DNA of 64,000 bases. Origin: Escherichia coli. GTDB taxonomy: Bacteria; Pseudomonadota; Gammaproteobacteria; Enterobacterales; Enterobacteriaceae. A model generated the notes under the pieces. That model worked only from the letters and a program-made list of their open reading frames with translations, had not been told where the DNA came from and did no database searches. Location of the stretch: the NCBI RefSeq assembly GCF_013122565.1, contig NZ_CP053258.1; one strand, given 5' to 3'. How positions within the stretch are numbered: the first letter of the stretch is position 1; every line of letters begins with the position of its first letter. Both the position numbers and the translations under genes were made by a program. Below, one piece after another: positions 1 through 64,000 of the stretch.

Positions 1-125
1 CGAATGCTGCGGCGCAACGGGCGCTGACAGGCGGCAAGAAAATCATCAAAAGAGAGCGTCGAAGGCATTGCTTCGCGCATTTGCGTCAGAAAGGCGTCCG
101 GGAAATAAACGGTATGTTGGGCCAC
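1..125 (-). CDS. rsmF: rRNA m5C methyltransferase RsmF (YebU), N-terminal fragment; gene runs off the window start
   Basis: Reverse complement of 1-125 translates from GTG (123-125) as [41 protein letters not shown], matching the recalled RsmF N-terminus. Sits downstream of letB as in K-12. Not in ORF track because truncated. Confidence 0.75.
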
Positions 126-204
126 GAGCATATACCACTGGCAAAAAAACAGGCGCGCAGTTTAGCATAAACGCTCCGGCGCAGGCACGCCGGAGCAGTG
201 GGCA

Positions 205-2838
205 TTATTTGGGAAGCGCAGTTCCCCATTCACGCCACTCTTTCGGTTCACTTTCCTGCAACAGGAAGTGCTTGCCTTCCTGGGCTTTCGGTGCCAGTGG
301 CGTACCCGGAGGCGTGGCGAAGGCGATGCCGCCACGGATAAACTGGTTAAAGGTGCCGGTTTTCACTACGCCGCCCGTCAAACCAAAGTCCAGACTGTAA
401 CCCGATGCCAACCAGAAGATGGAATTGTTACGCACCAGGTGTTGATAGCGTTTACTGATGCGCATCGCAATCATCACGCGATCAGACAATGTCCCCAGCG
501 TCATTCCGGTAACCGTACCTACTTCCAGACCACGGAACAGCACAGGCGTACCAATACCTAACGAACCGGCTTCAGGCGCTTCAACAATAATGCTTAAGCC
601 ATCCAGGTAACGCGAATCAGTAATGGTGGCCTCTTGCAACTCAAAGTCGCGGCGAGGATTACCCCGACCTGGTTCGACGTTGATATACGGCTGGAGGATG
701 GTATCAAGATGCTCAACGCCCGCGGCTGAAATTTGCGGTGTGACCACCGAGAAGCGCGTACCGCCGCGGGCGAAGGTCTGGACATACTCCGGATAGAGCA
801 CCGCTTTTGCCTGCACTTCATTGCGCGCGGTAATCAGATCCAGCGTCTGGATTTGCCCGATATCAATACCGAGATAGCGAATTGGCATCCCGACCGCCAG
901 TTTTCCGGCATCGAAAGCGTGGAGCGTAATCTGCCCGCCAACCGCACGGGCTGCTGTTTCGGAAGCATACAGAATACGTTTGTCGCCTTTACGCTGACTG
1001 GCGCTGGCACCGCTGAGGTTATCGAAGCTAATGGCTCCCTTTAATGCTCTGGAGAGCGGGGATGCCTGTACGGTCAGGCCGCTGCCATTCAGCTGAACTT
1101 TCGCCCCGCCTTCTGCCCAGAACACGCTATTGCTGGTCAGAAGGTTGCGATACTCCGGCTTAATATGCAGATCGATATCAAACGCGTTAGCTCGCGGACG
1201 CACGGTAATCACTTCACCAACTTCAAATTTACGGTACAGCACTACCGATCCTGCCTGCACATCCGGCAGCGTCTCTGCACTCAAACTCACGGTTGTGGTG
1301 GGTAAATCGCTAAGGCTGTTCTCCAGCGCTTTTTCCAGATTTGCATACAGTGGATAGCTGGCTTTCATCTCGCCTTTATCGCCCGGCAGAATACGTATCC
1401 CGCCGTTAATCCATTCTGAGGCGCTGGCACCGAGAAACTCAACGCCATCCAGCCCCACCTTCACGTCGACACGGCTGTTGACGACAAATTTGCTATCGCC
1501 TTTTACCAGTTCGCGATGCTGAGGCTCGATGGCGACGGTAAAGGTAACGCCTTTGCTGGTGAGTTTACGATCAATAACCTGGCCTACCTGCACGCCGTGA
1601 AGAATGAGCGGCTGACCAGCATCAATACCGTAACTTTCCGGCGCGGTCAGGGTCAGCGTCAGAACATCAGGTTCATGCAGCAGTGCTTTTTCGCCTGGCA
1701 CAACAACGAACTCTTTGCGTGGCTCGCCATCGCCGGGCACCAACTCAAAGGTTTTGCCAGTCAGCAGGGCGCTGAGATTGGCATCGCTAAGGGATAATTT
1801 CGGGTTGCGTAATTCGATGCGGGTATTTTCCCGTAGCAGCGTAACGACGCTGGGATCAACGGTCATTTCTCCGGTGACTTTACCACCAGGATTTAAATCC
1901 AGTTTAGTCAGCTGTCCGACTTCCAGCCCCTGATACATTAACGGCGTCGAGTCGGCGGTTAATCCGGCCCCACTCGGCAGTTCCAGTTTTATTATTACGC
2001 CACGCTGGCTGTGGGCCAGATCTTCATACAGACCAAAGGTATCTTCCGCCTCGGCAGGTTTCGACTCTTCAGGTGAATCGAAGGCAATCGCACCGTTAAC
2101 CAGTGCCGCCAGACTTTCCAGTTTCACCTTCGCGCCACTGATACTGACGTTGGCATCAACGCCAGAAACATTCCAGAAACGGCTACCTTTTTTCACCAGG
2201 TCGGTAAAACGCCGCTCGATCAGGACATCAATCACCACGCCTTGTTTATTGGGATTGATGGCATAGTCGTAGACTTTACCCACCGGGATCTTGCGGAAAT
2301 AGACCAATGAACCGCTGTTCAGCGAACCGAGATCGGGAGCTTGCAGGTGGATCATCAGATCGCCGTTATCCAGCCGATACTTCGGTTGGGTATCGAGTGC
2401 GACAAAGTGATCCTGCTCTTTACCTTTACCTGGCATCATGCCGATATAGTTACCACCGACGAGGGCGTCCAGCCCGGAGACACCTGCCAACGAGGCCTTT
2501 GGCGTCACCAGCCAGAACTGTGTCTCTTCGCGCAGCGCATCTTTCATATCGGATTTGATGCTGACCTTGACTTCAATCTTACGAAGATCGTCGCTGAGGC
2601 TGATATCCTGCACTGTTCCGACTTCAACGCCCTGATAACGAACAGGCGTACGGCCTGGAACAATACCATCCGCCGACATAAAGTCGATGGTGACGGTATT
2701 ACCCCGGTCCTGATAACTGTCCCAAATCAGCCAACCGGCAATCATTAGCGCGATGAACGGCAGCAGCCAGAAAGGTGAGATACGGCGTTTATTTTTAATC
2801 TGCGCTTCAGTCGTCGAAGCGGGCGTTTCCTGACTCAT
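205..2838 (-). CDS. letB: Lipophilic envelope-spanning tunnel protein LetB (YebT), multi-MCE-domain
   Basis: ORF 205-2880; start trimmed to the [19 protein letters not shown] methionine, giving 877 aa. Overlaps the upstream letA stop as in the K-12 yebST operon. Confidence 0.9.
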
Positions 2839-4090
2839 GTGCATCCCAAAGTAAGCGGCTGTCCAGCCATTCCACAGCAAGAATAGTCAAAATTACCGCT
2901 GCGCCGAAATAAAACGCAGCCGGTCCCATAGTAAAAGCGAGAATCTGATCGCGATTAATCAGCGACATGGTTAAAGATATGACAAACAGGTCGAGCATCG
3001 ACCAGCGACCAATCCAGGTCACCATTCGCAGTAACAGAATGCGTGTGCGTAAACCTTGTTGGCATTTAAAATGAATGCTCAACAGTAAAGTGAACATGAC
3101 GATCACTTTAGTAAACGGAACCAGAATACTGGCGATAAACACGATTCCTGCAACCGCAATGTTGCTACTTGCCAGCGACATAATTCCGGAAAGAATTGTA
3201 TCTTCCTGCCGTCCTCCGTTCAGATAAATGATAGAAATAGGCAACAGGTTGGCAGGTAACAATAAGACGATTGACGCTAACAGCGCCGCCCAGCATTTTT
3301 GCAAACTATGACGGCGACGCAGGCGTAGCGGAATATGGCAACGCGGGCAGCGACCACGCTGATCAGGATAGCCGGTAAAATGGCACCCAAGACAGACACG
3401 AAGTTTCTCGTCCCTACGCGTAGCGGGGCGCTGCGGATAAAATCGCTCCCACAGCTCCTCAACATTAAGATGTGACAACGTCACCGTTGTTAAAATCACC
3501 AACGCCACAAAAGAGAACAAGCCGACGCCAGCCTGGATATGGGCATAATCCTGTACCTTTATAGAAGCAACGCCAATGCCGACCAGGTAGATATCCAGCA
3601 TTACCCACTCTTTAAGGCGCTCAAGCATCAGCAGTACCGGGCGTAAGTTCATTCCCAGTCGGTTACCAAACCATAAATAAGCTATGGAGGTCACCAGAAT
3701 GAGGGGGGCACCAATAACGCAGAAAAAGACCATCGACCCCGTTATCGTATCGCCCTGTTTGGTCATTTGCCAGATGCCTTGCATGACGTTGGCGTCGATA
3801 CGAATACCTAACAGCCAGATATGCAACAGCGGTTCGCCCCAGGCAAACGGCATCAGCAACAGCATGGTGAAAGCCATTGCCGCCAGGCGCGTTAGCGACC
3901 AGTCGCGCCCGTCGCGAATTTTTGCCTGACAGCGCGGACAATAGGCACTCTGATGAGAATTTATCTCGGGCAGGCTAAACAGCATGTCACATTGCGGGCA
4001 ACGTTGGTAATCACCACGCGGCAGTTCCTCGCCGATTGCCCTCACTGTTATCTTTTTTGTCGGCGTAATTTGTTGTGTGTTAAGAGCCAT
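2807..4090 (-). CDS. letA: Inner-membrane protein LetA (YebS), PqiA family
   Basis: 427-aa ORF starting [22 protein letters not shown] with paired Cys-rich zinc-ribbon-like motifs and TM segments; directly upstream of letB. Confidence 0.9.
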
Positions 4091-4219
4091 GACGTGCCAA
4101 ATGTAATAAGAATTAACATTAATCTTAACCCATGATTGGAATGATCTTGAGCATTAACGCATTTAATGCTTATTTTAATAGGCTGGCAGTTCCTGGTAAG
4201 ACAACCAAGTGATTATATA

Positions 4220-4717
4220 ATGAACAAAACAGAATTTTACGCGGATTTAAATCGCGACTTTAACGCGCTGATGGCAGGAGAAACCAGTTTTCTGGCAACG
4301 CTTGCGAACACCAGTGCGTTGTTATATGAGCGTCTCACTGACGTAAACTGGGCAGGTTTTTATTTGCTTGAGGACGATACACTGGTACTCGGACCATTTC
4401 AGGGCAAAATTGCCTGTGTCCGGATACCCGTCGGGCGCGGCGTGTGCGGCACTGCGGTTGCCCGCAATCAAGTGCAGCGTATCGAGGATGTTCATGCGTT
4501 TGACGGGCATATTGCCTGTGATGCGGCGAGTAATTCTGAAATTGTTCTGCCGCTGGTGGTGAAAAATCAGATTATTGGTGTTCTCGACATCGATAGTACC
4601 GTCTTCGGTCGCTTTACAGACGAGGACGAGCAAGGCTTACGTCAGCTTGTGGCACAGCTTGAAAAGGTGCTTGCAACGACGGATTACAAAAAATTCTTTG
4701 CGAGCGTCGCAGGATAA
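4220..4717 (+). CDS. msrC: Free methionine-(R)-sulfoxide reductase (GAF domain)
   Basis: ORF 4166-4717; start trimmed to MNKTEFYADLNRDF (165 aa). Divergent from letA. Confidence 0.88.
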   Translation: MNKTEFYADLNRDFNALMAGETSFLATLANTSALLYERLTDVNWAGFYLLEDDTLVLGPFQGKIACVRIPVGRGVCGTAVARNQVQRIEDVHAFDGHIACDAASNSEIVLPLVVKNQIIGVLDIDSTVFGRFTDEDEQGLRQLVAQLEKVLATTDYKKFFASVAG

Positions 4718-4813
4718 TCAACGGATAACGTAGCATTTACTGATAGCGTCATTATAATGACGCCTGTTCATGCCTGCGCTTGTTGGCTACGTCCGTTGTA
4801 ATCAGGAAATTTC

Positions 4814-5512
4814 ATGGAAAATCAACCTAAGTTGAATAGCAGTAAAGAAGTAATCGCGTTTCTGGCCGAACGTTTTCCCCACTGTTTCAGTGCGGAAGGT
4901 GAAGCGCGTCCGCTGAAAATCGGTATTTTTCAGGATTTGGTCGATCGTGTTGCCGGGGAAATGAACCTGAGCAAAACGCAATTACGATCCGCTTTACGTC
5001 TCTACACTTCGAGCTGGCGTTATCTTTACGGTGTTAAACCCGGCGCAACGCGTGTCGATCTTGACGGCAACCCATGCGGTGAGCTGGATGAGCAACATGT
5101 AGAGCATGCTCGCAAGCAGCTTGAAGAAGCGAAAGCGCGTGTTCAGGCACAGCGTGCTGAACAGCAAGCGAAAAAACGCGAAGCTGCCGCAGCTGCTGGT
5201 GAGAAAGAAGACACACCGCGCCGCGAACGCAAGCCACGTCCGACCACGCCACGTCGCAAAGAAGGCGCTGAACGTAAACCTCGTGCGCAAAAGCCGGTAG
5301 AGAAAGCGCCAAAAACAGTAAAAGCACCTCGCGAAGAACAGCACACCCCGGTTTCTGACATTTCAGCTCTGACTGTCGGACAAGCCCTGAAGGTGAAAGC
5401 GGGTCAAAACGCGATGGATGCCACCGTATTAGAAATCACCAAAGACGGCGTCCGCGTCCAGCTGAATTCGGGTATGTCTTTGATTGTGCGCGCAGAACAC
5501 CTGGTGTTCTGA
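4814..5512 (+). CDS. proQ: RNA chaperone ProQ
   Basis: 232-aa ORF starting [25 protein letters not shown], with a basic Lys/Arg/Ala-rich linker; immediately upstream of prc. Confidence 0.95.
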
Positions 5513-5531
5513 AACGGAGGCCGGGCCAGGC

Positions 5532-7580
5532 ATGAACATGTTTTTTAGGCTTACCGCGTTAGCTGGCCTGCTTGCAATAGCAGGCCAGACCTTCGCTGTA
5601 GAAGATATCACGCGTGCTGATCAAATTCCGGTATTAAAGGAAGAGACGCAGCATGCGACGGTAAGTGAGCGCGTAACGTCGCGCTTCACCCGTTCTCATT
5701 ATCGCCAGTTCGACCTCGATCAGGCATTTTCGGCCAAAATCTTTGACCGCTACCTGAATCTGCTCGATTACAGCCACAACGTGCTGCTGGCAAGCGATGT
5801 TGAACAGTTCGCGAAAAAGAAAACCGAGTTAGGCGATGAACTGCGTTCAGGCAAACTCGACGTTTTCTACGATCTCTACAATCTGGCGCAAAAGCGCCGT
5901 TTTGAGCGTTACCAGTACGCTTTGTCGGTACTGGAAAAGCCGATGGATTTCACCGGCAACGACACTTATAACCTTGACCGCAGCAAAGCGCCCTGGCCGA
6001 AAAACGAGGCTGAGTTGAACGCGCTGTGGGACAGTAAAGTCAAATTCGACGAGTTAAGCCTGAAGCTGGCAGGAAAAACGGATAAAGAAATTCGTGAAAC
6101 CCTGACACGCCGCTACAAATTTGCCATTCGTCGTCTGGCGCAAACCAACAGCGAAGATGTTTTCTCGCTGGCAATGACGGCGTTTGCGCGTGAAATCGAC
6201 CCGCATACCAACTATCTTTCCCCGCGTAATACCGAACAGTTCAACACTGAAATGAGTTTGTCGCTGGAAGGTATTGGCGCAGTGCTGCAAATGGATGATG
6301 ACTACACCGTTATCAATTCGATGGTGGCAGGTGGTCCGGCAGCGAAGAGTAAAGCTATCAGCGTTGGTGACAAAATTGTCGGTGTTGGTCAAACAGGCAA
6401 GCCGATGGTTGACGTGATTGGCTGGCGTCTTGATGATGTGGTTGCCTTAATTAAAGGGCCGAAGGGCAGTAAAGTTCGTCTGGAAATTTTACCTGCTGGT
6501 AAAGGGACCAAGACCCGTACTGTAACGTTGACCCGTGAACGTATTCGTCTCGAAGACCGCGCGGTTAAAATGTCGGTGAAGACCGTCGGTAAAGAGAAAG
6601 TCGGCGTACTGGATATTCCGGGCTTCTATGTGGGTTTGACAGACGATGTCAAAGTACAACTGCAGAAACTGGAAAAACAGAATGTCAGCAGTGTGATCAT
6701 CGACCTGCGTAGCAATGGCGGTGGGGCGTTGACCGAAGCGGTATCGCTCTCAGGTCTGTTTATTCCTGCGGGTCCTATTGTTCAGGTCCGTGATAACAAC
6801 GGTAAAGTTCGTGAAGACAGCGATACCGACGGACAGGTTTTCTATAAAGGCCCGCTGGTGGTACTGGTTGACCGCTTCAGTGCTTCGGCTTCAGAAATCT
6901 TTGCCGCGGCAATGCAGGATTACGGTCGTGCGCTGGTTGTGGGTGAACCGACGTTTGGTAAAGGCACCGTTCAGCAATACCGTTCATTGAACCGTATTTA
7001 CGATCAGATGTTACGTCCTGAATGGCCAGCGCTGGGTTCTGTGCAGTACACGATCCAGAAATTCTATCGCGTTAACGGCGGCAGTACGCAACGTAAAGGC
7101 GTAACGCCAGACATCATCATGCCGACGGGTAATGAAGAAACGGAAACGGGTGAGAAATTCGAAGATAACGCGCTGCCGTGGGATAGCATTGATGCCGCGA
7201 CTTATGTGAAATCAGGAGATTTAACGGCCTTTGAACCGGAGCTACTGAAGGAACATAATGCGCGTATCGCGAAAGATCCTGAGTTCCAGAACATCATGAA
7301 GGATATCGCGCGCTTCAACGCTATGAAGGACAAGCGCAATATCGTTTCTCTGAATTACGCTGTGCGTGAGAAAGAGAATAATGAAGATGATGCGACGCGT
7401 CTGGCGCGTTTGAACGAACGCTTTAAACGCGAAGGTAAACCGGAGTTGAAGAAACTGGATGATCTACCGAAAGATTACCAGGAGCCGGATCCTTATCTGG
7501 ATGAGACGGTGAATATCGCACTCGATCTGGCGAAGCTTGAAAAAGCCAGACCCGCGGAACAACCCGCACCCGTCAAGTAA
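5532..7580 (+). CDS. prc: Tail-specific periplasmic protease Prc
   Basis: ORF 5484-7580; start trimmed to MNMFFRLTALAGLLAIAGQTFA signal peptide (682 aa). Confidence 0.95.
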   Translation: MNMFFRLTALAGLLAIAGQTFAVEDITRADQIPVLKEETQHATVSERVTSRFTRSHYRQFDLDQAFSAKIFDRYLNLLDYSHNVLLASDVEQFAKKKTELGDELRSGKLDVFYDLYNLAQKRRFERYQYALSVLEKPMDFTGNDTYNLDRSKAPWPKNEAELNALWDSKVKFDELSLKLAGKTDKEIRETLTRRYKFAIRRLAQTNSEDVFSLAMTAFAREIDPHTNYLSPRNTEQFNTEMSLSLEGIGAVLQMDDDYTVINSMVAGGPAAKSKAISVGDKIVGVGQTGKPMVDVIGWRLDDVVALIKGPKGSKVRLEILPAGKGTKTRTVTLTRERIRLEDRAVKMSVKTVGKEKVGVLDIPGFYVGLTDDVKVQLQKLEKQNVSSVIIDLRSNGGGALTEAVSLSGLFIPAGPIVQVRDNNGKVREDSDTDGQVFYKGPLVVLVDRFSASASEIFAAAMQDYGRALVVGEPTFGKGTVQQYRSLNRIYDQMLRPEWPALGSVQYTIQKFYRVNGGSTQRKGVTPDIIMPTGNEETETGEKFEDNALPWDSIDAATYVKSGDLTAFEPELLKEHNARIAKDPEFQNIMKDIARFNAMKDKRNIVSLNYAVREKENNEDDATRLARLNERFKREGKPELKKLDDLPKDYQEPDPYLDETVNIALDLAKLEKARPAEQPAPVK

Positions 7581-7586
7581 TATCAA

Positions 7587-7616
7587 TCAGGCACAAGAAA
7601 TTGTGCCTGATTTTTT
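7587..7616 (+). terminator. Rho-independent terminator downstream of prc
   Basis: Stem tcaggcacaa / ttgtgcctga with gaaa loop followed by a T6 run, 7 nt after the prc stop. Confidence 0.7.
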
Positions 7617-7771
7617 AACAGCGGCAAGATGCCGTAAATCAGATGCTACAAAATGTAAAGTTGTGTCTTTATGGTGACTTACGCGCTATCCAGACTTGAA
7701 AATAGTCGCGTAACCCATACGATGTGGGTATCGCATATTGCGTTTTGTTAAACTGAGGTAAAAAGAAAATT

Positions 7772-8653
7772 ATGATGCGAATCGCGCTCTTCCTGCTAAC
7801 GAACCTGGCCGTAATGGTCGTTTTCGGGCTGGTACTGAGCCTGACAGGGATACAGTCGAGCAGCGTTCAGGGGCTGATGATCATGGCCTTGCTGTTCGGT
7901 TTCGGTGGTTCCTTCGTTTCGCTTCTGATGTCCAAATGGATGGCATTACGATCTGTTGGCGGGGAAGTGATCGAGCAACCGCGTAACGAAAGGGAACGTT
8001 GGCTGGTCAATACTGTAGCAACCCAGGCTCGTCAGGCGGGGATCGCTATGCCGCAAGTGGCTATCTACCATGCGCCGGACATCAACGCTTTTGCAACCGG
8101 TGCGCGCCGTGATGCCTCTCTGGTTGCTGTCAGCACCGGTTTGCTGCAGAACATGAGCCCGGATGAAGCCGAGGCGGTAATTGCTCACGAAATCAGCCAC
8201 ATCGCCAATGGTGATATGGTCACCATGACGCTGATTCAGGGCGTGGTGAACACCTTCGTTATCTTTATTTCCCGTATTCTGGCGCAGCTTGCCGCGGGTT
8301 TTATGGGCGGAAATCGTGATGAAGGTGAAGAGAGCAACGGCAACCCGCTGATCTACTTTGCGGTTGCAACGGTTCTGGAACTGGTGTTTGGTATTCTGGC
8401 GAGCATTATCACCATGTGGTTCTCGCGTCATCGTGAATTCCATGCTGATGCCGGTTCGGCAAAACTGGTTGGTCGAGAGAAAATGATTGCCGCGCTGCAG
8501 CGCCTGAAAACCAGCTATGAACCGCAAGAAGCAACCAGTATGATGGCTTTCTGTATTAACGGTAAGTCGAAATCGCTCAGTGAGTTGTTCATGACTCACC
8601 CGCCGCTGGATAAACGTATTGAAGCTCTGCGTACGGGTGAATACCTGAAGTAA
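7772..8653 (+). CDS. htpX: Membrane zinc metalloprotease HtpX
   Basis: 293-aa ORF starting [20 protein letters not shown], with HEISH zinc motif. Confidence 0.95.
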
Positions 8654-8672
8654 TATGAAGTAAATACTAAAA

Positions 8673-8701
8673 AGCGCGTCCTGAACGACGCGCTTTTTTT
8701 A
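8673..8701. terminator. Bidirectional terminator hairpin between convergent htpX and yebQ
   Basis: Stem agcgcgtc / gacgcgct flanked by an A-run and a T7 run; overlaps the yebQ stop codon. Confidence 0.6.
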
Positions 8702-10072
8702 TGCCCTGGATCGTGGCTGAGTGATACGTAAACCACTGACACAGGCAGCAATCACTGCCAGAATAGCCGCAGCCATCAGCGAGACGTGCGTACCATTATC
8801 ACCAAAGTGATTTAGCATCAGCGCCACCAGCGCCGCGCCGCTACTCTGACCCAGTAGACGAGCCGTCCCTAACATGCCACTGGCTCCACCGCTACGTTCG
8901 CGAGGAGCGGAGGTAATAATGGTGTGGTTATTGGGTGACTGGAATAAGCCAAATCCAGCACCACATAAGATCATCGGCCAGATAATATTGATATCCGCAG
9001 GTGACGCGGGCAGCAGAACCAGGGAAAAAAGCCCCGCAGCCATGATGAACAATCCTAAAGCACCCAGCAATCCTGCATGTACGCGTTCAATCAAATAGCC
9101 TGCCAGCGGAGCCATCACCATCGTTGCTAACGGCCACGGTGTCAGAAGTAAACCTGTTTCGACTTCACTACGCCCGAGCACGGTTTGCAGGTAAAAGGGC
9201 AGGGAAACCATTGCCAGCATTTGTGCGCAGAAAGAGCAAACAGATGTGCAAATAGAAAGTGAAAACAGCGGGATACGCAGTAAATCCACCGGTAGCAGCG
9301 GTACGGGAAGAGAAAGCTGGCGGCGAATAAAGAAAATACCAACGACAACCATTACCACCAGCTCCGCACCAATCAATGTCAGCGATTGCCCCTGAGCGAA
9401 ACCACTCAACGCAGTGATAAGCAGGCCGAAGGTTAACGCGTTCATCACGGCGCTGGGCAGGTCGAAACGGGGTTTACTGGCGCGAGAACCATTGGGTGGC
9501 AGAAAACGCATTGCCAGAAGCAGGGCGATAATACCCAACGGTACGTTGATTAAAAATAACCATTTCCAGGATGCGATGGAGAGGATTGCTGCAGCAATTG
9601 TCGGCCCGGCAGCAGAAGAGACGGCAACAATAAACGAGTTTATGCCCATCCCTCTACCCAGAAAACGTTGTGGATAGATCAGGCGGATAAGGGCGGTATT
9701 AACGCTCATCAACGCTGCACCGCCGAAACCTTGTATGACACGCGCAAGGGTGAGCATTTGCAGCGAATCAGAAAGGGCGCAGAACAGTGAAGACAACAGA
9801 AAAACGACCAGACCGCATTTATAAATACGTCGATAGCCAAACATATCACCCAGAAACGAAAACGAGAGCAGGGAGATGACAATGGCGATTTGATAGGCGT
9901 TCACTACCCAGATGGAACTGGCTGGCGTGGCATGAAGGTCCGTGGCGATTGTTGGCAAGGCGACGTTGGCGATTGCGCCGTCAAGGACAGCCATCGAAAT
10001 ACCAATCACAATGGTTAATATCGCACCGTATCGCTGGGGCAATGGCAGGCCGTCGGCCTGAACTTTTGGCAT
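8699..10072 (-). CDS. yebQ: MFS transporter YebQ
   Basis: ORF 8699-10183; start trimmed to MPKVQADGLPLPQRYGAIL (457 aa), multi-TM MFS profile. Confidence 0.85.
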   Translation of the reverse strand: MPKVQADGLPLPQRYGAILTIVIGISMAVLDGAIANVALPTIATDLHATPASSIWVVNAYQIAIVISLLSFSFLGDMFGYRRIYKCGLVVFLLSSLFCALSDSLQMLTLARVIQGFGGAALMSVNTALIRLIYPQRFLGRGMGINSFIVAVSSAAGPTIAAAILSIASWKWLFLINVPLGIIALLLAMRFLPPNGSRASKPRFDLPSAVMNALTFGLLITALSGFAQGQSLTLIGAELVVMVVVGIFFIRRQLSLPVPLLPVDLLRIPLFSLSICTSVCSFCAQMLAMVSLPFYLQTVLGRSEVETGLLLTPWPLATMVMAPLAGYLIERVHAGLLGALGLFIMAAGLFSLVLLPASPADINIIWPMILCGAGFGLFQSPNNHTIITSAPRERSGGASGMLGTARLLGQSSGAALVALMLNHFGDNGTHVSLMAAAILAVIAACVSGLRITQPRSRA

Positions 10073-10248
10073 AGGAATTTTATATCTTTGGTGAATAATC
10101 AACAGGGGTATGATTCTAGCACTGATATTCACGGTGGATGTCGCAGAATTGTAACTAACCGGCAAAAGATGGATTGCGACCACCCTGGCGCGAAATTATA
10201 ATAAAAAACAGTTCTGATTTTTATAAAACACTCGCAATGAGGTGATAA

Positions 10249-11040
10249 ATGGCTAACGCAGATCTGGATAAACAGCCTGATTCTGTATCTTCCGTGCTAA
10301 AAGTTTTTGGCATTTTGCAGGCGCTGGGTGAAGAGCGCGAAATAGGGATAACCGAGCTGTCGCAGCGCGTCATGATGTCAAAAAGCACCGTTTATCGCTT
10401 TTTACAGACCATGAAAACCTTAGGTTATGTGGCCCAGGAAGGGGAGTCGGAGAAATATTCCCTGACCCTGAAATTGTTTGAACTGGGCGCTCGCGCGTTG
10501 CAAAACGTCGATTTAATTCGTAGCGCAGATATCCAGATGCGTGAGATCTCCCGCCTGACTAAAGAAACTATCCACCTCGGCGCACTGGATGAAGACAGTA
10601 TTGTTTACATTCACAAAATTGACTCTATGTACAATTTGCGCATGTATTCACGGATTGGGCGTCGTAATCCGCTGTACAGCACCGCGATTGGTAAGGTACT
10701 GCTGGCATGGCGCGATCGCGATGAAGTGAAGCAAATTCTTGAGGGCGTGGAGTATAAACGCAGTACCGAGCGGACTATCACCAGTACAGAAGCGTTATTA
10801 CCCGTTCTGGACCAGGTGCGCGAGCAGGGGTATGGCGAAGATAACGAAGAGCAGGAAGAAGGGCTGCGATGCATTGCGGTACCGGTATTTGATCGCTTTG
10901 GCGTGGTCATTGCCGGTTTGAGCATCTCCTTCCCGACGTTGCGTTTCTCTGAAGAGCGTTTACAGGAATATGTTGCAATGTTGCATACCGCAGCGCGCAA
11001 AATTTCTGCCCAAATGGGTTATCACGACTATCCGTTCTGA
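10249..11040 (+). CDS. kdgR: IclR-family transcriptional repressor KdgR
   Basis: 263-aa ORF starting MANADLDKQPDSVSSVLKVFGILQAL, IclR-type HTH plus effector domain. Confidence 0.95.
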   Translation: MANADLDKQPDSVSSVLKVFGILQALGEEREIGITELSQRVMMSKSTVYRFLQTMKTLGYVAQEGESEKYSLTLKLFELGARALQNVDLIRSADIQMREISRLTKETIHLGALDEDSIVYIHKIDSMYNLRMYSRIGRRNPLYSTAIGKVLLAWRDRDEVKQILEGVEYKRSTERTITSTEALLPVLDQVREQGYGEDNEEQEEGLRCIAVPVFDRFGVVIAGLSISFPTLRFSEERLQEYVAMLHTAARKISAQMGYHDYPF

Positions 11041-11047
11041 TGAGAGT

Positions 11048-11088
11048 AAGAACCTGTCGGAATATCAAACAGACAGGTTCTTTATTTT
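11048..11088 (+). terminator. Rho-independent terminator downstream of kdgR
   Basis: Stem aagaacctgtc / gacaggttctt with 13-nt loop followed by ttattttg. Confidence 0.6.
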
Positions 11089-11183
11089 GCATGAGAAAAA
11101 TAAAGTTGAAGGTGGCGTTAGATTAAACGCGCTTGCTATAAGAATTTTTTACTTGTGAGTGAGAATCTGGTTATTTATTACCC

Positions 11184-11423
11184 TTAACCATTATCGACCA
11201 CGATATTGCTTTTGCGTAACAGCGGGCAATCTGTTATCCCCAAAAAACCACTTTTAGTGTGCAAGTATTGTACCGTGCTGGTGCCTCTGGCAGTCAGATA
11301 GGTACATTGCAAACCTAATCCTGCGGCATTCTCTTTGCTTCCAATCAAAACGCCATATCCGCTGAGTAATAATCCTATCCATACCAGTGCTATCAGCATA
11401 ACTGTGCGAATGATGAATCGCAT
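11184..11423 (-). CDS. yobH: Small membrane protein YobH
   Basis: 79-aa ORF starting MRFIIRTVMLIALVWIGLLLSGYGVLIGS. Confidence 0.8.
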   Translation of the reverse strand: MRFIIRTVMLIALVWIGLLLSGYGVLIGSKENAAGLGLQCTYLTARGTSTVQYLHTKSGFLGITDCPLLRKSNIVVDNG

Positions 11424-11525
11424 TACAACCTCTTCTCTTTTTATGTTCGCTTAATCGTAGCGGCAATATGCGCTGAAGCAAGCGACTCATTCCGAAAAAG
11501 CACGAATATCGACATAGTTAGGCGC

Positions 11526-11550
11526 TGTTTAACTAACGCATGCTAGTTTA
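11526..11550 (+). promoter_or_regulatory. PhoP-box-like direct repeats upstream of mgrB
   Basis: TGTTTA at 11526-11531 and AGTTTA at 11545-11550, about 30 nt upstream of mgrB, which is known to be PhoP-activated. The spacing is not the canonical 5 nt, so the exact site is uncertain. Confidence 0.3.
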
Positions 11551-11581
11551 ATGACATAAGGTAGGTAAAACGGAGATTGGA

Positions 11582-11725
11582 GTGAAAAAGTTTCGATGGG
11601 TCGTTCTGGTTGTCGTGGTGTTGGCTTGCTTGCTGCTTTGGGCGCAGGTATTCAACATGATGTGCGATCAGGATGTACAATTTTTCAGCGGAATTTGTGC
11701 CATTAACCAGTTTATCCCGTGGTGA
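11582..11725 (+). CDS. mgrB: Small membrane protein MgrB (PhoQ feedback inhibitor), 47 aa
   Basis: GTG start preceded by GGAG SD; translates to [47 protein letters not shown]. Below the ORF-track size cutoff. Confidence 0.85.
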
Positions 11726-11799
11726 TATCATTTTTTCAGCACTAGATTTTCTTCCTCTCCAGCAATGGTAGAATAGCGCCTCTACTCAGAGGTGGTGAA

Positions 11800-12087
11800 A
11801 TGAACGAAGTTGTAAATTCAGGCGTGATGAGCATTGCGTCTTTGGTTGTATCGGTGGTGGTTCTTCTTATCGGGCTCATCTTGTGGTTTTTTATCAATCG
11901 TGCCAGTTCACGGACTAACGAACAGATTGAACTGCTTGAGGCGTTGCTGGATCAGCAAAAACGTCAAAATGCACTGTTACGTCGTTTGTGCGAAGCAAAC
12001 GAACCTGAGAAAGCAGATAAAAAGGCCGTTGAGAGTCAAAAATCGGTTGAAGACGAAGATATTATTCGTCTGGTCGCCGAACGATAA
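11800..12087 (+). CDS. yebO: Small membrane protein YebO
   Basis: 95-aa ORF starting MNEVVNSGVMSIASLVVSVVVLLIGLILWFF. Confidence 0.85.
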   Translation: MNEVVNSGVMSIASLVVSVVVLLIGLILWFFINRASSRTNEQIELLEALLDQQKRQNALLRRLCEANEPEKADKKAVESQKSVEDEDIIRLVAER

Positions 12088-12754
12088 TCCTTCCTCAATC
12101 TTGAGTAACCCCGTCGTTGCAGGGTTACTCAATTCGTCCTGATTATACGCACTGTCATGGTGCAATTGCTTCAAATTAAAACTCTGGTCTGACTTCAAAT
12201 AATTATCATATTATTTATCTGCGTAACGGGATACCAGAAAAAATATTTACCCTATTAATTTATTAGGATGTTTACATCGGATTTTTGATTAAGCGTGGTA
12301 TTATTTATTAGCGAAACGTTTCTCTCTTGATTTTTTTACTCATTCATCAATTTTTCTTATTTTAAATTTACAATACCTTTGGGATTGACTTCTCTTTGGG
12401 GTAATTGATAGCCGTTAACTGCCTGTTTTATGAGAAAAAGTAATATAACTTTTTATTCATTGCATAGCAGAAAATGTGATATTGCACGCACTATGTAATA
12501 ACTTCTCCCACTGGCCTGGAACAACTGAACTTATTGAACTATGTTAGAAAATACGCCAGTTTAAGTATCTGTCTGAACTGGCAAGGTTAAGCACAATGAT
12601 ATATCGGCGCGTATTCCGTTGCATAAGTGTGCAAAAAAAGTGGAAGACGTATCGAGATTTGTGCGTCTGATCGAGACATGTTTAAAAATGGCTTGCCATA
12701 ATTAACGTTGTATGTGATAACAGATTTCGGGTTAAACGAGGTACAGTTCTGTTT

Positions 12755-12898
12755 ATGTGTGGCATTTTCAGTAAAGAAGTCCTGAGTAAACACGTTGACG
12801 TTGAATACCGCTTCTCTGCCGAGCCTTATATTGGTGCCTCATGCAGTAATGTGTCAGTTTTATCTATGTTATGCCTGCGGGCGAAGAAAACAATCTAA
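12755..12898 (+). CDS. yobF: Small protein YobF, 47 aa, co-transcribed with cspC
   Basis: ATG at 12755 translates to [47 protein letters not shown]; stop 12 nt before the cspC start. Below the ORF-track size cutoff. Confidence 0.85.
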
Positions 12899-12910
12899 GG
12901 AATTTTTCAA

Positions 12911-13120
12911 ATGGCAAAGATTAAAGGTCAGGTTAAGTGGTTCAACGAGTCTAAAGGTTTTGGCTTCATTACTCCGGCTGATGGCAGCAAAGACGTGTTC
13001 GTACACTTCTCTGCTATCCAGGGTAATGGCTTCAAAACTCTGGCTGAAGGTCAGAACGTTGAGTTCGAAATTCAGGACGGCCAGAAAGGTCCGGCAGCTG
13101 TTAACGTAACAGCTATCTGA
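12911..13120 (+). CDS. cspC: Cold-shock-family protein CspC
   Basis: 69-aa [40 protein letters not shown] with RNP1/RNP2 cold-shock motifs. Confidence 0.95.
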
Positions 13121-13166
13121 TCGAATCCACTGATCTGAAGTGTGAATACGCTTCAATCTCGCTATA

Positions 13167-13193
13167 AAGCCTCGTCGAATGCGAGGCTTTTTA
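13167..13193 (+). terminator. Rho-independent terminator downstream of cspC
   Basis: Stem gcctcg / cgaggc with 7-nt loop followed by a T5 run. Confidence 0.65.
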
Positions 13194-13285
13194 CTTTGCT
13201 TTATCTTCGCTCCAGTCGTTCGGATATTTGCCCGCCGCGTGATTCGCGTTACACTTGCGGCCTTTAGTATCCTGCCGGAGTTGTC

Positions 13286-14095
13286 ATGTCGTTTTCCTGT
13301 CCACTTTGCCATCAGCCTCTTTCGCGTGAAAAAAACAGCTATATCTGTCCCCAGCGACATCAGTTTGATATGGCGAAAGAAGGGTATGTCAATCTGCTGC
13401 CCGTTCAGCATAAACGGTCTCGTGATCCGGGCGACAGCGCGGAAATGATGCAAGCACGCCGCGCATTCTTAGATGCCGGACATTATCAGCCGCTGCGTGA
13501 TGCAATTGTCGCCCAACTGCGGGAACGGCTTGATGATAAGGCCACGGCGGTGCTGGATATTGGCTGTGGTGAAGGGTATTACACACACGCATTTGCCGAT
13601 GCGTTGCCCGAAATCACCACCTTTGGCCTGGATGTCTCGAAGGTAGCGATAAAAGCGGCGGCGAAACGCTATCCGCAGGTCACTTTTTGTGTCGCTTCCA
13701 GCCACCGTTTGCCGTTTTCCGATACCAGTATGGACGCCATAATACGTATTTACGCGCCGTGTAAAGCAGAAGAATTAGCGCGAGTAGTGAAGCCCGGCGG
13801 TTGGGTCATTACTGCCACGCCGGGACCGCGACATTTGATGGAGCTGAAGGGGCTGATTTACAATGAAGTACATCTTCATGCACCTCATGCAGAACAACTG
13901 GAAGGTTTTACATTACAGCAGAGTGATGAGTTGTGTTATCCGATGCGTCTTCGCGGTGATGAAGCCGTCGCATTATTGCAGATGACGCCGTTTGCCTGGC
14001 GTGCGAAGCCAGAAGTCTGGCAAACACTGGCAGCAAAAGAAGTGTTCGACTGCCAGACGGACTTTAATATTCACCTCTGGCAGCGTTCTTATTAA
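13286..14095 (+). CDS. rlmA: 23S rRNA m1G745 methyltransferase RlmA
   Basis: 269-aa ORF starting [28 protein letters not shown], with N-terminal Cys4 zinc motif and SAM-MTase motif [10 protein letters not shown]. Confidence 0.9.
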
Positions 14096-14658
14096 CCGTG
14101 GAAGTGCGTCCAGAGGATCTGGACGCCGATGCCGATCAGCACCAGCCCGCCGAGAATTTCCGCTTTTTTCCCAATAATTGAGCCGATAAAGCGACCAACC
14201 ATCATCCCTAATGTCGACATAATCAAGGTTGCACAACCAATGGCCAATGCGGTCGCGATAATGTTGACCTGAAGGAAAGCAAGACCAACACCCACAGCCA
14301 TGGCATCCAGGCTGGTGGCAATCGCGGTGGTTACCAGTAGCCAGAAACCGTGTCGACGGCGCGGTTCTTCATCTTCATCATCTGCGCCACGAAACCCCTC
14401 AATAATCATTCGCCCGCCGAGAAATATCAGCAGAACAAACGCAATCCAGTGGTTCCATTCAAGGACAAATCGGCTGGCTAACATGCCCATTCCCCAGCCG
14501 ATCAGCGGCGTCAGGGTTTCGACGGCACCAAAAATAAGGCCGGTTCGCAATGCTTCAGAAAATTTCGGTTTATGGAGGGTGGCACCTTTACCGATTGATG
14601 CAGCAAATGCATCCATCGACATACCAAACGCAAGAAGAACAGTAGCAGTGATATTCAT
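14092..14658 (-). CDS. mntP: Manganese efflux pump MntP
   Basis: ORF 14092-14901; start trimmed to [25 protein letters not shown] (188 aa). The upstream 243 nt of the ORF call is leader, not coding. Confidence 0.9.
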
Positions 14659-14779
14659 GACAACGTCCTGACCGGGGTATCCATAAAACACATCATCGCC
14701 CCCAGCAAACATGCATACATGAACAACAAGCCGCGATGGGTTTTCGCGTTCATGCAGGCATAGCGATTGATGTGCATAT

Positions 14780-14890
14780 GGTCTCGCCTGACTGAAAGTC
14801 TTCAGTCCGTACGTGCCACGTTTTGCAACGAGTATGTTGACACGTACATTTCCGGAATCTGGAAATTGGCTACTCCCCAAATGAGGGCGC
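14780..14890 (-). ncRNA. yybP-ykoY manganese riboswitch aptamer in the mntP 5' leader
   Basis: Minus-strand RNA contains GGGGAGUAGC (complement of 14869-14878) and GUCAACAUAC (complement of 14832-14841), both characteristic of the yybP-ykoY class, upstream of mntP. Confidence 0.6.
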
Positions 14891-15087
14891 AACCTTAACA
14901 TATTTTGAGAATATAAAACAACTGTTGGAATATATTATTTTATTGCTTTGTTGATAACGATTTTCATTTAGATTTATATATCAATGAAACGTTAAAATAA
15001 ATAACAAATAAGGGAAGAGGTAATATAGCCTAAGCTATGTCTGATTATTAAAAACACACTAAACATAGCTTTGGGTAAATTCATAAG

Positions 15088-15546
15088 TTATTGAGTTGAT
15101 ACGAGAAGCTTATAAAATTTTTCCAGATCGTCGATATTTCGAACGCGGATTAACAGCCGACGCTGTTCTAATTGCATCACCAACACGCCATCTTCCGACA
15201 AGTTTATCGCTTTGATTCGGCTATATTCAATCCAGACATTGGCGAAGAAAAAACCTTTTTGGTTAAAGATGATCTTCGGAACGCGGATCCAGAATATATA
15301 AAAACCCATCAGAGCCAGTGCGCTTAATAACCATGTCGTTATTAACGCACCATGATTCGTGACGTTGTTATAGATAAGAATGACAATCAATCCGACGAAG
15401 ATAACGCTATCGATGCGACCACGCCGGAGCAAAGGAATTGCCAGCAGGGTGGGGCCGTTACGGCGGGGCATGATGAACTGATCGTAGATCGCGAAGGCCA
15501 GGAGTGCGGCGATGAAAAGAATTAGTACCAGGTCCGTGATTGTCAT
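15088..15546 (-). CDS. yobD: UPF0266 inner membrane protein YobD
   Basis: 152-aa ORF starting [30 protein letters not shown]. Confidence 0.85.
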
Positions 15547-15557
15547 TAATCCTCCAG

Positions 15558-15584
15558 ATAAAAAAACGGGGCCAAAAGGCCCCG
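15558..15584 (-). terminator. Rho-independent terminator downstream of manZ
   Basis: Stem cggggcc / ggccccg with aaaa loop; the plus-strand A-run 15559-15566 gives a U-run after the hairpin on the minus strand. Confidence 0.6.
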
Positions 15585-15600
15585 GTAGTGTACAACAGTC

Positions 15601-16461
15601 TTACAGTCCCAGCAGGCCGCAAGCGTAACCAGCGATACCGATGACGAAGAAGCCAACGATGATCCACAGCGGGTTAACTTTTTTGCGCAACAGCCACATA
15701 CAAGCAAATGTCAGCAGCAGTGGCACAAGGCCTGGCATTAACTGGTCCAGAATAGTCTGGACGGTAGTAACGTGTTCTTTGCCCGTCTGGTCAGTAATGC
15801 GAGAGACAACCAGCGGGATGTTGACATGTGTCCACTTGTTAACTAATGCCCCCATGACAAACAGGCCGAGGATAGACGCCCCTTCCGTCAGTTTTTGCAG
15901 GAAGCCACCACCCATATCTTTAACGATATCGATACCTTTGGAGTAACCATACGCTACGCCGTAGTAACGGGTTGCCAGACGCACCAGGTTAAACAGGATG
16001 AAGAACAGCAGCGGACCTAACAGGCTGCCGCTCATCGCGATACCGGCACCCAGCGCTGCAAATACCGGACGTACGGTTCCCCAGAAGATCGGGTCGCCTA
16101 CGCCAGCCAGCGGCCCCATCAAACCGACTTTGATACCGTTGATAGCACCGTCATCGATCTCTGCGCCATTAGCACGCTGTTCTTCCAGCGCCAGGGTTAC
16201 GCCGAGAATCGGCGCAGCCACGAACGGCTGGGTGTTAAAGAACTCCAGGTGACGGCGAATAGCTTGTTTACGAGCTTCGTTGTTCTCAGGGTAGAGGCGA
16301 CGAATTGCCGGTACCATAGAGAAGCAGAAACCCAGTGCCTGCATACGTTCGAAGTTCCATGAACCCTGGAAGAGGTTAGAACGCAGGAAGACGCCACGAA
16401 TATCACTTTGAGTGAGTTTTTTCTCGGTGGTAGTTTGAGTTGTATCAACCATTTCGCTCAC
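15601..16461 (-). CDS. manZ: Mannose PTS EIID component
   Basis: 286-aa ORF starting MSEMVDTTQTTTEKKLTQSDIRGVFLRSNLFQGSWNFERMQALGF. Confidence 0.95.
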   Translation of the reverse strand: MSEMVDTTQTTTEKKLTQSDIRGVFLRSNLFQGSWNFERMQALGFCFSMVPAIRRLYPENNEARKQAIRRHLEFFNTQPFVAAPILGVTLALEEQRANGAEIDDGAINGIKVGLMGPLAGVGDPIFWGTVRPVFAALGAGIAMSGSLLGPLLFFILFNLVRLATRYYGVAYGYSKGIDIVKDMGGGFLQKLTEGASILGLFVMGALVNKWTHVNIPLVVSRITDQTGKEHVTTVQTILDQLMPGLVPLLLTFACMWLLRKKVNPLWIIVGFFVIGIAGYACGLLGL

Positions 16462-16464
16462 CTG

Positions 16465-17265
16465 TTAGTCCAGTTCGTTATCGAGATCGTTGTTACCAGC
16501 AGCCTGAGCAGGCGCACCGGCTACGCGGTTGTATTTCGGGCTAAGTTGGATGTAGAGCACTGCCATAACAGTACCAATCACACCCAGAGCAACCAGGTTA
16601 AAGTTGGTGAATGCTGCGGTTACGAAGCCGAGGTAGAAGAACGGCATCAGGTAGCCAGCACGCATCATGTTGATAACCATCGCATAACCAACCACCACGA
16701 TCATGCCACCGGCGATATTCAGACCATTGGTCACCACTTCCGGAATCGCATTCAGCATGTTCTGTACTTCGCTTGTACCAACAGACAGCGCAACGATGAC
16801 GGCCGGAATAGCCACACGCATTGCTTGCAGGAGCAGAGAAGAAACGTGGATCCAGGAAATCGCTGTCAGGTTGCCGTTATCAGCAGCCTTATCCGCAGCG
16901 TGCTGGAAAGCAACGGTGATAGTACGAACGATGATGGTCAGTACCTGGCCCGCAGCGGCCAGAGGGATTGCCAGTGCAATACCTGCACCAATGCTCTGAT
17001 GACCTGCGATAACCAGAATGGTAGAAATGATAGATGCCAGAGCGGCGTCAGGCGCAACTGCAGCACCGATGTTCATCCAGCCCAGCGCGATCATTTCCAG
17101 CGTACCACCGATAATAATACCGGTTTTCATATCCCCAAGAACGATACCCACCAGGGTACACGCGATTAGCGGACGGTGAAACTGAAATTCATCGAGGATT
17201 GATCCCATACCTGCGATACAGGCTACGATAAATACCAGCACAATTTGAAGAGTGGTAATCTCCAT
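16465..17265 (-). CDS. manY: Mannose PTS EIIC component
   Basis: 266-aa ORF starting MEITTLQIVLVFIVACIAGMGSILDEFQFHRP. Confidence 0.95.
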   Translation of the reverse strand: MEITTLQIVLVFIVACIAGMGSILDEFQFHRPLIACTLVGIVLGDMKTGIIIGGTLEMIALGWMNIGAAVAPDAALASIISTILVIAGHQSIGAGIALAIPLAAAGQVLTIIVRTITVAFQHAADKAADNGNLTAISWIHVSSLLLQAMRVAIPAVIVALSVGTSEVQNMLNAIPEVVTNGLNIAGGMIVVVGYAMVINMMRAGYLMPFFYLGFVTAAFTNFNLVALGVIGTVMAVLYIQLSPKYNRVAGAPAQAAGNNDLDNELD

Positions 17266-17327
17266 TGTACTTCTCCTGTTTACGTAAGACTAAAGTGTGA
17301 AAACTGAGTGATAATCAACACAATACG

Positions 17328-18299
17328 TTACTTATCGATTTTGCTGATCAGATCCATCATTTTCAGTTTCGGATCGGTGGAAACCTTACGGACTTCCAGC
17401 TCAATACCGCGCGCATTCAGTTTCTTGAACGCCTCGATATCTTTTTCATCAACCGAAACCGCGTTATTCACCTGGGTTTTACCCTGACGGAATGCCATAC
17501 CACCAACGTTAACAGAGGTGATTTTCACGCCGCCTTCAACGAGACGCTCTACATCTGTTGGGTTGGTAAATAACAGCATTACACGTTCGCCAGCATATTT
17601 CGGGTTGTTGTAGACGCGAATCATTTTGGCAACATCAACTACGTGTGCTGTTACGCCCGGAGGTGCAACCTGGGTGAGCAGTGTCTTACGAACGGTATCC
17701 GCAGCCACTTCATCACTAACAACAATAATACGGGAGACATTGGTTTCTTTAGTCCAGCGGGTGGCGACCTGACCGTGAATCAGACGGTCGTCGATACGCG
17801 CAAGGCCAATAACCATGTAGTCGTTTGGCCCCATTGGTTTTGCCGGAGTTGGAGCCGCTTTTGGTGCTGCCGCAGCGGGTGCTGGCGCGGCCTTTTCAAC
17901 CGGTTTGGCTTTCAGTGCTTTCACGCCTTCACGGCCTGTTTCTACTGCCAGCGCAACCAGTTCATCAAAGCTTGGGTCATCATCACGGGCCATTAACGTT
18001 TCCACGAGCATTGGAATGTTAACGCCTGCAATGACTTCATAATGCTCTTTGTCGACGACAATGCGGCTGGCAGCATTGAACGGGCTGCCTCCCCATGTAT
18101 CAACGAGAAACAGCACGCCTTTAGTGGTGTCGAGTTTTGCCAACTGAGCGTTGTACTTTTCAATCAGCGTTTCGGCATTTTCACCTGGAACGAAATCGAT
18201 CCAGCCAACGTTTTCCTGCTCGCCTAACAGCATTTCTGCCGTTTTAAGCAACTGCTCTGCAGCCCAACCATGTGTGCCTATAACAATAGCAATGGTCAC
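17328..18299 (-). CDS. manX: Mannose PTS EIIAB component
   Basis: 323-aa ORF starting MTIAIVIGTHGWAAEQLLKTAEMLLG, with Ala/Pro-rich linker between IIA and IIB. Confidence 0.95.
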   Translation of the reverse strand: MTIAIVIGTHGWAAEQLLKTAEMLLGEQENVGWIDFVPGENAETLIEKYNAQLAKLDTTKGVLFLVDTWGGSPFNAASRIVVDKEHYEVIAGVNIPMLVETLMARDDDPSFDELVALAVETGREGVKALKAKPVEKAAPAPAAAAPKAAPTPAKPMGPNDYMVIGLARIDDRLIHGQVATRWTKETNVSRIIVVSDEVAADTVRKTLLTQVAPPGVTAHVVDVAKMIRVYNNPKYAGERVMLLFTNPTDVERLVEGGVKITSVNVGGMAFRQGKTQVNNAVSVDEKDIEAFKKLNARGIELEVRKVSTDPKLKMMDLISKIDK

Positions 18300-18500
18300 T
18301 TGCTACCTCCTTTATTATCGTTAACACCTCAACGTGCCAGATGTATTTTTGAATCGTCGTCCACAATCGAATCGATTCAGATAAGGGCTACAACCAAAAA
18401 CCCCTGCGTTTCGCGATTTATTTTAGATATCGAAAAAATTATTTTATGTGATGAAGATCCGTAATTTAACTTTCGATTAGCAGAAATTTCGAAAGGTAAA
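18300..18500 (-). promoter_or_regulatory. manXYZ promoter region (expected CRP/Mlc control)
   Basis: AT-rich 462-bp divergent region between manX and yoaE, containing TGTGA-type CRP half-sites and AT-rich repeats; individual operators not resolved. Confidence 0.35.
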
Positions 18501-18761
18501 ATATCCTTGTCACATTCGTTTGCAAAGGAAGGTAAATCTTTGCCAAATCAGAGGCGTCTCTGATATGTTTAACTCCCGTTTAACAACCATGGAGTATAGG
18601 GCAGTAGCCCGCAGTATGGATCGTCACCGACGTCATTTCAGCATCAGGCCTTTTAACGCCTGCCTTTCTGGCACTCTATGCCGCACCTTTCGTTTGCATT
18701 TTGTCGTTACGCCTGCATTATTTCTGGCGTCGAATAGCTATTCCTTAAGCAGGAGCTTGTC

Positions 18762-20318
18762 ATGGAATTCTTAATGGACCCCTCAATTTGGGCGGGGCTA
18801 CTCACGCTTGTTGTTCTCGAAATTGTGCTGGGTATCGATAACCTGGTCTTCATCGCCATTCTTGCTGACAAACTGCCGCCAAAACAACGCGATAAAGCGC
18901 GTTTGCTGGGGTTATCACTGGCGCTGATTATGCGTCTGGGACTGCTGTCGCTGATTTCATGGATGGTCACGCTGACCAAACCGCTATTTACCGTCATGGA
19001 TTTCTCCTTCTCCGGACGCGACCTGATTATGTTGTTCGGGGGGATATTCTTGCTGTTCAAAGCAACAACCGAACTGCATGAACGGCTGGAAAACCGCGAT
19101 CATGATTCCGGCCACGGTAAAGGCTACGCCAGTTTCTGGGTGGTCGTCACACAGATTGTCATCCTTGACGCCGTCTTCTCGTTGGATGCGGTAATTACTG
19201 CAGTAGGGATGGTTAACCATCTGCCGGTGATGATGGCGGCGGTAGTGATTGCGATGGCGGTTATGTTGCTGGCATCCAAACCGCTGACGCGATTCGTTAA
19301 CCAGCACCCCACGGTGGTGGTGCTCTGTCTGAGCTTCCTGTTAATGATTGGTCTGAGTCTGGTGGCAGAAGGTTTCGGTTTCCACATTCCGAAAGGTTAC
19401 CTGTATGCCGCGATTGGCTTCTCGATCATCATCGAAGTGTTTAACCAGATTGCGCGTCGCAACTTTATTCGTCACCAGTCGACTTTGCCGCTGCGAGCGC
19501 GTACTGCCGATGCCATCCTGCGTTTGATGGGCGGGAAACGTCAGGCCAATGTTCAGCACGATGCCGATAACCCGATGCCGATGCCGATCCCGGAAGGTGC
19601 ATTTGCCGAAGAAGAACGTTACATGATTAACGGCGTACTGACGCTGGCGTCGCGTTCTCTGCGCGGGATCATGACGCCGCGCGGTGAAATAAGCTGGGTT
19701 GACGCTAATCTCGGGGTCGATGAAATCCGCGAGCAGCTGCTCTCCTCACCGCACAGCCTGTTCCCGGTATGTCGCGGTGAACTGGATGAAATCATCGGAA
19801 TCGTACGTGCTAAAGAACTGCTGGTGGCGCTGGAAGAGGGCGTTGATGTGGCGGCGATTGCTTCGGCGTCTCCGGCGATTATCGTCCCGGAAACCCTCGA
19901 TCCGATCAACCTGTTGGGCGTGCTGCGTCGTGCTCGCGGGAGCTTTGTTATCGTGACCAACGAGTTTGGTGTGGTACAAGGTCTGGTCACGCCGCTGGAT
20001 GTGCTGGAAGCCATTGCGGGTGAATTCCCGGACGCTGACGAAACGCCGGAAATCATTACTGATGGTGACGGCTGGCTGGTAAAAGGCGGTACAGATTTGC
20101 ATGCCTTGCAGCAGGCGCTTGATGTTGAGCACCTTGCCGATGACGATGATATCGCGACGGTCGCGGGCCTCGTGATCTCGGCAAATGGTCACATTCCCCG
20201 TGTGGGCGATGTGATTGATGTAGGGCCACTGCATATCACCATCATTGAAGCCAATGATTATCGTGTTGATCTGGTTCGCATTGTTAAAGAGCAACCGGCG
20301 CACGATGAAGATGAGTAA
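18762..20318 (+). CDS. yoaE: TerC-family membrane protein with CBS and CorC domains
   Basis: 518-aa ORF starting [39 protein letters not shown]; AGGAG SD 6 nt upstream. Confidence 0.9.
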
Positions 20319-20321
20319 GCG

Positions 20322-21920
20322 TTAACGTAACGGCATAATGGGTGTGATATGTCCATTATGCCGGGCGGGCGGCGGTTGGCTGCCCGCCAGCCATTTGGGA
20401 AAATCACGTAGTGGCATCGGCTGTGCGTACAAATACCCTTGCAAAATATGCACGCCATGACGGCGCAAATATTTCGCCTGTTCTTGCGTTTCCACACCCT
20501 CCGCCACCAGTTCAATATTCAGTCTTTGCCCCAGTGCGATGATGATATCGGTCACCGTCGAGTTAACCGCGTCAGAACCTATAGCTGCGGTAAATGACTT
20601 ATCAATTTTCAGCACGTCAGGACGTAATGTTTCAAGCCAGGAAAATGAACTGTTGCCGGTGCCGAAGTCATCAATCGCCAGTTTGACGTTTTTACGATGT
20701 AGCTCGCGGGCAATCCGATAATCAACATCCAGTAAGGCATCGCGTTCGGTGATTTCGAGGATCAGTTGCTGAATCGGGTGAGCGCTAAACCAGTACTGAT
20801 TGAGATCTTTTATCAGCACACCACGGCGAAAATGGCTGGGTGCGACGTTAATACCAACATGAAACTGACTACTCATCGGGAAAACATGGCGCTGACGAAT
20901 GGTTTCTGCCATCACATAGCGGGTCAGTGGCACAATTAAATGATGTTCTTCCGCGATAGGAATAAACACATCCGGCGAAATCCAGCCCTGACGCGGATTG
21001 TTCCAGCGCAGCAAAATCTCTACACCAATACATTGTTGGCTGCGCGCATTAAGCAAAGGCTGACAGAACAATTCGAACTCATGTTGCGCCAGGCCCAGAT
21101 TGATTTCGCGGGAAAAGCTCATCCGGTAAGCGGTCGCCAGCCAGGCGATGTAGCCCACCAGTAAACTTAGCAGCACCGCCAGCGGTAATTGTGTTGGAAG
21201 ATAGTGCCATGCCAGCGCCGTAGCCCCCGGACCATTAACGTTAATGGTAAAAGGAAAGCGTTGCGAAGAAACCTGATAGTTTTCATTGTCTTCAGGTTGC
21301 GGAAGGGAATCTACCAGCCCATTACCATAGAGCAAATGCCGATTGTCCACCGTCAGGCTGGCGCTACTGATTTGCGGCAGTTGTGGCTCAAGGAGCATTG
21401 TCGTCAGTAAGTCGATGTTAATCATCTCCATGACCCCAGCATTGCTACTGCCCGTTGCAGGCGTCCATTGAATCAAAACCGGACTGCCTTTAATCAGGGC
21501 ACGGTCGGTTGTCAGTCGTAAAAGTGGTTGCGGTGCAGGAAGTTCAGCCAGAATGTCCACGACGGGCACATTGCGATAACCAAAAATGCTGGAGCAATAG
21601 AGTGTGCCGTCTTGCACCAGGCCAATGGATCGCACAGTTTGGAGTTTTGCCGCCTGTTTACGTAATGGCAAATGGGCGACAGAGCAGGGCAGACCAATCA
21701 GCGGAAGCAAGACTTCGCTACCTGCCTGTAGGGGAAGCAGTACTTTATCTAATTCTTCTACAGCGTGATTGGCGAATTGTACTACTCGTTGTTGATTTAA
21801 GTTACGCTGTGAAATAAATCGCACGCTCAGGGTCGAAGCGAGCGTAACGAGTGCGCAAATCGTACAAACAATCATTCGATTACGGCGATAGGTTTTAATG
21901 ATCCGTTGTGCTTTTTGCAT
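20322..21920 (-). CDS. pdeD: c-di-GMP phosphodiesterase PdeD (YoaD), CSS-motif sensor plus EAL domain
   Basis: ORF 20322-21950; start trimmed to MQKAQRIIKTYRRNRMIV (532 aa); EITE and DDFGTG EAL motifs. Confidence 0.85.
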   Translation of the reverse strand: MQKAQRIIKTYRRNRMIVCTICALVTLASTLSVRFISQRNLNQQRVVQFANHAVEELDKVLLPLQAGSEVLLPLIGLPCSVAHLPLRKQAAKLQTVRSIGLVQDGTLYCSSIFGYRNVPVVDILAELPAPQPLLRLTTDRALIKGSPVLIQWTPATGSSNAGVMEMINIDLLTTMLLEPQLPQISSASLTVDNRHLLYGNGLVDSLPQPEDNENYQVSSQRFPFTINVNGPGATALAWHYLPTQLPLAVLLSLLVGYIAWLATAYRMSFSREINLGLAQHEFELFCQPLLNARSQQCIGVEILLRWNNPRQGWISPDVFIPIAEEHHLIVPLTRYVMAETIRQRHVFPMSSQFHVGINVAPSHFRRGVLIKDLNQYWFSAHPIQQLILEITERDALLDVDYRIARELHRKNVKLAIDDFGTGNSSFSWLETLRPDVLKIDKSFTAAIGSDAVNSTVTDIIIALGQRLNIELVAEGVETQEQAKYLRRHGVHILQGYLYAQPMPLRDFPKWLAGSQPPPARHNGHITPIMPLR

Positions 21921-22007
21921 GCGGGCCACCCTGTAAGCGTATGGCGACAAACGCCTGACGCAACAGTGGAAGTGTAGTGGGGAAAATTACAGCAGACGAG
22001 AAAGCGG

Positions 22008-22040
22008 GGATAAATTCGCCCATCCGTTGCAGATGGGCGA
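22008..22040 (-). terminator. Putative terminator downstream of sdaA
   Basis: Stem cgcccatc / gatgggcg with 7-nt loop just past the sdaA stop; the U-tract is weak. Confidence 0.45.
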
Positions 22041-22050
22041 GTAAGAAGTA

Positions 22051-23415
22051 TTAGTCACACTGGACTTTGATTGCCAGACCACCGCGTGAGGTTTCGCGGT
22101 ATTTGGCGTTCATGTCCTTACCGGTTTCGTACATCGTTTCGATGACCTTATCCAGCGAGACGCGCGGTGCACTGGTGCGGCGCAGAGCCATCCGTGCGGC
22201 GTTAATCGCCTTCACAGAGGCAATGGCATTACGCTCAATGCACGGCACCTGAACCTGCCCTGAAACCGGGTCGCAGGTTAAACCAAGGTTGTGTTCCATG
22301 CCAATTTCCGCCGCCACGCAAACCTGTTCCGGGCTACCGCCCAGCAGTTCTGCAAGACCCGCAGCAGCCATTGAACAGGCAACACCCACTTCGCCCTGGC
22401 AACCAACTTCCGCACCGGAAATAGAGGCGTTCATTTTATACAATGCACCAATCGCGCCCGCTGCCATAAAGTAACGGGTATAGATGTCCGGGCTGACCGA
22501 TTCAATAAAGTGGTCATAGTAAGCCAGCACTGCCGGAACGATACCGCAGGCACCGTTGGTTGGCGCAGTTACCACACGACCACCGGCGGCGTTTTCTTCG
22601 TTAACTGCCAGCGCAAACATGTTTACCCAGTCAATGACATTCATCGGATCGTTAGACAGTTTATCGCTGGAAACCAGCATCCGGCGCAGGGCAGACGCAC
22701 GACGTGGCACGCGCAGCGGGCCTGGCAGTACACCTTCGGTGTTCATCCCGCGATCGATACATGCCTGCATGGTTTGCCAGACATGCGCGAAATACTCGTC
22801 GATCTCTTTCTTGCTGTGCAGCGCCAGTTCGTTCTGCATAGCGAGACCAGACAGCGAATAGCCGGTTTCATTACAGTACGCGAGCAGTTCGGTGGCAGAT
22901 TTGAACGGATACGGCACGCTCACTTCGTTGGCAGCATCCTGACCAAAGTGTTCTTCATCGACGATAAAACCGCCGCCGATGGAATAATAAGTTTTGCTGT
23001 AGACGACTTCATCGCCGTTATAGGCGTGGATTTGCATACCGTTTTCATGCAGCGGCAGGTTGCCGTTATGAAAACGCATCCCGTTGTCGCGCGGGAAATC
23101 CACTTCATGCTGTCCCTGTGCCAGCAGCAGACGTTCGCGCTCTTCTACGTCGCGAATAAAACCGGGAATACTGTCGATATCCACGGTGGCAGGTTCGTTA
23201 CCTGCAAGACCCATAATAATGGCGATATCGGTGTGGTGGCCTTTACCCGTCAGCGACAGTGAACCATAAACGTCCACGGCAACGCGAGTAATGCTATCCA
23301 GTAAGCCTTTTTCGACCAGATCATCGACGAACTGTTTACCTGCCTTCATAGGCCCTACGGTATGGGAAGATGAGGGACCAATCCCCACCTTAAACATGTC
23401 GAATAGACTAATCAC
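22051..23415 (-). CDS. sdaA: L-serine dehydratase 1
   Basis: 454-aa ORF starting [29 protein letters not shown]. Confidence 0.95.
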
Positions 23416-23598
23416 GATAATACTCCTGACAAGGTGACTGGACTTCCAGTAACGAACTAATAACAGCGCATAGTGTAAGAGGGAACGCGGCGACTGGCTT
23501 AACTATTCACATGAATTAAACTAATCAAAAACCGCGATTTAACTAATATTGCGATGATTGTCTCAAGTAGTGTTTTGTAGATGTAAAGATAAGTATAG

Positions 23599-24177
23599 TC
23601 AGGGTTTCACACCAATTTGCAGCGCCAGCTCACGAATTATGCCTGCGGTCATTCCCCATACAAAATACTGTTCGTACCAGGACAGCCATACCCGATGTGA
23701 ATCGCCACGGCGGTAGATATCTAAAGGGTGATAACGACCCAGATGTAATGCCTGGGCGAGCGGCATTTCAAACACCGCCGAGACTTCATCTTCACTGGCG
23801 CGATACGGCAGATCGGGCGGGATAATGCCGACCACTGGGGTTACCTGGTAGCCAGTTACGCTATCGACGGGCGGCAGCACGCCGATAACTTCAACGGCGG
23901 AAGGCGGTATAGCAACCTCTTCTTCAGCTTCGCGCAGCGCGGCGGCGATAACTGATGCGTCCGTGTCATCGACTGCACCTCCAGGGAATGCCACTTGTCC
24001 AGCGTGTTTACGCAGATGAATTGAACGCTGAGTCAGCAACAACCCCGGTTGCGGTCGACGGACGATGGGGATTAACACGGCAGCCTGACGATGATTTAGG
24101 GTTTCCCGGTTAATTTGCGGGCGCAAAAGTTGAAAGCGCGATAAAAAATCATCAAGCGTCAGGCTACGGTATTCCAC
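23599..24177 (-). CDS. nudL: Nudix CoA pyrophosphohydrolase NudL (YeaB)
   Basis: 192-aa ORF with Nudix box [23 protein letters not shown]. Confidence 0.9.
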
Positions 24178-24180
24178 GTC

Positions 24181-25542
24181 TTACTTCTCCAGTTGCTTCA
24201 GGATACGATTAACTTTATCAAAAGTTTCCTGATATTCCGCTTCTTCCTGGCTATCGGCGACAATTCCACCGCCCGCAGAGCAGAAAATTTGTCCGTTAAT
24301 GGCAGTCAGCGTGCGGATAGTAATGCTGGTGTCCATGTTGCCGCAAAAGCTCAAATAGCCAATGCTGCCGCACCAGGCATTGCGTCGCTGCGGTTCCAGT
24401 TCGTCGATAATTTCCATAGCCCGTACTTTCGGAGCCCCGGTTATTGAACCACCAGGAAAAGCTGCGCGCAGCAGATCGCTGGCGTGTAACTGTTCTGGTA
24501 GTCGCGCCGTTATGGTGCTGACCAGATGATGCACGGCAGGGAAGGGTTCCACCACGAACAGCTCTGGTACTTTTACCGAACCTGCTACGGCAACACGACC
24601 GATATCATTACGCATTAAATCGACAATCATCAGATTTTCGGCACGATCTTTCGCTGAGTTCGCCAGTTTTTCTGCTTGTTTGCTATCCTCCTGAGGATCG
24701 GGCAGGCGCGGTAGCGTGCCTTTAATAGGGCGGGTCTGGATTTCACTATTATCACAAAGAATAAACCGCTCTGGCGAAAGGCTTAAAATTGCACCCTGTT
24801 CAAGACGTAAAAAAGCGCTAAATGGCGCGCGGTTGGCCTGATTAAGCTGAAGGAATGCCTGCCATTCATCGCCAGAATAGGTCGCATGAAAACGCTGGGC
24901 GAGATTCACCTGATAGCAATCACCGCTGTGCAGATATTCCTGTACCTGGCGAAATTTTTCGCCGTACTGCTCGCGGGTCATATTGGATTGCCAGTCGGAA
25001 GTGAGCGTGAAATCTTCCTGCGGGGAGAATTGCTGGCTTTCCAGCCAGACCCGACGGGCATTGACATCATTATGACTCAGCAAAGAAACTGTTTGACGCT
25101 GGTGGTCGACAATGAGCGCCCAATCGTAGATACCCACTGCCATATCGGGCAGAACGATATCTTGTTCCGCAATTTCTGGCATTGACTCAAAACGGCGACC
25201 CAGATCGTAGCCAAACAACCCCAGCGCGCCGCCCTGAAATGGCAAATCTTCGTTATGCGCTGGGCGGATGTCTGCGCGATCCAGCACCCGCTGTAGCACC
25301 TGTAGCGGGTCATCTGTAGTCGTTGTGCGTTTTTCGCCTTCACTAACAACGGTTTCTTTACCGGAAGTGGTTAAAGTGCAAATCGGCTCGGCGACCACAA
25401 TATCAAAGCGACTATGCGGATGTTTGGCATAGCCGGAGTGTAACAACATCGCCCACGGCAGGTGGCTTAAGCGGGAGAAATAAAATTCAGCGGCGTCCTG
25501 ACGCCAGGGTAAAGTAATCACAGCGGGAGATAACGTCTTCAT
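24181..25542 (-). CDS. pabB: Aminodeoxychorismate synthase component I
   Basis: 453-aa ORF starting MKTLSPAVITLPWRQDAAEFYFSRLSHLPWAMLLHSGYA, with chorismate-binding domain. Confidence 0.95.
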   Translation of the reverse strand: MKTLSPAVITLPWRQDAAEFYFSRLSHLPWAMLLHSGYAKHPHSRFDIVVAEPICTLTTSGKETVVSEGEKRTTTTDDPLQVLQRVLDRADIRPAHNEDLPFQGGALGLFGYDLGRRFESMPEIAEQDIVLPDMAVGIYDWALIVDHQRQTVSLLSHNDVNARRVWLESQQFSPQEDFTLTSDWQSNMTREQYGEKFRQVQEYLHSGDCYQVNLAQRFHATYSGDEWQAFLQLNQANRAPFSAFLRLEQGAILSLSPERFILCDNSEIQTRPIKGTLPRLPDPQEDSKQAEKLANSAKDRAENLMIVDLMRNDIGRVAVAGSVKVPELFVVEPFPAVHHLVSTITARLPEQLHASDLLRAAFPGGSITGAPKVRAMEIIDELEPQRRNAWCGSIGYLSFCGNMDTSITIRTLTAINGQIFCSAGGGIVADSQEEAEYQETFDKVNRILKQLEK

Positions 25543-25615
25543 CAGTCCTGACTCTACTGGCTATGTGCCGGGTAGCATGAAATAATTAGCGCCAACAATT
25601 TAGCAGGAGTTAACA

Positions 25616-25795
25616 ATGTTTGCAGGTTTACCTTCACTCACCCATGAACAGCAGCAAAAAGCTGTCGAGCGGATCCAGGAACTGATGGCACAAGGGATGA
25701 GCAGCGGCCAGGCAATCGCGTTGGTGGCAGAAGAGCTGCGTGCCAACCATTCCGGCGAGCGAATCGTGGCGCGTTTTGAGGATGAAGACGAGTAA
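25616..25795 (+). CDS. yoaH: UPF0181 small protein YoaH, 59 aa
   Basis: ATG at 25616 preceded by AGGAG SD; translates to [59 protein letters not shown]. Below the ORF-track size cutoff. Confidence 0.8.
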
Positions 25796-25853
25796 CACAC
25801 TAATCCGTATTGATTTCGTTATACAAGCCGATGATTATTTGATTGTGAGAAAA

Positions 25854-25886
25854 AGGACGCTTTTTATATGTGATTAAAAGCGTCCT
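25854..25886. terminator. Hairpin between convergent yoaH and yoaC (bidirectional terminator candidate)
   Basis: Stem aggacgctttt / aaaagcgtcct with 11-nt loop, flanked by A-run and T-run. Confidence 0.55.
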
Positions 25887-25914
25887 GACCCATTTATGCT
25901 GATATAAATTTAAC

Positions 25915-26214
25915 TCAGACCAGTGCTTTTAGTTCTTCCTGCATATATGTTGAAAAGTATTCAGGATTTTTAATCACAGAGCGTTCACCTGTCTCCATTT
26001 TTTTTGCCCATCCAACCATTTTTTCCGTGAACCCAGGGTTCCAGCCTTCCTGGTCAGCTCGCGCCGTAATATCAGCGGCACTCGCGGGTACTCCCAGTTC
26101 TTTTAAATATTTAAAGATTCCCTTCGCCGTGCTTTCATTCATCGAACTTGGTGTTGGCGCTGATACATCCATGGCACCAATGAAATCCAGGGCTTTATCT
26201 ATTACAGCAGGCAT
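25915..26214 (-). CDS. yoaC: DUF1889 protein YoaC
   Basis: ORF 25915-26274; start trimmed to MPAVIDKALDFIGAMDVSAP (99 aa). Confidence 0.8.
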   Translation of the reverse strand: MPAVIDKALDFIGAMDVSAPTPSSMNESTAKGIFKYLKELGVPASAADITARADQEGWNPGFTEKMVGWAKKMETGERSVIKNPEYFSTYMQEELKALV

Positions 26215-26635
26215 ATTCTTATCCTTAAAATTAACCATGTTATCGATAAGGCTATATATGACCTTAATTTGCATCTAATATCAAAGGGATTATAACGATA
26301 TGGCACGAGTTAACCTGTTGACATTCAGGTGTTTTAAAGGTAGCAGCTCATGGTGTGTTATCCAGTAAGATGGAGAAAATTAACGGTCAGTCCGCACGCT
26401 ATAACCAGATTGTTCAGCTAAGAAAGAAAACCAGAGTTGCTAATCAAAGGGCGAACACAACGGCATAGTTATGTTTATTTATATAGTTAGTTTTATAGAT
26501 AAAATTGAAATTATAAAAATAAATAATGAATTAGCAGAAGCATCAACAGTAATATCTTATTCTCTGGTCGATTTATGTAAAACCGACCAGTATTATCGAT
26601 AAATTATCGTCTGACTTATTTTGCTTCGATAAAGC

Positions 26636-26980
26636 TTACACCGCAGCCACAATCTTAATTTCAACTTTATACTTCGGGTTCATCAAACCCGCTTGTACCG
26701 TGCAGCGCACCGGCGCATGACCCGCGACAACCCAGGCATCCCACGCTTTATTCATCGCCGCGAAGTCGTTTTTATCGGCCAGGAAAATGGTGGCATCCAG
26801 AATGCTCGATTTATTGCTGCCCTGTTTTTCCAGCACGGCGTCAATCTGCGCCAGCGTGTTGGCGGTTTGCTCAAAGGCATCGGCGTCGAGGTTTTCCGGT
26901 ACACCAGTGTAGTAGAGCGTGTTGTTGTGGATTACTACATCAGACCAGCGGGCTTCAGCATCGATACGAACGATAGTCAT
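26636..26980 (-). CDS. yoaB: RidA/YjgF-family protein YoaB
   Basis: ORF 26636-27028; start trimmed to MTIVRIDAEARWSDVVIHNN (114 aa). Confidence 0.85.
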   Translation of the reverse strand: MTIVRIDAEARWSDVVIHNNTLYYTGVPENLDADAFEQTANTLAQIDAVLEKQGSNKSSILDATIFLADKNDFAAMNKAWDAWVVAGHAPVRCTVQAGLMNPKYKVEIKIVAAV

Positions 26981-27087
26981 CATTTTGTCCTCATTATACT
27001 TCCATTTTCGTGCTGCAAAGACTGCCACAATGTGAGGTCGCCGTCATCACTTCAACTGGCGAAAGCGCCCTCATCCTGACATAATCC

Positions 27088-27103
27088 CTGTTCAAATCAA
27101 CAG
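27088..27103 (+). promoter_or_regulatory. LexA (SOS) box upstream of yoaA
   Basis: Exact CTGT-N8-ACAG (CTGTtcaaatcaACAG), 9 nt upstream of the yoaA GTG start, with a CATAAT -10-like hexamer at 27080-27085. Confidence 0.55.
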
Positions 27104-27111
27104 GGGGTAGT

Positions 27112-29022
27112 GTGACGGACGATTTTGCACCAGACGGTCAGCTGGCGAAAGCGATACCAGGCTTTAAGCCGCGAGAACCACAGCGACAGATGGCGGTAGC
27201 CGTCACCCAGGCGATAGAAAAAGGCCAGCCGCTAGTGGTGGAAGCAGGAACCGGTACGGGCAAAACCTACGCTTACCTGGCCCCTGCGCTGCGGGCGAAA
27301 AAGAAAGTCATTATCTCGACCGGCTCAAAAGCGTTGCAGGATCAGCTCTACAGCCGCGATTTGCCAACGGTCTCAAAGGCGTTGAAATACACGGGCAACG
27401 TGGCGTTGCTGAAAGGGCGCTCAAACTATCTCTGCCTCGAACGTCTCGAACAGCAGGCGCTGGCGGGCGGCGATCTGCCGGTACAAATCTTAAGCGATGT
27501 GATCCTCCTGCGCTCCTGGTCCAATCAAACAGTCGATGGCGATATCAGCACCTGCGTCAGCGTGGCGGAAGATTCGCAGGCGTGGCCGCTGGTCACCAGC
27601 ACCAACGACAACTGTCTTGGCAGCGACTGCCCGATGTATAAAGATTGCTTTGTGGTCAAAGCACGTAAAAAAGCGATGGACGCCGATGTGGTGGTGGTAA
27701 ACCATCATCTCTTTCTGGCGGATATGGTGGTTAAAGAGAGTGGATTTGGCGAGTTGATCCCGGAAGCGGACGTCATGATCTTCGACGAAGCCCACCAGCT
27801 ACCGGACATTGCCAGCCAGTATTTTGGTCAGTCACTCTCCAGTCGACAACTGCTCGACCTGGCAAAAGACATCACCATCGCCTACCGCACCGAATTAAAA
27901 GACACCCAGCAGTTACAAAAGTGCGCTGATCGTCTTGCCCAGAGTGCGCAGGATTTTCGTCTGCAACTCGGTGAACCAGGTTATCGCGGTAACCTGCGTG
28001 AGCTGTTAGCTAATCCGCAAATTCAGCGGGCATTTTTACTGCTCGATGACACCCTGGAACTTTGTTATGACGTGGCGAAACTGTCACTGGGGCGTTCCGC
28101 GTTGCTGGATGCGGCATTTGAACGCGCCACGTTATATCGCACGCGACTCAAACGGCTAAAAGAGATCAATCAACCGGGCTATAGCTATTGGTACGAATGC
28201 ACTTCGCGCCATTTTACTCTGGCTCTCACACCGCTCAGCGTGGCGGATAAATTCAAAGAGTTAATGGCGCAAAAACCAGGTAGCTGGATCTTTACCTCAG
28301 CAACGCTGTCGGTGAACGACGATCTGCATCATTTCACCTCGCGACTTGGCATCGAACAGGCAGAGTCGTTGCTGTTACCCAGCCCCTTTGATTACAGCCG
28401 TCAGGCGTTACTCTGTGTGCCGCGCAACCTGCCGCAAACCAATCAACCGGGCTCCGCACGGCAACTGGCGGCAATGCTGCGACCGATCATCGAAGCTAAC
28501 AACGGTCGTTGTTTTATGCTTTGTACCTCGCACGCCATGATGCGCGATCTGGCCGAGCAGTTCCGCGCCACCATGACGCTTCCCGTTTTGTTGCAGGGGG
28601 AAACTAGCAAAGGGCAACTGTTGCAGCAATTTGTCAGCGCCGGTAACGCGCTTCTTGTGGCAACCAGTAGTTTCTGGGAAGGGGTGGACGTGCGTGGCGA
28701 TACATTGTCATTGGTGATTATCGACAAATTGCCGTTTACCTCGCCGGATGATCCACTGTTAAAAGCGCGCATGGAAGATTGCCGTTTGCGTGGTGGTGAC
28801 CCGTTCGATGAAGTGCAGCTGCCGGATGCGGTCATTACTCTCAAGCAGGGAGTAGGGCGACTGATTCGCGACGCCGACGATCGCGGGGTTTTGGTGATTT
28901 GTGACAATCGGCTGGTGATGCGCCCTTACGGCGCGACGTTTCTCGCCAGTCTGCCGCCAGCGCCGCGCACCCGTGACATTGCCCGTGCGGTTCGTTTCCT
29001 TGCGATACCATCCTCCAGGTAA
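27112..29022 (+). CDS. yoaA: DinG-family ATP-dependent DNA helicase YoaA
   Basis: 636-aa ORF starting (GTG) MTDDFAPDGQLAKAIPGFKPREPQRQMAV, with Walker A AGTGTGKT. Confidence 0.9.
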   Translation: MTDDFAPDGQLAKAIPGFKPREPQRQMAVAVTQAIEKGQPLVVEAGTGTGKTYAYLAPALRAKKKVIISTGSKALQDQLYSRDLPTVSKALKYTGNVALLKGRSNYLCLERLEQQALAGGDLPVQILSDVILLRSWSNQTVDGDISTCVSVAEDSQAWPLVTSTNDNCLGSDCPMYKDCFVVKARKKAMDADVVVVNHHLFLADMVVKESGFGELIPEADVMIFDEAHQLPDIASQYFGQSLSSRQLLDLAKDITIAYRTELKDTQQLQKCADRLAQSAQDFRLQLGEPGYRGNLRELLANPQIQRAFLLLDDTLELCYDVAKLSLGRSALLDAAFERATLYRTRLKRLKEINQPGYSYWYECTSRHFTLALTPLSVADKFKELMAQKPGSWIFTSATLSVNDDLHHFTSRLGIEQAESLLLPSPFDYSRQALLCVPRNLPQTNQPGSARQLAAMLRPIIEANNGRCFMLCTSHAMMRDLAEQFRATMTLPVLLQGETSKGQLLQQFVSAGNALLVATSSFWEGVDVRGDTLSLVIIDKLPFTSPDDPLLKARMEDCRLRGGDPFDEVQLPDAVITLKQGVGRLIRDADDRGVLVICDNRLVMRPYGATFLASLPPAPRTRDIARAVRFLAIPSSR

Positions 29023-29079
29023 TTTGTTACGGAGTATGGTATGATGCGCGCCTTTTTATTGATCTAAGCACGAAGACCC

Positions 29080-29775
29080 ATGCGAATTCTGGCTATCGAT
29101 ACCGCGACAGAGGCCTGCTCTGTCGCCCTGTGGAACGACGGTACTGTCAACGCTCATTTTGAGCTTTGCCCTCGTGAACATACTCAACGAATTTTACCGA
29201 TGGTGCAGGATATCCTGACCACCAGCGGAACTTCCCTGACTGACATAAACGCTCTGGCATACGGGCGCGGCCCCGGTAGCTTTACCGGCGTGCGCATTGG
29301 TATTGGCATTGCGCAAGGGCTGGCACTTGGCGCAGAGCTACCGATGATTGGCGTCTCCACGCTAATGACGATGGCGCAAGGGGCGTGGCGCAAAAACCGC
29401 GCAACACGCGTGCTGGCAGCCATTGACGCGCGAATGGGCGAAGTTTACTGGGCCGAATATCAGCGTGATGAGAACGGTATCTGGCACGGTGAAGAAGCCG
29501 AAGCCGTACTCAAACCCGAACTCGTTCATGAACGGATGCAACAGCTTTCCGGCGAATGGGTGACGGTAGGGACGGGCTGGCAAGCCTGGCCGGATCTCGG
29601 TAAAGAGAGCGGGCTGGTTTTGCGCGATGGCGAAGTGTTACTCCCCGCTGCAGAAGATATGCTGCCGATTGCTTGTCAGATGTTTGCCGAGGGTAAAACG
29701 GTGGCGGTGGAACATGCCGAACCGGTTTATTTACGTAACAACGTCGCATGGAAGAAACTTCCGGGCAAAGAATGA
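29080..29775 (+). CDS. tsaB: tRNA t6A biosynthesis protein TsaB (YeaZ)
   Basis: 231-aa ORF starting [23 protein letters not shown]. Confidence 0.95.
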
Positions 29776-29814
29776 ATCTTAAGAGTATGCCCTGAGAAAA
29801 AAAGGAGTCGCATC

Positions 29815-30396
29815 ATGGCGGTTCAAAAGAATGTTATCAAAGGCATACTGGCAGGTACGTTTGCGCTAATGCTGAGCGGTTGTGTCACTGTGCCGGACGC
29901 CATTAAAGGCAGCAGTCCCACGCCGCAACAAGATTTAGTTCGGGTGATGAGTGCGCCGCAGCTGTACGTTGGTCAGGAGGCACGCTTTGGTGGCAAAGTG
30001 GTTGCGGTACAAAACCAGCAAGGGAAAACCCGCCTGGAAATTGCTACCGTACCGCTGGACAGCGGAGCCAGACCGACGCTGGGAGAACCTTCTCGCGGTC
30101 GCATTTATGCCGATGTGAACGGTTTTCTGGACCCGGTGGATTTCCGTGGACAACTGGTTACGGTAGTCGGGCCAATCACTGGTGCGGTTGACGGCAAAAT
30201 CGGCAATACGCCCTATAAATTTATGGTGATGCAAGTAACGGGTTACAAACGTTGGCATTTAACCCAGCAGGTGATTATGCCGCCTCAGCCGATTGATCCA
30301 TGGTTTTATGGTGGTCGTGGCTGGCCCTATGGCTACGGTGGATGGGGCTGGTATAATCCCGGCCCCGCGAGAGTACAAACAGTTGTAACTGAATAA
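29815..30396 (+). CDS. yeaY: Slp-family outer-membrane lipoprotein YeaY
   Basis: 193-aa ORF with lipoprotein signal [23 protein letters not shown]. Confidence 0.85.
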
Positions 30397-30511
30397 TTGC
30401 TTGTTTTTAAAGAAAAAGAAACAGCGGCTGGTCCGCTGTTTCTGCATTCTTACGGTAAAGATAAAAATAAATAGTGACGCGCTTCGCAACCTTTTCGTTG
30501 GGTAATTATCA

Positions 30512-30528
30512 AGCTGGTAAGATGAGTT
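30512..30528 (+). promoter_or_regulatory. FadR operator-like site upstream of fadD
   Basis: AGCTGGTAAGATGAGTT fits the FadR pattern A-N-CTGGT-NN-GA-NNN-GTT; lies about 70 nt upstream of the fadD start. Confidence 0.45.
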
Positions 30529-30600
30529 AATATTATGTTAACAACATGTTTATCACTTGGGGTTGCGATGACGACGAACACGCATTTTAGAGGTGAAGAA

Positions 30601-32286
30601 TTGAAGAAGGTTTGGCTTAACCGTTATCCCGCGGACGTTCCGACGGAGATCAACCCTGACCGTTATCAATCTCTGGTAGATATGTTTGAGCAGTCGGTCG
30701 CGCGCTACGCCGATCAGCCTGCGTTTGTGAATATGGGGGAGGTGATGACCTTCCGCAAGCTGGAAGAACGCAGTCGCGCGTTTGCCGCTTATTTGCAACA
30801 AGGGTTGGGGCTGAAGAAAGGCGATCGCGTTGCGTTGATGATGCCTAACTTATTGCAATATCCGGTGGCGCTGTTTGGCATTTTGCGTGCCGGGATGATC
30901 GTCGTAAACGTTAACCCGTTATATACCCCGCGAGAGCTTGAGCATCAGCTTAACGATAGCGGCGCATCGGCGATTGTTATCGTGTCTAACTTTGCTCACA
31001 CACTGGAAAAAGTGGTTGATAAAACCGCCGTTCAGCACGTAATTCTGACCCGTATGGGCGATCAGCTATCTACGGCAAAAGGCACGGTAGTCAATTTCGT
31101 TGTTAAATACATCAAGCGTCTGGTGCCGAAATACCATCTGCCAGATGCCATTTCATTTCGTAGCGCCCTGCATAACGGCTACCGGATGCAGTACGTCAAA
31201 CCCGAACTGGTGCCGGAAGATTTAGCCTTCCTGCAATACACCGGCGGCACCACAGGTGTGGCTAAAGGCGCGATGCTGACTCACCGCAATATGCTGGCGA
31301 ACCTGGAACAGGTCAACGCCACCTATGGGCCGTTGCTGCATCCAGGTAAAGAACTGGTAGTAACGGCGCTGCCGCTGTATCACATTTTTGCCCTGACCAT
31401 TAACTGCCTGCTGTTTATCGAACTGGGTGGGCAGAACCTGCTTATCACTAACCCGCGTGATATTCCAGGGTTGGTAAAAGAGTTAGCGAAATATCCGTTT
31501 ACCGCTATCACTGGCGTTAACACCTTGTTCAATGCGTTGCTGAACAATAAAGAGTTCCAGCAGCTGGATTTCTCCAGTCTGCATCTTTCCGCAGGCGGAG
31601 GGATGCCTGTTCAGCAAGTGGTGGCAGAACGTTGGGTGAAACTGACCGGACAGTATCTGCTGGAAGGCTATGGCCTGACCGAGTGTGCGCCGCTGGTCAG
31701 CGTTAACCCGTATGATATTGATTATCATAGTGGCAGCATCGGTTTGCCGGTGCCGTCGACGGAAGCCAAACTGGTGGATGATGATGATAATGAAGTACCA
31801 CCGGGTCAACCGGGTGAGCTTTGTGTCAAAGGACCGCAGGTGATGCTGGGTTACTGGCAGCGTCCGGATGCTACAGATGAGATCATCAAAAATGGCTGGT
31901 TACACACCGGCGACATCGCGGTAATGGATGAAGAAGGATTCCTGCGCATTGTCGATCGTAAAAAAGATATGATTCTGGTTTCCGGTTTTAACGTCTATCC
32001 TAACGAGATTGAAGATGTCGTCATGCAGCATCCTGGCGTACAAGAAGTCGCGGCTGTTGGCGTACCTTCCGGCTCCAGTGGTGAAGCGGTAAAAATCTTT
32101 GTAGTGAAAAAAGATCCATCGCTTACCGAAGAGTCACTGGTGACTTTTTGCCGCCGTCAGCTCACGGGCTACAAAGTACCGAAGCTGGTGGAGTTTCGTG
32201 ATGAGTTACCGAAATCTAACGTCGGAAAAATTTTGCGACGAGAATTACGTGACGAAGCGCGCGGCAAAGTGGACAATAAAGCCTGA
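30601..32286 (+). CDS. fadD: Long-chain-fatty-acid-CoA ligase FadD
   Basis: ORF 30535-32286; start trimmed to TTG at 30601 ([23 protein letters not shown]), 561 aa, AMP-binding motifs. Confidence 0.9.
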
Positions 32287-32305
32287 GCGTTAAGTCAGTC
32301 GTCAG

Positions 32306-32331
32306 ACGCCGGTTAATCCGGCGTTTTTTTT
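32306..32331 (+). terminator. Rho-independent terminator downstream of fadD
   Basis: Stem acgccgg / ccggcgt with ttaat loop followed by a T8 run. Confidence 0.7.
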
Positions 32332-32355
32332 GACGCCCACTAAAGAGAATACAAT

Positions 32356-33483
32356 TTGAATTACCAAATGATTACCACGGACGATGCGCTGGCTTCTTTG
32401 TGTGAAGCCGTCCGTGCCTTTCCGGCGATAGCCCTGGATACTGAATTTGTTCGTACGCGCACTTATTACCCGCAGCTGGGGTTGATTCAACTTTTCGATG
32501 GCGAGCATCTGGCGCTAATTGATCCTCTCGGGATCACCGACTGGTCACCGCTGAAAGCGATCCTGCGCGATCCGTCCATCACAAAATTTCTCCATGCAGG
32601 CAGTGAAGATCTGGAAGTGTTCCTCAATGTCTTTGGCGAATTACCACAACCCTTGATTGACACGCAAATCCTTGCTGCCTTCTGCGGACGCCCGATGTCA
32701 TGGGGTTTCGCTTCCATGGTGGAAGAGTATTCCGGCGTTACGCTGGACAAGAGTGAATCGCGCACCGACTGGCTGGCCAGACCGCTGACCGAACGTCAGT
32801 GTGAATACGCAGCGGCGGATGTCTGGTATCTGTTACCGATCACCGCCAAGCTTATGGTAGAAACGGAGGCCTCCGGCTGGCTACCTGCGGCGCTGGATGA
32901 ATGCCGCCTGATGCAAATGCGTCGTCAGGAAGTCGTTGCGCCGGAAGATGCCTGGCGTGATATCACCAATGCCTGGCAGTTACGCACACGCCAACTGGCC
33001 TGTCTGCAACTGTTAGCCGACTGGCGACTGCGCAAGGCGCGAGAGCGCGATCTGGCGGTGAACTTTGTCGTGCGTGAAGAGCATTTGTGGTCGGTAGCGC
33101 GTTATATGCCGGGAAGTTTAGGCGAACTGGACAGCCTGGGTTTATCCGGTAGCGAAATCCGCTTTCACGGTAAAACGCTGCTGGCGCTGGTGGAAAAAGC
33201 GCAGACATTGCCGGAAGAGGCCTTACCGCAGCCGATGCTTAACCTGATGGACATGCCGGGTTATCGTAAAGCGTTTAAAGCGATTAAGTCGCTGATTACT
33301 GACGTGAGCGAAACGCACAAGATCAGCGCCGAATTGCTGGCATCGCGTCGGCAAATCAACCAACTGCTGAACTGGCACTGGAAACTGAAACCGCAGCACA
33401 ATTTGCCGGAGCTGATTTCCGGCTGGCGTGGTGAGCTGATGGCGGAAGCATTACACAATTTATTGCAGGAATATCCGCAGTAA
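32356..33483 (+). CDS. rnd: Ribonuclease D
   Basis: 375-aa ORF starting MNYQMITTDDALASLCEAVRAFPAIALDTEFVRTRTYYPQLGLIQ (DEDDy exonuclease plus HRDC). Confidence 0.95.
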   Translation: MNYQMITTDDALASLCEAVRAFPAIALDTEFVRTRTYYPQLGLIQLFDGEHLALIDPLGITDWSPLKAILRDPSITKFLHAGSEDLEVFLNVFGELPQPLIDTQILAAFCGRPMSWGFASMVEEYSGVTLDKSESRTDWLARPLTERQCEYAAADVWYLLPITAKLMVETEASGWLPAALDECRLMQMRRQEVVAPEDAWRDITNAWQLRTRQLACLQLLADWRLRKARERDLAVNFVVREEHLWSVARYMPGSLGELDSLGLSGSEIRFHGKTLLALVEKAQTLPEEALPQPMLNLMDMPGYRKAFKAIKSLITDVSETHKISAELLASRRQINQLLNWHWKLKPQHNLPELISGWRGELMAEALHNLLQEYPQ

Positions 33484-33489
33484 AATCTT

Positions 33490-33532
33490 CCGAAGCCGGA
33501 CTGGGCGCGCTCAGCGCCACATCCGGCTTCGG
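33490..33532. repeat. Compound palindromic hairpin between rnd and the yeaX fragment
   Basis: Outer arms ccgaagccgga / tccggcttcgg enclosing inner stem ggcgc / gcgcc; no clear U-tract on either strand. Confidence 0.45.
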
Positions 33533-33536
33533 CAAA

Positions 33537-33950
33537 CTACAAATCCAACACCAGGCGTTTACCCTTCGCACGCGAACAACAGATCAACATACTTTGCTGG
33601 CTGGCACGCTCTTCATCGCTAAAATACTGATCCCGATGGTCAGCTTCACCTTCCAGTATTGCCGTTTCGCAGGTTCCGCATACCCCTTCACGACATAAAC
33701 ATTCCACTTTCGCGGCTTTATTATTTTCAATAACCTGCAAAATAGTCATCTCTTCCGGCACCACAAACTCTTTTCCGGAACGGGCAAGCACCAGGGTAAA
33801 TGCATCGCCGGTTTTGTCTTCGATAGCAAATTGCTCAAAGTGCAGCGTATCGGCGGCGATGTCCAGACGCGCAGCTTCACTTCTTACCGCTTCAATTAGC
33901 GCCTCGGGGCCACAGGTATAAACGTGTGTGCCAGGTTCGATATCCGCCAT
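33537..33950 (-). pseudogene. yeaX: 3' fragment of yeaX (cntB-like oxidoreductase): end of NAD-binding domain plus plant-type 2Fe-2S ferredoxin domain
   Basis: ORF 33537-34016 (159 aa). From MADIEPGTHVYTCGPEALIEAVRSEAARL onward it looks like the C-terminus of an FNR-type reductase followed by a 2Fe-2S domain (CREGVCGTCE ... LICC). The N-terminal FAD/FMN-binding domain is absent and yeaW/yeaV are not found upstream. Confidence 0.6.
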
Positions 33951-33992
33951 TGACATCCTCCACGTCCTGAAGGACGAGGAGGATGTCAATGG
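33947..33992. repeat. 46-bp near-perfect palindrome at the 5' edge of the yeaX fragment
   Basis: ccattgacatcctccacgtcc-tgaa-ggacgaggaggatgtcaatgg: two 21-nt arms with one mismatch. The minus-strand reading of the left arm gives GGAGG, 6 nt spacer, ATG (the MADIEPG start). Confidence 0.85.
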
Positions 33993-34136
33993 CAGGGTAT
34001 GAGTTGTATATTGCATTTAACGAATTAATTATTTTTGTGTTATATAAATTAAACAATTAAGAATTCGGAAAGCCATAAAACACGAAACGGAAACAATAAA
34101 AGGTGAAATGACGCAGGTTATTAACTGCAAAGAACG

Positions 34137-34165
34137 AATAAAAAAACCGCGTCAGTGACGCGGTT
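34137..34165 (-). terminator. Rho-independent terminator downstream of dmlA
   Basis: Stem aaccgcg / cgcggtt preceded on the plus strand by an A-run, giving a U-run after the hairpin on the minus strand; 20 nt past the dmlA stop. Confidence 0.6.
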
Positions 34166-34184
34166 CAAATAAACTGGTTTGACC

Positions 34185-35270
34185 TTAACGCAAAATAATT
34201 TTGCAAATCGCGTCGGCAACCTGTGGCGTGGTGGCACTGCCTTTCATATCCGGTGTTTTCGGCCCGTGAGCAATCACTTCTTCAATCGCTGCCAGAATAC
34301 CGTTATGCGCTTGCTGGAAACGCTCATCGCCATTGCCGAGAAAATCGAGCATCATTGCACCGGCCCAAATTGTGGCGATAGGGTTAGCAATATTTTTCCC
34401 GTAGATATCCGGCGCGGAACCGTGGACAGGCTCGAAGAGCGACGGGAAAGTGCGTTCCGGATTCAGGTTGGCGGATGGGGCAATGCCAATGGTGCCGGTG
34501 CAGGCCGGGCCAAGATCGGAAAGGATATCGCCAAACAAATTGGACGCCACTACCACATCGAAGCGTTCCGGCTGCATCACAAAACGCGCGCAGAGAATAT
34601 CAATATGCTGCTTGTCCCACCGGATCTCCGGATAATTCTCGGCCATTGCTTCCACTCGCTCATCCCAGTACGGCATGCTGATGGCTAAACCGTTCGATTT
34701 AGTGGCAGAAGTTAGTGTCTTACGTGGGCGGCTTTGCGCAAGTTCGAAGGCATAACGCAAAATGCGATCGACACCACGACGCGTAAATACCGATTCCTGA
34801 ATGACGACTTCATGCTCTGTACCTTCATTCACTCTACCGCCGAGCGAGGAATATTCGCCTTCGGTGTTTTCCCTGACCACGTAAAAATCGATGTCGCCAG
34901 GCTGTTTTCCCGCCAGCGGGCAGGGAACGCCAGGAAAGAGACGAACCGGGCGCAGATTGACGTACTGGTCGAATTCACGACGAAATTTCAGCAGCGAACC
35001 CCACAACGAAATATGGTCCGGAACGGTATCCGGCCAGCCGACGGCACCAAAATAGATGGCGTCGAAACGGCTAAGTTGCTCATGCCAGTCGTCCGGCATC
35101 ATTTTACCGTGATGGCTGTAATACTCGCAGCTCGCCCACTCCATTTGCTCAAAACTCAAGGCGAAGCCCCAGCGCTCAGCGGCAGCCTGTAACACGCGAA
35201 TCCCTTCAGGAAGGACTTCTTTGCCAATCCCGTCTCCCGGGATCGCAGCAATACGCATCGTTTTCATCAT
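34185..35270 (-). CDS. dmlA: D-malate dehydrogenase (decarboxylating) DmlA (YeaU)
   Basis: 361-aa ORF starting MMKTMRIAAIPGDGIGKEVLPEG, isocitrate/isopropylmalate dehydrogenase family. Confidence 0.9.
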   Translation of the reverse strand: MMKTMRIAAIPGDGIGKEVLPEGIRVLQAAAERWGFALSFEQMEWASCEYYSHHGKMMPDDWHEQLSRFDAIYFGAVGWPDTVPDHISLWGSLLKFRREFDQYVNLRPVRLFPGVPCPLAGKQPGDIDFYVVRENTEGEYSSLGGRVNEGTEHEVVIQESVFTRRGVDRILRYAFELAQSRPRKTLTSATKSNGLAISMPYWDERVEAMAENYPEIRWDKQHIDILCARFVMQPERFDVVVASNLFGDILSDLGPACTGTIGIAPSANLNPERTFPSLFEPVHGSAPDIYGKNIANPIATIWAGAMMLDFLGNGDERFQQAHNGILAAIEEVIAHGPKTPDMKGSATTPQVADAICKIILR

Positions 35271-35372
35271 TGGGTTCTCACTTCCTGACCATCAAAATTG
35301 ACAACATCACCATCCTATAATTGACTGAAAAGGAATTAATCCCCGTAACTGGTGAAACATAAAACACGAATC

Positions 35373-36296
35373 ATGAATAATTTACCGCTGCTGAATGATT
35401 TGCGCGTCTTTATGCTGGTGGCTCGCCGGGCTGGTTTTGCCGCCGTGGCGGAAGAACTGGGCGTTTCACCGGCGTTCGTCAGCAAGCGCATCGCCTTGCT
35501 GGAGCAAACGCTAAACGTGGTGTTGTTACACCGCACCACCCGCCGCGTCACCATTACCGAAGAAGGAGAGCGGATTTATGAATGGGCGCAGCGGATTTTG
35601 CAGGATGTCGGTCAGATGATGGACGAACTTTCTGACGTGCGTCAGGTGCCACAGGGGATGCTGCGTATTATCAGCAGCTTTGGTTTTGGACGACAGGTGG
35701 TGGCTCCGGCGTTATCAGCGCTGGCGAAGGCGTATCCGCAACTGGAATTACGTTTTGATGTGGAAGACCGGCTGGTCGATTTGGTCAATGAAGGTGTCGA
35801 TCTCGATATTCGCATTGGCGATGACATCGCCCCTAATTTAATCGCCCGCAAACTGGCGACCAATTACCGCATTCTCTGCGCGTCGCCGGAATTTATTGCG
35901 CAACATGGCGCGCCGAAACATTTAACCGATCTTTCTGCATTGCCGTGCCTGGTCATTAAAGAGCGCGATCATCCTTTTGGTGTCTGGCAATTACGCAATA
36001 AAGAAGGCCACCATGCGATTAAAGTCACCGGCCCACTGTCGTCTAATCATGGAGAAATTGTCCATCAGTGGTGTCTCGATGGGCAGGGGATTGCTCTGCG
36101 CTCCTGGTGGGATGTTAGCGAAAACATTGCCAGTGGTCATTTAGTGCAAGTGCTACCGGAATATTACCAGCCAGCGAACGTCTGGGCCGTTTATGTTTCA
36201 AGGCTGGCGACGTCAGCGAAAGTGCGGATAACGGTAGAATTTTTACGCCAGTATTTTGCCGAGCACTACCCGAATTTTTCACTGGAGCATGCCTGA
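35373..36296 (+). CDS. dmlR: LysR-family regulator DmlR (YeaT)
   Basis: ORF 35352-36296; start trimmed to MNNLPLLNDLRVFMLVARRAGF (307 aa); divergent from dmlA. Confidence 0.85.
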   Translation: MNNLPLLNDLRVFMLVARRAGFAAVAEELGVSPAFVSKRIALLEQTLNVVLLHRTTRRVTITEEGERIYEWAQRILQDVGQMMDELSDVRQVPQGMLRIISSFGFGRQVVAPALSALAKAYPQLELRFDVEDRLVDLVNEGVDLDIRIGDDIAPNLIARKLATNYRILCASPEFIAQHGAPKHLTDLSALPCLVIKERDHPFGVWQLRNKEGHHAIKVTGPLSSNHGEIVHQWCLDGQGIALRSWWDVSENIASGHLVQVLPEYYQPANVWAVYVSRLATSAKVRITVEFLRQYFAEHYPNFSLEHA

Positions 36297-36353
36297 TTAA
36301 TGATTCAATTATCGGGTTGATATCAGGTTAAAACCTGATTTTCTCCTTTCTAA

Positions 36354-37061
<708 letters not shown>

Positions 37062-37144
37062 TGCTTTCAGCCCGCGTTGTCGCGGGCTTCCCATCTGTAA
37101 TTCTCCCTGATTCTTCTTTGATACGGTGCTAAAAAGTAACCAAT

Positions 37145-37167
37145 AAATGGTATTTAAAATGCAAATT
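37145..37167 (+). promoter_or_regulatory. NsrR-operator-like inverted repeat upstream of yeaR-yoaG
   Basis: AAATGGTATTT-A-AAATGCAAATT resembles the 11-1-11 NsrR consensus; sits about 65 nt upstream of yeaR, a known NsrR/NarL-regulated operon. Confidence 0.4.
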
Positions 37168-37233
37168 ATCAGGCGTACCCTGAAACGGCTGGAATAAACC
37201 GTTTTCAGCGCATTCACCGAAGGAGGGAAAAGG

Positions 37234-37593
37234 ATGCTGCAAATCCCACAGAATTATATTCATACGCGCTCAACGCCTTTCTGGAATAAACAAACTGCGC
37301 CTGCCGGAATATTCGAACGTCATCTTGATAAAGGAACGCGCCCGGGGGTTTACCCACGCCTTTCCGTTATGCATGGGGCGGTCAAATATCTCGGCTACGC
37401 TGATGAACACAGTGCAGAGCCTGATCTGGTGATCCTTATCGAAGCGGGGCAGTTTGCGGTGTTCCCTCCAGAAAAGTGGCACAACATTGAAGCCATGACT
37501 GACGATACTTATTTCAACATTGACTTCTTCGTTGCTCCTGAAGTCCTGATGGAAGGCGCGCAACAACGGAAAGTCATTCATAACGGGAAATGA
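37234..37593 (+). CDS. yeaR: DUF1971 protein YeaR
   Basis: 119-aa ORF starting MLQIPQNYIHTRSTPFWNKQTAPAGIFERH. Confidence 0.85.
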   Translation: MLQIPQNYIHTRSTPFWNKQTAPAGIFERHLDKGTRPGVYPRLSVMHGAVKYLGYADEHSAEPDLVILIEAGQFAVFPPEKWHNIEAMTDDTYFNIDFFVAPEVLMEGAQQRKVIHNGK

Positions 37594-37596
37594 ATC

Positions 37597-37779
37597 ATGG
37601 GCAAAGCAACGTATACCGTGACCGTCACCAATAACAGCAATGGCGTTTCTGTCGATTATGAAACAGAGACGCCGATGACTTTGCTGGTGCCAGAAGTGGC
37701 GGCTGAAGTGATAAAAGATCTGGTGAATACCGTGCGTTCTTATGACACGGAAAACGAACATGATGTTTGTGGTTGGTAA
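37597..37779 (+). CDS. yoaG: DUF1869 small protein YoaG
   Basis: 60-aa ORF MGKATYTVTVTNNSNGVSVDYETETPMT, 3 nt after the yeaR stop. Confidence 0.8.
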   Translation: MGKATYTVTVTNNSNGVSVDYETETPMTLLVPEVAAEVIKDLVNTVRSYDTENEHDVCGW

Positions 37780-37926
37780 TTATCACTGATCGTTGATGGC
37801 GCAATTTCTGCGCCATCGCAAAAAAATCCTCCGTGATGCTCGTCACAAATCTTGCCCTCCCGATGTTGTGCTATGCTTTTTATCAGCGACTAACCCGCTA
37901 ATGCAAAACAGATAAGTGAGGAAACA

Positions 37927-38175
37927 ATGGGTATTCTGTCATGGATTATTTTTGGGCTTATTGCCGGTATTCTGGCGAAGTGGATCATGCCAGGTAAAGA
38001 TGGTGGTGGATTCTTTATGACTATCCTGCTGGGAATAGTCGGTGCCGTAGTCGGCGGATGGATCAGCACGCTGTTTGGCTTTGGTAAAGTCGATGGCTTC
38101 AATTTTGGCAGCTTCGTGGTTGCCGTTATTGGTGCGATTGTCGTGCTATTTATCTACAGGAAGATTAAAAGTTAA
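37927..38175 (+). CDS. yeaQ: GlsB/YeaQ/YmgE-family membrane protein YeaQ
   Basis: 82-aa ORF starting MGILSWIIFGLIAGILAKWIMPGKDGGG. Confidence 0.85.
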   Translation: MGILSWIIFGLIAGILAKWIMPGKDGGGFFMTILLGIVGAVVGGWISTLFGFGKVDGFNFGSFVVAVIGAIVVLFIYRKIKS

Positions 38176-38189
38176 CGCGTAAATTGCAC

Positions 38190-38223
38190 AAAGGCTGCAC
38201 ACAGGCAGCCTTTGCTATTTTTT
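38190..38223 (+). terminator. Rho-independent terminator downstream of yeaQ
   Basis: Stem aaggctgc / gcagcctt with 6-nt loop followed by tttgctatttttt. Confidence 0.65.
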
Positions 38224-38233
38224 AGAGGTGACG

Positions 38234-38308
38234 TTACCACCATCCCAGCTCAGTGCCGAGTACGACAATAATCGCCACACCCATCATAATGATCGTTGTT
38301 TTTTTCAT
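38234..38308 (-). CDS. yoaJ: Small membrane protein YoaJ, 24 aa
   Basis: Minus-strand translation MKKTTIIMMGVAIIVVLGTELGWW, a single TM helix. Below the ORF-track size cutoff. Confidence 0.7.
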   Translation of the reverse strand: MKKTTIIMMGVAIIVVLGTELGWW

Positions 38309-38310
38309 CT

Positions 38311-38409
38311 TTATGCTCCCGGGGCAGCATAGCCGCCAATAAAAAACCATGCTAAAAATACGACCGCTGTAATGAAGATTACAACCGGAAAAATAATACC
38401 GATTCGCAT
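38311..38409 (-). CDS. yoaK: Small membrane protein YoaK, 32 aa
   Basis: Minus-strand translation MRIGIIFPVVIFITAVVFLAWFFIGGYAAPGA; its stop lies 2 nt upstream of the yoaJ start. Below the ORF-track size cutoff. Confidence 0.7.
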   Translation of the reverse strand: MRIGIIFPVVIFITAVVFLAWFFIGGYAAPGA

Positions 38410-38441
38410 GTTATCACCAATCAAAAGGATGTGAATACGCC

Positions 38442-39467
38442 TCAGGAATGTAGCGCTGGATGCGCGACAAAAGGTGTTTTCTGTTTGTGTTTTTTCTCCT
38501 GATACATCGCGATATCGGCAGCATGCAGGGCACTGTCTGCATCGGTTGTTTCAGGATCGACTTCTACTATGCCAAGACTGGCACCAGGATAATACAAATC
38601 AACATCACCTAAGTGATATTCTCCGCGTATTTGCTGCTGAATACGTTCTCGCAGCGACGAAATATCCGCATTCTCGTTGTTCAGTGAAACAACCAAAAAC
38701 TCATCACCGCCGAGACGACCAATAACTTCGCCATTTTGCTGGAGCGTATTAAGGCGCTCGCCAACCTGAATGAGGAACAAATCACCACTATTATGACCAA
38801 AACGATCGTTGATTAATTTGAAGTTATCCAGATCGATAAACGCGATCATTATCTTATGGTTAAGATGCCGGGCGAGGGAAAACAGCGTCGTCAGATTTTC
38901 AAAAATCGCCCGCCGATTCGGTAGCCCGGTTAACGAGTCGGTATACGATTGCGCAATCAGCGCAGCATTGGCTTCGCGCAGCTGTTCAACCAACGCCTCT
39001 TTTTGAATATATTGTGCAATCAGTCCGGCGAATAACTGTAAAACCTGTTCCGCGCGTTCACTCCACTGGCGCTTCTCACTGCTGGCGGCGCAAAGCGTGC
39101 CATAGAATGATCCATCCGGTAAGTGAATTGGCGTGCTCAGAAATGTGGTGATGCCAAGATTGCGTGCCGCAATACAGTCGCCCCAACGGTCAGGGACTTC
39201 ATCGCTGAAAAAGCAGTTTTCATCAATGGCGCGTTTGCATAACGAGTAATCCCACGAGACGGTAAAATTCTCCGGGATGTGCATTTTCTGGCTGTTACGG
39301 GCAAACATAATATGCTGCAGGCGCGCTTCGACATCCACTTTGGTCAGGTAGGTTGATTCCATATCAGTGACCATTTCCAGCATCTCCAGAAGCTGTCGGA
39401 CCAGACTTTCCAGTGACTGTTCTTTGGCAAGGGATTGCGAGACGCGGTCGATGATCTGATCTGACAC
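38442..39467 (-). CDS. dgcP: Diguanylate cyclase DgcP (YeaP), GAF plus GGDEF
   Basis: ORF 38442-39596; start trimmed to GTG (VSDQIIDRVSQSLAKEQ), 341 aa; intact RLGGDEF motif. Confidence 0.85.
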   Translation of the reverse strand: MSDQIIDRVSQSLAKEQSLESLVRQLLEMLEMVTDMESTYLTKVDVEARLQHIMFARNSQKMHIPENFTVSWDYSLCKRAIDENCFFSDEVPDRWGDCIAARNLGITTFLSTPIHLPDGSFYGTLCAASSEKRQWSERAEQVLQLFAGLIAQYIQKEALVEQLREANAALIAQSYTDSLTGLPNRRAIFENLTTLFSLARHLNHKIMIAFIDLDNFKLINDRFGHNSGDLFLIQVGERLNTLQQNGEVIGRLGGDEFLVVSLNNENADISSLRERIQQQIRGEYHLGDVDLYYPGASLGIVEVDPETTDADSALHAADIAMYQEKKHKQKTPFVAHPALHS

Positions 39468-39649
39468 GAAACAACTCCAGGATACGGCGGGTAAATGCTG
39501 ATTATTTAATCTTTGCAGGCATGATAAAACATCATCAACAAAGATGAAACAATGCGTAATATGATTTGAGTGAATGTAATAAAAATAGTGCTGCAAAACA
39601 AAACGATACCGCGATACTCTAAGTCTGGATAAATATGTGAGATCAATAA

Positions 39650-39904
39650 ATGAAAATTATCAGTTTTGTTCTGCCTTGCTTGCTGGTCCTGGCTGGTTGT
39701 TCAACCCCTTCTCAGCCAGAAGCACCCAAACCGCCGCAGATTGGTATGGCAAATCCGGCGTCGGTCTATTGCCAGCAGAAGGGCGGGACGCTCATTCCAG
39801 TGCGGACAGCGCAAGGGGTCAGCAACAATTGCAAATTACCGGGCGGTGAAACGATTGATGAATGGGCATTGTGGCGACGGGACCATCCGGCTGGTGAAAA
39901 ATAA
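39650..39904 (+). CDS. yoaF: DUF333 lipoprotein YoaF
   Basis: 84-aa ORF with lipobox MKIISFVLPCLLVLAGC. Confidence 0.85.
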   Translation: MKIISFVLPCLLVLAGCSTPSQPEAPKPPQIGMANPASVYCQQKGGTLIPVRTAQGVSNNCKLPGGETIDEWALWRRDHPAGEK

Positions 39905-39925
39905 CCGCCGGATGCTGTACTAAAA

Positions 39926-40273
39926 TCACAAGCTACGTAGCCAGTCGGCCAGCACCAGCGCATGGTTCTGCGTGGTGTTTTTGGCTGAGTAGAGCAGGGT
40001 CAGCGGCTGTTTTTTGGCGATGTCCGCCAGCCGCTTTCCTTCTTGCTCGTGTTGCGCCAGTTCTGCAAGATATTGCTCGCGAAAGGTTGCAAAATCGACG
40101 ACTTCGCCGTGAAAGGCTTTGCGCAGTTCCGTTGACGGTGTGATTTCTTTATCCCACTCATCAAGGGCTAAATCGGTTTTTTTGATACCGCGCGGCCAGA
40201 GGCGGTCGACCAGTACGCGATAACCATCGCTCTGTTCAGCCGGATCATAAACGCGTTTGCACTGAATATTCAT
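39926..40273 (-). CDS. yeaO: DUF488 protein YeaO
   Basis: ORF 39926-40294; start trimmed to MNIQCKRVYDPAEQSDGYRV (115 aa). Confidence 0.85.
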   Translation of the reverse strand: MNIQCKRVYDPAEQSDGYRVLVDRLWPRGIKKTDLALDEWDKEITPSTELRKAFHGEVVDFATFREQYLAELAQHEQEGKRLADIAKKQPLTLLYSAKNTTQNHALVLADWLRSL

Positions 40274-40327
40274 CGTGTTTGTTCTCCCTTTCACGCATGA
40301 TTTGTCACGTCACTATAGCACCGGATA

Positions 40328-41509
40328 TTAGCGAATTTCTTTGTCTCTCCCGGCGCAAAGTCCGAAAATCGCCATCAGTAGTGACAGTATTGCAACACCC
40401 ATCAGTGGTGCGGACCAGTCACCGATAGCATCGTGTATTTTCCCCATCAGCGGCGGCCCACAGGCTGCCAGCAAATACCCGACGGATTGTGCCATCCCCG
40501 AGAGTGCCGCCGCCTGATGCGCAGAACTAGCCCGCAGACCAATGAACGTCAATCCCAGTATCATTGCTGCGCCGGAACCAAAGCCGAAAAGCAGAGTCCA
40601 GGTGATCGCGTGCGCTGGCATAAAGCAGAGCCCAACCGCGCCCACTGCGCACATCAAGGCAACGAACGCTGCAATACCACGCTGATCTTTCACATGATGT
40701 AAGAAAAGAGGGATCAGCAAACCGGGCGCTGCTGTGGCTAGTTGCAGCAAACCATGCAGTGAACCCGCCTGTGCTTCGCTATAGCCGTGACTGATGAGGA
40801 TCGCCGGAAGCCAGCCAATAATCACGTAATAGACCAGTGAGTTGATCCCAAGAAACAATGTTACCTGCCAGGCAAGCGGCGAACGCCAGATACCCCGAGT
40901 ATGTAAGGCGCGTGAAGTACTCAAATTTGCATGTTGTTGGCTTCGCCACTGTGGCAGCCATAAAAAAAGAGCCAGCAGAGGAAAACACATCAGCATGAGC
41001 AAGGCGCCTTGCCAGCCAAAACCGTTCAAAGCCAGCGGCACTACCATAGCCGATCCCAGGGCCGCCGCAGCTCCCATTGTCAGGGAATATGCGCCGGTAA
41101 GTCTGGCGACGGAATGAGGGAAATCGCGTTTAATTAATCCTGGCAGTAAGACATTACCTAATGCAATCCCACCACCAATGACCGCTGTACCGCCAAATAA
41201 TAAGTAAGGCGAAGGGAGAGAGCGAATTGCGATACCTGCACAGATCAAAAGTAACGCGGCAAACAGGCTACGTTCCATACCAAAACGTCGCGCCACCGGG
41301 GCAGCCAGAGGTGAGATTAGCGCAAAGGCCAATAATGGCAGGGTGGTTAATAAGCCGGTTTGCGCCGTCGTCAGCGAGTAAGCGGAACGAATCGTATCGA
41401 GTAACGGTGCTGCGCCGGTGAAGGTGACGCGTAATGTTGTGGCAATCATTAGAATGCCAGCGATAAGGACAATCCTGTTTTTGCCGCTTAATGAAGTTGA
41501 ACAGGTCAT
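40328..41509 (-). CDS. nimT: MFS exporter NimT (YeaN)
   Basis: 393-aa multi-TM ORF starting MTCSTSLSGKNRIVLIAGILMIATTLRV. Confidence 0.9.
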   Translation of the reverse strand: MTCSTSLSGKNRIVLIAGILMIATTLRVTFTGAAPLLDTIRSAYSLTTAQTGLLTTLPLLAFALISPLAAPVARRFGMERSLFAALLLICAGIAIRSLPSPYLLFGGTAVIGGGIALGNVLLPGLIKRDFPHSVARLTGAYSLTMGAAAALGSAMVVPLALNGFGWQGALLMLMCFPLLALFLWLPQWRSQQHANLSTSRALHTRGIWRSPLAWQVTLFLGINSLVYYVIIGWLPAILISHGYSEAQAGSLHGLLQLATAAPGLLIPLFLHHVKDQRGIAAFVALMCAVGAVGLCFMPAHAITWTLLFGFGSGAAMILGLTFIGLRASSAHQAAALSGMAQSVGYLLAACGPPLMGKIHDAIGDWSAPLMGVAILSLLMAIFGLCAGRDKEIR

Positions 41510-41605
41510 ATGCTTCTCATTGTTACAAACGAGGCTGTACCTTACCGTTTTTATTGTTATGTTGAATCAAGCTAAAATGACAAATTATCGCTAAATTCGG
41601 ACAAA

Positions 41606-42427
41606 ATGATGCACAGGTTGAATCTCAATGGCTATGAACCCGACCGACACCATGAAGCCGCGGTCGCATTTTGTATTCACGCCGGAACGGATGAGTTAAC
41701 CAGTCCTGTACATCAGCACCGCAAAGGACAGCTGATACTGGCATTACATGGTGCAATTACCTGTACGGTGGAAAATGCTTTGTGGATGGTGCCGCCACAA
41801 TATGCGGTTTGGATACCGGGCGGGGTGGAACATAGTAATCAAGTGACAGCTAACGCTGAACTCTGTTTTCTGTTTATCGAACCCAGCGCAGTGACAATGC
41901 CGACAACATGTTGCACATTGAAAATATCGCCCTTATGCCGGGAATTAATTTTAACTCTGGCAAACAGGACGACGACTCAGCGTGCTGAGCCGATGACCCG
42001 CAGATTAATTCAGGTCCTGTTTGATGAACTCCCTCAGCAGCCACAACAACAGCTGCACCTACCCGTTTCTTCTCATCCTAAAATCCGCGCGATGGTGGAG
42101 ATGATGGCGAAAGAGCCCGTCGAGTGGGGGTCATTGGGGCAATGGGCTGGCTTTTTTGCGATGAGTGAACGCAATCTTGCCCGACTGATAGTAAAAGAGA
42201 CGGGGTTGAGTTTTCGCCAGTGGCGACAGCAGTTACAGCTGATTATGGCGCTTCAGGGATTAGTGAAAGGCGATACTGTACAGAAAGTTGCTCATACGCT
42301 GGGGTATGATTCAACAACGGCCTTTATTACTATGTTTAAGAAAGGCCTGGGGCAAACGCCAGGCCGATATATTGCGGGATTAACTACTGTTTCCCCACAA
42401 TCAGCGAAACCAGACCCGCGGCAATAA
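41606..42427 (+). CDS. nimR: AraC-family regulator NimR (YeaM)
   Basis: 273-aa ORF with cupin N-domain and C-terminal AraC HTH; divergent from nimT. Confidence 0.9.
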
Positions 42428-42830
42428 GCGGGCCAACCGGTACGCCGCGAAACAGCGCTACGCCTAAAACAGTGCCCACCAGCAGCCCAGCAACCAGTTG
42501 CGGCTGGCTGCCCATTAACGTCACGCCGCGCCCACCCAGCCAGGAGACAATAACGCCTACTGCAATTGCCACCAGCGATTTCCAGTTCAGAAACGAGTGA
42601 ATCAAGGTTGAGGGCGGTAGCGTCCCGCTGGCGATGGGGGCCATAACGCCAATCGTCAGAATGATTATCCCGATACTTAGCCCCTGTTTTTCAATCCACG
42701 GGAAAAAGGTGCTTAACGGTGTGACGCGGACAATGATCAACACCAGAATTGAAACGGCGACAGTGGTGTTATGACTGATAAAGCCCAGCGCAGCTAACCC
42801 GAGCAGGATCAGCAAAGTGACATCAAACAT
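42384..42830 (-). CDS. yeaL: UPF0756 membrane protein YeaL
   Basis: 148-aa multi-TM ORF starting [27 protein letters not shown]. Confidence 0.85.
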
Positions 42831-42999
42831 CGTGGTTTCCTTGCCAAAAAATAATAAGCCTGCTTACTTTACGCTTGCTGCAGGAAGGAAGTAGAAAATC
42901 TTTACGTTTTTTGCATAAAAAATCAGGCGAACTGTCATCAAACTGCCATTTGTGCACGCTAACAATAACGTGAAAACAGCTATCTCCCGGGGGCATGCT

Positions 43000-43104
43000 A
43001 TGAACGATCAAATGTTCGTCGAGACACTGATTATCACGTCATCGTTTTTTGCCATTGCGGTTGTGCTGGTTTTGTCCGTTCTGCTTATTGAACGGACAGG
43101 CTAG
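43000..43104 (+). CDS. yoaI: Small membrane protein YoaI, 34 aa
   Basis: ATG at 43000 translates to [34 protein letters not shown]; its stop abuts the convergent proX stop. Below the ORF-track size cutoff. Confidence 0.7.
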
Positions 43105-43608
43105 TTACGCAGTGCGGCGGAAATTGATCAGTTCTGGTTGCGCAATGCGCAAATAATCCGCGGTTTTCAAAATAACGGATTTATCCAGCATGCCTGCATT
43201 GAAGGCGATTTCATCAAATCGTTCGAAGAGTAGGGGGTCGGCAACCAGTTTGAGTTTTGGATGGAAGCTGAAAGGGGGGATCGCGCCGAAGACACAGCCT
43301 GTGAGTTCATCGACTTCCGCCGGGCTGGCCAACGAAGCGCGTAATCCGCCTATATGGCTGGCGAGTTGGCTCAGATCGGCCTGTTGATCGGCAGCGAGGA
43401 TCGCCAGAACATGTTGATTTACGCCATTGCCTTTGACTTTACATACCAGTGCCTTAGCCCCCTGGCCTAAAGCGGTGCCACGAATTTCTGACACCGCTTC
43501 GCATTTACCTACCGCTTCATGGGTAACGACGCGGAAGTCAGCACCTTCTTGTGATAATAAAGCGATTAACCGCTGATGCGTCACGCTTCCTTTAGCCATT
43601 TCAGTCAT
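43105..43608 (-). CDS. proX: YbaK/ProX-family aminoacyl-tRNA deacylase (YeaK)
   Basis: 167-aa ORF starting MTEMAKGSVTHQRLIALLSQEGADFRVVTHEAVGKCE. Confidence 0.9.
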   Translation of the reverse strand: MTEMAKGSVTHQRLIALLSQEGADFRVVTHEAVGKCEAVSEIRGTALGQGAKALVCKVKGNGVNQHVLAILAADQQADLSQLASHIGGLRASLASPAEVDELTGCVFGAIPPFSFHPKLKLVADPLLFERFDEIAFNAGMLDKSVILKTADYLRIAQPELINFRRTA

Positions 43609-43650
43609 TTCACGCTCCTGAGATTACAAGCAAACAACCACAGAAGATTA

Positions 43651-45141
43651 TCATGAACGGCTGTTTTTGTTCTGCTTATTGACATATAAACGCTCATCGG
43701 AAGCTTTATACGCATCATGTAACGTATCGTTTTCTTTCATCGCGTAAATACCGGAAGAGAAGCCAATCTCTTTCTGCGGCGCGATATGTTGCAGACGTTT
43801 TTCGATACGTTCAGGCAGTTGTGCTGCAATTTGCGGCGTCGAATCGACAAGAATGATGCAGAATTCATCGCCACCGAGTCGGATGGCATAATCACTTTTA
43901 CGAATCGACAGTTTAATCGCCTGAGCTAATAACGTAATCGCTAAATCCCCCTCCTGATGACCGAGGGTGTCATTTATTTGCTTTAACTTGTCCATGTCAA
44001 TTGCAATAAACATCACCGAAGAACCGGATTGCACCAGTTTTTGCAACCGCTGCTCCAGTTCAGGGGTTAAAATTTTGCGATTATAGAGTCCAGTCATCGC
44101 ATCACTAATATTTTCTCGCGACACATTTTGGTATAAACGGAAGTGCATCCGCACCATATTCAGCAAAATTAACGCCGTCAAAATCCAGAACAGAACGCTT
44201 TTCCACGAAGACGTGATAAAGTAAAGAATATCAATGGATAACGAGACACGAATGCCGCCCGGTAAGTCATGGACGTAACTGACATACTGGAACAGATTAT
44301 CTTCGCTCTGGTTGATGATAATGTCGCGCCCCGAATCTGTATCGGTTAGCGTGACATTGAGAAAACGCCAGAGGAGAGGGCGGTCATGAGTGTAAAAGAT
44401 ATTCCGCAGATTGTTTTTGTTAATATCCAGCAGCACAATCCCTTTTAGCTGCCCTGCAACATACACCGGCGTCAGCAAACTCATCACGTTCTGTTTAGTA
44501 CGCTGATCCTGGTAAATGCTCGACAATACGGTACGCCCGGTAAATACCTTTTCAATATCTTTGCGATCGATGCCAATACTTCCTGACTGCAGGAAGGACC
44601 AGTTATTCATCGCAAAGTATTCAACATTAACCGGCTCATAAAAATAGACATAGCGGTCATTGAGATCGAGATAATAGTGAAATTTCTCTTCGGCCATCCC
44701 AAGACCTGAACCGTAATCATCCTGGTGGCGGTTGCCTTCCACTGCCTGATCAAAAGCGGGTAATAGTGCTGCAGCTTCCACAATTGTGTCGCAGTCAGTG
44801 GATGCGGTTTGTAGTGTGCCGCGTAAGCCCGGGTATTTATGGGCAGTCAGGTTTAAGCCATGGGTATTATTGGCAGACTCAAAAGCCTCGCAGATGGCGC
44901 GCCGCTGTTCTGGCGACACTTCCGACTGCTCAGCAGCGAGAGCGCGCATCACATGCGCGGCAATACTCTGATTCTGATACTTATCATAAAGAAAGGAGGA
45001 GTCTGCTTTCTGCACGATATAGCGCAGATAGGCACTCATTGCTCTGTCGCTGGCGACAAGTTCAAAAATAAGGAAGGAAGATGTCAGCACAATGACACTT
45101 GCGGCGATAAAATGCCGGAGCATTCTATGGTGCAATTTCAT
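43651..45141 (-). CDS. dgcJ: Diguanylate cyclase DgcJ (YeaJ)
   Basis: ORF 43651-45321; start trimmed to MKLHHRMLRHFIAASVIVLTSSFLIF (496 aa); RLGGDEF motif. Confidence 0.85.
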   Translation of the reverse strand: MKLHHRMLRHFIAASVIVLTSSFLIFELVASDRAMSAYLRYIVQKADSSFLYDKYQNQSIAAHVMRALAAEQSEVSPEQRRAICEAFESANNTHGLNLTAHKYPGLRGTLQTASTDCDTIVEAAALLPAFDQAVEGNRHQDDYGSGLGMAEEKFHYYLDLNDRYVYFYEPVNVEYFAMNNWSFLQSGSIGIDRKDIEKVFTGRTVLSSIYQDQRTKQNVMSLLTPVYVAGQLKGIVLLDINKNNLRNIFYTHDRPLLWRFLNVTLTDTDSGRDIIINQSEDNLFQYVSYVHDLPGGIRVSLSIDILYFITSSWKSVLFWILTALILLNMVRMHFRLYQNVSRENISDAMTGLYNRKILTPELEQRLQKLVQSGSSVMFIAIDMDKLKQINDTLGHQEGDLAITLLAQAIKLSIRKSDYAIRLGGDEFCIILVDSTPQIAAQLPERIEKRLQHIAPQKEIGFSSGIYAMKENDTLHDAYKASDERLYVNKQNKNSRS

Positions 45142-45321
45142 GATAAATGGCACTCCTTCGGTTAGTGAAACGAGAAAACCAGATAAAGTTCGATTGCGGC
45201 CTGGCACAGGGGCGCTAATTATACTCATCTCTGCGCCGCTGGGGAGGGGAAATTTAGGGGTAATAGTAATAAATTGTATGCAAAAGCCACGCAAAAAGCA
45301 TGGCTCTGAATATTTTTGCAC

Positions 45322-46797
45322 TTAAATATGATGAATAATCACTTTGTTGCCCCCCTCGCTTTTCGCTTCGCGTAAGGCTTTATCTGCTTCCGTCATGACA
45401 AGCGAGATATTACGCGTGTCACCCGTTGAAAAAACCGTGCCAATACTGATGGTCATTTGTTCAGGAACATCATATCTGTTACTAAAGCCGGTCAGGAGTT
45501 CGACATTTTTACGCATACGTTCCGCAATGATTTTTGCCTGGGCACTATTGAGTTCGGTAAATAGCAAGCCAAACACCTCACCCTCCAGTCGCGCTAAAAT
45601 ATCATCGGGGCGGATGCTTTGCTGGATAATATCGACAATTGAAACCAGCACTTTATCACCCACACGATGTCCCCATTGGGCATTGATACGTTTGAACTGA
45701 TTAATATCAACCAGCATGACACAGAAGTCCTTAACAACAGGTCGCGACAATAATGACTCTACGCTGTTGAAAAAGTAGCGCCGATTATAAATATTGGTCA
45801 GCACATCATGAACTGCCAGTTTGCTGGAGAGTTGCAGTTCCTGAAAAATGTTATAAATCAGAAAAGACACAACAAACAGTTTACTGGAGACTTCAATCCC
45901 GCGACTGATATACCAGATGGTGTAATTATACTCATCCAGAGTCAGTAGAAGTAAGTTACAGCATAGCGATGCCAGACATAATAATGCTATTAACGGCCAT
46001 AGTTCGCTGGCTAATCGTGTACGCATGATAATAAAGAACAGTAAAAATGCCCACAAACAAACCAATATTTTTGTATAGTTGATTCCCCAGGTCGCAGTAT
46101 GGTTGTCCGGACAGTAATCGACGACATACAAAGAATAGTCAGCGTTATAACTGCTCAGATTGTGTGCCAGAAGGGGAAAAACTAAAAAAGGGATCAGCGC
46201 CAGCAACAGGATTGCCATTTTTTTCTTATTGTTGTCAAGGATGTTGTCTTTTCCATAACAAAAGAGCGCCAGCGAGGTTAAACAAATAAAACTGAGTTGG
46301 CGGAAAATATAGAAAATAGAAACATCATTCGACTTTGTCTGAATCAGTGTACTGTCGCTGATAGGTTTATGGATAACAACAATAGTTTCAACTAAATAGA
46401 TAAGGCCACTTAAAAACGCAAGACTTAAAATGAGTGTTGGTAGAATTTGTTTGTTAGTGAAATATTTCATTAACATGAAAAGAAAAATGATGGCGTTAAG
46501 GAAAAACAAAGCCACAACGACCATCAGATAATTCATCTGTGGGATGAGTTTTACATTCGTGTTTTCGTTATATAAGGTGGTGATGCAAAATAAAATTAAC
46601 GTCAGCAATAAACTGAAAATAAAAAAGCTTTGAGCTTTTAATTTTTGTGTACCCATAGAAACCATAAAAAGGAGAGCAATATGAGTGCTGGATTTTATTG
46701 ATGGCAGAGATATATAGTTTTGACCAGGATCAATTTTCGTTAACGATAAAAAATATTTAAAGAATAACCCCAGGGAAATACGTGTTGACCGAATCAT
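45322..46797 (-). CDS. cdgI: c-di-GMP-binding protein CdgI (YeaI), degenerate GGDEF domain
   Basis: 491-aa membrane protein with EGEVF in place of GGDEF (ARLEGEVFGLLF). Confidence 0.85.
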   Translation of the reverse strand: MIRSTRISLGLFFKYFLSLTKIDPGQNYISLPSIKSSTHIALLFMVSMGTQKLKAQSFFIFSLLLTLILFCITTLYNENTNVKLIPQMNYLMVVVALFFLNAIIFLFMLMKYFTNKQILPTLILSLAFLSGLIYLVETIVVIHKPISDSTLIQTKSNDVSIFYIFRQLSFICLTSLALFCYGKDNILDNNKKKMAILLLALIPFLVFPLLAHNLSSYNADYSLYVVDYCPDNHTATWGINYTKILVCLWAFLLFFIIMRTRLASELWPLIALLCLASLCCNLLLLTLDEYNYTIWYISRGIEVSSKLFVVSFLIYNIFQELQLSSKLAVHDVLTNIYNRRYFFNSVESLLSRPVVKDFCVMLVDINQFKRINAQWGHRVGDKVLVSIVDIIQQSIRPDDILARLEGEVFGLLFTELNSAQAKIIAERMRKNVELLTGFSNRYDVPEQMTISIGTVFSTGDTRNISLVMTEADKALREAKSEGGNKVIIHHI

Positions 46798-46943
46798 TTT
46801 TCCGAATGATTGTTTTCTGGAACTAAATTGTGTAAAGGTTATGCTGTCATATTTAAAACGATTGTAAGCTAATGTATGTAATAAATGAGATAATTTACAG
46901 TGAGCTAAAAATCAGCCAGGCGATAATGACCCGGCTGATAGTT

Positions 46944-48239
<1,296 letters not shown>

Positions 48240-48339
48240 CTACATTTGCCAACTGTATGCTACGCCTGTGTTGCCGCTTCTCTGGCCCACGGTTCGCTGT
48301 CGTTGTAGGCCCGGTAGCATGTATACCGGGCCAGGGTTG

Positions 48340-50274
48340 TTAAGACGATTTACGTACGCGCAAATACCATTCGCACAGTAAACGCACCTGTTTACGGGTG
48401 TAGCCTTTTTCCATCATACGGTCGACAAAGTCGTCATGTTTCTTCTGCTCGTCGGTTGACGTTTTGGCGTTAAACGAAATAACCGGCAACAGCTCCTCGG
48501 TATTGGAGAACATTTTCTTCTCGATAACCGTGCGCAGTTTTTCATAGCTGGTCCAGTTCGGATTGCGTCCGCTGTTATTCGCTCTGGCGCGCAGTACGAA
48601 GTTAACAATCTCGTTGCGGAAATCTTTTGGATTACTGATCCCCGCCGGTTTCTCGATTTTCTCCAGCTCGGCGTTAAGAGACTCGCGGTCAAACAGCTGC
48701 CCGGTATCCGGATCGCGATACTCCTGATCCTGAATCCAGAAATCCGCGTAGGTAACATAACGGTCGAAAATGTTTTGCCCATATTCGGAATAGGATTCAA
48801 GGTAGGCCGTCTGGATCTCTTTGCCGATAAACTCGGCATATTTCGGGATCAGATAACCTTTCAGGAACTCCAGATAGCGTTCTGCCTGCTCTTGCGGGAA
48901 CTGCTCGCGCTCGATCTGCTGTTCCAGGACGTAGAACAGATGGACCGGGTTTGCCGCCACTTCTACATGATCGAAGTTGAACACGCGGGAGAGGATCTTA
49001 AACGCAAAACGCGTCGACAGACCGTTCATCCCTTCATCGACACCGGCATAGTCACGATATTCCTGATACGACTTGGCTTTGGGATCGGTGTCTTTCAGAC
49101 TTTCGCCATCATAAACCCGCATCTTTGAATAAATGCTGGAGTTTTCTGGCTCTTTCAGGCGCGAAAGAATGGAAAAACGTGACAGTGTTTCGAGCGTGCC
49201 AGGGGCGCAGGGGGCGTGAGTCAATTCACTGTGATTAAGCAATTTCTCGTAGATTTTGATCTCTTCGGAAATGCGCAAGCAATACGGCACCTTTACGATG
49301 TAAACACGATCGAGGAAGGCTTCGTTGTTTTTGTTATTACGGAAAGTGACCCATTCGGATTCGTTCGAGTGGGCGAGAATAATCCCGTTGAACGGCAGGG
49401 CGGAGATACCTTCCGTCCCGTTGTAGTTACCTTCCTGAGTGGCGGTTAACAGCGGATGCAGCACTTTTATCGGTGCTTTAAACATCTCAACGAATTCCAT
49501 GATCCCCTGATTGGCGCGGCATAGTGCACCGGAATAGCCATAGGCGTCCGGGTCATTCTGCGCGTAGTGTTCGAGTTTACGAATATCGACTTTCCCAACC
49601 AGCGCGGAGATGTCCTGGTTGTTCTCATCACCGGGTTCCGTTTTGGCGATGGCAATTTGTTGCAGAATTGACGGCCAGACCTTCACTACCCGGAACTTAG
49701 TGATATCGCCACCAAATTCATGCAGGCGTTTTGCCGCCCACGGCGACATGATGGTGCCGAGATAACGGCGAGGAATGCCATACTCTTTTTCCAGAATCTG
49801 CGCATCTTCCTGCGGATTGAAAAGACAGAACGGATGATCGTTGACCGGGCTACGCTCACCGTTGGCGCTCAATACATAAATCGGTACGAGCTGCATTAAT
49901 GATTTCAGTCGCTCAGCAAGCGATGATTTACCCCCACCCACAGGCCCCAGCAGATACAGGATTTGTTTCTTCTCTTCCAGCCCCTGAGCCGCGTGTTTCA
50001 GATAAGAGACAATCTGTTCAATCGCGTCTTCCATGCCGTAAAACTCTTCAAATGCCGGATAACGTGCAATGACCCGGTTAGAAAAGAGTCGAGAAAGTCT
50101 GGGTTCCTGGGCTGTATCGACCATGACAGGCTCACCGATAGCCATCAATAGCCGCTCAGCCGCGTTGGCATAAGCACTGCGATCTTGCCGACAAGTGGTA
50201 AGAAACTCCTGCAGTGTGAACTCTTCGTCCTTGGCAGCTTCATATCGCTGGCGATAGTGATCGAATATATTCAT
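48340..50274 (-). CDS. yeaG: PrkA-family serine protein kinase YeaG
   Basis: 644-aa ORF starting MNIFDHYRQRYEAAKDEEFTLQEFL, with Walker A GPVGGGKSS. Confidence 0.95.
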   Translation of the reverse strand: MNIFDHYRQRYEAAKDEEFTLQEFLTTCRQDRSAYANAAERLLMAIGEPVMVDTAQEPRLSRLFSNRVIARYPAFEEFYGMEDAIEQIVSYLKHAAQGLEEKKQILYLLGPVGGGKSSLAERLKSLMQLVPIYVLSANGERSPVNDHPFCLFNPQEDAQILEKEYGIPRRYLGTIMSPWAAKRLHEFGGDITKFRVVKVWPSILQQIAIAKTEPGDENNQDISALVGKVDIRKLEHYAQNDPDAYGYSGALCRANQGIMEFVEMFKAPIKVLHPLLTATQEGNYNGTEGISALPFNGIILAHSNESEWVTFRNNKNNEAFLDRVYIVKVPYCLRISEEIKIYEKLLNHSELTHAPCAPGTLETLSRFSILSRLKEPENSSIYSKMRVYDGESLKDTDPKAKSYQEYRDYAGVDEGMNGLSTRFAFKILSRVFNFDHVEVAANPVHLFYVLEQQIEREQFPQEQAERYLEFLKGYLIPKYAEFIGKEIQTAYLESYSEYGQNIFDRYVTYADFWIQDQEYRDPDTGQLFDRESLNAELEKIEKPAGISNPKDFRNEIVNFVLRARANNSGRNPNWTSYEKLRTVIEKKMFSNTEELLPVISFNAKTSTDEQKKHDDFVDRMMEKGYTRKQVRLLCEWYLRVRKSS

Positions 50275-50709
50275 GGTATGCCGTCCTTTCGTTTTTTAGC
50301 ACAGGTTAAGAGCCGTTCATATGAATAGTAGAGGCTCCCGGAAGAGGTAAACTGAACGACGTCTCTTGCTAAAACACAGCAACTCTCATGCCATTTTATC
50401 GACGATGAGAACAACGTGCCCGGTGATACACCTTCAAAATTAAGCGTAGATGGCAAATGGAAAACTTGCCTGCACGGCTTTCTTAATTTCAATGGCATAT
50501 CAACAACTCATCCATAAATTTTGCATAATTAATGTAAAGACCAGGCTCGCCAGTAACGCTAAATTCATTTGGCTGTAAGCGCGGTGTCATCCGCGTCAGG
50601 AAAATTAAACAGTTACTTTAAAAAATGAAAACGTAAAAAGGTTGGGTTTCGATGTATTGACGGGTAAACTTTGTCGCCCGCTAAACATTTGTTTAAGGAA
50701 TGATTAATT

Positions 50710-51456
50710 GTGACCAAACTCAAACTTCTGGCACTTGGAGTGCTTATCGCAACGTCTGCAGGCGTAGCGCACGCTGAAGGTAAATTTTCCCTGGGCGCAG
50801 GCGTAGGTGTCGTTGAACACCCATATAAAGATTACGATACCGATGTGTACCCAGTACCGGTAATCAACTATGAAGGCGATAACTTCTGGTTCCGTGGCTT
50901 AGGTGGTGGTTACTACCTGTGGAATGACGCAACGGATAAACTTTCAATTACCGCTTACTGGTCGCCGCTTTACTTCAAAGCTAAAGACAGTGGCAATCAC
51001 CAAATGCGTCACCTGGATGACCGTAAGAGCACCATGATGGCTGGTCTGTCTTATGCTCACTTTACCCAGTACGGTTACCTGCGTACCACCCTGGCTGGCG
51101 ATACCCTGGATAACAGCAACGGCATCGTCTGGGATATGGCCTGGTTGTATCGTTACACCAACGGTGGCCTGACCGTGACTCCGGGTATTGGTGTGCAGTG
51201 GAACAGCGAAAATCAGAACGAATACTATTATGGCGTATCGCGCAAAGAGTCCGCTCGCAGCGGTCTGCGTGGCTATAACCCGAACGACAGCTGGAGCCCT
51301 TACCTGGAGCTGAGCGCCAGCTACAACTTCCTCGGCGACTGGAGTGTTTACGGTACCGCGCGCTACACCCGTCTGTCTGATGAAGTTACTGACAGCCCGA
51401 TGGTGGATAAATCCTGGACTGGCCTGATTTCTACCGGGATCACCTACAAATTCTGA
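50710..51456 (+). CDS. mipA: MltA-interacting outer-membrane protein MipA
   Basis: 248-aa ORF with GTG start, signal peptide MTKLKLLALGVLIATSAGVAHA. Confidence 0.9.
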   Translation: MTKLKLLALGVLIATSAGVAHAEGKFSLGAGVGVVEHPYKDYDTDVYPVPVINYEGDNFWFRGLGGGYYLWNDATDKLSITAYWSPLYFKAKDSGNHQMRHLDDRKSTMMAGLSYAHFTQYGYLRTTLAGDTLDNSNGIVWDMAWLYRYTNGGLTVTPGIGVQWNSENQNEYYYGVSRKESARSGLRGYNPNDSWSPYLELSASYNFLGDWSVYGTARYTRLSDEVTDSPMVDKSWTGLISTGITYKF

Positions 51457-51485
51457 TAATGCATCTTTCCAGGGCATTTTGTGCA

Positions 51486-51513
51486 TAAAAACAGGGCGTG
51501 ATGCCCTGTTTTG
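51486..51513 (+). terminator. Rho-independent terminator downstream of mipA
   Basis: Stem acagggc / gccctgt with gtgat loop followed by a T4 run. Confidence 0.6.
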
Positions 51514-51545
51514 CATTACGGTGGTGCAATACCTGGGAGGAAACA

Positions 51546-52400
51546 ATGCAACAAAAAATGATTCAATTTAGTGGCGATGTCTCACTGCCAGCCATAGGGC
51601 AGGGAACATGGTATATGGGCGAAGATGCCAGTCATCGCAAAACAGAAGTTGCTGCACTACGCGCGGGCATTGAACTCGGTTTAACCCTCATTGATACCGC
51701 CGAAATGTATGCCGATGGCGGTGCCGAAAAGGTGGTTGGGGAAGCATTAACCGGTCTGCGAGAGAAGGTCTTTCTCGTCTCTAAAGTCTATCCGTGGAAT
51801 GCTGGCGGGCAAAAAGCGATAAATGCATGCGAAGCCAGTTTACGCCGTCTCAATACTGATTATCTCGATCTCTACTTATTACACTGGTCTGGCAGTTTCA
51901 CTTTTGAAGAGACTGTCGCAGCGATGGAAAAATTGATCGCTCAGGGAAAAATCCGCCGCTGGGGCGTTTCTAACCTTGATTATGCCGATATGCAGGAACT
52001 CTGGCAGCTGCCGGGGGGAAATCAGTGTGCCACTAATCAGGTGCTTTACCATCTCGGTTCACGAGGGATTGAGTACGATCTACTCCCCTGGTGCCAGCAA
52101 CAACAGATGACGGTGATGGCTTACAGTCCATTAGCCCAGGCCGGGCGGTTGCGCAATGGGCTGTTAAAAAACGCGGTAGTCAACGAAATTGCACATGCTC
52201 ACAATATCAGCGCGGCACAAGTATTGTTGGCGTGGGTAATCAGCCATCAGGGTGTGATGGCGATTCCAAAAGCGGCCACGATTGCCCATGTCCAACAAAA
52301 TGCGGCTGTGCTTGAGGTCGAACTTTCTTCAGCGGAATTAGCTATGTTGGATAAGGCATATCCGGCACCAAAAGGAAAAACTGCGCTGGATATGGTGTGA
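51546..52400 (+). CDS. yeaE: Aldo-keto reductase YeaE
   Basis: ORF 51498-52400; start trimmed to MQQKMIQFSGDVSLPAIGQGTW (284 aa) with GGGAGG SD. Confidence 0.9.
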   Translation: MQQKMIQFSGDVSLPAIGQGTWYMGEDASHRKTEVAALRAGIELGLTLIDTAEMYADGGAEKVVGEALTGLREKVFLVSKVYPWNAGGQKAINACEASLRRLNTDYLDLYLLHWSGSFTFEETVAAMEKLIAQGKIRRWGVSNLDYADMQELWQLPGGNQCATNQVLYHLGSRGIEYDLLPWCQQQQMTVMAYSPLAQAGRLRNGLLKNAVVNEIAHAHNISAAQVLLAWVISHQGVMAIPKAATIAHVQQNAAVLEVELSSAELAMLDKAYPAPKGKTALDMV

Positions 52401-52450
52401 TGTTGATGCGTGCCGGATGCATCGCACCCGGCACACAACATTAACGCAAA

Positions 52451-53335
52451 TTAACGTTTGGTAACGCGAATGGATTGCGCCAGATGTGCAGGTTTTTCTT
52501 TGGTCACTTTTTGCGTTTCTGAAGCGTAAGCCGTTTCTACACAAACAAAGGTCTTGTAGCCATCGTCCGGCATGTCGCCCATGCTAACTGAAAGCGCCGG
52601 TCCCGGGTTCCAGCCGACAACGTTCAGATGATGCTGGTGGCCTACGGCGATAATACGATTCAGCGCTTCATCATTAATTACGCTGCAATCTTGCGGATTC
52701 AGATACACGCGATCGGTACGGTCAGGGAAGGTCTGAATACCGTCGGTCAGTACATCTTCTTTCGCGTCATTTACTTTATCAATGAAGCGATCGCCCAGCC
52801 CACTGACGCTTACCTTAGCGATATCACCCACGTTAAAGTAGGTATGCAGGGCAGAGGTGGTTTCAAATTCGCCATGAGATTCAAGATCGATTTCACAGGT
52901 TTTACCCACGCGGAAATGCGCTAACAGCGTAAAGTCGTGCGGCCAGAATTTTTTCGTCTCGTCGCTTTGTGTCAATTCAAAAGTCAGCGCTACGCCATCA
53001 GCATCTTCATAATGTGATTTCAGCGTCCACGGCAGGTTGCGGGCAAAACCGTGCGCAGGCAGACCTTGTTCTGCAGCCGGACCAAACCACGGCCAGCAAA
53101 CCGGTACGCCACCGCGAATAGCGACGCCATTTTTGAACGGTGTGTTGTTGCTCAACCACAGAACTTCTTCTTCACTCGCAGGTTTCCACGAGAGAAGGTG
53201 TGCGCCCTGTAATGCAAAAGAGGCTTTTACCTGGGGATGATCGACCACAATGAGGTCCAGTTCATCCAGTTTACGACGGGAGAGGACAGGGGAGATTTGT
53301 TCGATGACCGGAAGGGCAAAAATTTTATTAATCAT
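52451..53335 (-). CDS. yeaD: Glucose-6-phosphate 1-epimerase YeaD
   Basis: ORF 52451-53356; start trimmed to MINKIFALPVIEQISPV (294 aa). Confidence 0.9.
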   Translation of the reverse strand: MINKIFALPVIEQISPVLSRRKLDELDLIVVDHPQVKASFALQGAHLLSWKPASEEEVLWLSNNTPFKNGVAIRGGVPVCWPWFGPAAEQGLPAHGFARNLPWTLKSHYEDADGVALTFELTQSDETKKFWPHDFTLLAHFRVGKTCEIDLESHGEFETTSALHTYFNVGDIAKVSVSGLGDRFIDKVNDAKEDVLTDGIQTFPDRTDRVYLNPQDCSVINDEALNRIIAVGHQHHLNVVGWNPGPALSVSMGDMPDDGYKTFVCVETAYASETQKVTKEKPAHLAQSIRVTKR

Positions 53336-53365
53336 GACGCAGTCCTTTAACTTCATTTTATCAGG

Positions 53366-53397
53366 TAAAAAAAAGAGCGACCGAAGTCGCTCTTTTT
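53366..53397. terminator. Bidirectional terminator between gapA and yeaD
   Basis: Stem gagcgac / gtcgctc with cgaa loop flanked by an A8 run and a T5 run. Confidence 0.65.
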
Positions 53398-53418
53398 AGA
53401 TCACAGTGTCATCTCAAC

Positions 53419-54426
<1,008 letters not shown>

Positions 54427-54755
54427 CTATTTGTTAGTGAATAAAAGGTTGCCTGTAAAATTACAAAAACCTTACGCAGCGTCAAGCGGAATCGTGTCAA
54501 TCATTGCGACAAATCAATCCTGTGCCTAAGCATTACGCGACTGACTCGCCTCACTCTTCCTTTGGGCTTGAGACCACATGGGGTCGGCGCCCCGAATTTT
54601 AAAGGGCAATTACGATAAAAATGTGATTTTCATCACGATTTAGGTGCAGCCATTTCGTCGAGATCAAGTTTAGGACAAAATTTTACCAGTTGGTGTTAAT
54701 GTTTTGTTAGAATCAGTCACGTAATGTGAGCACGATTAAAGTGAGATGTGAGCAA

Positions 54756-55169
54756 ATGGCTAATAAACCTTCGGCAGAAGAACTGAAAAAAAATTTGTCC
54801 GAGATGCAGTTTTACGTGACGCAGAATCATGGGACAGAGCCGCCATTTACGGGTCGTTTACTGCATAACAAGCGTGACGGCGTATATCACTGTTTGATCT
54901 GCGATGCCCCGCTGTTTCATTCCCAAACCAAGTATGATTCCGGCTGTGGCTGGCCCAGTTTCTACGAACCGGTGAGTGAAGAATCCATTCGTTATATCAA
55001 AGACTTGTCACATGGAATGCAGCGCATAGAAATTCGTTGCGGTAACTGTGATGCCCATCTGGGGCATGTCTTTCCCGACGGGCCGCAGCCAACGGGCGAA
55101 CGTTATTGTGTTAACTCTGCCTCTTTACGCTTTACCGATGGCGAAAACGGCGAAGAAATCAACGGTTGA
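54756..55169 (+). CDS. msrB: Peptide methionine-(R)-sulfoxide reductase MsrB
   Basis: ORF 54726-55169; start trimmed to [31 protein letters not shown] (137 aa); CxxC zinc motifs. Confidence 0.9.
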
Positions 55170-55210
55170 AAAAACGATTCAGCAACTTATTCCACAGGAG
55201 CGGAAAAATT

Positions 55211-55483
55211 ATGAATCTTGATGACATTATCAACAGCATGACGCCTGAGGTATACCAGCGTTTGTCGACCGCCGTTGAACTGGGGAAATGGCCTGATGGC
55301 GTTGCGTTGACCGAGGAACAAAAAGAGAACTGCCTGCAACTGGTGATGCTGTGGCAAGCCCGCCATAATACCGAAGCACAGCATATGACAATTGACACAA
55401 ATGGTCAGATGGTCATGAAGAGCAAACAGCAGTTAAAAGAAGATTTTGGTATCTCAGCAAAGCCTATTGCCATGTTTAAGTGA
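55211..55483 (+). CDS. yeaC: DUF1315 protein YeaC
   Basis: ORF 55166-55483; start trimmed to MNLDDIINSMTPEVYQRLSTAVELGKWPDG (90 aa). Confidence 0.8.
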   Translation: MNLDDIINSMTPEVYQRLSTAVELGKWPDGVALTEEQKENCLQLVMLWQARHNTEAQHMTIDTNGQMVMKSKQQLKEDFGISAKPIAMFK

Positions 55484-55589
55484 ATGAGTTATCTAGTATT
55501 TAAGCCTGTTATTAAGGGAGGGCAAATATACTTGTTCGGACGTCGTGTTTTAGCTGCAAGTAGGTTAAATGCAACACTGACAAGTATTA

Positions 55590-55626
55590 TCTGGCCTACA
55601 ATGTCATTGAGGAAATGTAGGCCAGA
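55590..55626. repeat. Hairpin in the pncA-yeaC spacer
   Basis: Stem tctggcctaca / tgtaggccaga with 15-nt loop, nested within a wider inverted repeat atacttgt ... acaagtat; no U-tract. Confidence 0.5.
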
Positions 55627-55643
55627 GATGAATTCAACTAAAA

Positions 55644-56285
55644 TTACCCCTGCGTCTCTTCCCAGTCTGCCAGCGTATATAGCGTTGCCCCAGCTGCTGA
55701 CATTTCCATAAACGCGTGCGCACTGTCCTGTGGCTGGATATTCACCCCACGACAGCCATCGATAATCACGTTTACCTTATAACCTAACTGTAACGCGTCC
55801 AGCACGGTAAACTTCACGCAATAGTCAGTCGCCAGGCCCATAACGATCAATTCATCGATTTCATGATCGCGTAACCAGTCATCAAGCGAGGTTTTCTGCC
55901 GACGGCCGTTATCAAAAAAGGCACTGTAACTGTCAACTAAAGGATTTTCGCCTTTATGGAACACCGCTGCGATCGCTTTTTGGTTCAGTAACGGATGTAA
56001 TTGTGCGCCTTCACTGTTCTGCACACAGTGATCTGGCCAGAAGGTTTGTGGCAAACCGTCGAGTTGGCCTGGCGTATAAGGCTCTACACCGTGCTGACTG
56101 GCAAAACTGCCGTGATTCGCCGGGTGCCAGTCCTGACTGGCGATAACCGCTTCACCGCGCGACTGGCACCAGTCAATCAGGCGGTTAGCGACATCCACCG
56201 TACTGTCACCTTCCGGCACGGCGAGCGCGCCACCAGCACAGAAATCATTTTGTAAATCGACCAGTAACAGGGCGCGAGGGGGCAT
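55644..56285 (-). CDS. pncA: Nicotinamidase/pyrazinamidase PncA
   Basis: ORF 55644-56303; start trimmed to MPPRALLLVDLQNDFCAGGAL (213 aa). Confidence 0.9.
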   Translation of the reverse strand: MPPRALLLVDLQNDFCAGGALAVPEGDSTVDVANRLIDWCQSRGEAVIASQDWHPANHGSFASQHGVEPYTPGQLDGLPQTFWPDHCVQNSEGAQLHPLLNQKAIAAVFHKGENPLVDSYSAFFDNGRRQKTSLDDWLRDHEIDELIVMGLATDYCVKFTVLDALQLGYKVNVIIDGCRGVNIQPQDSAHAFMEMSAAGATLYTLADWEETQG

Positions 56286-56295
56286 TGCAGTCTCC

Positions 56296-57312
56296 TTAAT
56301 CATCCGGCGTCAGTTCGCCGCGCAGGTTTTGGCTCATGGCCTTGCGAATGGTTTCAGTATCCAGTTCCTGGCTAAGCAGGTAATGCAGTTTGGTTAGCGT
56401 GGCTTCTACAGTCATATCTGCACCGCCAATTACGCCGGCATGGGCGAGGGCGTTACCGGTGGCATAACCACCCATGTTCACTTTACCGGACATACATTGT
56501 GTCAGGTTGACCACCACAATACCGCGATCGCTGGCTTCTTGTAATTCCTGCAGGAAGGCTTTGTTTTGTGGCGCATTACCCACGCCATAGGAGCGCAGAA
56601 TCAATGCTTTCACCGGTTGGCGCAGAAAATTGCGCACGACGTCAGCAGAAATCCCCGGATAAATCGTCACTACGCCAATTGGTTGCGGGGTGATTGGATG
56701 AACGATCAATTCCCCATCACCGTGCGGGGCGGGTGGCGTATTCAAACGACGAATATGGATACCTGCTTCCAGTAACGGAGGAAGGTTTGGAGAGGCAAAC
56801 GCATCAAAACCATCGGCATGGGCTTTGGTAGTGCGGTTGCCGCGATACAGTCGGTTATTAAAAAAGAGTGTTACTTCGTTGATCGGATAATTCGCCGCAA
56901 CGTACAACGCATTCAGCAGATTAATTTGTCCGTCAGAGCGTAGCTCAGCCAGCGGGATTTGTGACCCTGTCACAATGACCGGTTTACCGAGATTCTCGAG
57001 CATGAACGACAGCGCAGAGGCGGTATACGCCATCGTGTCGGTACCGTGTAGAATGACAAAACCATCATAGTCGTCATAGTGCGCTTTAATATCTTCAGCA
57101 ATATGCTGCCAGTCTTCCGGCGTCATATCTGAAGAATCCATCAGTGGCGTATATTCATGAATGGTGAAATCTGGCATCTCCGGGCGATGGAATTCCGGCA
57201 TCAGCGCCAGTTGGCGTTGTAGATGACCTGACACCGGTATATAACCCTGCTCGGAACGCTGCATCCCGATGGTCCCGCCCGTGTAGGCAACGTAAATTGA
57301 TTTCTTTTGCAT
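56296..57312 (-). CDS. ansA: Cytoplasmic L-asparaginase 1
   Basis: 338-aa ORF starting MQKKSIYVAYTGGTIGMQRSEQGY; 10 nt upstream of pncA. Confidence 0.95.
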   Translation of the reverse strand: MQKKSIYVAYTGGTIGMQRSEQGYIPVSGHLQRQLALMPEFHRPEMPDFTIHEYTPLMDSSDMTPEDWQHIAEDIKAHYDDYDGFVILHGTDTMAYTASALSFMLENLGKPVIVTGSQIPLAELRSDGQINLLNALYVAANYPINEVTLFFNNRLYRGNRTTKAHADGFDAFASPNLPPLLEAGIHIRRLNTPPAPHGDGELIVHPITPQPIGVVTIYPGISADVVRNFLRQPVKALILRSYGVGNAPQNKAFLQELQEASDRGIVVVNLTQCMSGKVNMGGYATGNALAHAGVIGGADMTVEATLTKLHYLLSQELDTETIRKAMSQNLRGELTPDD

Positions 57313-57443
57313 GATATTGATATGAATGATATCGAAAGAGCAAAAGTATATACGTGAGGGGCAGCGAGCGCACCTGGATACTCTGTGGATATGAGAAAAG
57401 TCCGGCAGGACGGAGGGATTAGTGTCCCGCCGGAGAAAAGTGG

Positions 57444-58166
57444 TTAATCCTGCAACGCATAGGTTACGGTCGTGACTACGCGTACCGTTTTATTAATCGC
57501 CGTAGGATCATCTTCATCACTGCCACTGGCAAAGATCTGGAATACGCCTTGTGAGGCATCGCTAATTGACCCCACCTGGCTACCTGAGTCCGTTGCAAAT
57601 TGTAGTGCGGCGTTGCGTGCATCTTTGGTGGCGGCAGCAATCATCTCAGCGCGCAGTGCGCCAATACCATTAAAGCGATAGGCGACTTTGCTCTCAGCGA
57701 TAGCGCCATCTGTAGCGACTTGCAGTTCGTTTAATTTCGCGACGACTTTTTCGACAGCAGCAACATTATGGGTTTTTATCGTCACTGACCCGTCTGCGTT
57801 ATAGCGTGGCATTGTGGGATCATCTTTCAGATAGAAGGAATCTGTTCGCTTGCTTGTCCATTGGCCCAGGATTATCTCTTTCTCGTTAATCCCCTGAGCA
57901 TTGAGTTCGGCAACAATTTTTTTCTGCGCGTCTTCCAGTTTCGGGAACAGTTCGCCGGGAACATTACCTTTAAAGTTAAGCGCAATTATTAATTCTGCCG
58001 TATCTGCGCGAACTTCTTTTTCAGAAAGCCCGCGCACATTGACATAACGGTTGTTGGTTTTTAAATGTTTAACACCATCGCCAACAAAATAACCACAGGC
58101 GCTAATCCCCAGTCCGAGGACGATAGCGGCAATTAAAGAGGGGGCCTTGTTCACTGATGACTCCAT
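57444..58166 (-). CDS. SIMPL-domain (DUF541) putative lipoprotein
   Basis: ORF 57444-58256; most plausible start is MESSVNKAPSLIAAIVLGLGISAC (signal-like hydrophobic stretch plus lipobox-like ISAC), giving 241 aa. SIMPL-like blocks: VRADTAELIIALNFKG, AQKKIVAELNAQGINEKEI, AATKDARNAALQFATDSGSQVGSI. Start codon lacks an obvious SD. Confidence 0.6.
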   Translation of the reverse strand: MESSVNKAPSLIAAIVLGLGISACGYFVGDGVKHLKTNNRYVNVRGLSEKEVRADTAELIIALNFKGNVPGELFPKLEDAQKKIVAELNAQGINEKEIILGQWTSKRTDSFYLKDDPTMPRYNADGSVTIKTHNVAAVEKVVAKLNELQVATDGAIAESKVAYRFNGIGALRAEMIAAATKDARNAALQFATDSGSQVGSISDASQGVFQIFASGSDEDDPTAINKTVRVVTTVTYALQD

Positions 58167-58269
58167 ATCAGATGCTAAATGAGCAAGGGAATGTAGTGGA
58201 GAGAGGGAGTGAAAGACAGTCCGATTCAGGAGTGTGGCCGACAGCATATCGGCCACATTTTTGCAGGAT

Positions 58270-60126
58270 TTAACGCACGTTGGCGCAGGTCAGGCAAAAC
58301 GCATAACGGTTTTGTGGGTCGTTAAACGCCGCCAGCTTGTCGCTTTCACTTTTAACGGTAGAGGCTACCGAGGCCAGCGGTGCAGGTAACATGGCCTGGA
58401 ACGCATCTGGCAACATTGCCCGGACAGAACCAGACATGTTGTCCATCACTTTGTCGAAGAAGGTCGGTTCATCAACGTAGTATTCCAGATGCCACTGTTT
58501 CACTTTTGCCAGCTCTGCTGCTTTGGCGACCGCATCATCGAAATCCCCGAGACTATCGACCAGCCCGTTAGCTTTTGCGTCCTGACCGGTCCAGACGTGG
58601 CCCTGGGCGATTTTATCAATCTGCTCCGGCGTCGAATGACGCGCATCAGCAACCAGCGTGATAAAGCGTTTATAGCCATTCTCAATGCTTAACTGCATCA
58701 TCTGCTGCGCTTCCGGCGGCAGTGCCCTGGTGATAGAAACATCCGCCAGCGGTGAAGTTGAGACACCATCAGTATGAACACCAATCGAATCCAGACTATT
58801 TTCTACGGTGGTGATCACGCCGAAGATACCGATAGAACCGGTCAGGGTGCTGGGGTTAGCCACAATGTAATTAGCTGGCGTGGAAATCCAGTAACCACCA
58901 GATGCCGCCATGCCGCCCATCGATACAACCACAGGCTTACCCGCAGCCCGGGCTGCTGCCAGTTCAGCGCGAATCACTTCAGACGCGGTAACGCTGCCGC
59001 CTGGGCTATTAACACGCAGAACAATCGCTTTCACTTTCGGGTCAAGGCGAGCGTCGCGGATTTGTGCCGCAGTGGTATCACCGCCAACATTCCCCTGAGT
59101 TTCCTCGCCATCCATAATTGCGCCATTAGCGAAGACGACACCGATGCTGTCACCGGTATCTGCTGGCGTTTTCAATGCGTAATCGTAATAACTGATGGCG
59201 CGATAATTTTTATCAGTCTTACTCCAGCCGAACTCTTTGGTCAGAGCTTTTTCGATTTCGGCACTCGATGCCAGTGCATCGACCAGCTTGTTTTCCAGCG
59301 CATATTTCGCGGTATCGCCACCGGTTTTGGTTAAACCTTCAAGCAACCCTTGCGCGCCAGGAAATACCTGCTGAGCAGGGATCTGCCGGTTAGCGGCAAC
59401 AGTATTCAGATAGTTTTGCCACAGCTCACCAATCCAGCGGCTGTCAGCTTCGCGGGCTGCCGGTGACATATCATCACGAATAAACGGTTCAACGGCAGAT
59501 TTATACGTACCCACGCGGAACACATGGGTGGAAACTTTCAGCTTATCCAGCAACGATTTGTAGTACAGACCGTTGGTGGCAAAGCCGTGTAGATCAACCA
59601 CGCCTTGCGGAGACAGCCAAATTTTATTGGCGAAACTGGCGAGATAATATTGCCCCTGGCTGTAGTTCTCGCCAACGGCATAAACCGGTTTCCCGCTGTC
59701 ACGAAACTCTTTCAGGGCTTTGCCGATGTACTGCATAGACGGCTGGTCGCCGCCTGCGAAGTTTTTCAGATCCATCACGATACCGGTGATATTGCGGTCG
59801 TCCTTCGCCTGGCGAATGGTGTTGACGATATCAAACAGTGAGTTTTCCTGCAGACGATCGGAACTGGCACCAAGTAGTTGGCGGCTTAATTTACTAAACC
59901 GCTGAGAACTGTCGGGTTTATCGACGATTACACCAGAAATGTCCAGCAGCAGTGCACCACGACTGGCCGTTTCTTTCGAATCACCACCACTGACCTGCAT
60001 CCAGATCCCCACACCAACCAGCACGAGAAAAATAAAGAACAGGTTAAGTACCATTTCACGGACGAAATTCAGCAGACGCCACGTCCATTTAAAAAATCCG
60101 GCAATAAATCGCCAAAGGGTTCGCAT
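58270..60126 (-). CDS. sppA: Signal peptide peptidase A (protease IV)
   Basis: ORF 58270-60270; start trimmed to [27 protein letters not shown] (618 aa); tandem S49 peptidase domains. Confidence 0.95.
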
Positions 60127-60286
60127 GTATTCTCCCAACTTAAGGTCACACCTGTCACAGGCGCAATAGATGTGGTTATCGTAATGACCCAACCGACACT
60201 TGTCAGCAGGAATTGCGGACTGTGCTGTAACAAAATCCACTCTCGTGTTAATTTTGTGAATAAATATCATGACAGGAGTTAATCAA

Positions 60287-60838
60287 ATGGATGCACTCGA
60301 ACTATTGATCAATCGCCGTAGCGCCTCCCGCCTGGCTGAACCCGCGCCAACGGGTGAACAACTGCAAAACATCCTGCGTGCGGGTATGCGCGCGCCGGAC
60401 CATAAGTCCATGCAACCGTGGCATTTTTTTGTGATTGAAGGGGAAGGACGCGAGCGTTTCAGCGCCGCACTGGAACAGGGGGCGATTGCTGCCGGTAGTG
60501 ATGACAAAGCTATCGACAAAGCCCGTAATGCGCCGTTCCGCGCACCGCTCATCATCACGGTGGTGGCGAAATGCGAAGAAAATCATAAAGTCCCGCGATG
60601 GGAACAGGAAATGTCTGCCGGATGCGCGGTCATGGCGATGCAAATGGCAGCCGTTGCCCAGGGGTTTGGCGGCATCTGGCGCAGTGGCGCATTAACTGAA
60701 AGCCCGGTAGTGCGTGAAGCATTCGGTTGCCGTGAGCAGGATAAAATTGTCGGTTTTCTCTACCTCGGTACGCCGCAGTTGAAAGCATCTACGTCGATAA
60801 ACGTCCCGGACCCGACGCCGTTTGTGACTTATTTCTGA
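60287..60838 (+). CDS. ydjA: Nitroreductase-family protein YdjA
   Basis: ORF 60269-60838; start trimmed to [25 protein letters not shown] (183 aa). Confidence 0.9.
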
Positions 60839-60954
60839 TAATTGTCGCGAAACTGTCTGGATTGTGAGCAAAGGCGCAGGAATTCAGACACTCTCACTTA
60901 TCACTTCACGGAATGAGGGTTACCATACCCGGATTGCATTGACAGGAGATGTCC

Positions 60955-61998
60955 ATGAGCGAGAACTCGATTCGTTTGACCCAATACAGCCACGGAGCTG
61001 GTTGCGGCTGTAAAATTTCCCCAAAAGTGTTGGAAACCATCCTGCACAGTGAGCAGGCGAAGTTTGTTGATCCGAATTTGCTTGTGGGTAATGAAACCCG
61101 CGACGATGCGGCGGTGTACGATCTGGGCAATGGCACCAGCGTTATCAGTACCACCGACTTCTTTATGCCGATCGTTGATAATCCTTTCGATTTTGGCCGC
61201 ATTGCGGCGACTAACGCCATCAGCGATATCTTCGCGATGGGGGGCAAACCGATTATGGCGATTGCGATCCTCGGCTGGCCGATTAACAAACTTTCCCCGG
61301 AAATTGCCCGCAAAGTAACCGAAGGTGGACGCTATGCATGCCGTCAGGCGGGTATTGCGCTGGCTGGCGGTCACTCCATCGATGCGCCGGAGCCGATTTT
61401 TGGTCTGGCGGTAACGGGGATCGTACCGACCGAGCGGGTGAAGAAAAACAGTACCGCACAAGCCGGATGCAAACTGTTCCTGACGAAACCGCTGGGGATC
61501 GGCGTTCTTACCACGGCTGAGAAAAAATCACTGTTGAAACCAGAACATCAGGGACTGGCGACGGAAGTGATGTGCCGGATGAACATCGCAGGCGCGTCCT
61601 TTGCCAACATTGAAGGCGTAAAAGCGATGACCGACGTAACGGGCTTTGGCCTGCTGGGCCATTTGAGCGAAATGTGTCAGGGCGCAGGTGTGCAGGCGCG
61701 CGTTGACTATGACGCGATCCCAAAATTGCCGGGGGTTGAAGAGTACATTAAGTTGGGCGCAGTGCCTGGCGGCACCGAACGTAACTTTGCCAGCTACGGT
61801 CATCTGATGGGTGAAATGCCGCGTGAAGTGCGCGATTTGCTGTGCGATCCGCAAACTTCTGGCGGTTTGCTGCTGGCGGTCATGCCGGAAGCAGAAAATG
61901 AGGTTAAAGCTACAGCCGCCGAGTTTGGCATTGAACTGACGGCGATTGGCGAACTGGTGCCAGCGCGCGGCGGTCGTGCCATGGTTGAGATCCGTTAA
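60955..61998 (+). CDS. selD: Selenide, water dikinase SelD
   Basis: ORF 60949-61998; start trimmed to [27 protein letters not shown] (347 aa). Confidence 0.95.
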
Positions 61999-62002
61999 TT
62001 CA

Positions 62003-63964
62003 ATGCGGTTGTTTATTGCCGAAAAACCGAGTCTGGCGCGTGCCATTGCTGATGTCCTGCCCAAACCGCACCGGAAAGGCGATGGCTTTATTGAGTGCGG
62101 TAATGGTCAGGTGGTGACCTGGTGTATCGGTCACCTGCTTGAGCAGGCGCAGCCAGACGCCTACGACAGCCGCTATGCGCGCTGGAATCTTGCGGATTTG
62201 CCGATTGTCCCGGAAAAGTGGCAATTACAGCCCCGACCCTCCGTGACCAAACAACTTAATGTCATCAAACGCTTTTTGCATGAAGCCAGCGAAATCGTTC
62301 ATGCCGGGGACCCGGATCGTGAAGGGCAATTGCTGGTGGATGAAGTGCTGGACTATCTGCAACTGGCACCGGAAAAGCGCCAGCAGGTGCAGCGTTGCTT
62401 GATAAACGACCTGAACCCGCAGGCGGTTGAGCGGGCGATCGACCGTCTTCGTTCCAACAGTGAGTTTGTACCGCTGTGCGTTTCTGCGCTGGCGCGAGCG
62501 CGTGCCGACTGGCTGTACGGCATCAATATGACCCGTGCGTATACCATTCTCGGTCGCAATGCCGGTTATCAGGGCGTACTTTCCGTGGGACGCGTGCAGA
62601 CACCCGTGCTCGGGCTGGTGGTGCGCCGCGATGAAGAGATTGAAAACTTCGTGGCGAAAGACTTCTTTGAAGTCAAAGCACATATCGTGACACCTGCCGA
62701 TGAGCGGTTTACCGCTATCTGGCAACCGAGCGAAGCGTGTGAACCGTACCAGGATGAAGAAGGGCGCTTGTTACATCGTCCACTGGCGGAGCATGTGGTT
62801 AACCGCATTAGTGGTCAACCGGCTATTGTCACCAGCTATAACGATAAACGGGAATCAGAATCCGCGCCGCTGCCTTTTTCGCTTTCGGCGTTGCAGATTG
62901 AAGCGGCAAAACGCTTTGGTCTGAGCGCGCAGAACGTGCTTGATATCTGCCAGAAGCTGTACGAAACGCACAAGCTAATCACTTATCCGCGTTCCGATTG
63001 TCGCTATTTGCCAGAAGAACATTTTGCCGGACGCCACGCGGTGATGAATGCCATCAGCGTTCATGCACCGGGCTTGTTACCGCAGCCGGTGGTAGATCCG
63101 AATATGCGCAACCGCTGTTGGGATGACAAAAAGGTCGATGCGCACCACGCCATCATCCCGACCGCACGGAGTTCTGCGATCAACCTGACGGAGAACGAAG
63201 CGAAGGTCTATAACCTGATTGCCCGTCAGTACTTGATGCAGTTCTGCCCGGATGCGGTCTTCCGCAAGTGTGTTATCGAACTGGACATTGCCAAAGGCAA
63301 ATTTGTCGCTAAAGCCCGTTTTCTTGCTGAAGCAGGCTGGCGCACGCTGTTAGGCAGCAAAGAGCGCGATGAAGAAAACGACGGCACGCCATTGCCTGTG
63401 GTGGCGAAAGGCGATGAGTTGCTGTGTGAAAAAGGTGAAGTGGTAGAGCGGCAAACCCAGCCGCCGCGCCATTTTACCGATGCAACACTGCTTTCGGCGA
63501 TGACCGGGATCGCGCGCTTTGTACAGGACAAAGATCTGAAAAAGATCCTCCGTGCTACCGATGGTCTGGGGACAGAAGCAACGCGTGCCGGGATTATTGA
63601 ACTGCTGTTCAAGCGTGGCTTCCTGACCAAAAAAGGGCGCTATATCCACTCTACCGACGCCGGAAAAGCGTTATTCCATTCGCTGCCGGAGATGGCGACG
63701 CGACCGGACATGACCGCTCACTGGGAATCGGTGCTGACGCAAATCAGCGAAAAGCAGTGTCGCTACCAGGACTTTATGCAGCCGCTGGTGGGGACGCTAT
63801 ATCAGCTTATTGATCAAGCCAAACGTACTCCGGTGCGGCAGTTTCGCGGCATTGTGGCTCCGGGCAGTGGTGGCAGTGCTGATAAGAAAAAGGCTGCAAC
63901 GCGTAAACGTAGTGCGAAAAAAAGTCCGCCAGCAGATGAAGCCGGAAGCGGGGCGATAGCGTAA
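62003..63964 (+). CDS. topB: DNA topoisomerase III
   Basis: ORF 61946-63964; start trimmed to [29 protein letters not shown] (653 aa); TOPRIM plus topo IA domains, basic C-tail; starts 4 nt after selD. Confidence 0.95.
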
Positions 63965-64000
63965 GCAAGCGAATCTTTCGTGCTATTCGAGTCATATTCT

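Follow-up and report, generated by a model that had tools for sequence, protein, structure and literature searches.

The closest described parallels to the RNA discussed here are MalH, CpxQ, SdhX and SroC, which stem from the 3' UTRs of malG, cpxP and sucD and from the 3' region of gltI, respectively. Like SroD, all four are processed mRNA 3' ends, share the intrinsic terminator of their parent mRNA and are TEX-sensitive, and MalH is, again like SroD, transient at the transition to stationary phase. These RNAs have, however, conserved seeds and validated targets, of which SroD has neither, and the Hfq chimeras of CpxQ, MalH and SdhX number 2423, 293 and 46, respectively, versus 7 for fadD (PMC7213987). 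Another 3'-UTR RNA from an mRNA of fatty acid metabolism is FarS of Vibrio cholerae, which derives from fabB and controls fadE; it differs from SroD in parent gene and organism, in its Hfq dependence and in having a demonstrated feed-forward function (PMC7148568), and kinship in sequence is not expected. A further described system occupies the very same DNA: the enhancer in the leader of rnd (Zhang & Deutscher 1989, 1992) and the SroD terminator are, in physical terms, one hairpin and U-run, with the difference that the enhancer was described as a cis element of the rnd mRNA, whereas the SroD hairpin is the end of a small RNA.

SroD itself was described in E. coli in 2003 and is catalogued in Rfam (RF00370) and in EcoCyc under G0-9384, an identifier which also appears in published tables (Adams 2021, eLife supplement). 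A passage of PMC5874903 citing Vogel 2003 gives a Northern band of about 86–90 nt for it. Published data portray SroD as a transient RNA at the exit from exponential growth, with upregulation in the transition phase (PMC4676190), and PMC8313858 names FadR as its regulator while giving its function as “Unknown, generated from 3' UTR”. Neither of the phenotypic studies linked it to a trait: the fadD phenotype seen in mlaA* cells did not depend on sroD (PMC5874903), and sroD overexpression caused no biofilm and no motility phenotype (PMC4606813). In Klebsiella, the level of the 87-nt SroD was unchanged without hfq (1.27-fold change; PMC3136514).

In the window, as we call the whole 64-kb stretch of E. 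coli DNA analysed here, a scan with Rfam 15 at the gathering threshold returned two matches, one of which is RF00370 at 32245-32330 (+), covering model positions 1-86 of 86 and thus its full length, with 115.2 bits (E = 1.4e-22; the gathering score of this model is 50). The feature is SroD, an already known RNA, and nothing material separates this locus from the catalogued one: the full model match, the flanking genes fadD and rnd, the terminator and the Term-seq 3' ends are all the same. The RNA begins 42 nt inside fadD, where 32245 opens codon -13, takes in the last 13 codons (39 nt) and the stop, and continues for 44 nt into the 3' UTR; 25 nt separate its end from rnd. In K-12 coordinates, it corresponds to 1888017-1888102 on the minus strand. 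Its 5' end at 32245 is a predicted one, given by the boundary of the Rfam model. The 401 nt around SroD were found in 5425 of 5426 complete E. coli genomes, each time between fadD and rnd. As a side observation, the RefSeq record of K-12 (NC_000913.3, 1886000-1891000) carries no sroD feature between these two genes, though both Rfam and EcoCyc recognise sroD.

The initial annotation, which was made from the sequence alone, had tentatively named an sRNA called SroD at fadD/rnd and had proposed an Rfam scan as a check; the suggestion proved right, as the scan placed sroD at 32245-32330 and the literature agrees. Its description of a terminator closing fadD 20 nt after the stop was accurate as well, since the G+C core of the hairpin begins 20 nt 3' of the stop. 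The interval it had assigned, 32287-32355, needs adjustment: it does hold the 3' half of SroD, but it is the whole fadD-rnd intergenic region, and SroD is not purely intergenic. Because the RNA begins 42 nt inside fadD, this interval covers only its 3' half. In terms of significance, the result confirms the recovery of a catalogued small RNA from raw sequence and leaves the known biology unchanged.

The parent gene fadD encodes the long-chain-fatty-acid--CoA ligase. Its reading frame spans 30535-32286, and the K-12 annotation of 1686 nt puts the start at 30601, giving a CDS at 30601..32286 (+) which matches the FadD equivalog NF006523 (NCBIfam) over residues 23-582 with 1171 bits. The stop codon TGA (32284-32286) is followed by a 17-nt spacer before the stem-loop. 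Downstream lies rnd (RNase D; 32356..33483, +), which shares the hairpin and U-tract and matches the RNase D equivalog NF008089 over 1-375 of 375 residues when counted from the TTG at 32356. The rnd ribosome-binding site (32343..32358, +) comprises AAGAG at 32343-47 and the TTG start codon at 32356-58. Public RNase D proteins come in two lengths, 375 aa (TTG start) and 371 aa (ATG four codons downstream), and the shorter form is the main E. coli cluster (P0001, 4349 members); its frequency implies that many automated annotations miss the TTG start backed by the NCBIfam equivalog. A minus-strand reading frame at 32302-32508 (68 aa), which overlaps the rnd start, was treated as spurious. Within the rnd CDS, a Term-seq table lists for one condition an RNA 3' end at K-12 position 1887883 (- strand), i.e., window position 32464, 108 nt into the gene.

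Intrinsic termination sets the 3' end of SroD, at a conserved hairpin of 9 bp with a run of eight U behind it. The stem-loop AGACGCCGG-TTAAT-CCGGCGTTT at 32304-32326 (+), which ends fadD and SroD and is also the leader stem-loop of rnd, was identified by scan, fold and RNAalifold. By consensus scan it has nine pairs, six of them G-C, and a loop of five. The scan by itself proves nothing, as the two terminator-like sites that it reported in 1.5 kb are no more than shuffled sequences contain (1.6). The evidence comes from folding (-14.9 kcal/mol, z = -4.47, with none of 200 shuffles as good) and from comparison: across 62 distinct Enterobacteriaceae sequences, 99.6% of the cells of the hairpin are paired, two pairs are altered on both sides in a compensatory manner (C-G to U-A and G-C to A-U), and RNAalifold keeps this hairpin as the sole helix. 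Sequence and Term-seq ends identify the U8 tract at 32324..32331 (+) as termination site and 3' tail of SroD; no other U-rich run precedes the Shine-Dalgarno sequence of rnd. A run of T5-T9 is kept in 78/78 loci, interrupted in most of them by an A (TTTTTTAT).

Across three conditions, Term-seq in K-12 revealed 3' ends on the - strand at 1888017, 1888018 and 1888020, which the tables assign to sroD/fadD and place 27-29 nt upstream of the rnd ORF (Adams 2021, eLife supplement). Conversion to the window (32356 + 1887991 - coordinate) places them at 32330, 32329 and 32327, all within the U-run, and the flanking sequences printed in the table are identical to the window. The discrete transcript end that the initial annotation had expected near 32331 is therefore found at 32327-32330. 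Its suggestion of a 3'-UTR-derived RNA ending at this terminator also gains from these ends and from the TEX sensitivity of the RNA: the fadD 3' UTR is listed among putative 3'-UTR sRNAs as TEX-sensitive (Iosub 2020, supplement 5; PMC7213987), which means that the RNA carries a 5' monophosphate and is processed rather than primary. The same supplement counts 7 chimeras for the fadD 3' UTR, 6 of them with mRNAs; it is absent from the RIL-seq S-chimeras and from Salmonella TIER-seq, where fadD is not among the RNase E-dependent 3' UTRs (PMC7213987, supplement 5).

A conserved SroD promoter upstream of 32245 was considered and rejected, as the codons there vary freely, no conserved promoter-like hexamers are present and the RNA is TEX-sensitive. 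GAGAAT (32240-45) was likewise dismissed as a -10 element, its final T being C in many genera. No rows at these coordinates were present in Cappable-seq data for a transcription start site of rnd or SroD, and SMRT-Cappable-seq gave nothing. Hfq-CLASH also recovered one chimera each of Spot 42 (spf) and GadY with the fadD fragments GAGAATTACGTGACGAAGCGCGCGGCAAAGTGGA and ATTACGTGACGAAGCGCGCGGCAAAGT (window 32240-32273, +), which reach across the 5' end of SroD; their predicted energies are weak (-7.1 and -11.9 kcal/mol). Both fragments start upstream of 32245, by 1 and 5 nt, and hence derive from a longer fadD RNA.

For the comparative analysis, one genome per species with an RNase D was sampled, which yielded 80 Enterobacteriaceae loci; the fadD stop could be placed in 78. 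The results cover the Enterobacteriaceae, and a protein search aimed at more distant RNase D loci (Yersinia, Vibrio) had, among the matches listed, only Citrobacter and Salmonella. The gene context is the same in all 78 loci, with SroD on the strand of fadD, overlapping the fadD 3' end and upstream of rnd, and the intergenic distance is 67-74 nt in 74/78. Hairpin, T-run and AAGAG are kept throughout, and rnd starts with TTG in 74 loci and GTG in 4. Among 20 divergent Enterobacteriaceae loci, ranging from E. albertii to Cedecea and Siccibacter, 18 reached at least the gathering score of the sroD model (54-109 bits).

Conservation within SroD is uneven. The spacer between stop codon and hairpin is its least conserved part: it is common to Escherichia, Salmonella and the C. 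freundii group only, and is unrelated in Enterobacter, Klebsiella, Kluyvera and Cedecea. A seed conserved across the SroD family was not found in the spacers of the 78 loci. The inner structure drawn by Rfam is weakly supported too, as its two inner helices (15-17/56-59 and 19-21/37-39) are 72% and 71% paired among the 62 distinct sequences. RNAalifold drops both of them, and the inner pair 20-38 swaps between G-C and C-G, yet is unpaired in 32 sequences.

Two lineages carry additional DNA between fadD and rnd. In the Citrobacter amalonaticus group (L011, 1289-1469, and L019), the 20-nt hairpin is present twice in identical form (ACGCCGGGTGAATCCGGCGT; spacing of 161 nt) with a 141-nt insert in between; the first copy has lost its T-run, and the copy adjoining rnd keeps it. 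Besides inverted repeats (TGAGGTGATC/GATCACCTCA), the insert features a hairpin resembling a terminator, and its appearance suggests a small element, mobile or duplicated, with the terminator hairpin as its target. In Dryocola boscaweniae (L080, 1276-1475), the insertion measures about 190 nt; a separate terminator, AAAGCCGG-TACTA-CCGGCTTTTT at 1299-1325, serves fadD, and a second, similar hairpin with U6AU directly precedes rnd (1449-1475). The sroD model stays below the gathering score at this locus.

Synonymous constraint is strong in the coding part of SroD. When codon constraint was examined over the last 120 codons of fadD in the 78 loci, 8 of the last 16 codons were invariant at the nucleotide level (R-15 CGA, E-14 GAA, R-12 CGT, D-11 GAC, E-10 GAA, K-6 AAA, D-4 GAC and N-3 AAT), compared to 0 of 101 non-Met/Trp codons upstream (Fisher p = 1.9e-8). 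Such a difference cannot be explained by constraint on the protein. At the SroD 5' end, the block CGTGACGAAGC (32248..32258, +; fadD codons -12 to -9) is invariant in every column of the 62 distinct sequences, and the synonymous sites of its CGT, GAC and GAA are fixed in all 78 loci.

A possible partner of this 5' block is the variable spacer. In 14 of 15 spacer lineages, which share <70% identity, the complementarity between a 16-nt 5' block and the spacer exceeded that of shuffled spacers (mean z = -1.27, Wilcoxon p = 6e-5). Sliding a 16-nt block along 240 nt of fadD placed the minimum at 32245, 39 nt before the stop, with a mean z of -1.19 and negative values in 15/15 lineages. The registers of the pairing differ by genus (e.g., GCUUC/GAAGC, GUCACG/CGUGAC and UCGUCA/UGACGA). 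These sequence comparisons support a closing helix of 5' block and spacer, by which the processed RNA would be protected at its 5' end, and in this alignment such a helix fits better than the inner helices drawn in the Rfam structure. As the 5' block never varies, the argument builds on energy statistics against shuffles and not on column-by-column covariation.

The constraint in the last 16 fadD codons exceeds the needs of a decay by-product and could reflect either a real RNA function or an rnd promoter embedded in the gene. Zhang and Deutscher reportedly located the rnd promoter in 1989, ahead of a G+C hairpin and the eight U next to it. A candidate at 32249..32277 (+), within fadD, consists of a -35 element GTGACG (32249-54), a 17-nt spacer and a -10 element GACAAT (32272-77). 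The pattern GTGACG-N17-nAnAAT is present in 78/78 loci, even where C-terminal residues of FadD differ, and four of the invariant synonymous sites fall within its hexamers. The promoter scan did not report this candidate because it matches 8 of 12 consensus positions, and the 17-nt spacing is trivially conserved in a coding region without indels. We therefore treat an rnd promoter embedded at 32249-32277 as an unproven candidate; searches of the literature on RNase D and its UUG start found no description of an rnd promoter. TTGACG (32330) with TACAAT (32350) was rejected in this role, as the spacer is 14 nt and transcription would start inside the CDS. The helix and the promoter may both contribute to the constraint at once.

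The hairpin and U-run appear to serve rnd as well. According to passages in PMC5934652 and PMC7769764 citing Zhang & Deutscher 1992, a U-rich sequence acts as translational enhancer of the UUG-initiated rnd mRNA. In the window, the corresponding arrangement is present, with T8 at 32324-31 followed by AAGAG at 32343-47 and TTG at 32356. The separate fadD terminator of Dryocola and the duplicated hairpin of Citrobacter indicate that hairpin and U-run stay with rnd, and this retention, seen at the level of sequence, fits the reported enhancer role.

As to action in trans, the 3' UTR spacer GAGCGTTAAGTCAGTCGT (32285..32302, +) is the segment found in Hfq-CLASH chimeras with yccS and hence the candidate pairing region; the published data list 6 fadD::yccS hybrids at -29.9 kcal/mol (Iosub 2020, supplement; PMC7213987). 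Recomputing the duplex gave 18 contiguous pairs (15 Watson-Crick, 3 G-U) with yccS codons 92-97 and the same energy of -29.9 kcal/mol, and none of 18,241 segments of 49 nt from both strands of the 64-kb window was as low. Comparison with yccS from six other taxa, in which the gene-wide fraction of identical codons is 0.41-0.44, showed no co-conservation of the site with the SroD seed: the site codons identical to E. coli number 0/6 in C. freundii, 0/6 in C. amalonaticus, 2/6 in E. fergusonii and 4/6 in Salmonella, and C. freundii has the same SroD spacer as E. coli despite its 0/6. Since the site is not co-conserved and the spacer is genus-limited, an SroD-yccS interaction would be lineage-specific at best and cannot explain the conservation across the family.

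In our view, this known RNA is probably a processed, terminator-protected 3' fragment of the fadD mRNA, likely a by-product of decay, whose hairpin and U-run also serve rnd. According to this model, the fadD mRNA would be cut at about 32244/32245, and the 3' piece would survive thanks to the terminator hairpin, which guards it against attack from the 3' side. A second helix between the 5' block (32245-32260) and the spacer (32287-32303), shifting its register between lineages, could shield the 5' end. SroD would then most likely be a stable by-product of fadD mRNA decay with weak Hfq binding and no seed common to the family, possibly with lineage-specific partners such as yccS in E. coli. Hairpin and U8 would serve two genes, ending fadD and SroD on the one hand and, on the other, acting as leader and translational enhancer of the UUG-initiated rnd 25 nt downstream. 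The small number of Hfq chimeras, the hfq independence in Klebsiella, the missing phenotypes and the genus-variable spacer amount to a weak or absent signature of a regulator. The same observations bear on the view that SroD belongs with CpxQ, SdhX and MalH as a true Hfq-associated 3'-UTR sRNA acting in trans, which is freed upon fadD induction and pairs via its spacer GAGCGUUAAGUCAGUCGU with targets, e.g., the yccS coding region, altering their expression. The 6 CLASH hybrids and the energy of the 18-pair yccS duplex, unmatched in the background, would be consistent with it. So would the synonymous constraint, which is strong over the coding part, the identical UGAGCGUUAAGUCAG shared by Escherichia, Salmonella and the C. 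freundii group, and a hairpin with U8 that resembles an Hfq-type tail, together with ARN-rich sequence between nt 31 and 54. However, no U-rich stretch directly precedes the hairpin, only 7 chimeras exist in all and none in RIL-seq, SroD is not Hfq-dependent in Klebsiella, the screens in mlaA* cells and for biofilm and motility gave no phenotype, the yccS site is not co-conserved, and Enterobacter, Klebsiella, Kluyvera and Cedecea have unrelated spacers, which makes a dedicated regulator unlikely.

A short RNA at this position could also be a prematurely terminated rnd leader, transcribed from a promoter in the fadD 3' end, with the element acting as rnd attenuator. The position reported for the rnd promoter, upstream of hairpin and eight U, points in this direction, along with GTGACG-N17-GACAAT in 78/78 loci, the four invariant synonymous sites inside its hexamers and the hairpin and U-run that remain with rnd in Dryocola. 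Yet SroD starts at 32245, upstream of the candidate promoter, whose transcript would be about 46 nt long and not 86; the RNA of the fadD 3' UTR is TEX-sensitive and hence not primary, the hexamers match 8/12 consensus positions at a trivially conserved spacing, and expression tracks fadD regulation, with FadR listed as regulator (PMC8313858). We regard this scenario as very improbable. Even less credible is an ordinary terminator alone, with sroD representing random decay fragments and its conservation reflecting coding constraint on FadD: the missing sroD annotation in the current RefSeq K-12 record, the function listed as “Unknown” (PMC8313858) and the Rfam inner helices paired at 71-72% across the family would agree with it, but discrete 3' ends in three Term-seq conditions, a short RNA in the TEX data, invariant synonymous sites in 8/16 versus 0/101 codons and a complementarity signal specifically positioned at the SroD 5' end all argue against it. 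Rather improbable, in our view, is the broadest reading, namely that the last 45 nt of fadD plus the 3' UTR form a multi-purpose element that combines FadD C-terminus, SroD closing helix, rnd promoter and terminator/rnd enhancer with an action in trans on yccS in E. coli. If true, the 18-nt spacer of SroD acting on yccS, which encodes a putative transporter of the FUSC family, would link fatty acid uptake to yccS. When weighing whether SroD merits a functional study, the synonymous constraint, the apparent register-shifting helix and the hairpin and U-run apparently shared with rnd could offer guidance, as could the finding that yccS, the sole target candidate from high-throughput data, comes without evolutionary support.

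Apart from SroD, two further features of the window were noted. The second Rfam match, “cspA thermoregulator” at 12735-13195 (+) with 139.6 bits, is not cspA. It covers two reading frames, 12755-12898 (47 aa) and 12911-13120 (a 69-aa protein of the cold-shock family), which by map position we take to be yobF-cspC; the model fits their coding part well and the 5' leader poorly. Downstream of rnd, an 88-nt segment (33950-34037) stands in place of 3,253 bp of K-12 (1883145-1886397), comprising yeaV, yeaW and the first 553 nt of yeaX. This junction occurs in 0 of 5,426 complete E. coli genomes and may be a scar, whether natural or engineered, or an artefact of the assembly. It is a near-perfect palindrome, CCATTGACATCCTCCaCGTCC-TGAA-GGACGaGGAGGATGTCAATGG (33947-33992), whose 26-nt core was found neither in the metagenome collection nor in any of the loci retrieved. 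The 61 nt around it (33940-34000) fold at -45.7 kcal/mol, and on the yeaX sense strand the palindrome presents GGAGG 8 nt before an in-frame ATG.

What the first reader, a model, noticed from the sequence alone, without database searches (positions are those of the whole stretch)
33484..34184. yeaV-yeaW-yeaX locus collapsed to a yeaX 3' fragment between rnd and dmlA
In K-12 as I recall it, dmlA is followed by yeaV (transporter), yeaW (Rieske oxygenase, CntA-like) and yeaX (reductase, CntB-like) before rnd. Here only about 700 bp separate dmlA and rnd. They hold a single minus-strand ORF whose product is the C-terminal end of an FNR-type reductase plus a complete 2Fe-2S ferredoxin domain. If this is a deletion, the strain lacks the carnitine-to-trimethylamine oxygenase. 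The fragment could also be expressed as a free ferredoxin-like protein from the former yeaV promoter region (AT-rich 34000-34130).
Basis: partly seen in the sequence, partly recalled or inferred. Interest (0 to 1): 0.6.

Follow-up and report, generated by a model that had tools for sequence, protein, structure and literature searches.

The report
Carnitine-oxygenase deletion sealed by mobile hairpin
This E. coli has lost its carnitine-to-trimethylamine genes through a 3.4-kb deletion, which is ordinary, but the deletion scar is a 40-bp DNA hairpin from a family found from E. coli phages to archaea that repeatedly sits at recombination junctions and appears to be undescribed.

Summary
Between rnd and dmlA, 3,431 bp of the normal locus are missing: the 5' 553 nt of yeaX, all of yeaW and yeaV, and 56 bp upstream of yeaV. 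What remains is YeaX residues 185-321, i.e. the tail of the NAD domain plus an intact [2Fe-2S] domain. None of 5,426 complete E. coli genomes has this junction; one sequencing run does, at 100% identity.

Forty of them form a near-perfect palindrome, TTGACATCCTCC-(6-bp stem, 4-nt loop)-GGAGGATGTCAA. Related copies occur in E. coli prophages, P1-like and conjugative plasmids. The same arms occur in 83 species-representative genomes, including haloarchaea, cyanobacteria, Chlamydiae and actinobacteria. The inner stem covaries strongly. There is no target duplication and no Rfam or literature match. In a cyanobacterial kinase fusion and in a pair of E. coli prophages the element again sits exactly at a deletion or replacement breakpoint.

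Best reading: a natural, recent, hairpin-associated deletion that leaves a dead yeaX remnant. The junction creates AGGAGG-N6-ATG, but both are buried in a 23-bp stem, so expression as a free ferredoxin is unlikely. The gene loss is ordinary. The hairpin family is the interesting part.

The parts
32356..33483 (+). rnd (ribonuclease D), left neighbour, intact
   Evidence: ORF; annotated rnd in L001/L002. The exact 371-aa product equals QJU23982.1, recorded from a single 4.82-Mb E. coli chromosome.
33490..33532 (.). Native inverted repeat between the convergent rnd and yeaX genes (19-nt arms, 84% complementary). It belongs to the normal locus, not to the rearrangement.
   Evidence: Repeat I3; it lies inside the stretch that matches 14EC033 at 100%.
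33537..33949 (-). yeaX 3' remnant: stop codon, codons 186-321 and the last two bases (TG) of codon 185. It retains the tail of the NAD-binding domain and the complete [2Fe-2S] domain.
   Evidence: 413/413 nt identical to 14EC033 and 411/413 to K-12; Pfam Fer2; 2PIA residues 191-321.
33948..33961 (-). Junction-created translation signals on the minus strand: AGGAGG (33961-33956), a 6-nt spacer, then ATG (33950-33948). The A of the ATG and the AGGAGG come from the hairpin; the TG comes from native yeaX codon TTG (Leu185).
   Evidence: Read directly from the sequence. Both signals lie inside the predicted 23-bp stem.
33950..33989 (.). 40-bp hairpin element TTGACATCCTCC ACGTCC TGAA GGACGA GGAGGATGTCAA. 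It is foreign to both flanks and belongs to a dispersed palindrome family. One A.A mismatch at positions 13/28.
   Evidence: Covariance model R1 gives 61 bits, E about 1e-14, and this is the only copy in the window. The closest copy, in the P1-like plasmid pMUB-MIN10-2 (L142), differs at 2 of 40 positions.
33946..33993 (.). Extended palindrome, GCCA + element + TGGC. GCCA is native yeaX sequence. In TGGC, the TG is non-native and the GC is shared with the native right flank.
   Evidence: The same kind of 3-4-bp extension is enriched across the family (>=4 bp in 6 of 89 copies against 0.3 expected).
33990..33991 (.). Two extra bases (TG) between the element and the right flank. They are what fold-back copying of the left flank would produce (predicted TGGCGG..., observed TGGCAG...).
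   Evidence: inference.
33992..34184 (.). Retained part of the dmlA-yeaV intergenic region, starting 57 nt upstream of where yeaV's ATG used to be. It is AT-rich (27% GC at 34000-34130) and contains the dmlA terminator at 34144-34166(-).
   Evidence: Alignment to L002 9982-10175 at about 97%; terminator; GC.
34185..35270 (-). dmlA, right neighbour, intact
   Evidence: the exact protein is widespread in E. coli.

Best explanation
This is a natural, recent, lineage-specific deletion allele of the E. coli carnitine monooxygenase locus (yeaV-yeaW-yeaX, also called cntAB). 3,431 bp were lost, and the joint is sealed by a 40-bp hairpin element drawn from the E. coli phage/plasmid gene pool. The element belongs to a family of 40-bp palindromes with conserved 12-bp outer arms, a variable but complementary 6-bp inner stem and a T-N-N-A loop. 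Members of this family recurrently sit at breakpoints where DNA has been deleted or swapped. Most likely sequence of events (inferred): the hairpin first became attached at the yeaX breakpoint. A break or replication stall next to it then let its 3' arm fold back and prime a few bases of synthesis on its own flank, giving TGGC. That end was then joined through a 2-bp GC microhomology to a site 56 bp upstream of yeaV, removing everything between. The surviving yeaX piece is a pseudogene remnant: the oxygenase, the transporter and the FMN/NAD part of the reductase are gone, so the locus cannot convert carnitine to trimethylamine. The junction fortuitously creates a ribosome-binding site and an ATG for a 137-aa ferredoxin-domain protein, but both are locked in the hairpin stem, so little or no protein is expected. 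Shown: the deletion, its exact breakpoints, the foreign hairpin, the family and its covariation, and its presence at other junctions. Inferred: the order of events, the fold-back step and the lack of expression.
For: Breakpoints and size. No microhomology at the left joint and no target-site duplication. The remnant is 100% identical to 14EC033 over 413 nt, so the event is recent. The allele is real and rare. 0 of 5,426 complete genomes join the flanks or have the hairpin next to either flank. One Logan assembly built from raw reads (SRR11451224) has it at 100% identity over 6,414 bp. It is absent from JGI metagenomes. Hairpin family: full copies in 238 E. coli genomes, on P1-like plasmids, conjugative plasmids and prophages; 83 loci in species-representative genomes across bacteria and archaea, with 65 different inner stems among 84 copies; 16 viral contigs. 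Structure: 96.1% of cells paired; 104 double-sided changes against 34.8 +/- 5.9 in shuffles (0/500); slid controls 42-57% paired. Junction behaviour elsewhere. (i) The L213 750-aa ORF is kinase residues 1-385, then 14 hairpin-encoded residues, then residues ~150-502 of an unrelated protein family. (ii) In prophages of O103:H2 12009 and G1/2, homology stops at the hairpin, 2,145 bp of an R-M module are replaced, and the two hairpins share only the left arm. (iii) The fecI-upstream copy is truncated at its 10th or 22nd base in about 2,750 genomes including K-12. (iv) The P1-like copies lie at a mosaic boundary that P1 and P7 lack. Fold-back reading: TGGC after the element equals the first 4 nt of the reverse complement of the left flank, and GC is shared with the native right flank. 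Extended pairing is enriched family-wide. Hairpin burial of SD and AUG.
Against: No intermediate allele was found (hairpin in yeaX, or upstream of yeaV, without the deletion), so the order of events is not observed. A 4-bp palindrome extension has a 1/256 chance on its own. The trans-acting machinery, if any, is unknown, and no gene family is consistently adjacent. The outer arms look invariant in the cross-taxon set partly because the search pattern required them, so only the inner stem and a few E. coli variants carry covariation information. Only 64 kb of the genome is visible, so a second cnt locus or a donor hairpin copy elsewhere cannot be assessed. SRR11451224 may be the same strain, so the independence of that support is limited to the assembly method.
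Confidence: 0.7

Rival explanations
1. Recombination between two pre-existing hairpin copies. One copy had inserted in yeaX and another upstream of yeaV. A site-specific recombinase, or RecA acting on the 40-bp homology, then resolved them to a single copy and deleted the 3.4 kb between.
For: This is how repeated elements classically cause deletions. The window's copy has an A.A mismatch at positions 13/28, as a hybrid of an ACGTCC..GGACGT-type and a TCGTCC..GGACGA-type parent would. In the O103/G1-2 prophage pair the two halves of the hairpin have different histories, so crossover occurs inside the element. The central dinucleotide is never self-complementary (0 of 89, chance about 8e-12), as at serine-recombinase crossover sites.
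Against: It needs two independent insertions within 3.4 kb in a lineage where the 64-kb window holds no other copy. Copies are single in all 100 loci searched, never paired. Full copies occur in only 238 of 5,426 genomes, usually one or two per genome. It does not explain the extra TG or the flank-extended pairing. Inner-stem covariation is not expected for a purely protein-recognised duplex site.
Confidence: 0.2
2. One-step filler capture. A double-strand break or replication accident deleted the 3.4 kb, and a free hairpin DNA fragment from a resident P1-like plasmid or prophage was ligated in during end joining.
For: The closest copies are on P1-like plasmids and lambdoid prophages of E. coli (2-3 differences). 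There is no microhomology between the two native flanks. The L213 and prophage cases would also fit 'deletion plus hairpin' arising in one step.
Against: Random filler would not be exactly the complete 40-bp unit with both ends intact, again and again in unrelated organisms. No process is known to release this unit as a discrete fragment.
Confidence: 0.15
3. The remnant is a functional new gene: a free 137-aa [2Fe-2S] ferredoxin expressed from the former yeaV promoter, using the ribosome-binding site and ATG supplied by the hairpin.
For: The Fer2 domain and ligand cysteines are intact. AGGAGG-N6-ATG is in frame. An isolated Fer2 domain of a related reductase (NdmD, 6ICM chain D, 87 aa) has been solved on its own. 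An AT-rich upstream region is retained.
Against: SD and AUG are buried in a 23-bp stem (structure -46.9 kcal/mol). No good minus-strand promoter is found. The partner oxygenase is absent. The sequence is identical to the intact gene of 14EC033, so there has been no time for selection to act. The frame match has a 1-in-3 chance.
Confidence: 0.08
4. Laboratory-made deletion scar or assembly artefact.
For: The junction is unique among 5,426 complete genomes, and palindromes can arise as assembly chimeras.
Against: The breakpoints are not gene-precise: mid-codon in yeaX and 56 bp upstream of yeaV. The 40-mer is not FRT, lox or any scar known to me, and it has natural relatives with covarying stems in Sanger-era phage records (HK97, H-19B) and across phyla. 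A contig assembled independently from raw reads carries the identical junction.
Confidence: 0.03

Closest known systems
Other natural loss alleles of the E. coli yeaV-yeaW-yeaX (cntAB) locus
   Same: The same locus decays repeatedly. About 1,045 complete genomes match only the rnd end and, as in L127, lack yeaX-yeaW-yeaV plus most of dmlA and dmlR. K-12 has a 225-bp deletion of the yeaV 5' end. Many assemblies carry a frameshifted yeaX.
   Different: Different breakpoints. This allele keeps dmlA and dmlR intact, leaves a yeaX 3' fragment, and is the only one with a foreign hairpin at the joint. It is absent from all 5,426 complete genomes.
REP/BIME elements and REPINs mobilised by RAYT (TnpA-REP) transposases
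   Same: Short (20-40 bp) palindromes, mostly extragenic and often just after stop codons, with no coding capacity and no target duplication. They are known to act as mRNA 3' hairpins and as rearrangement hotspots (established knowledge; PMC3733652, PMC3116915).
   Different: REPs are species-specific, carry a GTAG or CGTC tag and occur in tens to hundreds of copies per genome. This element starts TTGAC, occurs in one to a few copies, lives mainly in phage, plasmid and island DNA, and keeps the same 12-bp arms across bacterial phyla and archaea.
IS-mediated adjacent deletions (IS1, IS26, Tn3-type intramolecular transposition)
   Same: A mobile sequence is left at a deletion joint without matching target duplications. 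One side stays fixed while variable DNA is lost on the other (as in the O103 vs G1/2 prophages).
   Different: There is no transposase gene and no IS: the whole element is 40 bp. Breakpoints can fall inside the element, which IS-mediated deletions do not do.
Rickettsia palindromic elements (RPE), Neisseria Correia elements and other MITEs
   Same: Non-autonomous palindromic repeats that can lie inside ORFs and be translated. Here one frame is open on both strands and encodes [I/F/V]DILPx5EDV[N/K].
   Different: Those elements are 100-150 bp, genus-restricted, and (Correia/MITEs) have terminal inverted repeats plus a target duplication. This one is 40 bp, spans both domains and has no duplication.
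Short recombination sites that delimit exchangeable modules (integron attC, Acinetobacter pdif, lox-type sites)
   Same: Imperfect palindromes next to small accessory genes, notably toxin-antitoxin modules. Halves can recombine so that each half travels with its flank. The centre is non-palindromic.
   Different: The attC R''/R' consensus (RYYYAAC/GTTRRRY) and its 57-141 bp length are not met. It is not a 28-bp Xer site. Copies are single, not flanking cassettes. No recombinase is consistently adjacent.
Phthalate dioxygenase reductase-type (class IA) reductases: YeaX/CntB
   Same: The remnant aligns to the C-terminal 131 residues of 2PIA and is identical to YeaX 186-321.
   Different: It lacks the FMN-binding domain and nearly all of the NAD-binding domain, so it cannot act as a reductase.

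Membership tests
YeaX/CntB carnitine monooxygenase reductase (PDR-type: FMN domain + NAD domain + 2Fe-2S domain) | N-terminal flavin (FMN)-binding domain | tested here: not met
   The product starts at YeaX residue 185 of 321; no flavin-domain hit in Pfam.
YeaX/CntB carnitine monooxygenase reductase (PDR-type: FMN domain + NAD domain + 2Fe-2S domain) | Complete NAD(H)-binding domain | tested here: not met
   Only model positions 90-108 of 109 of NAD_binding_1 are matched, at E 0.38.
YeaX/CntB carnitine monooxygenase reductase (PDR-type: FMN domain + NAD domain + 2Fe-2S domain) | C-terminal plant-type [2Fe-2S] domain with four Cys ligands | tested here: met
   Fer2 model positions 4-77 of 77, E 5.6e-15; C86-x4-C91-x2-C94...C124/125 present.
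YeaX/CntB carnitine monooxygenase reductase (PDR-type: FMN domain + NAD domain + 2Fe-2S domain) | Adjacent Rieske oxygenase partner (YeaW/CntA) | tested here: not met
   No yeaW or yeaV hit by tblastn in the 64-kb window. The rest of the genome is not visible.
Stand-alone expressed ferredoxin gene | Accessible ribosome-binding site and start codon, plus its own promoter | tested here: inconclusive
   AGGAGG-N6-ATG exists but is inside a 23-bp stem. No sigma-70-like site on the minus strand passes the scan. Expression data are not available.
REP / RAYT-associated palindromes | GTAG or CGTC tag at one end of the palindrome | tested here: not met
   The element begins TTGAC and ends GTCAA in all copies; tag definition from PMC3733652.
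REP / RAYT-associated palindromes | High copy number within a genome; species-specific sequence | tested here: not met
   One copy in the 64-kb window. Full copies in only 238 of 5,426 E. coli genomes. The same arms occur in 83 species across phyla.
MITE / DDE-transposon derivative | Target-site duplication flanking terminal inverted repeats | tested here: not met
   Flanking direct repeats are at chance level for lengths 1-6 in 89 copies.
IS-mediated deletion | An insertion sequence (with transposase gene) at the deletion joint | tested here: not met
   Only 42 foreign bp at the joint; no repeated IS in the window.
Integron attC site | R''/R' boxes RYYYAAC...GTTRRRY, extrahelical bases, length 57-141 bp | tested here: not met
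   Length is fixed at 40 bp, the ends are TTGACAT/ATGTCAA, and the stem has no bulges. The attC consensus is from my own knowledge.
Intrinsic (Rho-independent) terminator | G+C-rich hairpin followed directly by a U-tract | tested here: not met
   No T-run after the full 40-bp copies: position +1 is T in only 31 of 89, and there is no tract. The terminator scan does not call it. Truncated relatives in lambdoid phages (...GGACGTGGATTCTTTTT) do look like terminators.
Any Rfam RNA family | Covariance-model match | tested here: not met
   Only sub-threshold hairpin noise (miRNA models at 15-28 bits against gathering scores of 82-230) at the window copy and three other copies.
Structured single-stranded hairpin (RNA or ssDNA) under selection | Compensatory base changes that preserve pairing | tested here: met
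   96.1% paired; 104 double-sided changes against 34.8 +/- 5.9 (0/500 shuffles); covariation score 0.216 against 0.062. G.T wobbles are biased 32:12 to the strand with a TTTA/TTCA loop (p = 0.004).

The most novel reading that the evidence does not exclude
The 40-bp hairpin is a previously undescribed, non-coding, cross-domain genetic element. It would be either a minimal mobile unit or a recombination site used by an unidentified, widely distributed machinery. It moves between phages, plasmids, islands and chromosomes of bacteria and archaea, and it generates deletions, module swaps and in-frame gene fusions at its point of residence. The yeaVWX deletion would be one caught-in-the-act example in a well-understood chromosomal locus.
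Probability: 0.35. Interest if true: 0.85.

Novelty: new variant of a known kind. Interest (0 to 1): 0.55.

Why it matters
Taken alone, the deletion says only that one rare E. coli lineage cannot make trimethylamine from carnitine at this locus. That adds one more allele to a locus already known to be patchy, which is a minor point for TMA/TMAO microbiome surveys that count cntA/yeaW.

The junction matters more. It exposes a tiny hairpin whose 12-bp arms are the same in E. coli prophages, a pPCP1-like plasmid, haloarchaeal replicons, cyanobacteria, Chlamydiae and actinobacteria. Its inner stem covaries, and it lies at breakpoints of deletions, cargo swaps next to phage repressor genes, and a gene fusion. 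If this is a real mobile or recombinogenic unit, it would be among the smallest known. It would also be a possible driver of the mosaic boundaries long noted in phage and plasmid genomes. And because this case sits in a well-understood chromosomal locus of a tractable organism, the question could be tested directly.

Tried and rejected
- Known IS ends and recombinase scars (FRT, lox, Tn5/Tn10, IS1/2/3/5/30 ends) were compared from memory. None resembles the 40-mer. This is a lead, not a test.
- Rfam at permissive thresholds on the window and three other copies gave only miRNA-like hairpin noise.
- Literature searches by DNA and RNA strings and by descriptive terms returned primers and unrelated papers.
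- Target-site duplication is absent.
- Paired copies flanking cassettes: none in 100 loci.
- A consistently adjacent gene family: BLAST clustering of 1,518 neighbouring ORFs gives no cluster in more than 4 loci, and that one is P4-type integrases.
- Clean empty-site versus filled-site pairs were not found. At fecI the relatives break inside the hairpin instead. At the P1-like lydA upstream region, P1 and P7 diverge near the hairpin.
- Intermediate alleles (hairpin plus one native flank) are absent from 5,426 genomes and from JGI metagenomes.
- K-12 Rac prophage has no copy.
- The junction as an ancestry boundary was rejected: divergence is mosaic across the whole region.
- Shigella origin was rejected: the exact Rnd protein is recorded from an E. 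coli chromosome, and there are no repeated IS in the window.
- The exact 137-aa protein being 'common' (47 contigs) was misleading. Nearly all are frameshifted full-length yeaX genes called from the native TTG.
- Loop orientation relative to neighbouring genes is mixed, so I could not decide between an RNA and an ssDNA role.
Full report
**1. The observation**

The window carries fadD, rnd, a single minus-strand ORF, dmlA, dmlR and leuE in that order. The rnd-dmlA gap is 33484-34184, 701 bp. In intact E. coli loci the same interval holds yeaX (966 nt), yeaW (1,125 nt) and yeaV (1,611 nt); I used K-12 (L001) and strain 14EC033 (L002) for comparison.

- BLAST of the window against these loci gives two blocks. 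Window 33300-33949 equals L002 5901-6550, and window 33992-34400 equals L002 9982-10391.
- L002 6551-9981, 3,431 bp, is therefore missing. That is the 5' 553 nt of yeaX, all of yeaW and yeaV, and 56 bp upstream of the yeaV start.
- The remaining yeaX piece is 413/413 nt identical to 14EC033, so the event is recent.
- Its 137-aa product is YeaX 185-321 with Leu185 read as Met. It has a complete Fer2 domain (E 5.6e-15) and only the last 19 residues of the NAD-binding domain. It aligns to residues 191-321 of phthalate dioxygenase reductase 2PIA.
- No yeaW or yeaV homologue exists anywhere in the 64 kb.

**2. How common the allele is**

- None of 5,426 complete RefSeq E. coli genomes joins the two flanks. 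None has the junction insert next to either flank.
- The best identity over 25 kb around the site is only 98.7%, and those best-matching genomes carry yeaV.
- The window's exact Rnd protein is recorded from one 4.82-Mb E. coli chromosome. So this is a rare E. coli lineage whose own genome is not in the collection.
- The exact 137-aa protein looked common (47 contigs), but nearly all of those contigs carry an intact yeaV-yeaW plus a frameshifted yeaX whose C-terminal piece was called from the native TTG.
- Only one contig, assembled by Logan from run SRR11451224, has the collapsed locus. It is 100% identical to the window over 6,414 bp. That rules out an artefact of a single assembly.
- The junction is absent from JGI metagenomes.

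The locus decays in other ways elsewhere:
- About 1,045 genomes match only the rnd end. One of them that I examined (L127) lacks yeaX-yeaW-yeaV and most of dmlA and dmlR.
- K-12 has a clean 225-bp deletion of the yeaV 5' end.
- Frameshifted yeaX alleles are frequent.

**3. What sits at the joint**

Window 33950-33991 (42 bp) matches neither flank. Forty of these bases are a palindrome: TTGACATCCTCC ACGTCC TGAA GGACGA GGAGGATGTCAA. If the flanking GCCA/TGGC are counted, the arms are 23 nt at 96% complementarity. Nothing comparable occurs in shuffled sequence. There is no microhomology between the two native flanks and no target duplication.

**4. The palindrome belongs to a family**

In E. coli, partial matches occur in 4,946 of 5,426 genomes and full-length copies in 238. 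The full copies I inspected lie in the following places:
- upstream of the holin gene of P1-like plasmids (L004, L142);
- between a cI-like repressor gene and a RelE toxin gene in a prophage (L005);
- directly after a RelE/HTH toxin-antitoxin pair on a pPCP1-like plasmid (L126);
- about 200 bp upstream of fecI, next to IS1 (L139, L141);
- after trbC, next to IS66, on an IncF-type plasmid (L140).

Every copy is exactly 40 bp with unrelated flanks. The window's copy differs at 2 of 40 positions from the one on the P1-like plasmid pMUB-MIN10-2. Lambdoid phages also carry truncated relatives that keep the left arm. One is a ~50-bp form ending GGGGTTTTACGGCGCACCGGATAA, found for example in HK97 52 nt after tfa. 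Another is a terminator-like form...GGACGTGGATTCTTTTT.

**5. Spread beyond E. coli**

I scanned one genome per species (100,044 species) for the two 12-bp arms separated by any 16 nt. This returned 83 loci.
- They come from haloarchaea (Halobacterium, Natribaculum, Halorubrum), cyanobacteria, Chlamydiae, actinobacteria (Streptomyces, Frankia), Desulfovibrio, many Beta- and Gammaproteobacteria, Chlorobiaceae and a Lachnospiraceae MAG.
- They include cultured isolates and complete plasmids. Locus G+C ranges from 33% to 71%.
- Among 84 copies there are 65 different inner sequences. Almost all form a 6-bp stem, and the loop is TAAA or TTTA (53 copies) or TTCA or TGAA (23 copies) out of 89.
- Copies within one genome share the same inner stem but have different flanks: four in a cyanobacterial MAG and three in a chlamydial MAG. 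This points to recent spread within genomes.
- IMG/VR holds 16 further copies.

**6. Evidence for structure**

- On 71 distinct copies, 96.1% of cells pair. 104 cells carry changes on both sides, against 34.8 +/- 5.9 in shuffles (0 of 500 reach it). Sliding the partner by 1-3 columns drops pairing to 42-57%.
- Caveat: the outer arms were fixed by the search pattern. The signal therefore comes from the six inner pairs and from a few E. coli variants, for example ACATTCTCC...GGAGAATGT in L126.
- Non-canonical positions are G.T on the strand whose loop reads TTTA/TTCA 32 times, against 12 on the other strand (p = 0.004). This hints at a single-stranded form with a defined strand.
- Orientation relative to neighbouring genes is mixed, so I cannot say whether the functional form is RNA or ssDNA.
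- The central dinucleotide is never self-complementary (0 of 89).
- The element matches no Rfam family. I found no description in the searchable literature.

**7. The element marks junctions**

(a) In the cyanobacterial locus L213 (33% G+C), a continuous 750-aa ORF reads through the hairpin. Residues 1-385 align with ~500-aa Ser/Thr kinases. Residues from about 400 onward align with residues ~150-502 of an unrelated ~502-aa protein family. The 14 hairpin-encoded residues (FDILPASETREDVN) lie exactly between the two. This is a deletion that fused two truncated genes, with the hairpin at the joint, just as in the window.

(b) In a prophage of O103:H2 strain 12009, the hairpin separates the cI-like repressor gene from an intact methylase plus restriction endonuclease.
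- In strain G1/2 the repressor gene (93.6% identical) and the hairpin are followed by 162 bp of unrelated DNA and then the last 334 nt of the endonuclease gene.
- Homology stops at the hairpin, and 2,145 bp are replaced.
- The two hairpins share the left arm, including its rare T variant, but differ at 7 of the next 16 positions. So the breakpoint is inside the element, and each half travels with its flank.

(c) Upstream of fecI, about 2,750 genomes including K-12 share homology that starts at the 10th or 22nd base of the hairpin.

(d) P1 and P7 lack the copy seen in P1-like plasmids, which lies at the edge of the shared lydA region.

Elsewhere the element often lies 1-10 nt after stop codons, sometimes forming the entire spacer between convergent genes, or it supplies the stop itself (TGA at positions 2-4 on both strands). 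Reliable neighbours are mostly accessory genes: RelE/ParE toxins, HigA-like antitoxins, a GNAT toxin, a Fic protein, UmuC, P4-type integrases, a TnpB, and phage structural and regulatory genes. No single family is consistently adjacent, and copies are never paired.

**8. How the window's deletion most likely arose (inference)**

After the element come TG and then the native right flank, which starts GC. Together, TGGC is the reverse complement of the last four bases of the left flank (GCCA). It is what would be made if the 3' arm of the hairpin folded back on the 5' arm and primed synthesis on its own flank. GC is then a 2-bp microhomology to the site upstream of yeaV. Across the family, pairing that extends into the flanks by 3 bp or more is seen in 10 of 89 copies (1.4 expected), and by 4 bp or more in 6 (0.3 expected). 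The signature is therefore recurrent.

I favour this order of events: the hairpin resided at the yeaX breakpoint, then a break or stall occurred, then fold-back priming, then microhomology joining.

Two alternatives remain open. One is recombination between two copies; the A.A mismatch at positions 13/28 would fit a hybrid, and case (b) shows that crossovers occur inside the element. The other is one-step capture of a hairpin fragment. No intermediate allele was found to decide between these.

**9. Fate of the remnant**

On the minus strand the joint reads AGGAGGATGTCA-ATG-GCG-GAT. The hairpin supplies a consensus Shine-Dalgarno sequence and the A of an ATG that replaces the native TTG codon, in frame with the ferredoxin domain. 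However, the transcript is predicted to form a 23-bp stem that contains both signals (structure -46.9 kcal/mol, z = -9.1). The promoter scan finds no qualifying minus-strand site in the retained AT-rich region. The oxygenase partner is gone. I regard the fragment as a pseudogene remnant, and give an expressed free ferredoxin about 8%.

**10. Comparison with known things and verdict**

As a gene-loss allele this is ordinary: another member of a known set of yeaVWX losses. The hairpin resembles REP elements and miniature palindromic repeats in being short, non-coding, located after genes, and recombinogenic.
- It fails the defining REP features (GTAG/CGTC tag, high copy number, species specificity).
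- It fails the defining MITE feature (target duplication).
- It fails the attC consensus.
- It lacks a terminator U-tract.
- Its cross-domain conservation of arm sequence, fixed 40-bp size and position at deletion and replacement breakpoints are unusual.

I cannot exclude that it has been described in literature I could not search. I also have no candidate enzyme. I therefore rate the whole as a new variant of a known kind. Interest is moderate, and it comes from the hairpin rather than from the deletion.

Noticed in passing
L001 (K-12 CP010443) 9797 vs L002 (14EC033) 9798-10022: K-12 carries a clean 225-bp deletion that removes the first ~128 nt of yeaV and ~97 bp upstream. PGAP calls K-12 yeaV a pseudogene 'missing N-terminus'. 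So the reference strain is itself not wild type at this locus, and its deleted stretch includes the position of the window's right breakpoint.
   Followed up: partly
L127 (strain WP4-W18-ESBL-08) 6085-6626; about 1,045 genomes: A different and much commoner natural deletion removes yeaX, yeaW, yeaV and most of dmlA and dmlR. It leaves 156-nt and 168-nt gene fragments between rnd and leuE. No hairpin was seen there.
   Followed up: partly
L128-L136: Many E. coli assemblies have yeaV and yeaW intact but yeaX split by a frameshift or stop into a 165-182-aa N-terminal piece and the same 137-aa C-terminal piece (called from the native TTG). This is a third, independent route to loss of the reductase.
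   Followed up: no
L126 (E. coli Z1322HEC0006 plasmid pZ1322HEC0006_1-4, 7,649 bp): A small E. coli plasmid annotated with the omptin plasminogen activator Pla and pesticin, i.e. pPCP1-like content normally associated with Yersinia pestis. It carries a hairpin copy after a RelE/HTH module and a second, shorter related hairpin (1927-1950) after pla.
   Followed up: no
L141 2501-2540 and K-12-type genomes, ykiE region upstream of fecI: The region annotated as the small protein gene ykiE in K-12 and about 2,750 other genomes begins inside a truncated copy of the hairpin (from its 10th or 22nd base). Fifteen genomes have the complete hairpin there, next to IS1.
   Followed up: partly
L003 2501-2550, L226 (HK97) 1501-1550, and L020-L022, L033, L052, L059, L060: A ~50-bp variant unit, TTGACATCCTCCACGCCCTGAAGGACGGGGTTTTACGGCGCACCGGATAA, recurs in lambdoid phages with different flanks on both sides. 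In HK97 it lies 52 nt after tfa, before sib/att. A partial copy lies 42 nt upstream of stx1A in H-19B (L227).
   Followed up: partly
L228 2501-2540 and L005 2501-2540, L229: In three E. coli prophages the hairpin lies 8-15 nt after the stop codon of the cI-like (LexA-family) repressor gene. It borders a slot that holds different cargo in each prophage: a RelE toxin-antitoxin pair, an R-M system, or remnants. This is the position of rexAB in lambda.
   Followed up: partly
window 33490-33532: A 19-nt-arm inverted repeat (84% complementary) lies between the convergent rnd and yeaX stop codons. It is probably the native bidirectional terminator or a REP-like hairpin of the locus, and it is conserved in 14EC033 and K-12.
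   Followed up: no
window 6636-6652: The only other, very weak, hit of the hairpin covariance model in the window (14.6 bits, E 0.17). It is a short palindrome and is probably chance.
   Followed up: no
L244 4314-5474; L183, L168, L178, L182, L237: P4-type tyrosine integrase genes lie next to the hairpin in several unrelated loci. In L244 the integrase stop codon is the hairpin's own TGA. In L234 a TnpB (IS605 OrfB-type) gene ends 88 nt from a copy.
   Followed up: no

Follow-up and report, generated by a model that had tools for sequence, protein, structure and literature searches.

How a long, near-perfect palindrome came to lie exactly where the gene yeaX breaks off is the question raised by a locus in the 64,000-nt stretch of Escherichia coli DNA analysed here (GCF_013122565.1, NZ_CP053258.1), which is referred to as the window. 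The genes of this part of the window are arranged in the order fadD (30535-32286, plus strand), rnd (32356-33483, plus strand), a remnant of yeaX (minus strand), dmlA (34185-35270, minus strand) and dmlR (35352-36296, plus strand), and the order in intact E. coli loci is rnd, yeaX, yeaW, yeaV, dmlA. Compared with those intact loci, 3,429 bp are missing: yeaW and yeaV are gone entirely, together with the 5' two-thirds of yeaX and 57 bp of the yeaV leader. What is left of yeaX (33537-33949, minus strand) is the last ~137 codons, which encode the tail of the NAD-binding domain followed by the C-terminal [2Fe-2S] ferredoxin domain. The window can be aligned with yeaX up to 33949 and with the dmlA-yeaV intergenic region again from 33990/33992, and the remaining intergenic DNA (33990-34184, minus strand) includes the dmlA terminator (34144-34166). 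The junction itself was absent from all 5,426 complete E. coli genomes, and a search of metagenomes for either joint, for the allele or for its precursor gave no matches.

The DNA to the right of the junction is not identical to that of other strains. About 11 differences, consisting of substitutions and one 1-nt deletion, are clustered in ~75 nt (33990-34065); the next ~125 nt beyond this cluster show no difference from E. coli references, and neither do the 470 nt on the yeaX/rnd side. This leader allele was found in none of the complete E. coli genomes. The cluster beside the right joint may stem from error-prone repair synthesis or from a patch of imported DNA.

The wider region is variable in the species. 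K-12 MG1655 (L256, NZ_CP025268.1 1887395-1888357; window ~33990-34038) carries its own, different deletion, its yeaV is annotated without the N-terminus, and its homology to other strains begins only at about window position 34038. Given this separate deletion, the 5' end of yeaV and its leader seem to be a place where deletions recur. When window positions 33480-34260 were compared with the 5,426 E. coli genomes, ~1,040 (e.g. ST131) matched only the first ~80 nt, at the rnd end, and ~1,050 were also devoid of the dmlA-proximal part, so that about one complete E. coli genome in five is without the dmlA-yeaVWX region.

The palindrome fills the junction. Its 40-bp core (33950-33989, no strand assigned) reads TTGACATCCT-CCACGTCC-TGAA-GGACGAGG-AGGATGTCAA, and its edges coincide with those of a family of related sequences whose flanks beyond them are unrelated. 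In the window the symmetry runs 4 nt further into both host flanks (GCCA on the left, TGGC on the right), giving an extended palindrome of 48 bp (33946-33993, no strand assigned) with two 23-nt arms (33946-33968 and 33971-33993) that are 96% complementary, with one mismatch and 2 nt between them. The left GCCA is yeaX sequence, and the right TGGC departs from the TTGC of the reference leader at its second base only. Within the 64-kb window, a 16-nt arm pattern is confined to these two places (0.03 matches expected). The original prediction had described a near-perfect palindrome of 46 bp at the point of truncation and had suggested that it may be a deletion scar; the palindrome is slightly longer than that, yeaX homology does stop at the base before the core, and the structure sits exactly at the deletion junction.

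A start signal had also been noticed in the palindrome, and it is indeed there: on the minus strand GGAGG (plus-strand positions 33957-33961) is followed by a 6-nt spacer and an ATG (plus-strand positions 33948-33950) that leads in frame into MADIEPG. This ATG straddles the left joint, the A being the last base of the transposon end described below and the TG coming from yeaX. As single-stranded DNA (60 nt) the region is predicted to fold at -26.2 kcal/mol (z = -11.4 against shuffles), and the minus-strand RNA (131 nt) at -56.7 kcal/mol, again far more stable than shuffles (z = -8.6). The RNA stem buries both the Shine-Dalgarno (SD)-like GGAGG and the ATG, so that the proposed occlusion is borne out by the predicted fold, but no sign was seen that this SD and start codon are used: a simple promoter scan of the minus strand from the dmlA terminator to the junction gave no match, and of YeaX the remnant ORF specifies only the [2Fe-2S] ferredoxin end. 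No evidence for a present function of the palindrome was found. An intrinsic terminator was considered and rejected, there being no T-run on either side and the scan reporting only the dmlA terminator.

Right ends and target sites at the junction

Each arm can be identified by comparison with known elements: it represents the outermost ~30 nt of a right end of the IS200/IS605 family, in which a hairpin precedes a 10-nt linker with TCAA at its end. One copy (33950-33979) is on the minus strand, with the hairpin CCTCGTCC-TTCA-GGACGTGG, the linker AGGATGTCAA and a terminus joined to yeaX (/TGGCGGATATC, the slash here and below marking a joint). The other (33960-33989) is on the plus strand, with the same hairpin, the linker AGGATGTCAA and a terminus joined to the yeaV leader (/TGGCAGGG). 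Both strands of the window thus show an 8-bp hairpin and then AGGATGTCAA, a layout shared by genuine right ends. An element in another locus (L115) ends, directly after its tnpB, in GGAAT-CCCCGCCC-TTTA-GGGCGGGG-AGGATGTCAA/, and the InsQ/TnpB element of a P1-like phage-plasmid (L007) ends in GGAAT-CCACGCCC-GTCA-GGGCGTGG-AGGATGTCAC/. At least 120 right ends of the exact type GGAATCC...GGAGGATGTCAA were found in viral contigs; among the matches listed from these contigs, an ORF of at least 300 aa ends no more than 300 nt upstream in 66 of 131. Among the matches listed, the loop reads TTTA or TTCA in 105 right ends and TAAA or TGAA in 6, and by these statistics of genuine right ends the T-rich loop of the minus-strand copy is in the native hairpin orientation. 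Moreover, the 21-nt string TTCA-GGACGTGG-AGGATGTCA, which covers the minus-strand loop, the 3' stem and the linker through GTCA, matches natural InsQ-type right ends exactly; it stands after InsQ-like tnpB fragments in four contigs, where the terminal A agrees as well.

The geometry of these GGAAT-type right ends matches the description of IS608, in which TCAA lies 10 nt 3' of the foot of the right-end hairpin and the guide bases lie 5' of that foot (PMC3201880). In the solo palindromes treated in the next section the guide bases GGAAT are absent 5' of the hairpin, and ATCCT, the complement of the linker, stands there instead. The InsQ left end (CCAATGTGCC...) is unrelated to the arm. No tnpA or tnpB, no similarity to TnpB and no other right-end-like sequence was detected in the window, and there is no left end at the palindrome, which is therefore not a complete IS200/IS605 insertion sequence. 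A literature search for the arm sequence returned unrelated primers and one Shigella variant call, which is an InsQ right end beside yedK.

The hairpin and linker also form the 3' end of the scaffold region of the TnpB guide RNA in parent elements (omega-RNA; HgcC RF00062, sot0042 RF02656). Unlike such a guide RNA, the window retains only the last ~30 nt of the scaffold and has no TnpB gene nearby, and all Rfam scores are below gathering: parent right ends match weakly to HgcC (E = 6e-5, 29.3 bits against a gathering threshold of 50) and to sot0042 (E = 0.006, 22.8 bits against 88). The window itself gives only spurious miRNA-type hairpin matches, and a known Rfam RNA was rejected as an identity for the palindrome.

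Both joints lie at the same tetranucleotide. At the left joint (33949/33950, minus strand) the coding strand of intact yeaX reads CGCGATTAT/TGGCGG, and at the right joint (33989/33990, plus strand) the intact leader reads GTAATTAT/TTGCAGGG, so that each joint is exactly 3' of TTAT. Accordingly, the lost 3,429 bp begin with ATAA and end with TTAT, and either strand has a right-end terminus joined to the DNA that directly followed TTAT. With 10 TTAT positions on the plus strand and 23 on the minus strand in 3.5 kb, the chance of both joints falling so is ~2e-5. That TTAT is the target of elements with this right-end type is shown by an empty and filled pair of sites in P1-like DNA: the P1 empty site is CGCCTTAT/GCTGCCTC (GCTGCC after the joint), and the filled site of the phage-plasmid is CGCCTTAT/CCAATG...(tnpB)...GGATGTCAC/GCTGCCTC, without duplication. 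For TnpB elements in general, the most frequent motifs are reported to be TCAA for cleavage at the right end and TTAT for the left end or target (PMC9956272). A terminus placed 3' of a tetranucleotide target, with no target-site duplication, is found at both joints of the window.

In hairpin, 10-nt linker, TCAA and TTAT joints without duplication the window thus resembles IS608 and InsQ-TnpB right ends, and its sequence is nearly identical to that of genuine right ends just 3' of tnpB. It differs from single right ends in having two of them, head to head through one hairpin, so that it reads the same on both strands. Both-sided scoring for TTAT applies to the window only; for two prophage copies of the palindrome (L134 and L132) the homology ends before the palindrome or is only ~76% identical. 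A precursor allele with the element still at either TTAT site turned up neither in the 5,426 complete E. coli genomes nor in the metagenome collection.

A dispersed family of 40-bp palindromes

The core belongs to a widespread family. BLAST finds relatives on more than 3,000 plasmid records and ~250 phage records. An exact-pattern scan for TTGACATCCTCC-N14-20-GGAGGATGTCAA, in which the outer 12 nt of each arm are fixed by the pattern, returned 105 stretches in prokaryotic genomes sampled at one per species and 18 in viral contigs, with an estimated chance expectation of ~0.02 for a database of that size. Hosts include haloarchaea, cyanobacteria, Chlamydiae, Actinobacteria, Chloroflexi, Firmicutes and many Proteobacteria, and copies also lie in prophages and plasmids. 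The 40-bp architecture is present in at least 127 copies, whose flanks are unrelated and without base preference, and no target-site duplication was found in 126 of the family copies; it follows from these three properties that the unit is exactly 40 bp long. In about 90% of the copies both edges of the unit coincide exactly with the right-end terminus. Extra flank symmetry of at least 3 nt occurs in 9 of 126 copies (~2 expected), reaching at least 15 nt in one. At L097 (24-63) the symmetry extends at least 15 nt (up to 23 nt, at the contig end) beyond the 40-bp unit, which may be an artefact of assembly or point to a large inverted duplication with the unit at its centre.

Within the unit, the inner six base pairs vary and covary (104 compensatory cells against 31 in shuffles, 0/500), and wobbles in the inner stem are strand-asymmetric (U.G), consistent with constraint at the RNA level. 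Solo palindromes share idiosyncratic, imperfect inner stems with right ends on the same contig, which indicates that they derive from resident elements, and 8 of 10 solos on the same contig as a right end are on its 3' side. Several genomes hold more than one copy with identical inner stems and unrelated flanks (L087-L091, L063-L065), and in one of these loci (L089) a genuine right end with that stem is present as well. A tblastn comparison of InsQ with the family loci found tnpB near few solos, and the unit is therefore not part of an intact element. Neither TTAT before nor ATAA after the unit, as would flank a simple insertion, was seen in any of 129 solos. Likewise, the left end TTGACATCC accompanies on the same strand none of 93 genuine right ends whose upstream sequence is long enough to tell, save for one inverted pair (L233).

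A full-length copy is present in only 116 of the 5,426 E. coli genomes. Other E. coli copies are found at mosaic junctions: after prophage repressor genes beside fragments of toxin-antitoxin or restriction genes, between an integrase and a tailspike gene, and at the boundary between variable and conserved DNA in P1-like plasmids. In the P1-like plasmid pMUB-MIN10-2 (L002, 3647-4040) the stop codon of a DUF1353 gene of the tail-fibre region lies inside the loop of the solo palindrome, and in P1-like plasmids homology switches at this palindrome, the upstream DNA being variable and the downstream DNA (holin) conserved. A diverged full-length copy (82.5% identity to the consensus) is located at the 3' end of ccdB in IncF plasmids (H261, NZ_CP020523.1 25077-25116) and is shared by many plasmids.

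Short palindromic hairpins related to IS200/IS605 ends are also known from REP and REPIN sequences (RAYT, TnpA-REP). These are species-specific, number tens to hundreds per genome and have a conserved GTAG/CTAC-type head, whereas the outer arms of the solo family are near-identical across phyla and there are one or few copies per genome. A REP or ERIC repeat was rejected for the window, the arm occurring there only at the palindrome and full copies being so infrequent in E. coli. An engineered scar was likewise set aside: the sequence belongs to a natural family and its joints are at TTAT, and to our knowledge no FRT, loxP or similar scar matches it.

Formation of the palindrome and competing explanations

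The presence of a right end on each strand calls for two right ends in inverted orientation. The palindrome is probably the scar of two inverted right ends of the enterobacterial InsQ/TnpB type that overlap in a common hairpin, left when two copies of the element collapsed by deletion. One copy would have entered yeaX and another, on the opposite strand, the yeaV leader, both with the right end pointing outward. Since the right-end hairpin is itself palindromic, the hairpins of such an inverted pair would be direct repeats of each other, and repeat-mediated deletion between them would remove both element bodies together with everything in between. The product would be an outer arm in inverse complement, one hairpin and an outer arm, which is the architecture observed.

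A possible intermediate of such a collapse, judged from its arrangement, is the inverted pair at L233. Here the last 300-400 nt of a tnpB element with its right end are present twice, facing outward, in arms of 90% complementarity, and the flanks to which the two right ends are joined differ. A related situation is seen at the fecI locus, where K-12 has a right-end remnant only, while at exactly the same joint with the flank the complete palindrome is found in other strains and on plasmids. The closest precedent comes from IS605-type elements and PATEs of Haloquadratum, in which near-terminal palindromes serve as direct repeats and deletion of the core between them leaves terminal-only remnants of 52 bp (PMC3119063). 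The architecture of the unit and L233 are consistent with a repeat-mediated origin of the palindrome. The likeness to solo LTRs and other recombination scars of transposable elements is that a short, inert remnant stays behind after loss of the body and can outlive the active element; the repeats in the window differ from LTRs in being 20-bp palindromic hairpins of inverted copies, in giving a palindromic product and in the loss of host genes.

Several observations run against two fused right ends. The genomes and metagenomes searched yielded no precursor allele; the 9 copies with extra symmetry are not predicted by fusion; the window has neither tnpA nor tnpB; the ~11 substitutions beside the right joint are unaccounted for; and the right flank, TGGC in place of TTGC, with its 4-nt extension, could be a fold-back copy of the yeaX flank. 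The IS200/IS605 family usually shows a lagging-strand orientation bias, and two insertions on opposite strands 3.4 kb apart run counter to it.

Some of these difficulties would be met if a single element had inserted in yeaX at TTAT and its body and the 3.4 kb had been deleted in one event by fold-back (template-switch) synthesis. In the course of replication or repair, the nascent strand would fold at the right-end hairpin, copy the linker and TGGC, and re-anneal by GC microhomology in the yeaV leader. The run of the palindrome into both flanks, with a right TGGC unlike the reference, the family excess of flank symmetry and the substitution cluster, which error-prone repair synthesis could leave, are all as such a process would have it. 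However, the T-to-G change is one of ~11 local differences, and the position of the leader joint 3' of TTAT becomes a coincidence (10 sites in 3.5 kb, ~0.3%). Fold-back does not predict that ~90% of copies stop exactly at the right-end terminus on both sides, and copying through the stem would yield perfect complements, whereas the solos retain the imperfect stems of their parents. A fold-back origin is considered unlikely.

The transposase might instead be directly responsible, either by mobilising the 40-bp unit, or a larger pair of inverted right ends, as an active element, or in a one-step reaction in which TnpA, bound to the right-end hairpins of both strands, joins each terminus to TTAT and thereby makes deletions and mosaic junctions. 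Both joints do bear the signature of the transposase target, same-stem copies with unrelated flanks recur in several genomes, copies are often at mosaic junctions in prophages and plasmids, and the preference of same-contig solos for the 3' side of the right end would fit. The solos, however, are without the 5' guide bases and the left end, and for IS608 it has been found that removal of the guide abolishes robust complex formation and that target choice needs the left-end guide (PMC3201880). The absence of TTAT/ATAA flanks among the 129 solos argues against this route as well, and repeated collapse in parent-rich genomes (e.g. L089) would give multiple copies equally. Such an activity at this locus is distinctly improbable. 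The broader proposition, that solo palindromes are a regular transposase-driven product or can be mobilised, TnpA, acting on hairpins that fold the same way on both strands, making deletions and the mosaic junctions of phages, plasmids and chromosomes across bacteria and archaea, is judged quite unlikely too, though by a shade less so. If the scars were made by the transposase directly, the formation of deletions would be a new activity for this very abundant family of transposons.

The yeaX flank is reminiscent of a flank in Stx phages: the DNA abutting the 933W right end, (A)TGGCGTATAT, shares 9 of 10 bases with TGGCGGATAT, the flank in yeaX. If solos were a regular TnpA product, this likeness would hint at an extended or RNA-guided choice of site. 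Alternatively, a Stx-type prophage right end together with its flank could have been captured by microhomology between TGGCGGATAT in yeaX and (A)TGGCGTATAT in 933W. Agreement of this degree is expected ~0.02 times, and the 381 distinct right-end flanks have no base preference. On the other hand, the likeness was noticed post hoc, the exact position of the yeaX joint 3' of TTAT would become a matter of chance, the hairpins differ at 2 of 20 nt, and there is no similarity beyond 10 nt. Capture from a prophage is very improbable.

Even less credence is given to the idea, raised by the original prediction, of a local palindrome from yeaX that provoked breakage by SbcCD, or of a hairpin controlling the translation of a truncated YeaX. 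Its appeal lies in the position at the junction and in a very stable stem that buries an SD-like GGAGG and an ATG. For a possible SbcCD substrate the stability computed is thermodynamic, and the 40-bp unit is stably present in many genomes. An origin from local sequence is rejected: the core is absent from intact yeaX, where nothing like it occurs at the corresponding position, and from the leader; it has no chromosomal homolog at the locus and is transposon-end sequence found in many phyla. Placement of both joints exactly 3' of TTAT points to IS200/IS605 TnpA chemistry and away from breakage provoked by a palindrome. As for translational control, the minus strand upstream shows no promoter signal and the remnant is a domain fragment only.

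A terminal-only PATE, produced by fusion of the left and right termini of one element and carried in by ordinary insertion, can be dismissed almost entirely. Gene-free 52-bp elements of this kind, with one near-terminal palindrome kept, do exist in haloarchaea (Dyall-Smith et al. 2011, PMC3119063), and the 40-bp unit makes no target duplication. But they fuse ends of the same strand at an ordinary insertion site, whereas the window unit joins two opposite-strand right ends in a perfect dyad, has no target-motif flank and replaces 3.4 kb of host DNA, not a contiguous site. As genuine elements, L233 apart, have no left end resembling the arm, that of InsQ being unrelated, and as no solo has TTAT/ATAA flanks, the unit is neither a fused left-plus-right terminus nor a simple insertion.

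Altogether, two fused right ends left by a two-copy collapse agree best with both joints and with the family. Because it is without 5' guide bases (GGAAT) and without any left end, the solo unit is most likely immobile and without a role of its own, other than to form a very stable hairpin in any transcript. IS200/IS605 right ends, PATEs and terminal-only remnants are known already; in a limited literature search no description was found of a two-right-end palindrome with transposase-type joints and loss of DNA, or of its wide spread.

Consequences of the deletion and traces elsewhere

The palindrome accounts precisely for the loss of yeaVWX in this genome. For the cell, the consequence is loss of the carnitine transporter/monooxygenase genes (cntAB-type, of the route from carnitine to trimethylamine). 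More generally, the 40-bp signature, TTGACATCCT-hairpin-AGGATGTCAA, marks past activity of IS200/IS605 (TnpA/TnpB) elements after all element genes have gone, and it also marks junctions of deleted or exchanged DNA. Such scars could help to trace the history of TnpB elements and to annotate puzzling palindromes and small spurious ORFs, for example 'ykiE' and L0135 of 933W. In K-12, 'ykiE' (L135 9288-9356, between fecI and IS1F) overlaps a degenerate right-end remnant, GAAAT-CCCCATCC-TTTA-GGGCAGTG-AGGATGTCAA, truncated by IS1F, and the ORF call may be spurious. In Stx phages, the hypothetical ORF L0135 of 933W (L005 2990-3040) is read through an inverted right-end remnant.

What the first reader, a model, noticed from the sequence alone, without database searches (positions are those of the whole stretch)
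42384..42427. Convergent 3' overlap of nimR and yeaL (44 bp)
The two genes share 44 bp at their 3' ends on opposite strands, so neither can have an intergenic terminator and their transcripts must be antisense to each other. rlmA and mntP also converge with a 4-bp overlap (14092-14095).
Basis: seen in the sequence. Interest (0 to 1): 0.2.

Follow-up and report, generated by a model that had tools for sequence, protein, structure and literature searches.

The report
nimR tail runs into yeaL
Two E. coli genes on opposite strands really do share 44 bases at their ends, but it is an ordinary, already annotated overlap: a disordered, unselected tail of the regulator NimR reads into the conserved end of the membrane protein gene yeaL.

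Summary
nimR (41606-42427, +) and yeaL (42384-42830, -) overlap by 44 bp. RefSeq annotates the same ends, and the allele that keeps nimR open through the overlap is in 5391 of 5426 complete E. coli genomes.

The overlap is a by-product of yeaL evolution, not dual coding. In 60 Enterobacteriaceae loci with nimR next to yeaL, the overlap ranges from -216 to +45 bp. The commonest value is 17 bp (27 loci, NimR 264 aa); 14 loci have 44 bp.

One site, window 42398, sets the length. YeaL Ile145 gives TAA/TGA in nimR. YeaL Val145 gives CAA/CGA, so nimR reads on to a stop made by yeaL codons L135-I136.

In the 27-nt extension, substitutions follow yeaL's codon pattern only, and the NimR tail shows no constraint. 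It lies beyond the last conserved NimR residues and is the only low-confidence part of the AlphaFold model.

"No intergenic terminator" is literally true. However, a terminator-like hairpin for yeaL sits inside nimR (42344-42365), and its synonymous stem sites are conserved in Escherichia and Citrobacter. No 3'-end data were available.

A 2025 paper already lists yeaL-nimR as a convergent excludon. The rlmA/mntP 4-bp TTAA overlap is also confirmed. Low interest.

The parts
41606..42427 (+). nimR (yeaM) CDS, 273 aa. AraC-family regulator of the divergent nimT gene.
   Evidence: ORF. Pfam HTH_18 covers residues 180-255, with AraC_binding also matched. RefSeq annotation. Described as a 273-aa AraC-family single-target regulator of nimR/nimT (PMC5934670).
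42384..42830 (-). yeaL CDS, 148 aa. DUF441 membrane protein whose C-terminus is conserved.
   Evidence: ORF. DUF441 covers residues 7-145, positions 1-139 of a 139-position profile. The C-terminal sequence [11 protein letters not shown]...GK is nearly constant in 80 Enterobacteriaceae loci.
42384..42427 (.). The 44-bp CDS overlap: NimR residues 260-273 plus stop, opposite YeaL residues 135-148 plus stop. nimR codon position 2 faces yeaL position 3, and nimR position 3 faces yeaL position 2.
   Evidence: Sequence. Phase and per-class diversity.
42398..42400 (+). nimR codon 265, CAA in E. coli. Position 42398 sets the length: C (YeaL Val145) gives Gln and read-on; T (YeaL Ile145) gives TAA and a 264-aa NimR with a 17-bp overlap.
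   Evidence: Among the 44 loci with gap-free coordinates, codon 265 is TAA or TGA in all 27 with a 17-bp overlap, and CAA or CGA in all 17 with a 44- or 20-bp overlap. In E. coli the C-allele 36-mer is in 5391 genomes and the T-allele 36-mer in none.
42401..42427 (+). The 27-nt lineage-specific extension of nimR (residues 266-273 plus stop). It shows no selection as protein. Its stop, TAA at 42425-42427, is formed by yeaL codons L135 (CTT) and I136 (ATT).
   Evidence: yeaL position 3 (= nimR position 2) has diversity 0.538; yeaL position 2 (= nimR position 3) has 0.000. In species where the stretch is coding for nimR, yeaL position-3 diversity is 0.360 against 0.362 in the yeaL-only zone, P=0.49. 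AlphaFold pLDDT is below 50 only for residues 262-273. Codon identities.
42334..42365 (-). Candidate intrinsic terminator of yeaL, embedded in nimR codons 244-254. The stem-loop is 42365..42344 (GGCCUGG-8 nt-CCAGGCC), followed by UUUCUUAAAC.
   Evidence: Pattern scan. The same site is flagged in Citrobacter youngae and Salmonella diarizonae with a UUUUUU tract, and is not flagged in Klebsiella. The four synonymous stem sites have diversity 0.075 against 0.477 at 138 control sites, P about 2e-4 to 6e-4, while the loop wobble sites have 0.52-0.74. Folding energy is -14.1 kcal/mol with z = -1.28, which is not significant on its own. No 3'-end mapping data were found.
40328..41509 (-). nimT (yeaN), a CynX/NimT-family MFS transporter. 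It is the divergent partner and only known target of NimR (context).
   Evidence: NCBIfam TIGR00896 scores 495 bits. Annotation. PMC5934670.
14092..14095 (.). rlmA/mntP 4-bp convergent overlap: TTAA holds both stop codons.
   Evidence: ORFs and sequence. RefSeq annotation of rlmA and mntP overlapping by 4 bp.

Best explanation
This is a real but functionally passive convergent CDS overlap. nimR and yeaL have been packed tail to tail since early in the Enterobacteriaceae. The functional NimR protein ends at about residue 258, after the second AraC helix-turn-helix. What follows is a short disordered tail whose length depends on where the reverse complement of yeaL happens to produce a stop codon in nimR's frame. 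In most genera YeaL has Ile at residue 145; its first base, A, gives the T of a TAA or TGA in nimR, so NimR is 264 aa and the overlap is 17 bp. In E. coli and the Citrobacter freundii group YeaL has Val145 (G), which makes that codon CAA or CGA. Ribosomes then read nine more codons to a TAA/TGA formed by yeaL codons Leu135-Ile136, giving 273 aa and 44 bp. Purifying selection in the shared stretch acts on yeaL alone. This much is shown. Transcription is inferred. yeaL transcripts most likely end at a hairpin plus U-tract 19-50 nt past the yeaL stop, inside nimR codons 244-254, so the yeaL 3' UTR is antisense to the end of nimR. nimR transcripts have no recognisable intrinsic terminator. They probably end by Rho-dependent termination or RNA polymerase collision in the C-rich, G-poor RNA antisense to yeaL. 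The two mRNAs are therefore complementary over roughly 90 nt or more, which fits the published excludon call.
For: Both genes are real and annotated with these ends. Overlap lengths in 60 loci: 17 bp in 27, 44 bp in 14, 20 bp in 3, one each at 21 and 45 bp, 6 bp in 2, and 0 to -216 bp in 10. Codon 265 (TAA/TGA against CAA/CGA) and YeaL residue 145 (Ile against Val) track overlap length without exception in the 44 gap-free loci. In 42401-42427, diversity is 0.538 at yeaL position 3 and 0.000 at yeaL position 2. That matches the yeaL-only zone (0.472 and 0.026) and is the reverse of the nimR-only zone. Within the 14 loci where the extension is coding, yeaL synonymous diversity is 0.360 in the extension and 0.362 in the yeaL-only zone (P=0.49), so no added constraint is detectable. 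In the NimR alignment the last invariant column is P252, and tails vary from 0 to 20 residues. The AlphaFold model has mean pLDDT 87.1, with 262-273 the only segment below 50. For the hairpin. The + strand after the nimR stop has GC skew of -0.19 to -0.27, and no terminator-like site was found on the + strand in 41400-43200. Transcript overlap is reported in PMC12288877.
Against: No 3'-end mapping, ribosome profiling or proteomic data for this locus could be retrieved, so translation of the tail and both RNA 3' ends are inferred. The hairpin's folding energy is not better than shuffled sequence (z = -1.28). The scan finds 1-2 such sites per region by chance. The E. coli U-tract is interrupted (UUUCUU). 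The stem is a perfect palindrome, so sequence alone cannot say on which transcript it acts. It is absent as a perfect stem in all 25 loci of the Klebsiella/Enterobacter group, so those species must end yeaL transcripts some other way. The first 17 nt of the overlap show lower diversity at yeaL synonymous sites (0.16-0.23, only 5 sites), so some dual constraint there cannot be excluded. Species are phylogenetically related, so the resampling P values are approximate.
Confidence: 0.85

Rival explanations
1. The overlap is a selected regulatory device, a convergent excludon. Transcription of yeaL through the nimR 3' end, and the reverse, causes transcriptional interference or RNase III cleavage of the duplex. 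Expression of yeaL and of the nimR repressor, and through it the NimT efflux pump, would then be mutually exclusive.
For: yeaL-nimR is listed among 165 convergent excludons found in at least 50% of 58 MG1655 RNA-seq sets. Tail-to-tail adjacency is kept in most Enterobacteriaceae genera that have nimR. The overlap allele is essentially fixed in E. coli.
Against: The excludon call rests on read coverage alone, and any pair with overlapping CDSs that is transcribed must satisfy it. Overlap length drifts from -216 to +45 bp with no sign of selection on the extension. nimR and nimT are missing altogether next to yeaL in E. albertii, E. whittamii, Kosakonia and Phytobacter. If the hairpin terminates yeaL, it limits the antisense reach into nimR to about 50 nt. 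No reciprocal expression data were found.
Confidence: 0.1
2. True dual coding: the 14 C-terminal residues of NimR are functional, for example in ligand response, dimer contact or degradation, and are co-optimised with the YeaL C-terminus.
For: The 273-aa form is fixed in E. coli and shared with 13 Citrobacter-group loci. The first 17 nt of the overlap show somewhat reduced diversity at yeaL synonymous sites.
Against: nimR position 2, where every change alters the amino acid, is the most variable class in the extension (0.538) and is as variable as yeaL synonymous sites elsewhere. Tail residues differ between close Citrobacter species. Most genera lack the extension. pLDDT is below 50 for residues 262-273. 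The Pfam HTH domain ends at residue 255.
Confidence: 0.04
3. Annotation artefact: one reading frame really ends earlier in E. coli through sequencing error, a frameshift or a wrongly called stop, so there is no overlap.
For: Published surveys found many long convergent overlaps to be 3'-extension misannotations (PMC2478687), and orthologous NimR is usually 9 residues shorter.
Against: Stop codons are not a prediction choice. There is no in-frame stop in nimR before 42425 or in yeaL before 42384. The sequence is identical or nearly so in more than 5000 independent complete genomes. At 44 bp the overlap is below the 60-bp threshold at which that survey flagged errors.
Confidence: 0.01

Closest known systems
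Convergent (tail-to-tail) overlapping gene pairs in prokaryotes, formed by stop-codon loss and 3' extension (Rogozin et al. 2002 as cited in PMC2478687; PMC2478687; PMC4161906)
   Same: Two bona fide genes on opposite strands share their 3' ends. The overlap arose when the stop of one gene moved into the neighbour. Only one frame is constrained. The overlap is short, under 60 bp. E. coli K-12 has 75 such pairs.
   Different: Nothing essential differs. Here the exact toggling nucleotide (42398, YeaL Ile/Val145) and both states, 17 and 44 bp, can be read directly from related genera.
Convergent excludons, meaning overlapping 3' transcription of neighbouring genes (ExcludonFinder, PMC12288877)
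   Same: The pair is explicitly listed in the E. coli MG1655 excludon set, as are its neighbours yeaK-yoaI and yeaO-yoaF.
   Different: Classical excludons involve long antisense UTRs with demonstrated reciprocal regulation. Here transcript overlap follows necessarily from CDS overlap, and no reciprocal regulation has been shown.
Intrinsic (Rho-independent) terminators located inside a neighbouring convergent gene
   Same: A GC-rich 7-bp stem, an 8-nt loop and a U-rich tail lie 19 nt past the yeaL stop, with conserved stem wobble positions.
   Different: It is built from the conserved AraC-family motif K-K-G-L-G-Q-T-P-G of the opposing gene. The U-tract is interrupted in E. coli. It runs one way only, since there is no U-tract on the nimR strand. 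Activity is not demonstrated.

Membership tests
Convergent overlapping CDS pair | Both reading frames are genuine protein-coding genes | tested here: met
   NimR has HTH_18 (E=1.5e-18) and AraC_binding. YeaL has DUF441 (E=2.7e-44). Orthologs are present across Enterobacteriaceae. RefSeq annotates both.
Convergent overlapping CDS pair | Opposite strands, with the 3' ends including both stop codons lying inside the partner's CDS | tested here: met
   nimR stop at 42425-42427 lies inside yeaL. yeaL stop at 42384-42386 lies inside nimR.
Convergent overlapping CDS pair | Overlap conserved in orthologous pairs | tested here: met
   48 of 60 loci with adjacent nimR overlap by at least 6 bp, although the length varies: 17, 20, 21, 44, 45 and 6 bp.
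Dual-coding overlap (both frames under purifying selection) | Reduced synonymous divergence of each frame within the overlap | tested here: not met
   In 42401-42427, yeaL synonymous sites diverge as fast as elsewhere in yeaL (0.360 against 0.362, P=0.49). All variation falls on nimR second positions. For 42387-42400 the result is inconclusive, with only 5 sites.
Excludon (convergent) | Transcripts of the two genes overlap in vivo | not testable with these tools
   Literature only: listed in the MG1655 excludon set from RNA-seq coverage (PMC12288877). The supplementary values are not held.
Excludon (convergent) | Mutually exclusive expression, or RNase III processing of the duplex | not tested
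   No data were retrievable. It needs expression measurements in promoter and rnc mutants.
Intrinsic terminator (for yeaL) | GC-rich stem-loop immediately followed by a U-tract on the transcribed strand | tested here: met
   7-bp stem with 6 GC pairs, 8-nt loop, tail UUUCUUAAAC. The tail is UUUUUU in Citrobacter and Salmonella.
Intrinsic terminator (for yeaL) | Structure maintained by selection | tested here: met
   In the Escherichia/Citrobacter group, stem wobble diversity is 0.075 against 0.477 at control sites, P about 2e-4 to 6e-4, and loop wobble sites vary freely. Not met in the Klebsiella/Enterobacter group, where 0 of 25 loci have a perfect stem. No compensatory changes are available because the stem does not vary.
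Intrinsic terminator (for yeaL) | RNA 3' ends map to the U-tract | not testable with these tools
   No yeaL or nimR entries in the Term-seq supplements that are held. Other datasets are not held.
Bidirectional terminator shared by convergent genes | Hairpin flanked by an A-tract upstream and a U-tract downstream, so that it terminates both strands beyond both stop codons | tested here: not met
   On the + strand the hairpin is followed by GAUAUAUUGCGGG, not a U-tract. It also lies 60 nt upstream of the nimR stop, so termination there would give non-stop mRNA.

The most novel reading that the evidence does not exclude
The hairpin at 42344-42365 is a selected, one-way intrinsic terminator for yeaL, built from the conserved AraC-family motif KKGLGQTPG of the opposing nimR gene in the Escherichia/Citrobacter/Salmonella lineage. 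Its efficiency sets how far yeaL transcription invades nimR. That would couple expression of a DUF441 membrane protein to the NimR/NimT nitroimidazole efflux circuit.
Probability: 0.12. Interest if true: 0.4.

Novelty: already known. Interest (0 to 1): 0.12.

Why it matters
It matters little. The overlap is in the standard annotation, belongs to a well-described class, and the pair is already catalogued as an excludon. The added value is a clean worked example: a conservative Ile/Val change in one gene moves the stop codon of the gene on the other strand. There is also a hint that a terminator can be hidden in the conserved coding motif of a convergent neighbour. Both are of modest use for annotation rules and for interpreting 3'-end maps. 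Neither opens a new question.

Tried and rejected
1. Experimental 3' ends. I looked for yeaL, nimR, yeaM, b1789 and b1790 in supplements. The TERMITe and Adams et al. 2021 files held nothing. No supplement text is held for PMC9023263, PMC12288877, PMC8848933 or PMC9122600. The terminator therefore remains a prediction.

2. Rfam at a permissive E-value over 41000-43700 gave only two sub-threshold hits: JUMPstart at 20.9 bits (gathering score 35) and permuted tmRNA at 20.1 bits (gathering score 47). I treat both as chance.

3. Hairpin thermodynamics. z = -1.28 against shuffles, so energy gives no independent support.

4. Bidirectional terminator. Rejected, because there is no U-tract on the nimR strand and the hairpin lies upstream of the nimR stop.

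5. Misannotation. Rejected.

6. My first ortholog stop-finding script let tblastn alignments run through stop codons and reported spurious overlaps of 119-281 bp. It was corrected by walking to the first in-frame stop.

7. Adding Salmonella to the gap-free codon analysis failed because of a 1-nt coordinate shift. Salmonella was then examined separately, and its stem is intact.

Full report
**What is there**

The window is E. coli chromosome. The 1.8-kb stretch around the finding matches 5413 of 5426 complete E. coli genomes at 95-100% identity.

An ORF on the + strand, 41606-42427 (273 aa), is NimR (YeaM). It carries AraC_binding, HTH_18 and HTH_AraC domains, and the HTH match ends at residue 255-256. 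An ORF on the - strand, 42384-42830 (148 aa), is YeaL. It matches DUF441 from residue 7 to 145, reaching the last position of the profile.

The two share 42384-42427, which is 44 bp. RefSeq annotates the same ends in strain 1943, MG1655, O157:H7, S43 and RM9088.

The side remark is also correct. rlmA (13286-14095, +) and mntP (-) share TTAA at 14092-14095, which holds both stop codons.

**How unusual it is**

It is not very unusual. The annotated 50 kb around it holds 11 convergent gene pairs. Their spacings are 45, 142, -4, 3, 119, 53, 21, 58, 21, -44 and 0 bp.

E. coli K-12 has 75 convergent overlapping pairs (PMC4161906). Convergent overlaps are a described class that arises by stop-codon loss and 3' extension (PMC2478687).

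In nimR's frame, the strand opposite yeaL has few stops. Seven occur in about 148 codons, and stop-free stretches reach 41 codons. A 14-codon run-in is therefore unremarkable.

**Comparative evidence**

A scan of one genome per species returned 80 Enterobacteriaceae yeaL loci. nimR lies convergent and next to yeaL in 60 of them. It is absent in E. albertii, E. whittamii, two other Escherichia lineages, Kosakonia, Phytobacter and others.

I walked each nimR to its first in-frame stop. The overlap lengths in those 60 loci are:

| Overlap (bp) | Loci | Taxa or note |
|---|---|---|
| 17 | 27 | Klebsiella, Raoultella, Enterobacter, Kluyvera, Leclercia, Lelliottia and others; NimR about 264 aa |
| 44 | 14 | E. 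coli and the Citrobacter freundii group; NimR 273 aa |
| 20 | 3 | Citrobacter amalonaticus group |
| 21 | 1 | Salmonella diarizonae |
| 45 | 1 | Yokenella |
| 6 | 2 | Trabulsiella |
| 0 to -5 | 8 | includes Salmonella arizonae and Buttiauxella |
| -122 to -216 | 4 | |

The YeaL stop is at the same place everywhere. Its C-terminus, [11 protein letters not shown][LI][VI]S[LI]x[IV]G[KR]x, is almost invariant.

In the NimR alignment the last invariant column is P252. After about residue 258 the tails differ in both length (0-20 residues) and sequence.

**The mechanism that sets the length**

The frames are phased so that nimR position 2 faces yeaL position 3, nimR position 3 faces yeaL position 2, and the two first positions face each other.

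nimR codon 265 (42398-42400) is built from the first base of YeaL codon 145 and the last two bases of codon 144.
- Where YeaL has Ile145 (A..) after a codon ending in TT or TC, nimR reads TAA or TGA and stops. The overlap is 17 bp.
- Where YeaL has Val145 (G..), as in E. coli (GTG), nimR reads CAA or CGA and continues.

This association has no exception in the 44 loci with gap-free coordinates: 27 have TAA/TGA and 17 have CAA/CGA.

The next stop in E. coli, TAA at 42425-42427, is made the same way by YeaL Leu135 (CTT) and Ile136 (ATT). A conservative Ile/Val change in a YeaL transmembrane segment thus lengthens NimR by nine residues.

In E. coli the C allele is effectively fixed. The 36-mer carrying it is in 5391 of 5426 genomes, and the T-allele version of that 36-mer is in none.

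**Which frame is under selection**

Nucleotide diversity by position class across the 44 gap-free loci:

| Zone | nimR pos 3 / yeaL pos 2 | nimR pos 2 / yeaL pos 3 | Pattern |
|---|---|---|---|
| nimR only (42150-42383) | 0.490 | 0.085 | nimR codon pattern |
| Extension (42401-42427) | 0.000 | 0.538 | yeaL codon pattern |
| yeaL only (42428-42680) | 0.026 | 0.472 | yeaL codon pattern |

The extension therefore evolves like yeaL and not like nimR.

The test can be restricted to the 14 loci in which the extension is nimR coding sequence. There, yeaL synonymous sites diverge as fast inside the extension (0.360) as in the rest of yeaL (0.362; resampling P=0.49). The NimR extension imposes no detectable constraint.

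In the first 17 nt of the overlap, yeaL synonymous diversity is lower (0.16-0.23). That rests on only five sites and is inconclusive.

An AlphaFold2 model built on the 29-sequence alignment has mean pLDDT 87.1. Its only segment below 50 is residues 262-273, which is the overlap tail.

**Transcription**

On the yeaL strand, 19 nt past its stop, lies GGCCUGG-CGUUUGCC-CCAGGCC followed by UUUCUUAAAC (42365..42334). It is the only terminator-like site the scan found in 41400-43200. It is encoded by nimR codons 244-254, [11 protein letters not shown], the conserved AraC-family motif.

The same site is flagged at the homologous position in Citrobacter youngae and Salmonella diarizonae, with a UUUUUU tract. 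It is not flagged in Klebsiella pneumoniae.

Evidence from 20 Escherichia and Citrobacter loci:
- The four synonymous positions that must hold particular bases to keep the stem have mean diversity 0.075.
- The 138 control four-fold sites have mean diversity 0.477. Resampling gives P about 6e-4, or about 2e-4 when matched by codon family.
- The three loop wobble positions have diversity 0.52-0.74.
- The Pro codon is CCA in 19 of 20 loci. None of the 18 other conserved Pro codons is that constant.

In the Klebsiella/Enterobacter group, 0 of 25 loci keep a perfect stem.

Caveats:
- The folding energy (-14.1 kcal/mol) is no better than shuffled sequence, z = -1.28.
- The scan yields 1-2 hits per region by chance.
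- The stem is a perfect palindrome, so sequence alone cannot assign it to one strand. Only the U-tract points to yeaL.
- No 3'-end data could be retrieved.

I rate "yeaL terminator embedded in nimR" at about 0.55.

For nimR no intrinsic terminator was found on the + strand. The RNA downstream of its stop is C-rich and G-poor, with GC skew -0.19 to -0.27. I infer Rho-dependent or collision-dependent termination; this is not shown.

Either way the two mRNAs must be complementary at their 3' ends. ExcludonFinder lists yeaL-nimR, along with the neighbouring yeaK-yoaI and yeaO-yoaF, among 165 convergent excludons present in at least 50% of 58 MG1655 RNA-seq sets. rlmA-mntP is not in that list (PMC12288877).

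**Comparison with what is known, and novelty**

The feature meets the definition of a convergent overlapping CDS pair. It fails the test for dual-coding selection in the 27-nt extension. It is listed in the literature as an excludon, on coverage grounds only. Its hairpin meets the sequence definition of an intrinsic terminator but not that of a bidirectional one.

NimR is a known 273-aa AraC-family single-target regulator of nimR/nimT (PMC5934670). YeaL is an uncharacterised DUF441 protein, reported as repressed by the sRNA UhpU (PMC12704781).

The new details are the stop-toggling site and the possible embedded terminator.

**Verdict**

The biology is ordinary: a passive 3' run-on of an unconstrained NimR tail into the conserved end of yeaL. 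Interest is 0.12.

Noticed in passing
window 43000-43104 (+) and 43105-43608 (-): yoaI and yeaK converge with a zero-base gap; their stop codons abut. The pair is also in the published excludon list, as is yeaO-yoaF (21-bp gap).
   Followed up: partly
L004-L007 (E. coli SCPM-O-B-8794 lineage, Escherichia sp. E1V33, E. whittamii, E. albertii), about 80 nt downstream of yeaL: nimR and nimT are absent. yeaL is followed directly, on the same strand, by a gene starting MNIQCKRVY (MSIQ... in E. albertii L007), probably yeaO (inferred from its position in the E. coli annotation). The nimRT pair therefore behaves as a two-gene insertion/deletion cassette within Escherichia.
   Followed up: partly
L002 (Escherichia sp. 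MOD1-EC7003) 2472-2620: nimR carries a large internal deletion; only residues 2-42 remain detectable. The breakpoint lies inside the hairpin, since the sequence diverges after GGCCTGGC.
   Followed up: no
L085 (E. coli 23CRST051, NZ_AP045826.1) 2053-2810: An IS1 element is inserted within the nimR/yeaL overlap. RefSeq then calls a 279-aa NimR and a 166-aa YeaL with foreign C-termini. This is a natural uncoupling of the two genes in one strain.
   Followed up: partly
window about 33949-33992 and about 37743: Compared with strain 1943, the window lacks about 3.4 kb covering most of yeaX-yeaW-yeaV (carnitine monooxygenase and BCCT transporter). It also lacks a 1.75-kb remnant of an IS200/IS605 tnpA and tnpB.
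   Followed up: no
window about 20317-20321 (L082 15179/15183): yoaE and pdeD converge with only a 3-nt gap, another very tight convergent junction in this region. The window coordinates are inferred from the L082 offset and were not read directly.
   Followed up: no
window 42377: K-12 and strain S43 carry A instead of G here, which changes NimR Gly258 to Arg just before the overlap. O157:H7 carries C to T at 42419, which changes both proteins (nimR position 1 and yeaL position 1).
   Followed up: no
window 42595-42624 (+): Sub-threshold Rfam match to JUMPstart (20.9 bits against a gathering score of 35, E=0.23) on the strand antisense to yeaL. Probably chance.
   Followed up: no
L033 (Citrobacter koseri) 3164-3673: nimR looks degraded. 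Only residues 17-176 align, at 56% identity, with an early stop, while part of the hairpin region downstream of yeaL persists.
   Followed up: no

Follow-up and report, generated by a model that had tools for sequence, protein, structure and literature searches.

The ydj-Negative Allele at the yeaC-pncA Interval of Escherichia coli

The window, which is the whole 64-kb stretch of E. coli DNA analysed here, carries a common ydj-negative allele of this species that is found mainly in B1- and C-type lineages. In this allele the convergent genes yeaC and pncA are separated by a spacer of exactly 160 bp (55484-55643), and the ydj sugar-catabolism cluster that lies between them in K-12 is missing. 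The presence/absence polymorphism of ydj is already known from the literature. Its ydj-negative form is likely to be an old deletion allele that was spread by homologous recombination, and the more conspicuous of two inverted repeats in the spacer belongs to the pncA 3′ region rather than to the loss of the cluster.

The yeaC-pncA Locus in the Window and in K-12

In K-12 MG1655, the genes ydjE, F, G, H, I, J, K and L (b1769-b1776) lie between pncA (b1768) and yeaC (b1777), in an interval of about 9.1 kb. The MG1655 annotation thus agrees with a preliminary description of the window, which had placed eight ydj genes between pncA and yeaC in K-12. None of the genes from ydjE to ydjL was found in the window, where the gene order is gapA, msrB, yeaC, pncA, ansA, sppA. 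The stop codons of yeaC (55481-55483) and pncA (55644-55646, on the reverse strand), together with the comparison of the window with K-12, confirm that the two genes are adjacent at 160 bp and that the cluster is missing. The same 160-bp spacer is not seen in K-12, which carries the ydj cluster instead. The features of the locus are as follows.

55211-55483, + strand: yeaC (DUF1315/YeaC family), 90 aa, 98% identical to K-12 YeaC by tblastn and named yeaC in matching records
55484-55493: first 10 nt past the yeaC stop codon, collinear with K-12 (megablast alignment to 55493 = K-12 1861692)
55494-55568: 75 nt found only in the ydj-less allele; their place is taken in ydj-positive genomes by about 9.1 kb (the ydjL upstream region and ydjL to ydjE)
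55528-55535 and 55580-55587, unstranded: 8-nt inverted repeat, ATACTTGT and ACAAGTAT, from an inverted-repeat search
55569-55643: pncA-proximal part of the spacer, common to ydj-positive genomes, in which it is the pncA-ydjE spacer (blastn: Escherichia sp. E1V33, locus L008, from 55569; K-12 from 55575)
55590-55626, - strand: hairpin with an 11-bp stem, TCTGGCCTACA (55590-55600) and TGTAGGCCAGA (55616-55626), and a 15-nt loop, from an inverted-repeat search
55628-55638: 11-nt stretch ATGAATTCAAC between the hairpin and the pncA stop codon, from alignments
55644-56285, - strand: pncA (nicotinamidase/pyrazinamidase), 213 aa, 99% identical to K-12 PncA and named pncA in matching records

K-12 shares with the window the flanking genes, the hairpin after pncA and a yeaC side that is identical to 10 nt past the stop codon, but it has about 9.1 kb (1852587-1861691) in place of 75-81 nt of the window and lacks the 11 nt of 55628-55638. 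This 11-nt stretch is also missing from E. whittamii, and is present, besides the window, in the E. coli strain PE164, in the ydj-positive E1V33 and in L007, a genome labelled E. coli SCPM-O-B-8794. A 75-aa open reading frame at 55484-55711, which extends across the spacer and runs antisense to the 3′ end of pncA, is taken as spurious because the corresponding frame of L007 stops after about 10 codons.

The whole 64 kb is collinear with K-12 at about 98.6% identity except for three gene-content differences, one of which is the ydj gap. The gap had been described as a second gene-content difference from K-12; the difference is real, but as a common and published polymorphism it is no peculiarity of this genome. 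The other difference mentioned earlier is presumably the one at 33949-34038, where about 88 bp replace K-12 1883145-1886397, a 3.25-kb segment with yeaV, yeaW and the 5′ part of yeaX of the carnitine monooxygenase cluster. Between ansA and sppA, the window has an extra 834 bp (57399-58232) that encode, on the - strand, a protein of about 240 aa, described as SIMPL domain-containing in matching RefSeq records. Of 5,426 complete E. coli genomes, 943 carry this DNA, O157:H7 among them, and it also occurs in Escherichia sp. MOD1-EC7003; it is missing from K-12 and from PE164, a ydj-negative strain that differs from the window in this respect. The possibility that the 834 bp are an IS1 copy was rejected, since no IS1 end is present in the window and the DNA encodes the SIMPL-domain protein; a search of its long open reading frame against NCBIfam gave no match.

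Frequency of the ydj-Negative Allele

The window-type spacer is present in 1,087 of 5,426 complete E. coli genomes (20%), at 95-100% identity to a 151-nt spacer query, at least 80% of which is covered in 1,085 genomes. Identity is at least 99% in 945 of the 1,087, and a minority variant stands at 96%. The ydj cluster, for which a 4-kb query from ydjG to ydjJ was used, is present in 4,330 of the same 5,426 genomes (80%), and the spacer class and the ydj class together account for 5,417 of them. Because one in five complete E. coli genomes have the identical gap, the absence of ydj from the window is an ordinary gene-content difference.

The ydj-negative genomes listed include O26 and O111 strains. 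Among 700 meat-plant isolates, for which the whole ydj operon was handled as a variable cluster, ydjI was present in 96.6% of phylogroup A, 29.9% of B1, 50% of C, and 100% each of B2, D and E (PMC9602453, Table 2); an association with lactic-acid stress is reported in that paper as well. Similarly, ydjH is among the loci with true deletions in a pan-genome study (PMC12595684). The expectation that the ydj-less genomes would belong to phylogroup B2 is contradicted both by the strains listed and by the prevalence table, which point to B1 and C.

Several ydj-negative E. coli (PE164, 88-3493, O26 RM10386, O111 strains and APEC O78:H4 E14033) have the gene order of the window, msrB-yeaC/pncA-ansA, together with the 160-bp spacer. 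The spacer of 88-3493 is 100% identical to that of the window over 151 nt; that of PE164 differs by 1 nt and that of APEC E14033 is 96% identical. The flanking genes of the window are, however, only 98.2-98.9% identical to those of PE164, 88-3493 and other ydj-negative genomes of this group. Over 45000-64000 (19 kb), the identity of the window to complete E. coli genomes does not exceed 98.6%, and the combination of an absent ydj cluster with the SIMPL-domain gene is found only in a few small genomes (PT62, LP5-1, MB53 and ET201), at 98.3-98.4% identity over the same 19 kb. Judging from these identities, the window probably stems from a sparsely sampled, deep-branching lineage of E. coli.

The Inverted Repeats of the Spacer

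The preliminary description had reported two nested inverted repeats in the spacer and had proposed that they mark a candidate junction. Both repeats exist, but they stand side by side rather than nested: the 8-nt pair is complete at 55587, and the 11-nt pair starts only at 55590. Their use as junction marks fails as well, since the 11-nt hairpin is present in ydj-positive genomes and the 8-nt pair is no better than chance and lacks conservation.

An inverted repeat of at least 11 nt arose in only 0.2% of 5,000 dinucleotide-preserving shuffles of the spacer, and the 11-nt pair is considered real because so few shuffles match its length. The hairpin of the window (55590-55626), with 6 G-C pairs in the 11-bp stem, folds at -18.9 kcal/mol (z = -5.3), and its counterparts in K-12 and L007 fold at -18.0 kcal/mol (z = -4.4) and -16.1 kcal/mol (z = -4.1), respectively. 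In K-12, the same hairpin lies 9-42 nt past the pncA stop codon, between pncA and ydjE. It is also found in the ydj-positive E. whittamii and Escherichia sp. E1V33 and in L007, and across Escherichia the stem is conserved and the loop variable. In the window, it falls wholly within the pncA-proximal segment (55569-55643) that is common to ydj-positive genomes. Because K-12 and other ydj-positive Escherichia carry it, the 11-nt hairpin is no deletion scar; going by these alignments, it is native to the 3′ region of pncA.

A G+C-rich stem, as in an intrinsic terminator, is present, but the hairpin is no canonical one, since its loop has 15 nt, instead of the short 3-8 nt, and a U-tract is missing. 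There is no U-tract or T-run on either strand, and a terminator scan of 55300-55800 returned 0 terminator-like sites. A promoter and terminator scan of the spacer found nothing, and Rfam gave no match up to E = 1 in 55200-55900. The hairpin arm presumably resembles the REP tail TGTAGGCCGGATAA. An assignment as a REP element was nevertheless rejected, because the hairpin is not dispersed in the 64-kb window, in which the arm TGTAGGCCAGATAA, at up to 2 mismatches, occurs nowhere but in the two arms of the hairpin itself, and because the annotation of NC_000913.3 lists no repeat feature between pncA and ydjE.

For the 8-nt repeat, 15% of 5,000 dinucleotide-preserving shuffles of the spacer contained an inverted repeat of at least this length (P about 0.15). 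The fold of 55524-55590 is only marginal (z = -1.9), with 8 of 200 shuffles folding equally well. One of its arms lies in the allele-specific segment and the other in the segment shared with ydj-positive genomes. As APEC E14033 carries a mutation in one arm, and the corresponding arms of the L007 spacer lack complementarity, the 8-nt repeat is treated as fortuitous, which it probably is on the evidence of these sequences.

The Junction and the 75-nt Segment

The alignment with K-12 halts at 55493 (K-12 1861692), 10 nt past the yeaC stop codon, and restarts at about 55575 (K-12 1852586). On the pncA side, homology to the ydj-positive Escherichia sp. E1V33 begins at 55569. Between these two limits of homology, 55493 and 55569, lie the 75 nt of 55494-55568, which are thus specific to the ydj-less allele. 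An alignment of the spacer to the K-12 boundaries had been proposed as a check on whether the junction is clean; it is not a simple splice, as these 75 nt have no detectable counterpart. The segment is common to the 1,087 E. coli genomes at 99-100% identity, and is shared at about 76% identity with the ydj-less Escherichia lineage represented by L007.

By eye and in MAFFT alignments, the 75-nt segment seemed to be homologous to the yeaC-ydjL spacers of ydj-positive genomes. This homology was rejected, since the local-alignment scores of 55494-55568 against the yeaC-ydjL spacers of K-12, HCP17S3_I4, E. whittamii and E1V33 are equal to the shuffle means. Because the 75 nt lack a detectable counterpart in the ydj-positive spacers examined, the direction of change cannot be read from the junction. 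The missing similarity is weak evidence either way, since just past the yeaC hairpin the yeaC-ydjL spacers of ydj-positive Escherichia species are not alignable with each other either.

By its position, 55494-55522 may correspond to the yeaC-proximal CCCCTTT...AAAGGGG hairpin of ydj-positive alleles, a correspondence that is suggestive only. In the ydj-negative allele, the left arm of this hairpin, CCCCTTT, has decayed to TAGTATT, and consequently yeaC is here without that terminator-like structure. At the other end of the missing DNA, about 170 nt directly upstream of ydjL are highly conserved in K-12, E. whittamii and E1V33 (L001 13334-13500; L008 10460-10630), and the stretch that precedes them is unalignable. 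This conserved sequence probably represents the promoter and operator region of ydjL. No repeat is common to both boundaries of the K-12 ydj interval.

The yeaC-pncA Interval across Enterobacteriaceae

The yeaC loci of 80 species representatives, onto which the K-12 proteins were mapped, show that the content of the yeaC-pncA interval varies across Enterobacteriaceae. About two dozen species, of Salmonella, Kosakonia, Phytobacter and some Enterobacter, have the two genes next to each other, with less than 600 bp between them. An insert of 1.3-2.4 kb separates them in many species of Citrobacter, Enterobacter, Klebsiella and Raoultella, and in Kluyvera the interval holds about 8 kb of other genes. 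The insert of Citrobacter braakii codes for a ChiD-type chitinase and a YajD-family HNH nuclease. A gene for a ChiD-type chitinase is found in the interval of Citrobacter, Enterobacter, Klebsiella and Kluyvera (loci L013, L021, L023 and L072, from 10271 onward), accompanied by a YajD-family nuclease gene in L013 and L023 and by about 6 kb more in Kluyvera. In Salmonella enterica (subsp. arizonae and diarizonae), yeaC and pncA are convergent, 181-274 bp apart and without ydj, as in the window, but the spacer has no detectable homology to the window spacer. In Citrobacter koseri NCTC10786 (L026 10271-10990), no match to pncA is present between yeaC and ansA, and pncA may therefore be lost or degraded in this representative.

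The ydj cluster occupies the interval in 17 of the 80 representatives, which belong to Escherichia, Citrobacter, the Klebsiella oxytoca group, Raoultella planticola, Intestinirhabdus and a metagenome-assembled genome; E. whittamii, Escherichia sp. E1V33, several Citrobacter species and Intestinirhabdus alba are among those with ydj between yeaC and pncA. The per-gene nucleotide identity of ydj to K-12 tracks that of the flanks in E. whittamii, E1V33, C. amalonaticus, Intestinirhabdus and the metagenome-assembled genome. In E. whittamii, the ydj genes are 86-91% identical and the flanks 84-91.5% (gapA aside); the corresponding values are 76-83% and 77-85% in C. amalonaticus, and 74-81% and 72-77% in Intestinirhabdus. 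The annotation of the K-12 cluster contains only metabolic, transporter and regulator genes, and no integrase, transposase or tRNA gene. The G+C content per kb is 41-49% in the ydj cluster, 51-52% on the sppA-ansA side and 46-47% on the yeaC-msrB side. The notion that the cluster is a genomic island or an insertion by a mobile element is not supported by the lack of mobility genes and flanking repeats, nor by its divergence, which is on a par with that of the core genes around it in five species.

Age and Exchange of the Allele

Outside the main body of E. coli genomes, the window-type junction is also found in L007, which is about 91% identical to the window over 18 kb and about 76% over the spacer. 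This finding indicates that the ydj-negative allele is old or has crossed lineage boundaries. In Escherichia sp. MOD1-EC7003, yeaC and pncA are likewise adjacent without the ydj cluster, but the junction is a different one: the spacer has 108 bp, keeps the K-12-type yeaC hairpin, and has a hairpin of another sequence (AAATGCCCG...CGGGCATTT) but not the one with GGCCTACA. No junction of the MOD1-EC7003 type was found in E. coli. Because MOD1-EC7003 has this second, independent ydj-less junction, the loss of ydj appears to have happened more than once.

Two comparisons of the flanking genes speak for recombination. The yeaC side of the window is 99.0-99.7% identical to that of many ydj-positive genomes, and the best full-length match among ydj-negative genomes is 98.9%. 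A PncA identical to that of the window is encoded next to ydjE in the ydj-positive genome GCA_018838375.1 (L084), indicating that the pncA allele and the ydj status are uncoupled.

The History of the ydj Gap

The most probable history is that the entire ydjLKJIHGFE cluster, together with the control region upstream of it (about 9.1 kb in all), was lost long ago. The loss would have left yeaC and pncA 160 bp apart, and no mobile element would have been involved. Vertical descent with repeated loss fits, because the ydj genes at the same locus diverged in step with the flanks and mobility genes are missing. Homologous recombination in the conserved flanks would then move the presence and absence alleles between E. 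coli lineages. The 11-bp hairpin would be older than the deletion and may be a 3′ structure native to the pncA transcript, or to the convergent genes pncA and ydjE as a pair.

The opposite history starts from an ancestral ydj-less spacer, about 75 nt of which gave way to ydj as a metabolic islet gained by horizontal transfer in the ancestor of most E. coli; it is considered improbable. It is retained because the 75-nt segment, for which ydj-positive genomes have no counterpart, is not traceable, and it agrees with the slightly low G+C content of the cluster, with the adjacency of yeaC and pncA in Salmonella, Kosakonia, Phytobacter and some Enterobacter, and with the age of an allele whose spacer type recurs in L007 at about 76% identity. 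An acquisition sits poorly, however, with a cluster that occupies exactly this locus in at least five genera, has diverged to the degree of its flanks and is without mobility genes. The argument from the 75 nt is also weakened, as the stretch after the yeaC hairpin is unalignable even among ydj-positive Escherichia. Loss of the cluster is therefore the preferred reading.

If the cluster was lost, the inverted repeats might be the footprint or the agent of its excision, through a hairpin-mediated or site-specific deletion. Two such repeats do lie in the spacer, one of them far beyond chance, but this one is unchanged in ydj-positive genomes and at an equal distance from pncA, whereas the other is at chance level and not conserved. 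Moreover, neither repeat spans the breakpoints at 55493/55494 and 55568/55569, and a second copy of the hairpin was not found at the yeaC-ydjL boundary of ydj-positive genomes, which makes an excision of this kind highly improbable. An assembly artefact or a recent, strain-specific deletion is refuted, since 1,087 independent complete genomes and a further Escherichia lineage have the identical junction.

A further reading concerns the scale on which the two alleles coexist. The ydj-negative junction is found in E. coli and in L007, and ydj-positive alleles are found in E. coli, E. whittamii and E1V33, on which basis the two might form a long-lived polymorphism of Escherichia that crosses species boundaries. 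This is a tentative and somewhat doubtful proposal. If true, niche-dependent selection for or against an octuluronate-type sugar pathway would keep both alleles, and recombination would shuffle them.

Implications

The ydj operon encodes the kinase YdjH and the aldolase YdjI, which act on long-chain uronates; to our knowledge, no natural substrate of the operon has been established. About a fifth of sequenced E. coli do without ydj, which is an accessory cluster. The gap informs on the metabolic repertoire and the lineage of a strain, not on a new mechanism, and in this sense it adds little beyond bookkeeping. Two corrections are nevertheless useful for the reading of this locus: the hairpin in the spacer is part of the pncA 3′ region and no deletion scar, and the interval between yeaC and pncA is variable in Enterobacteriaceae.
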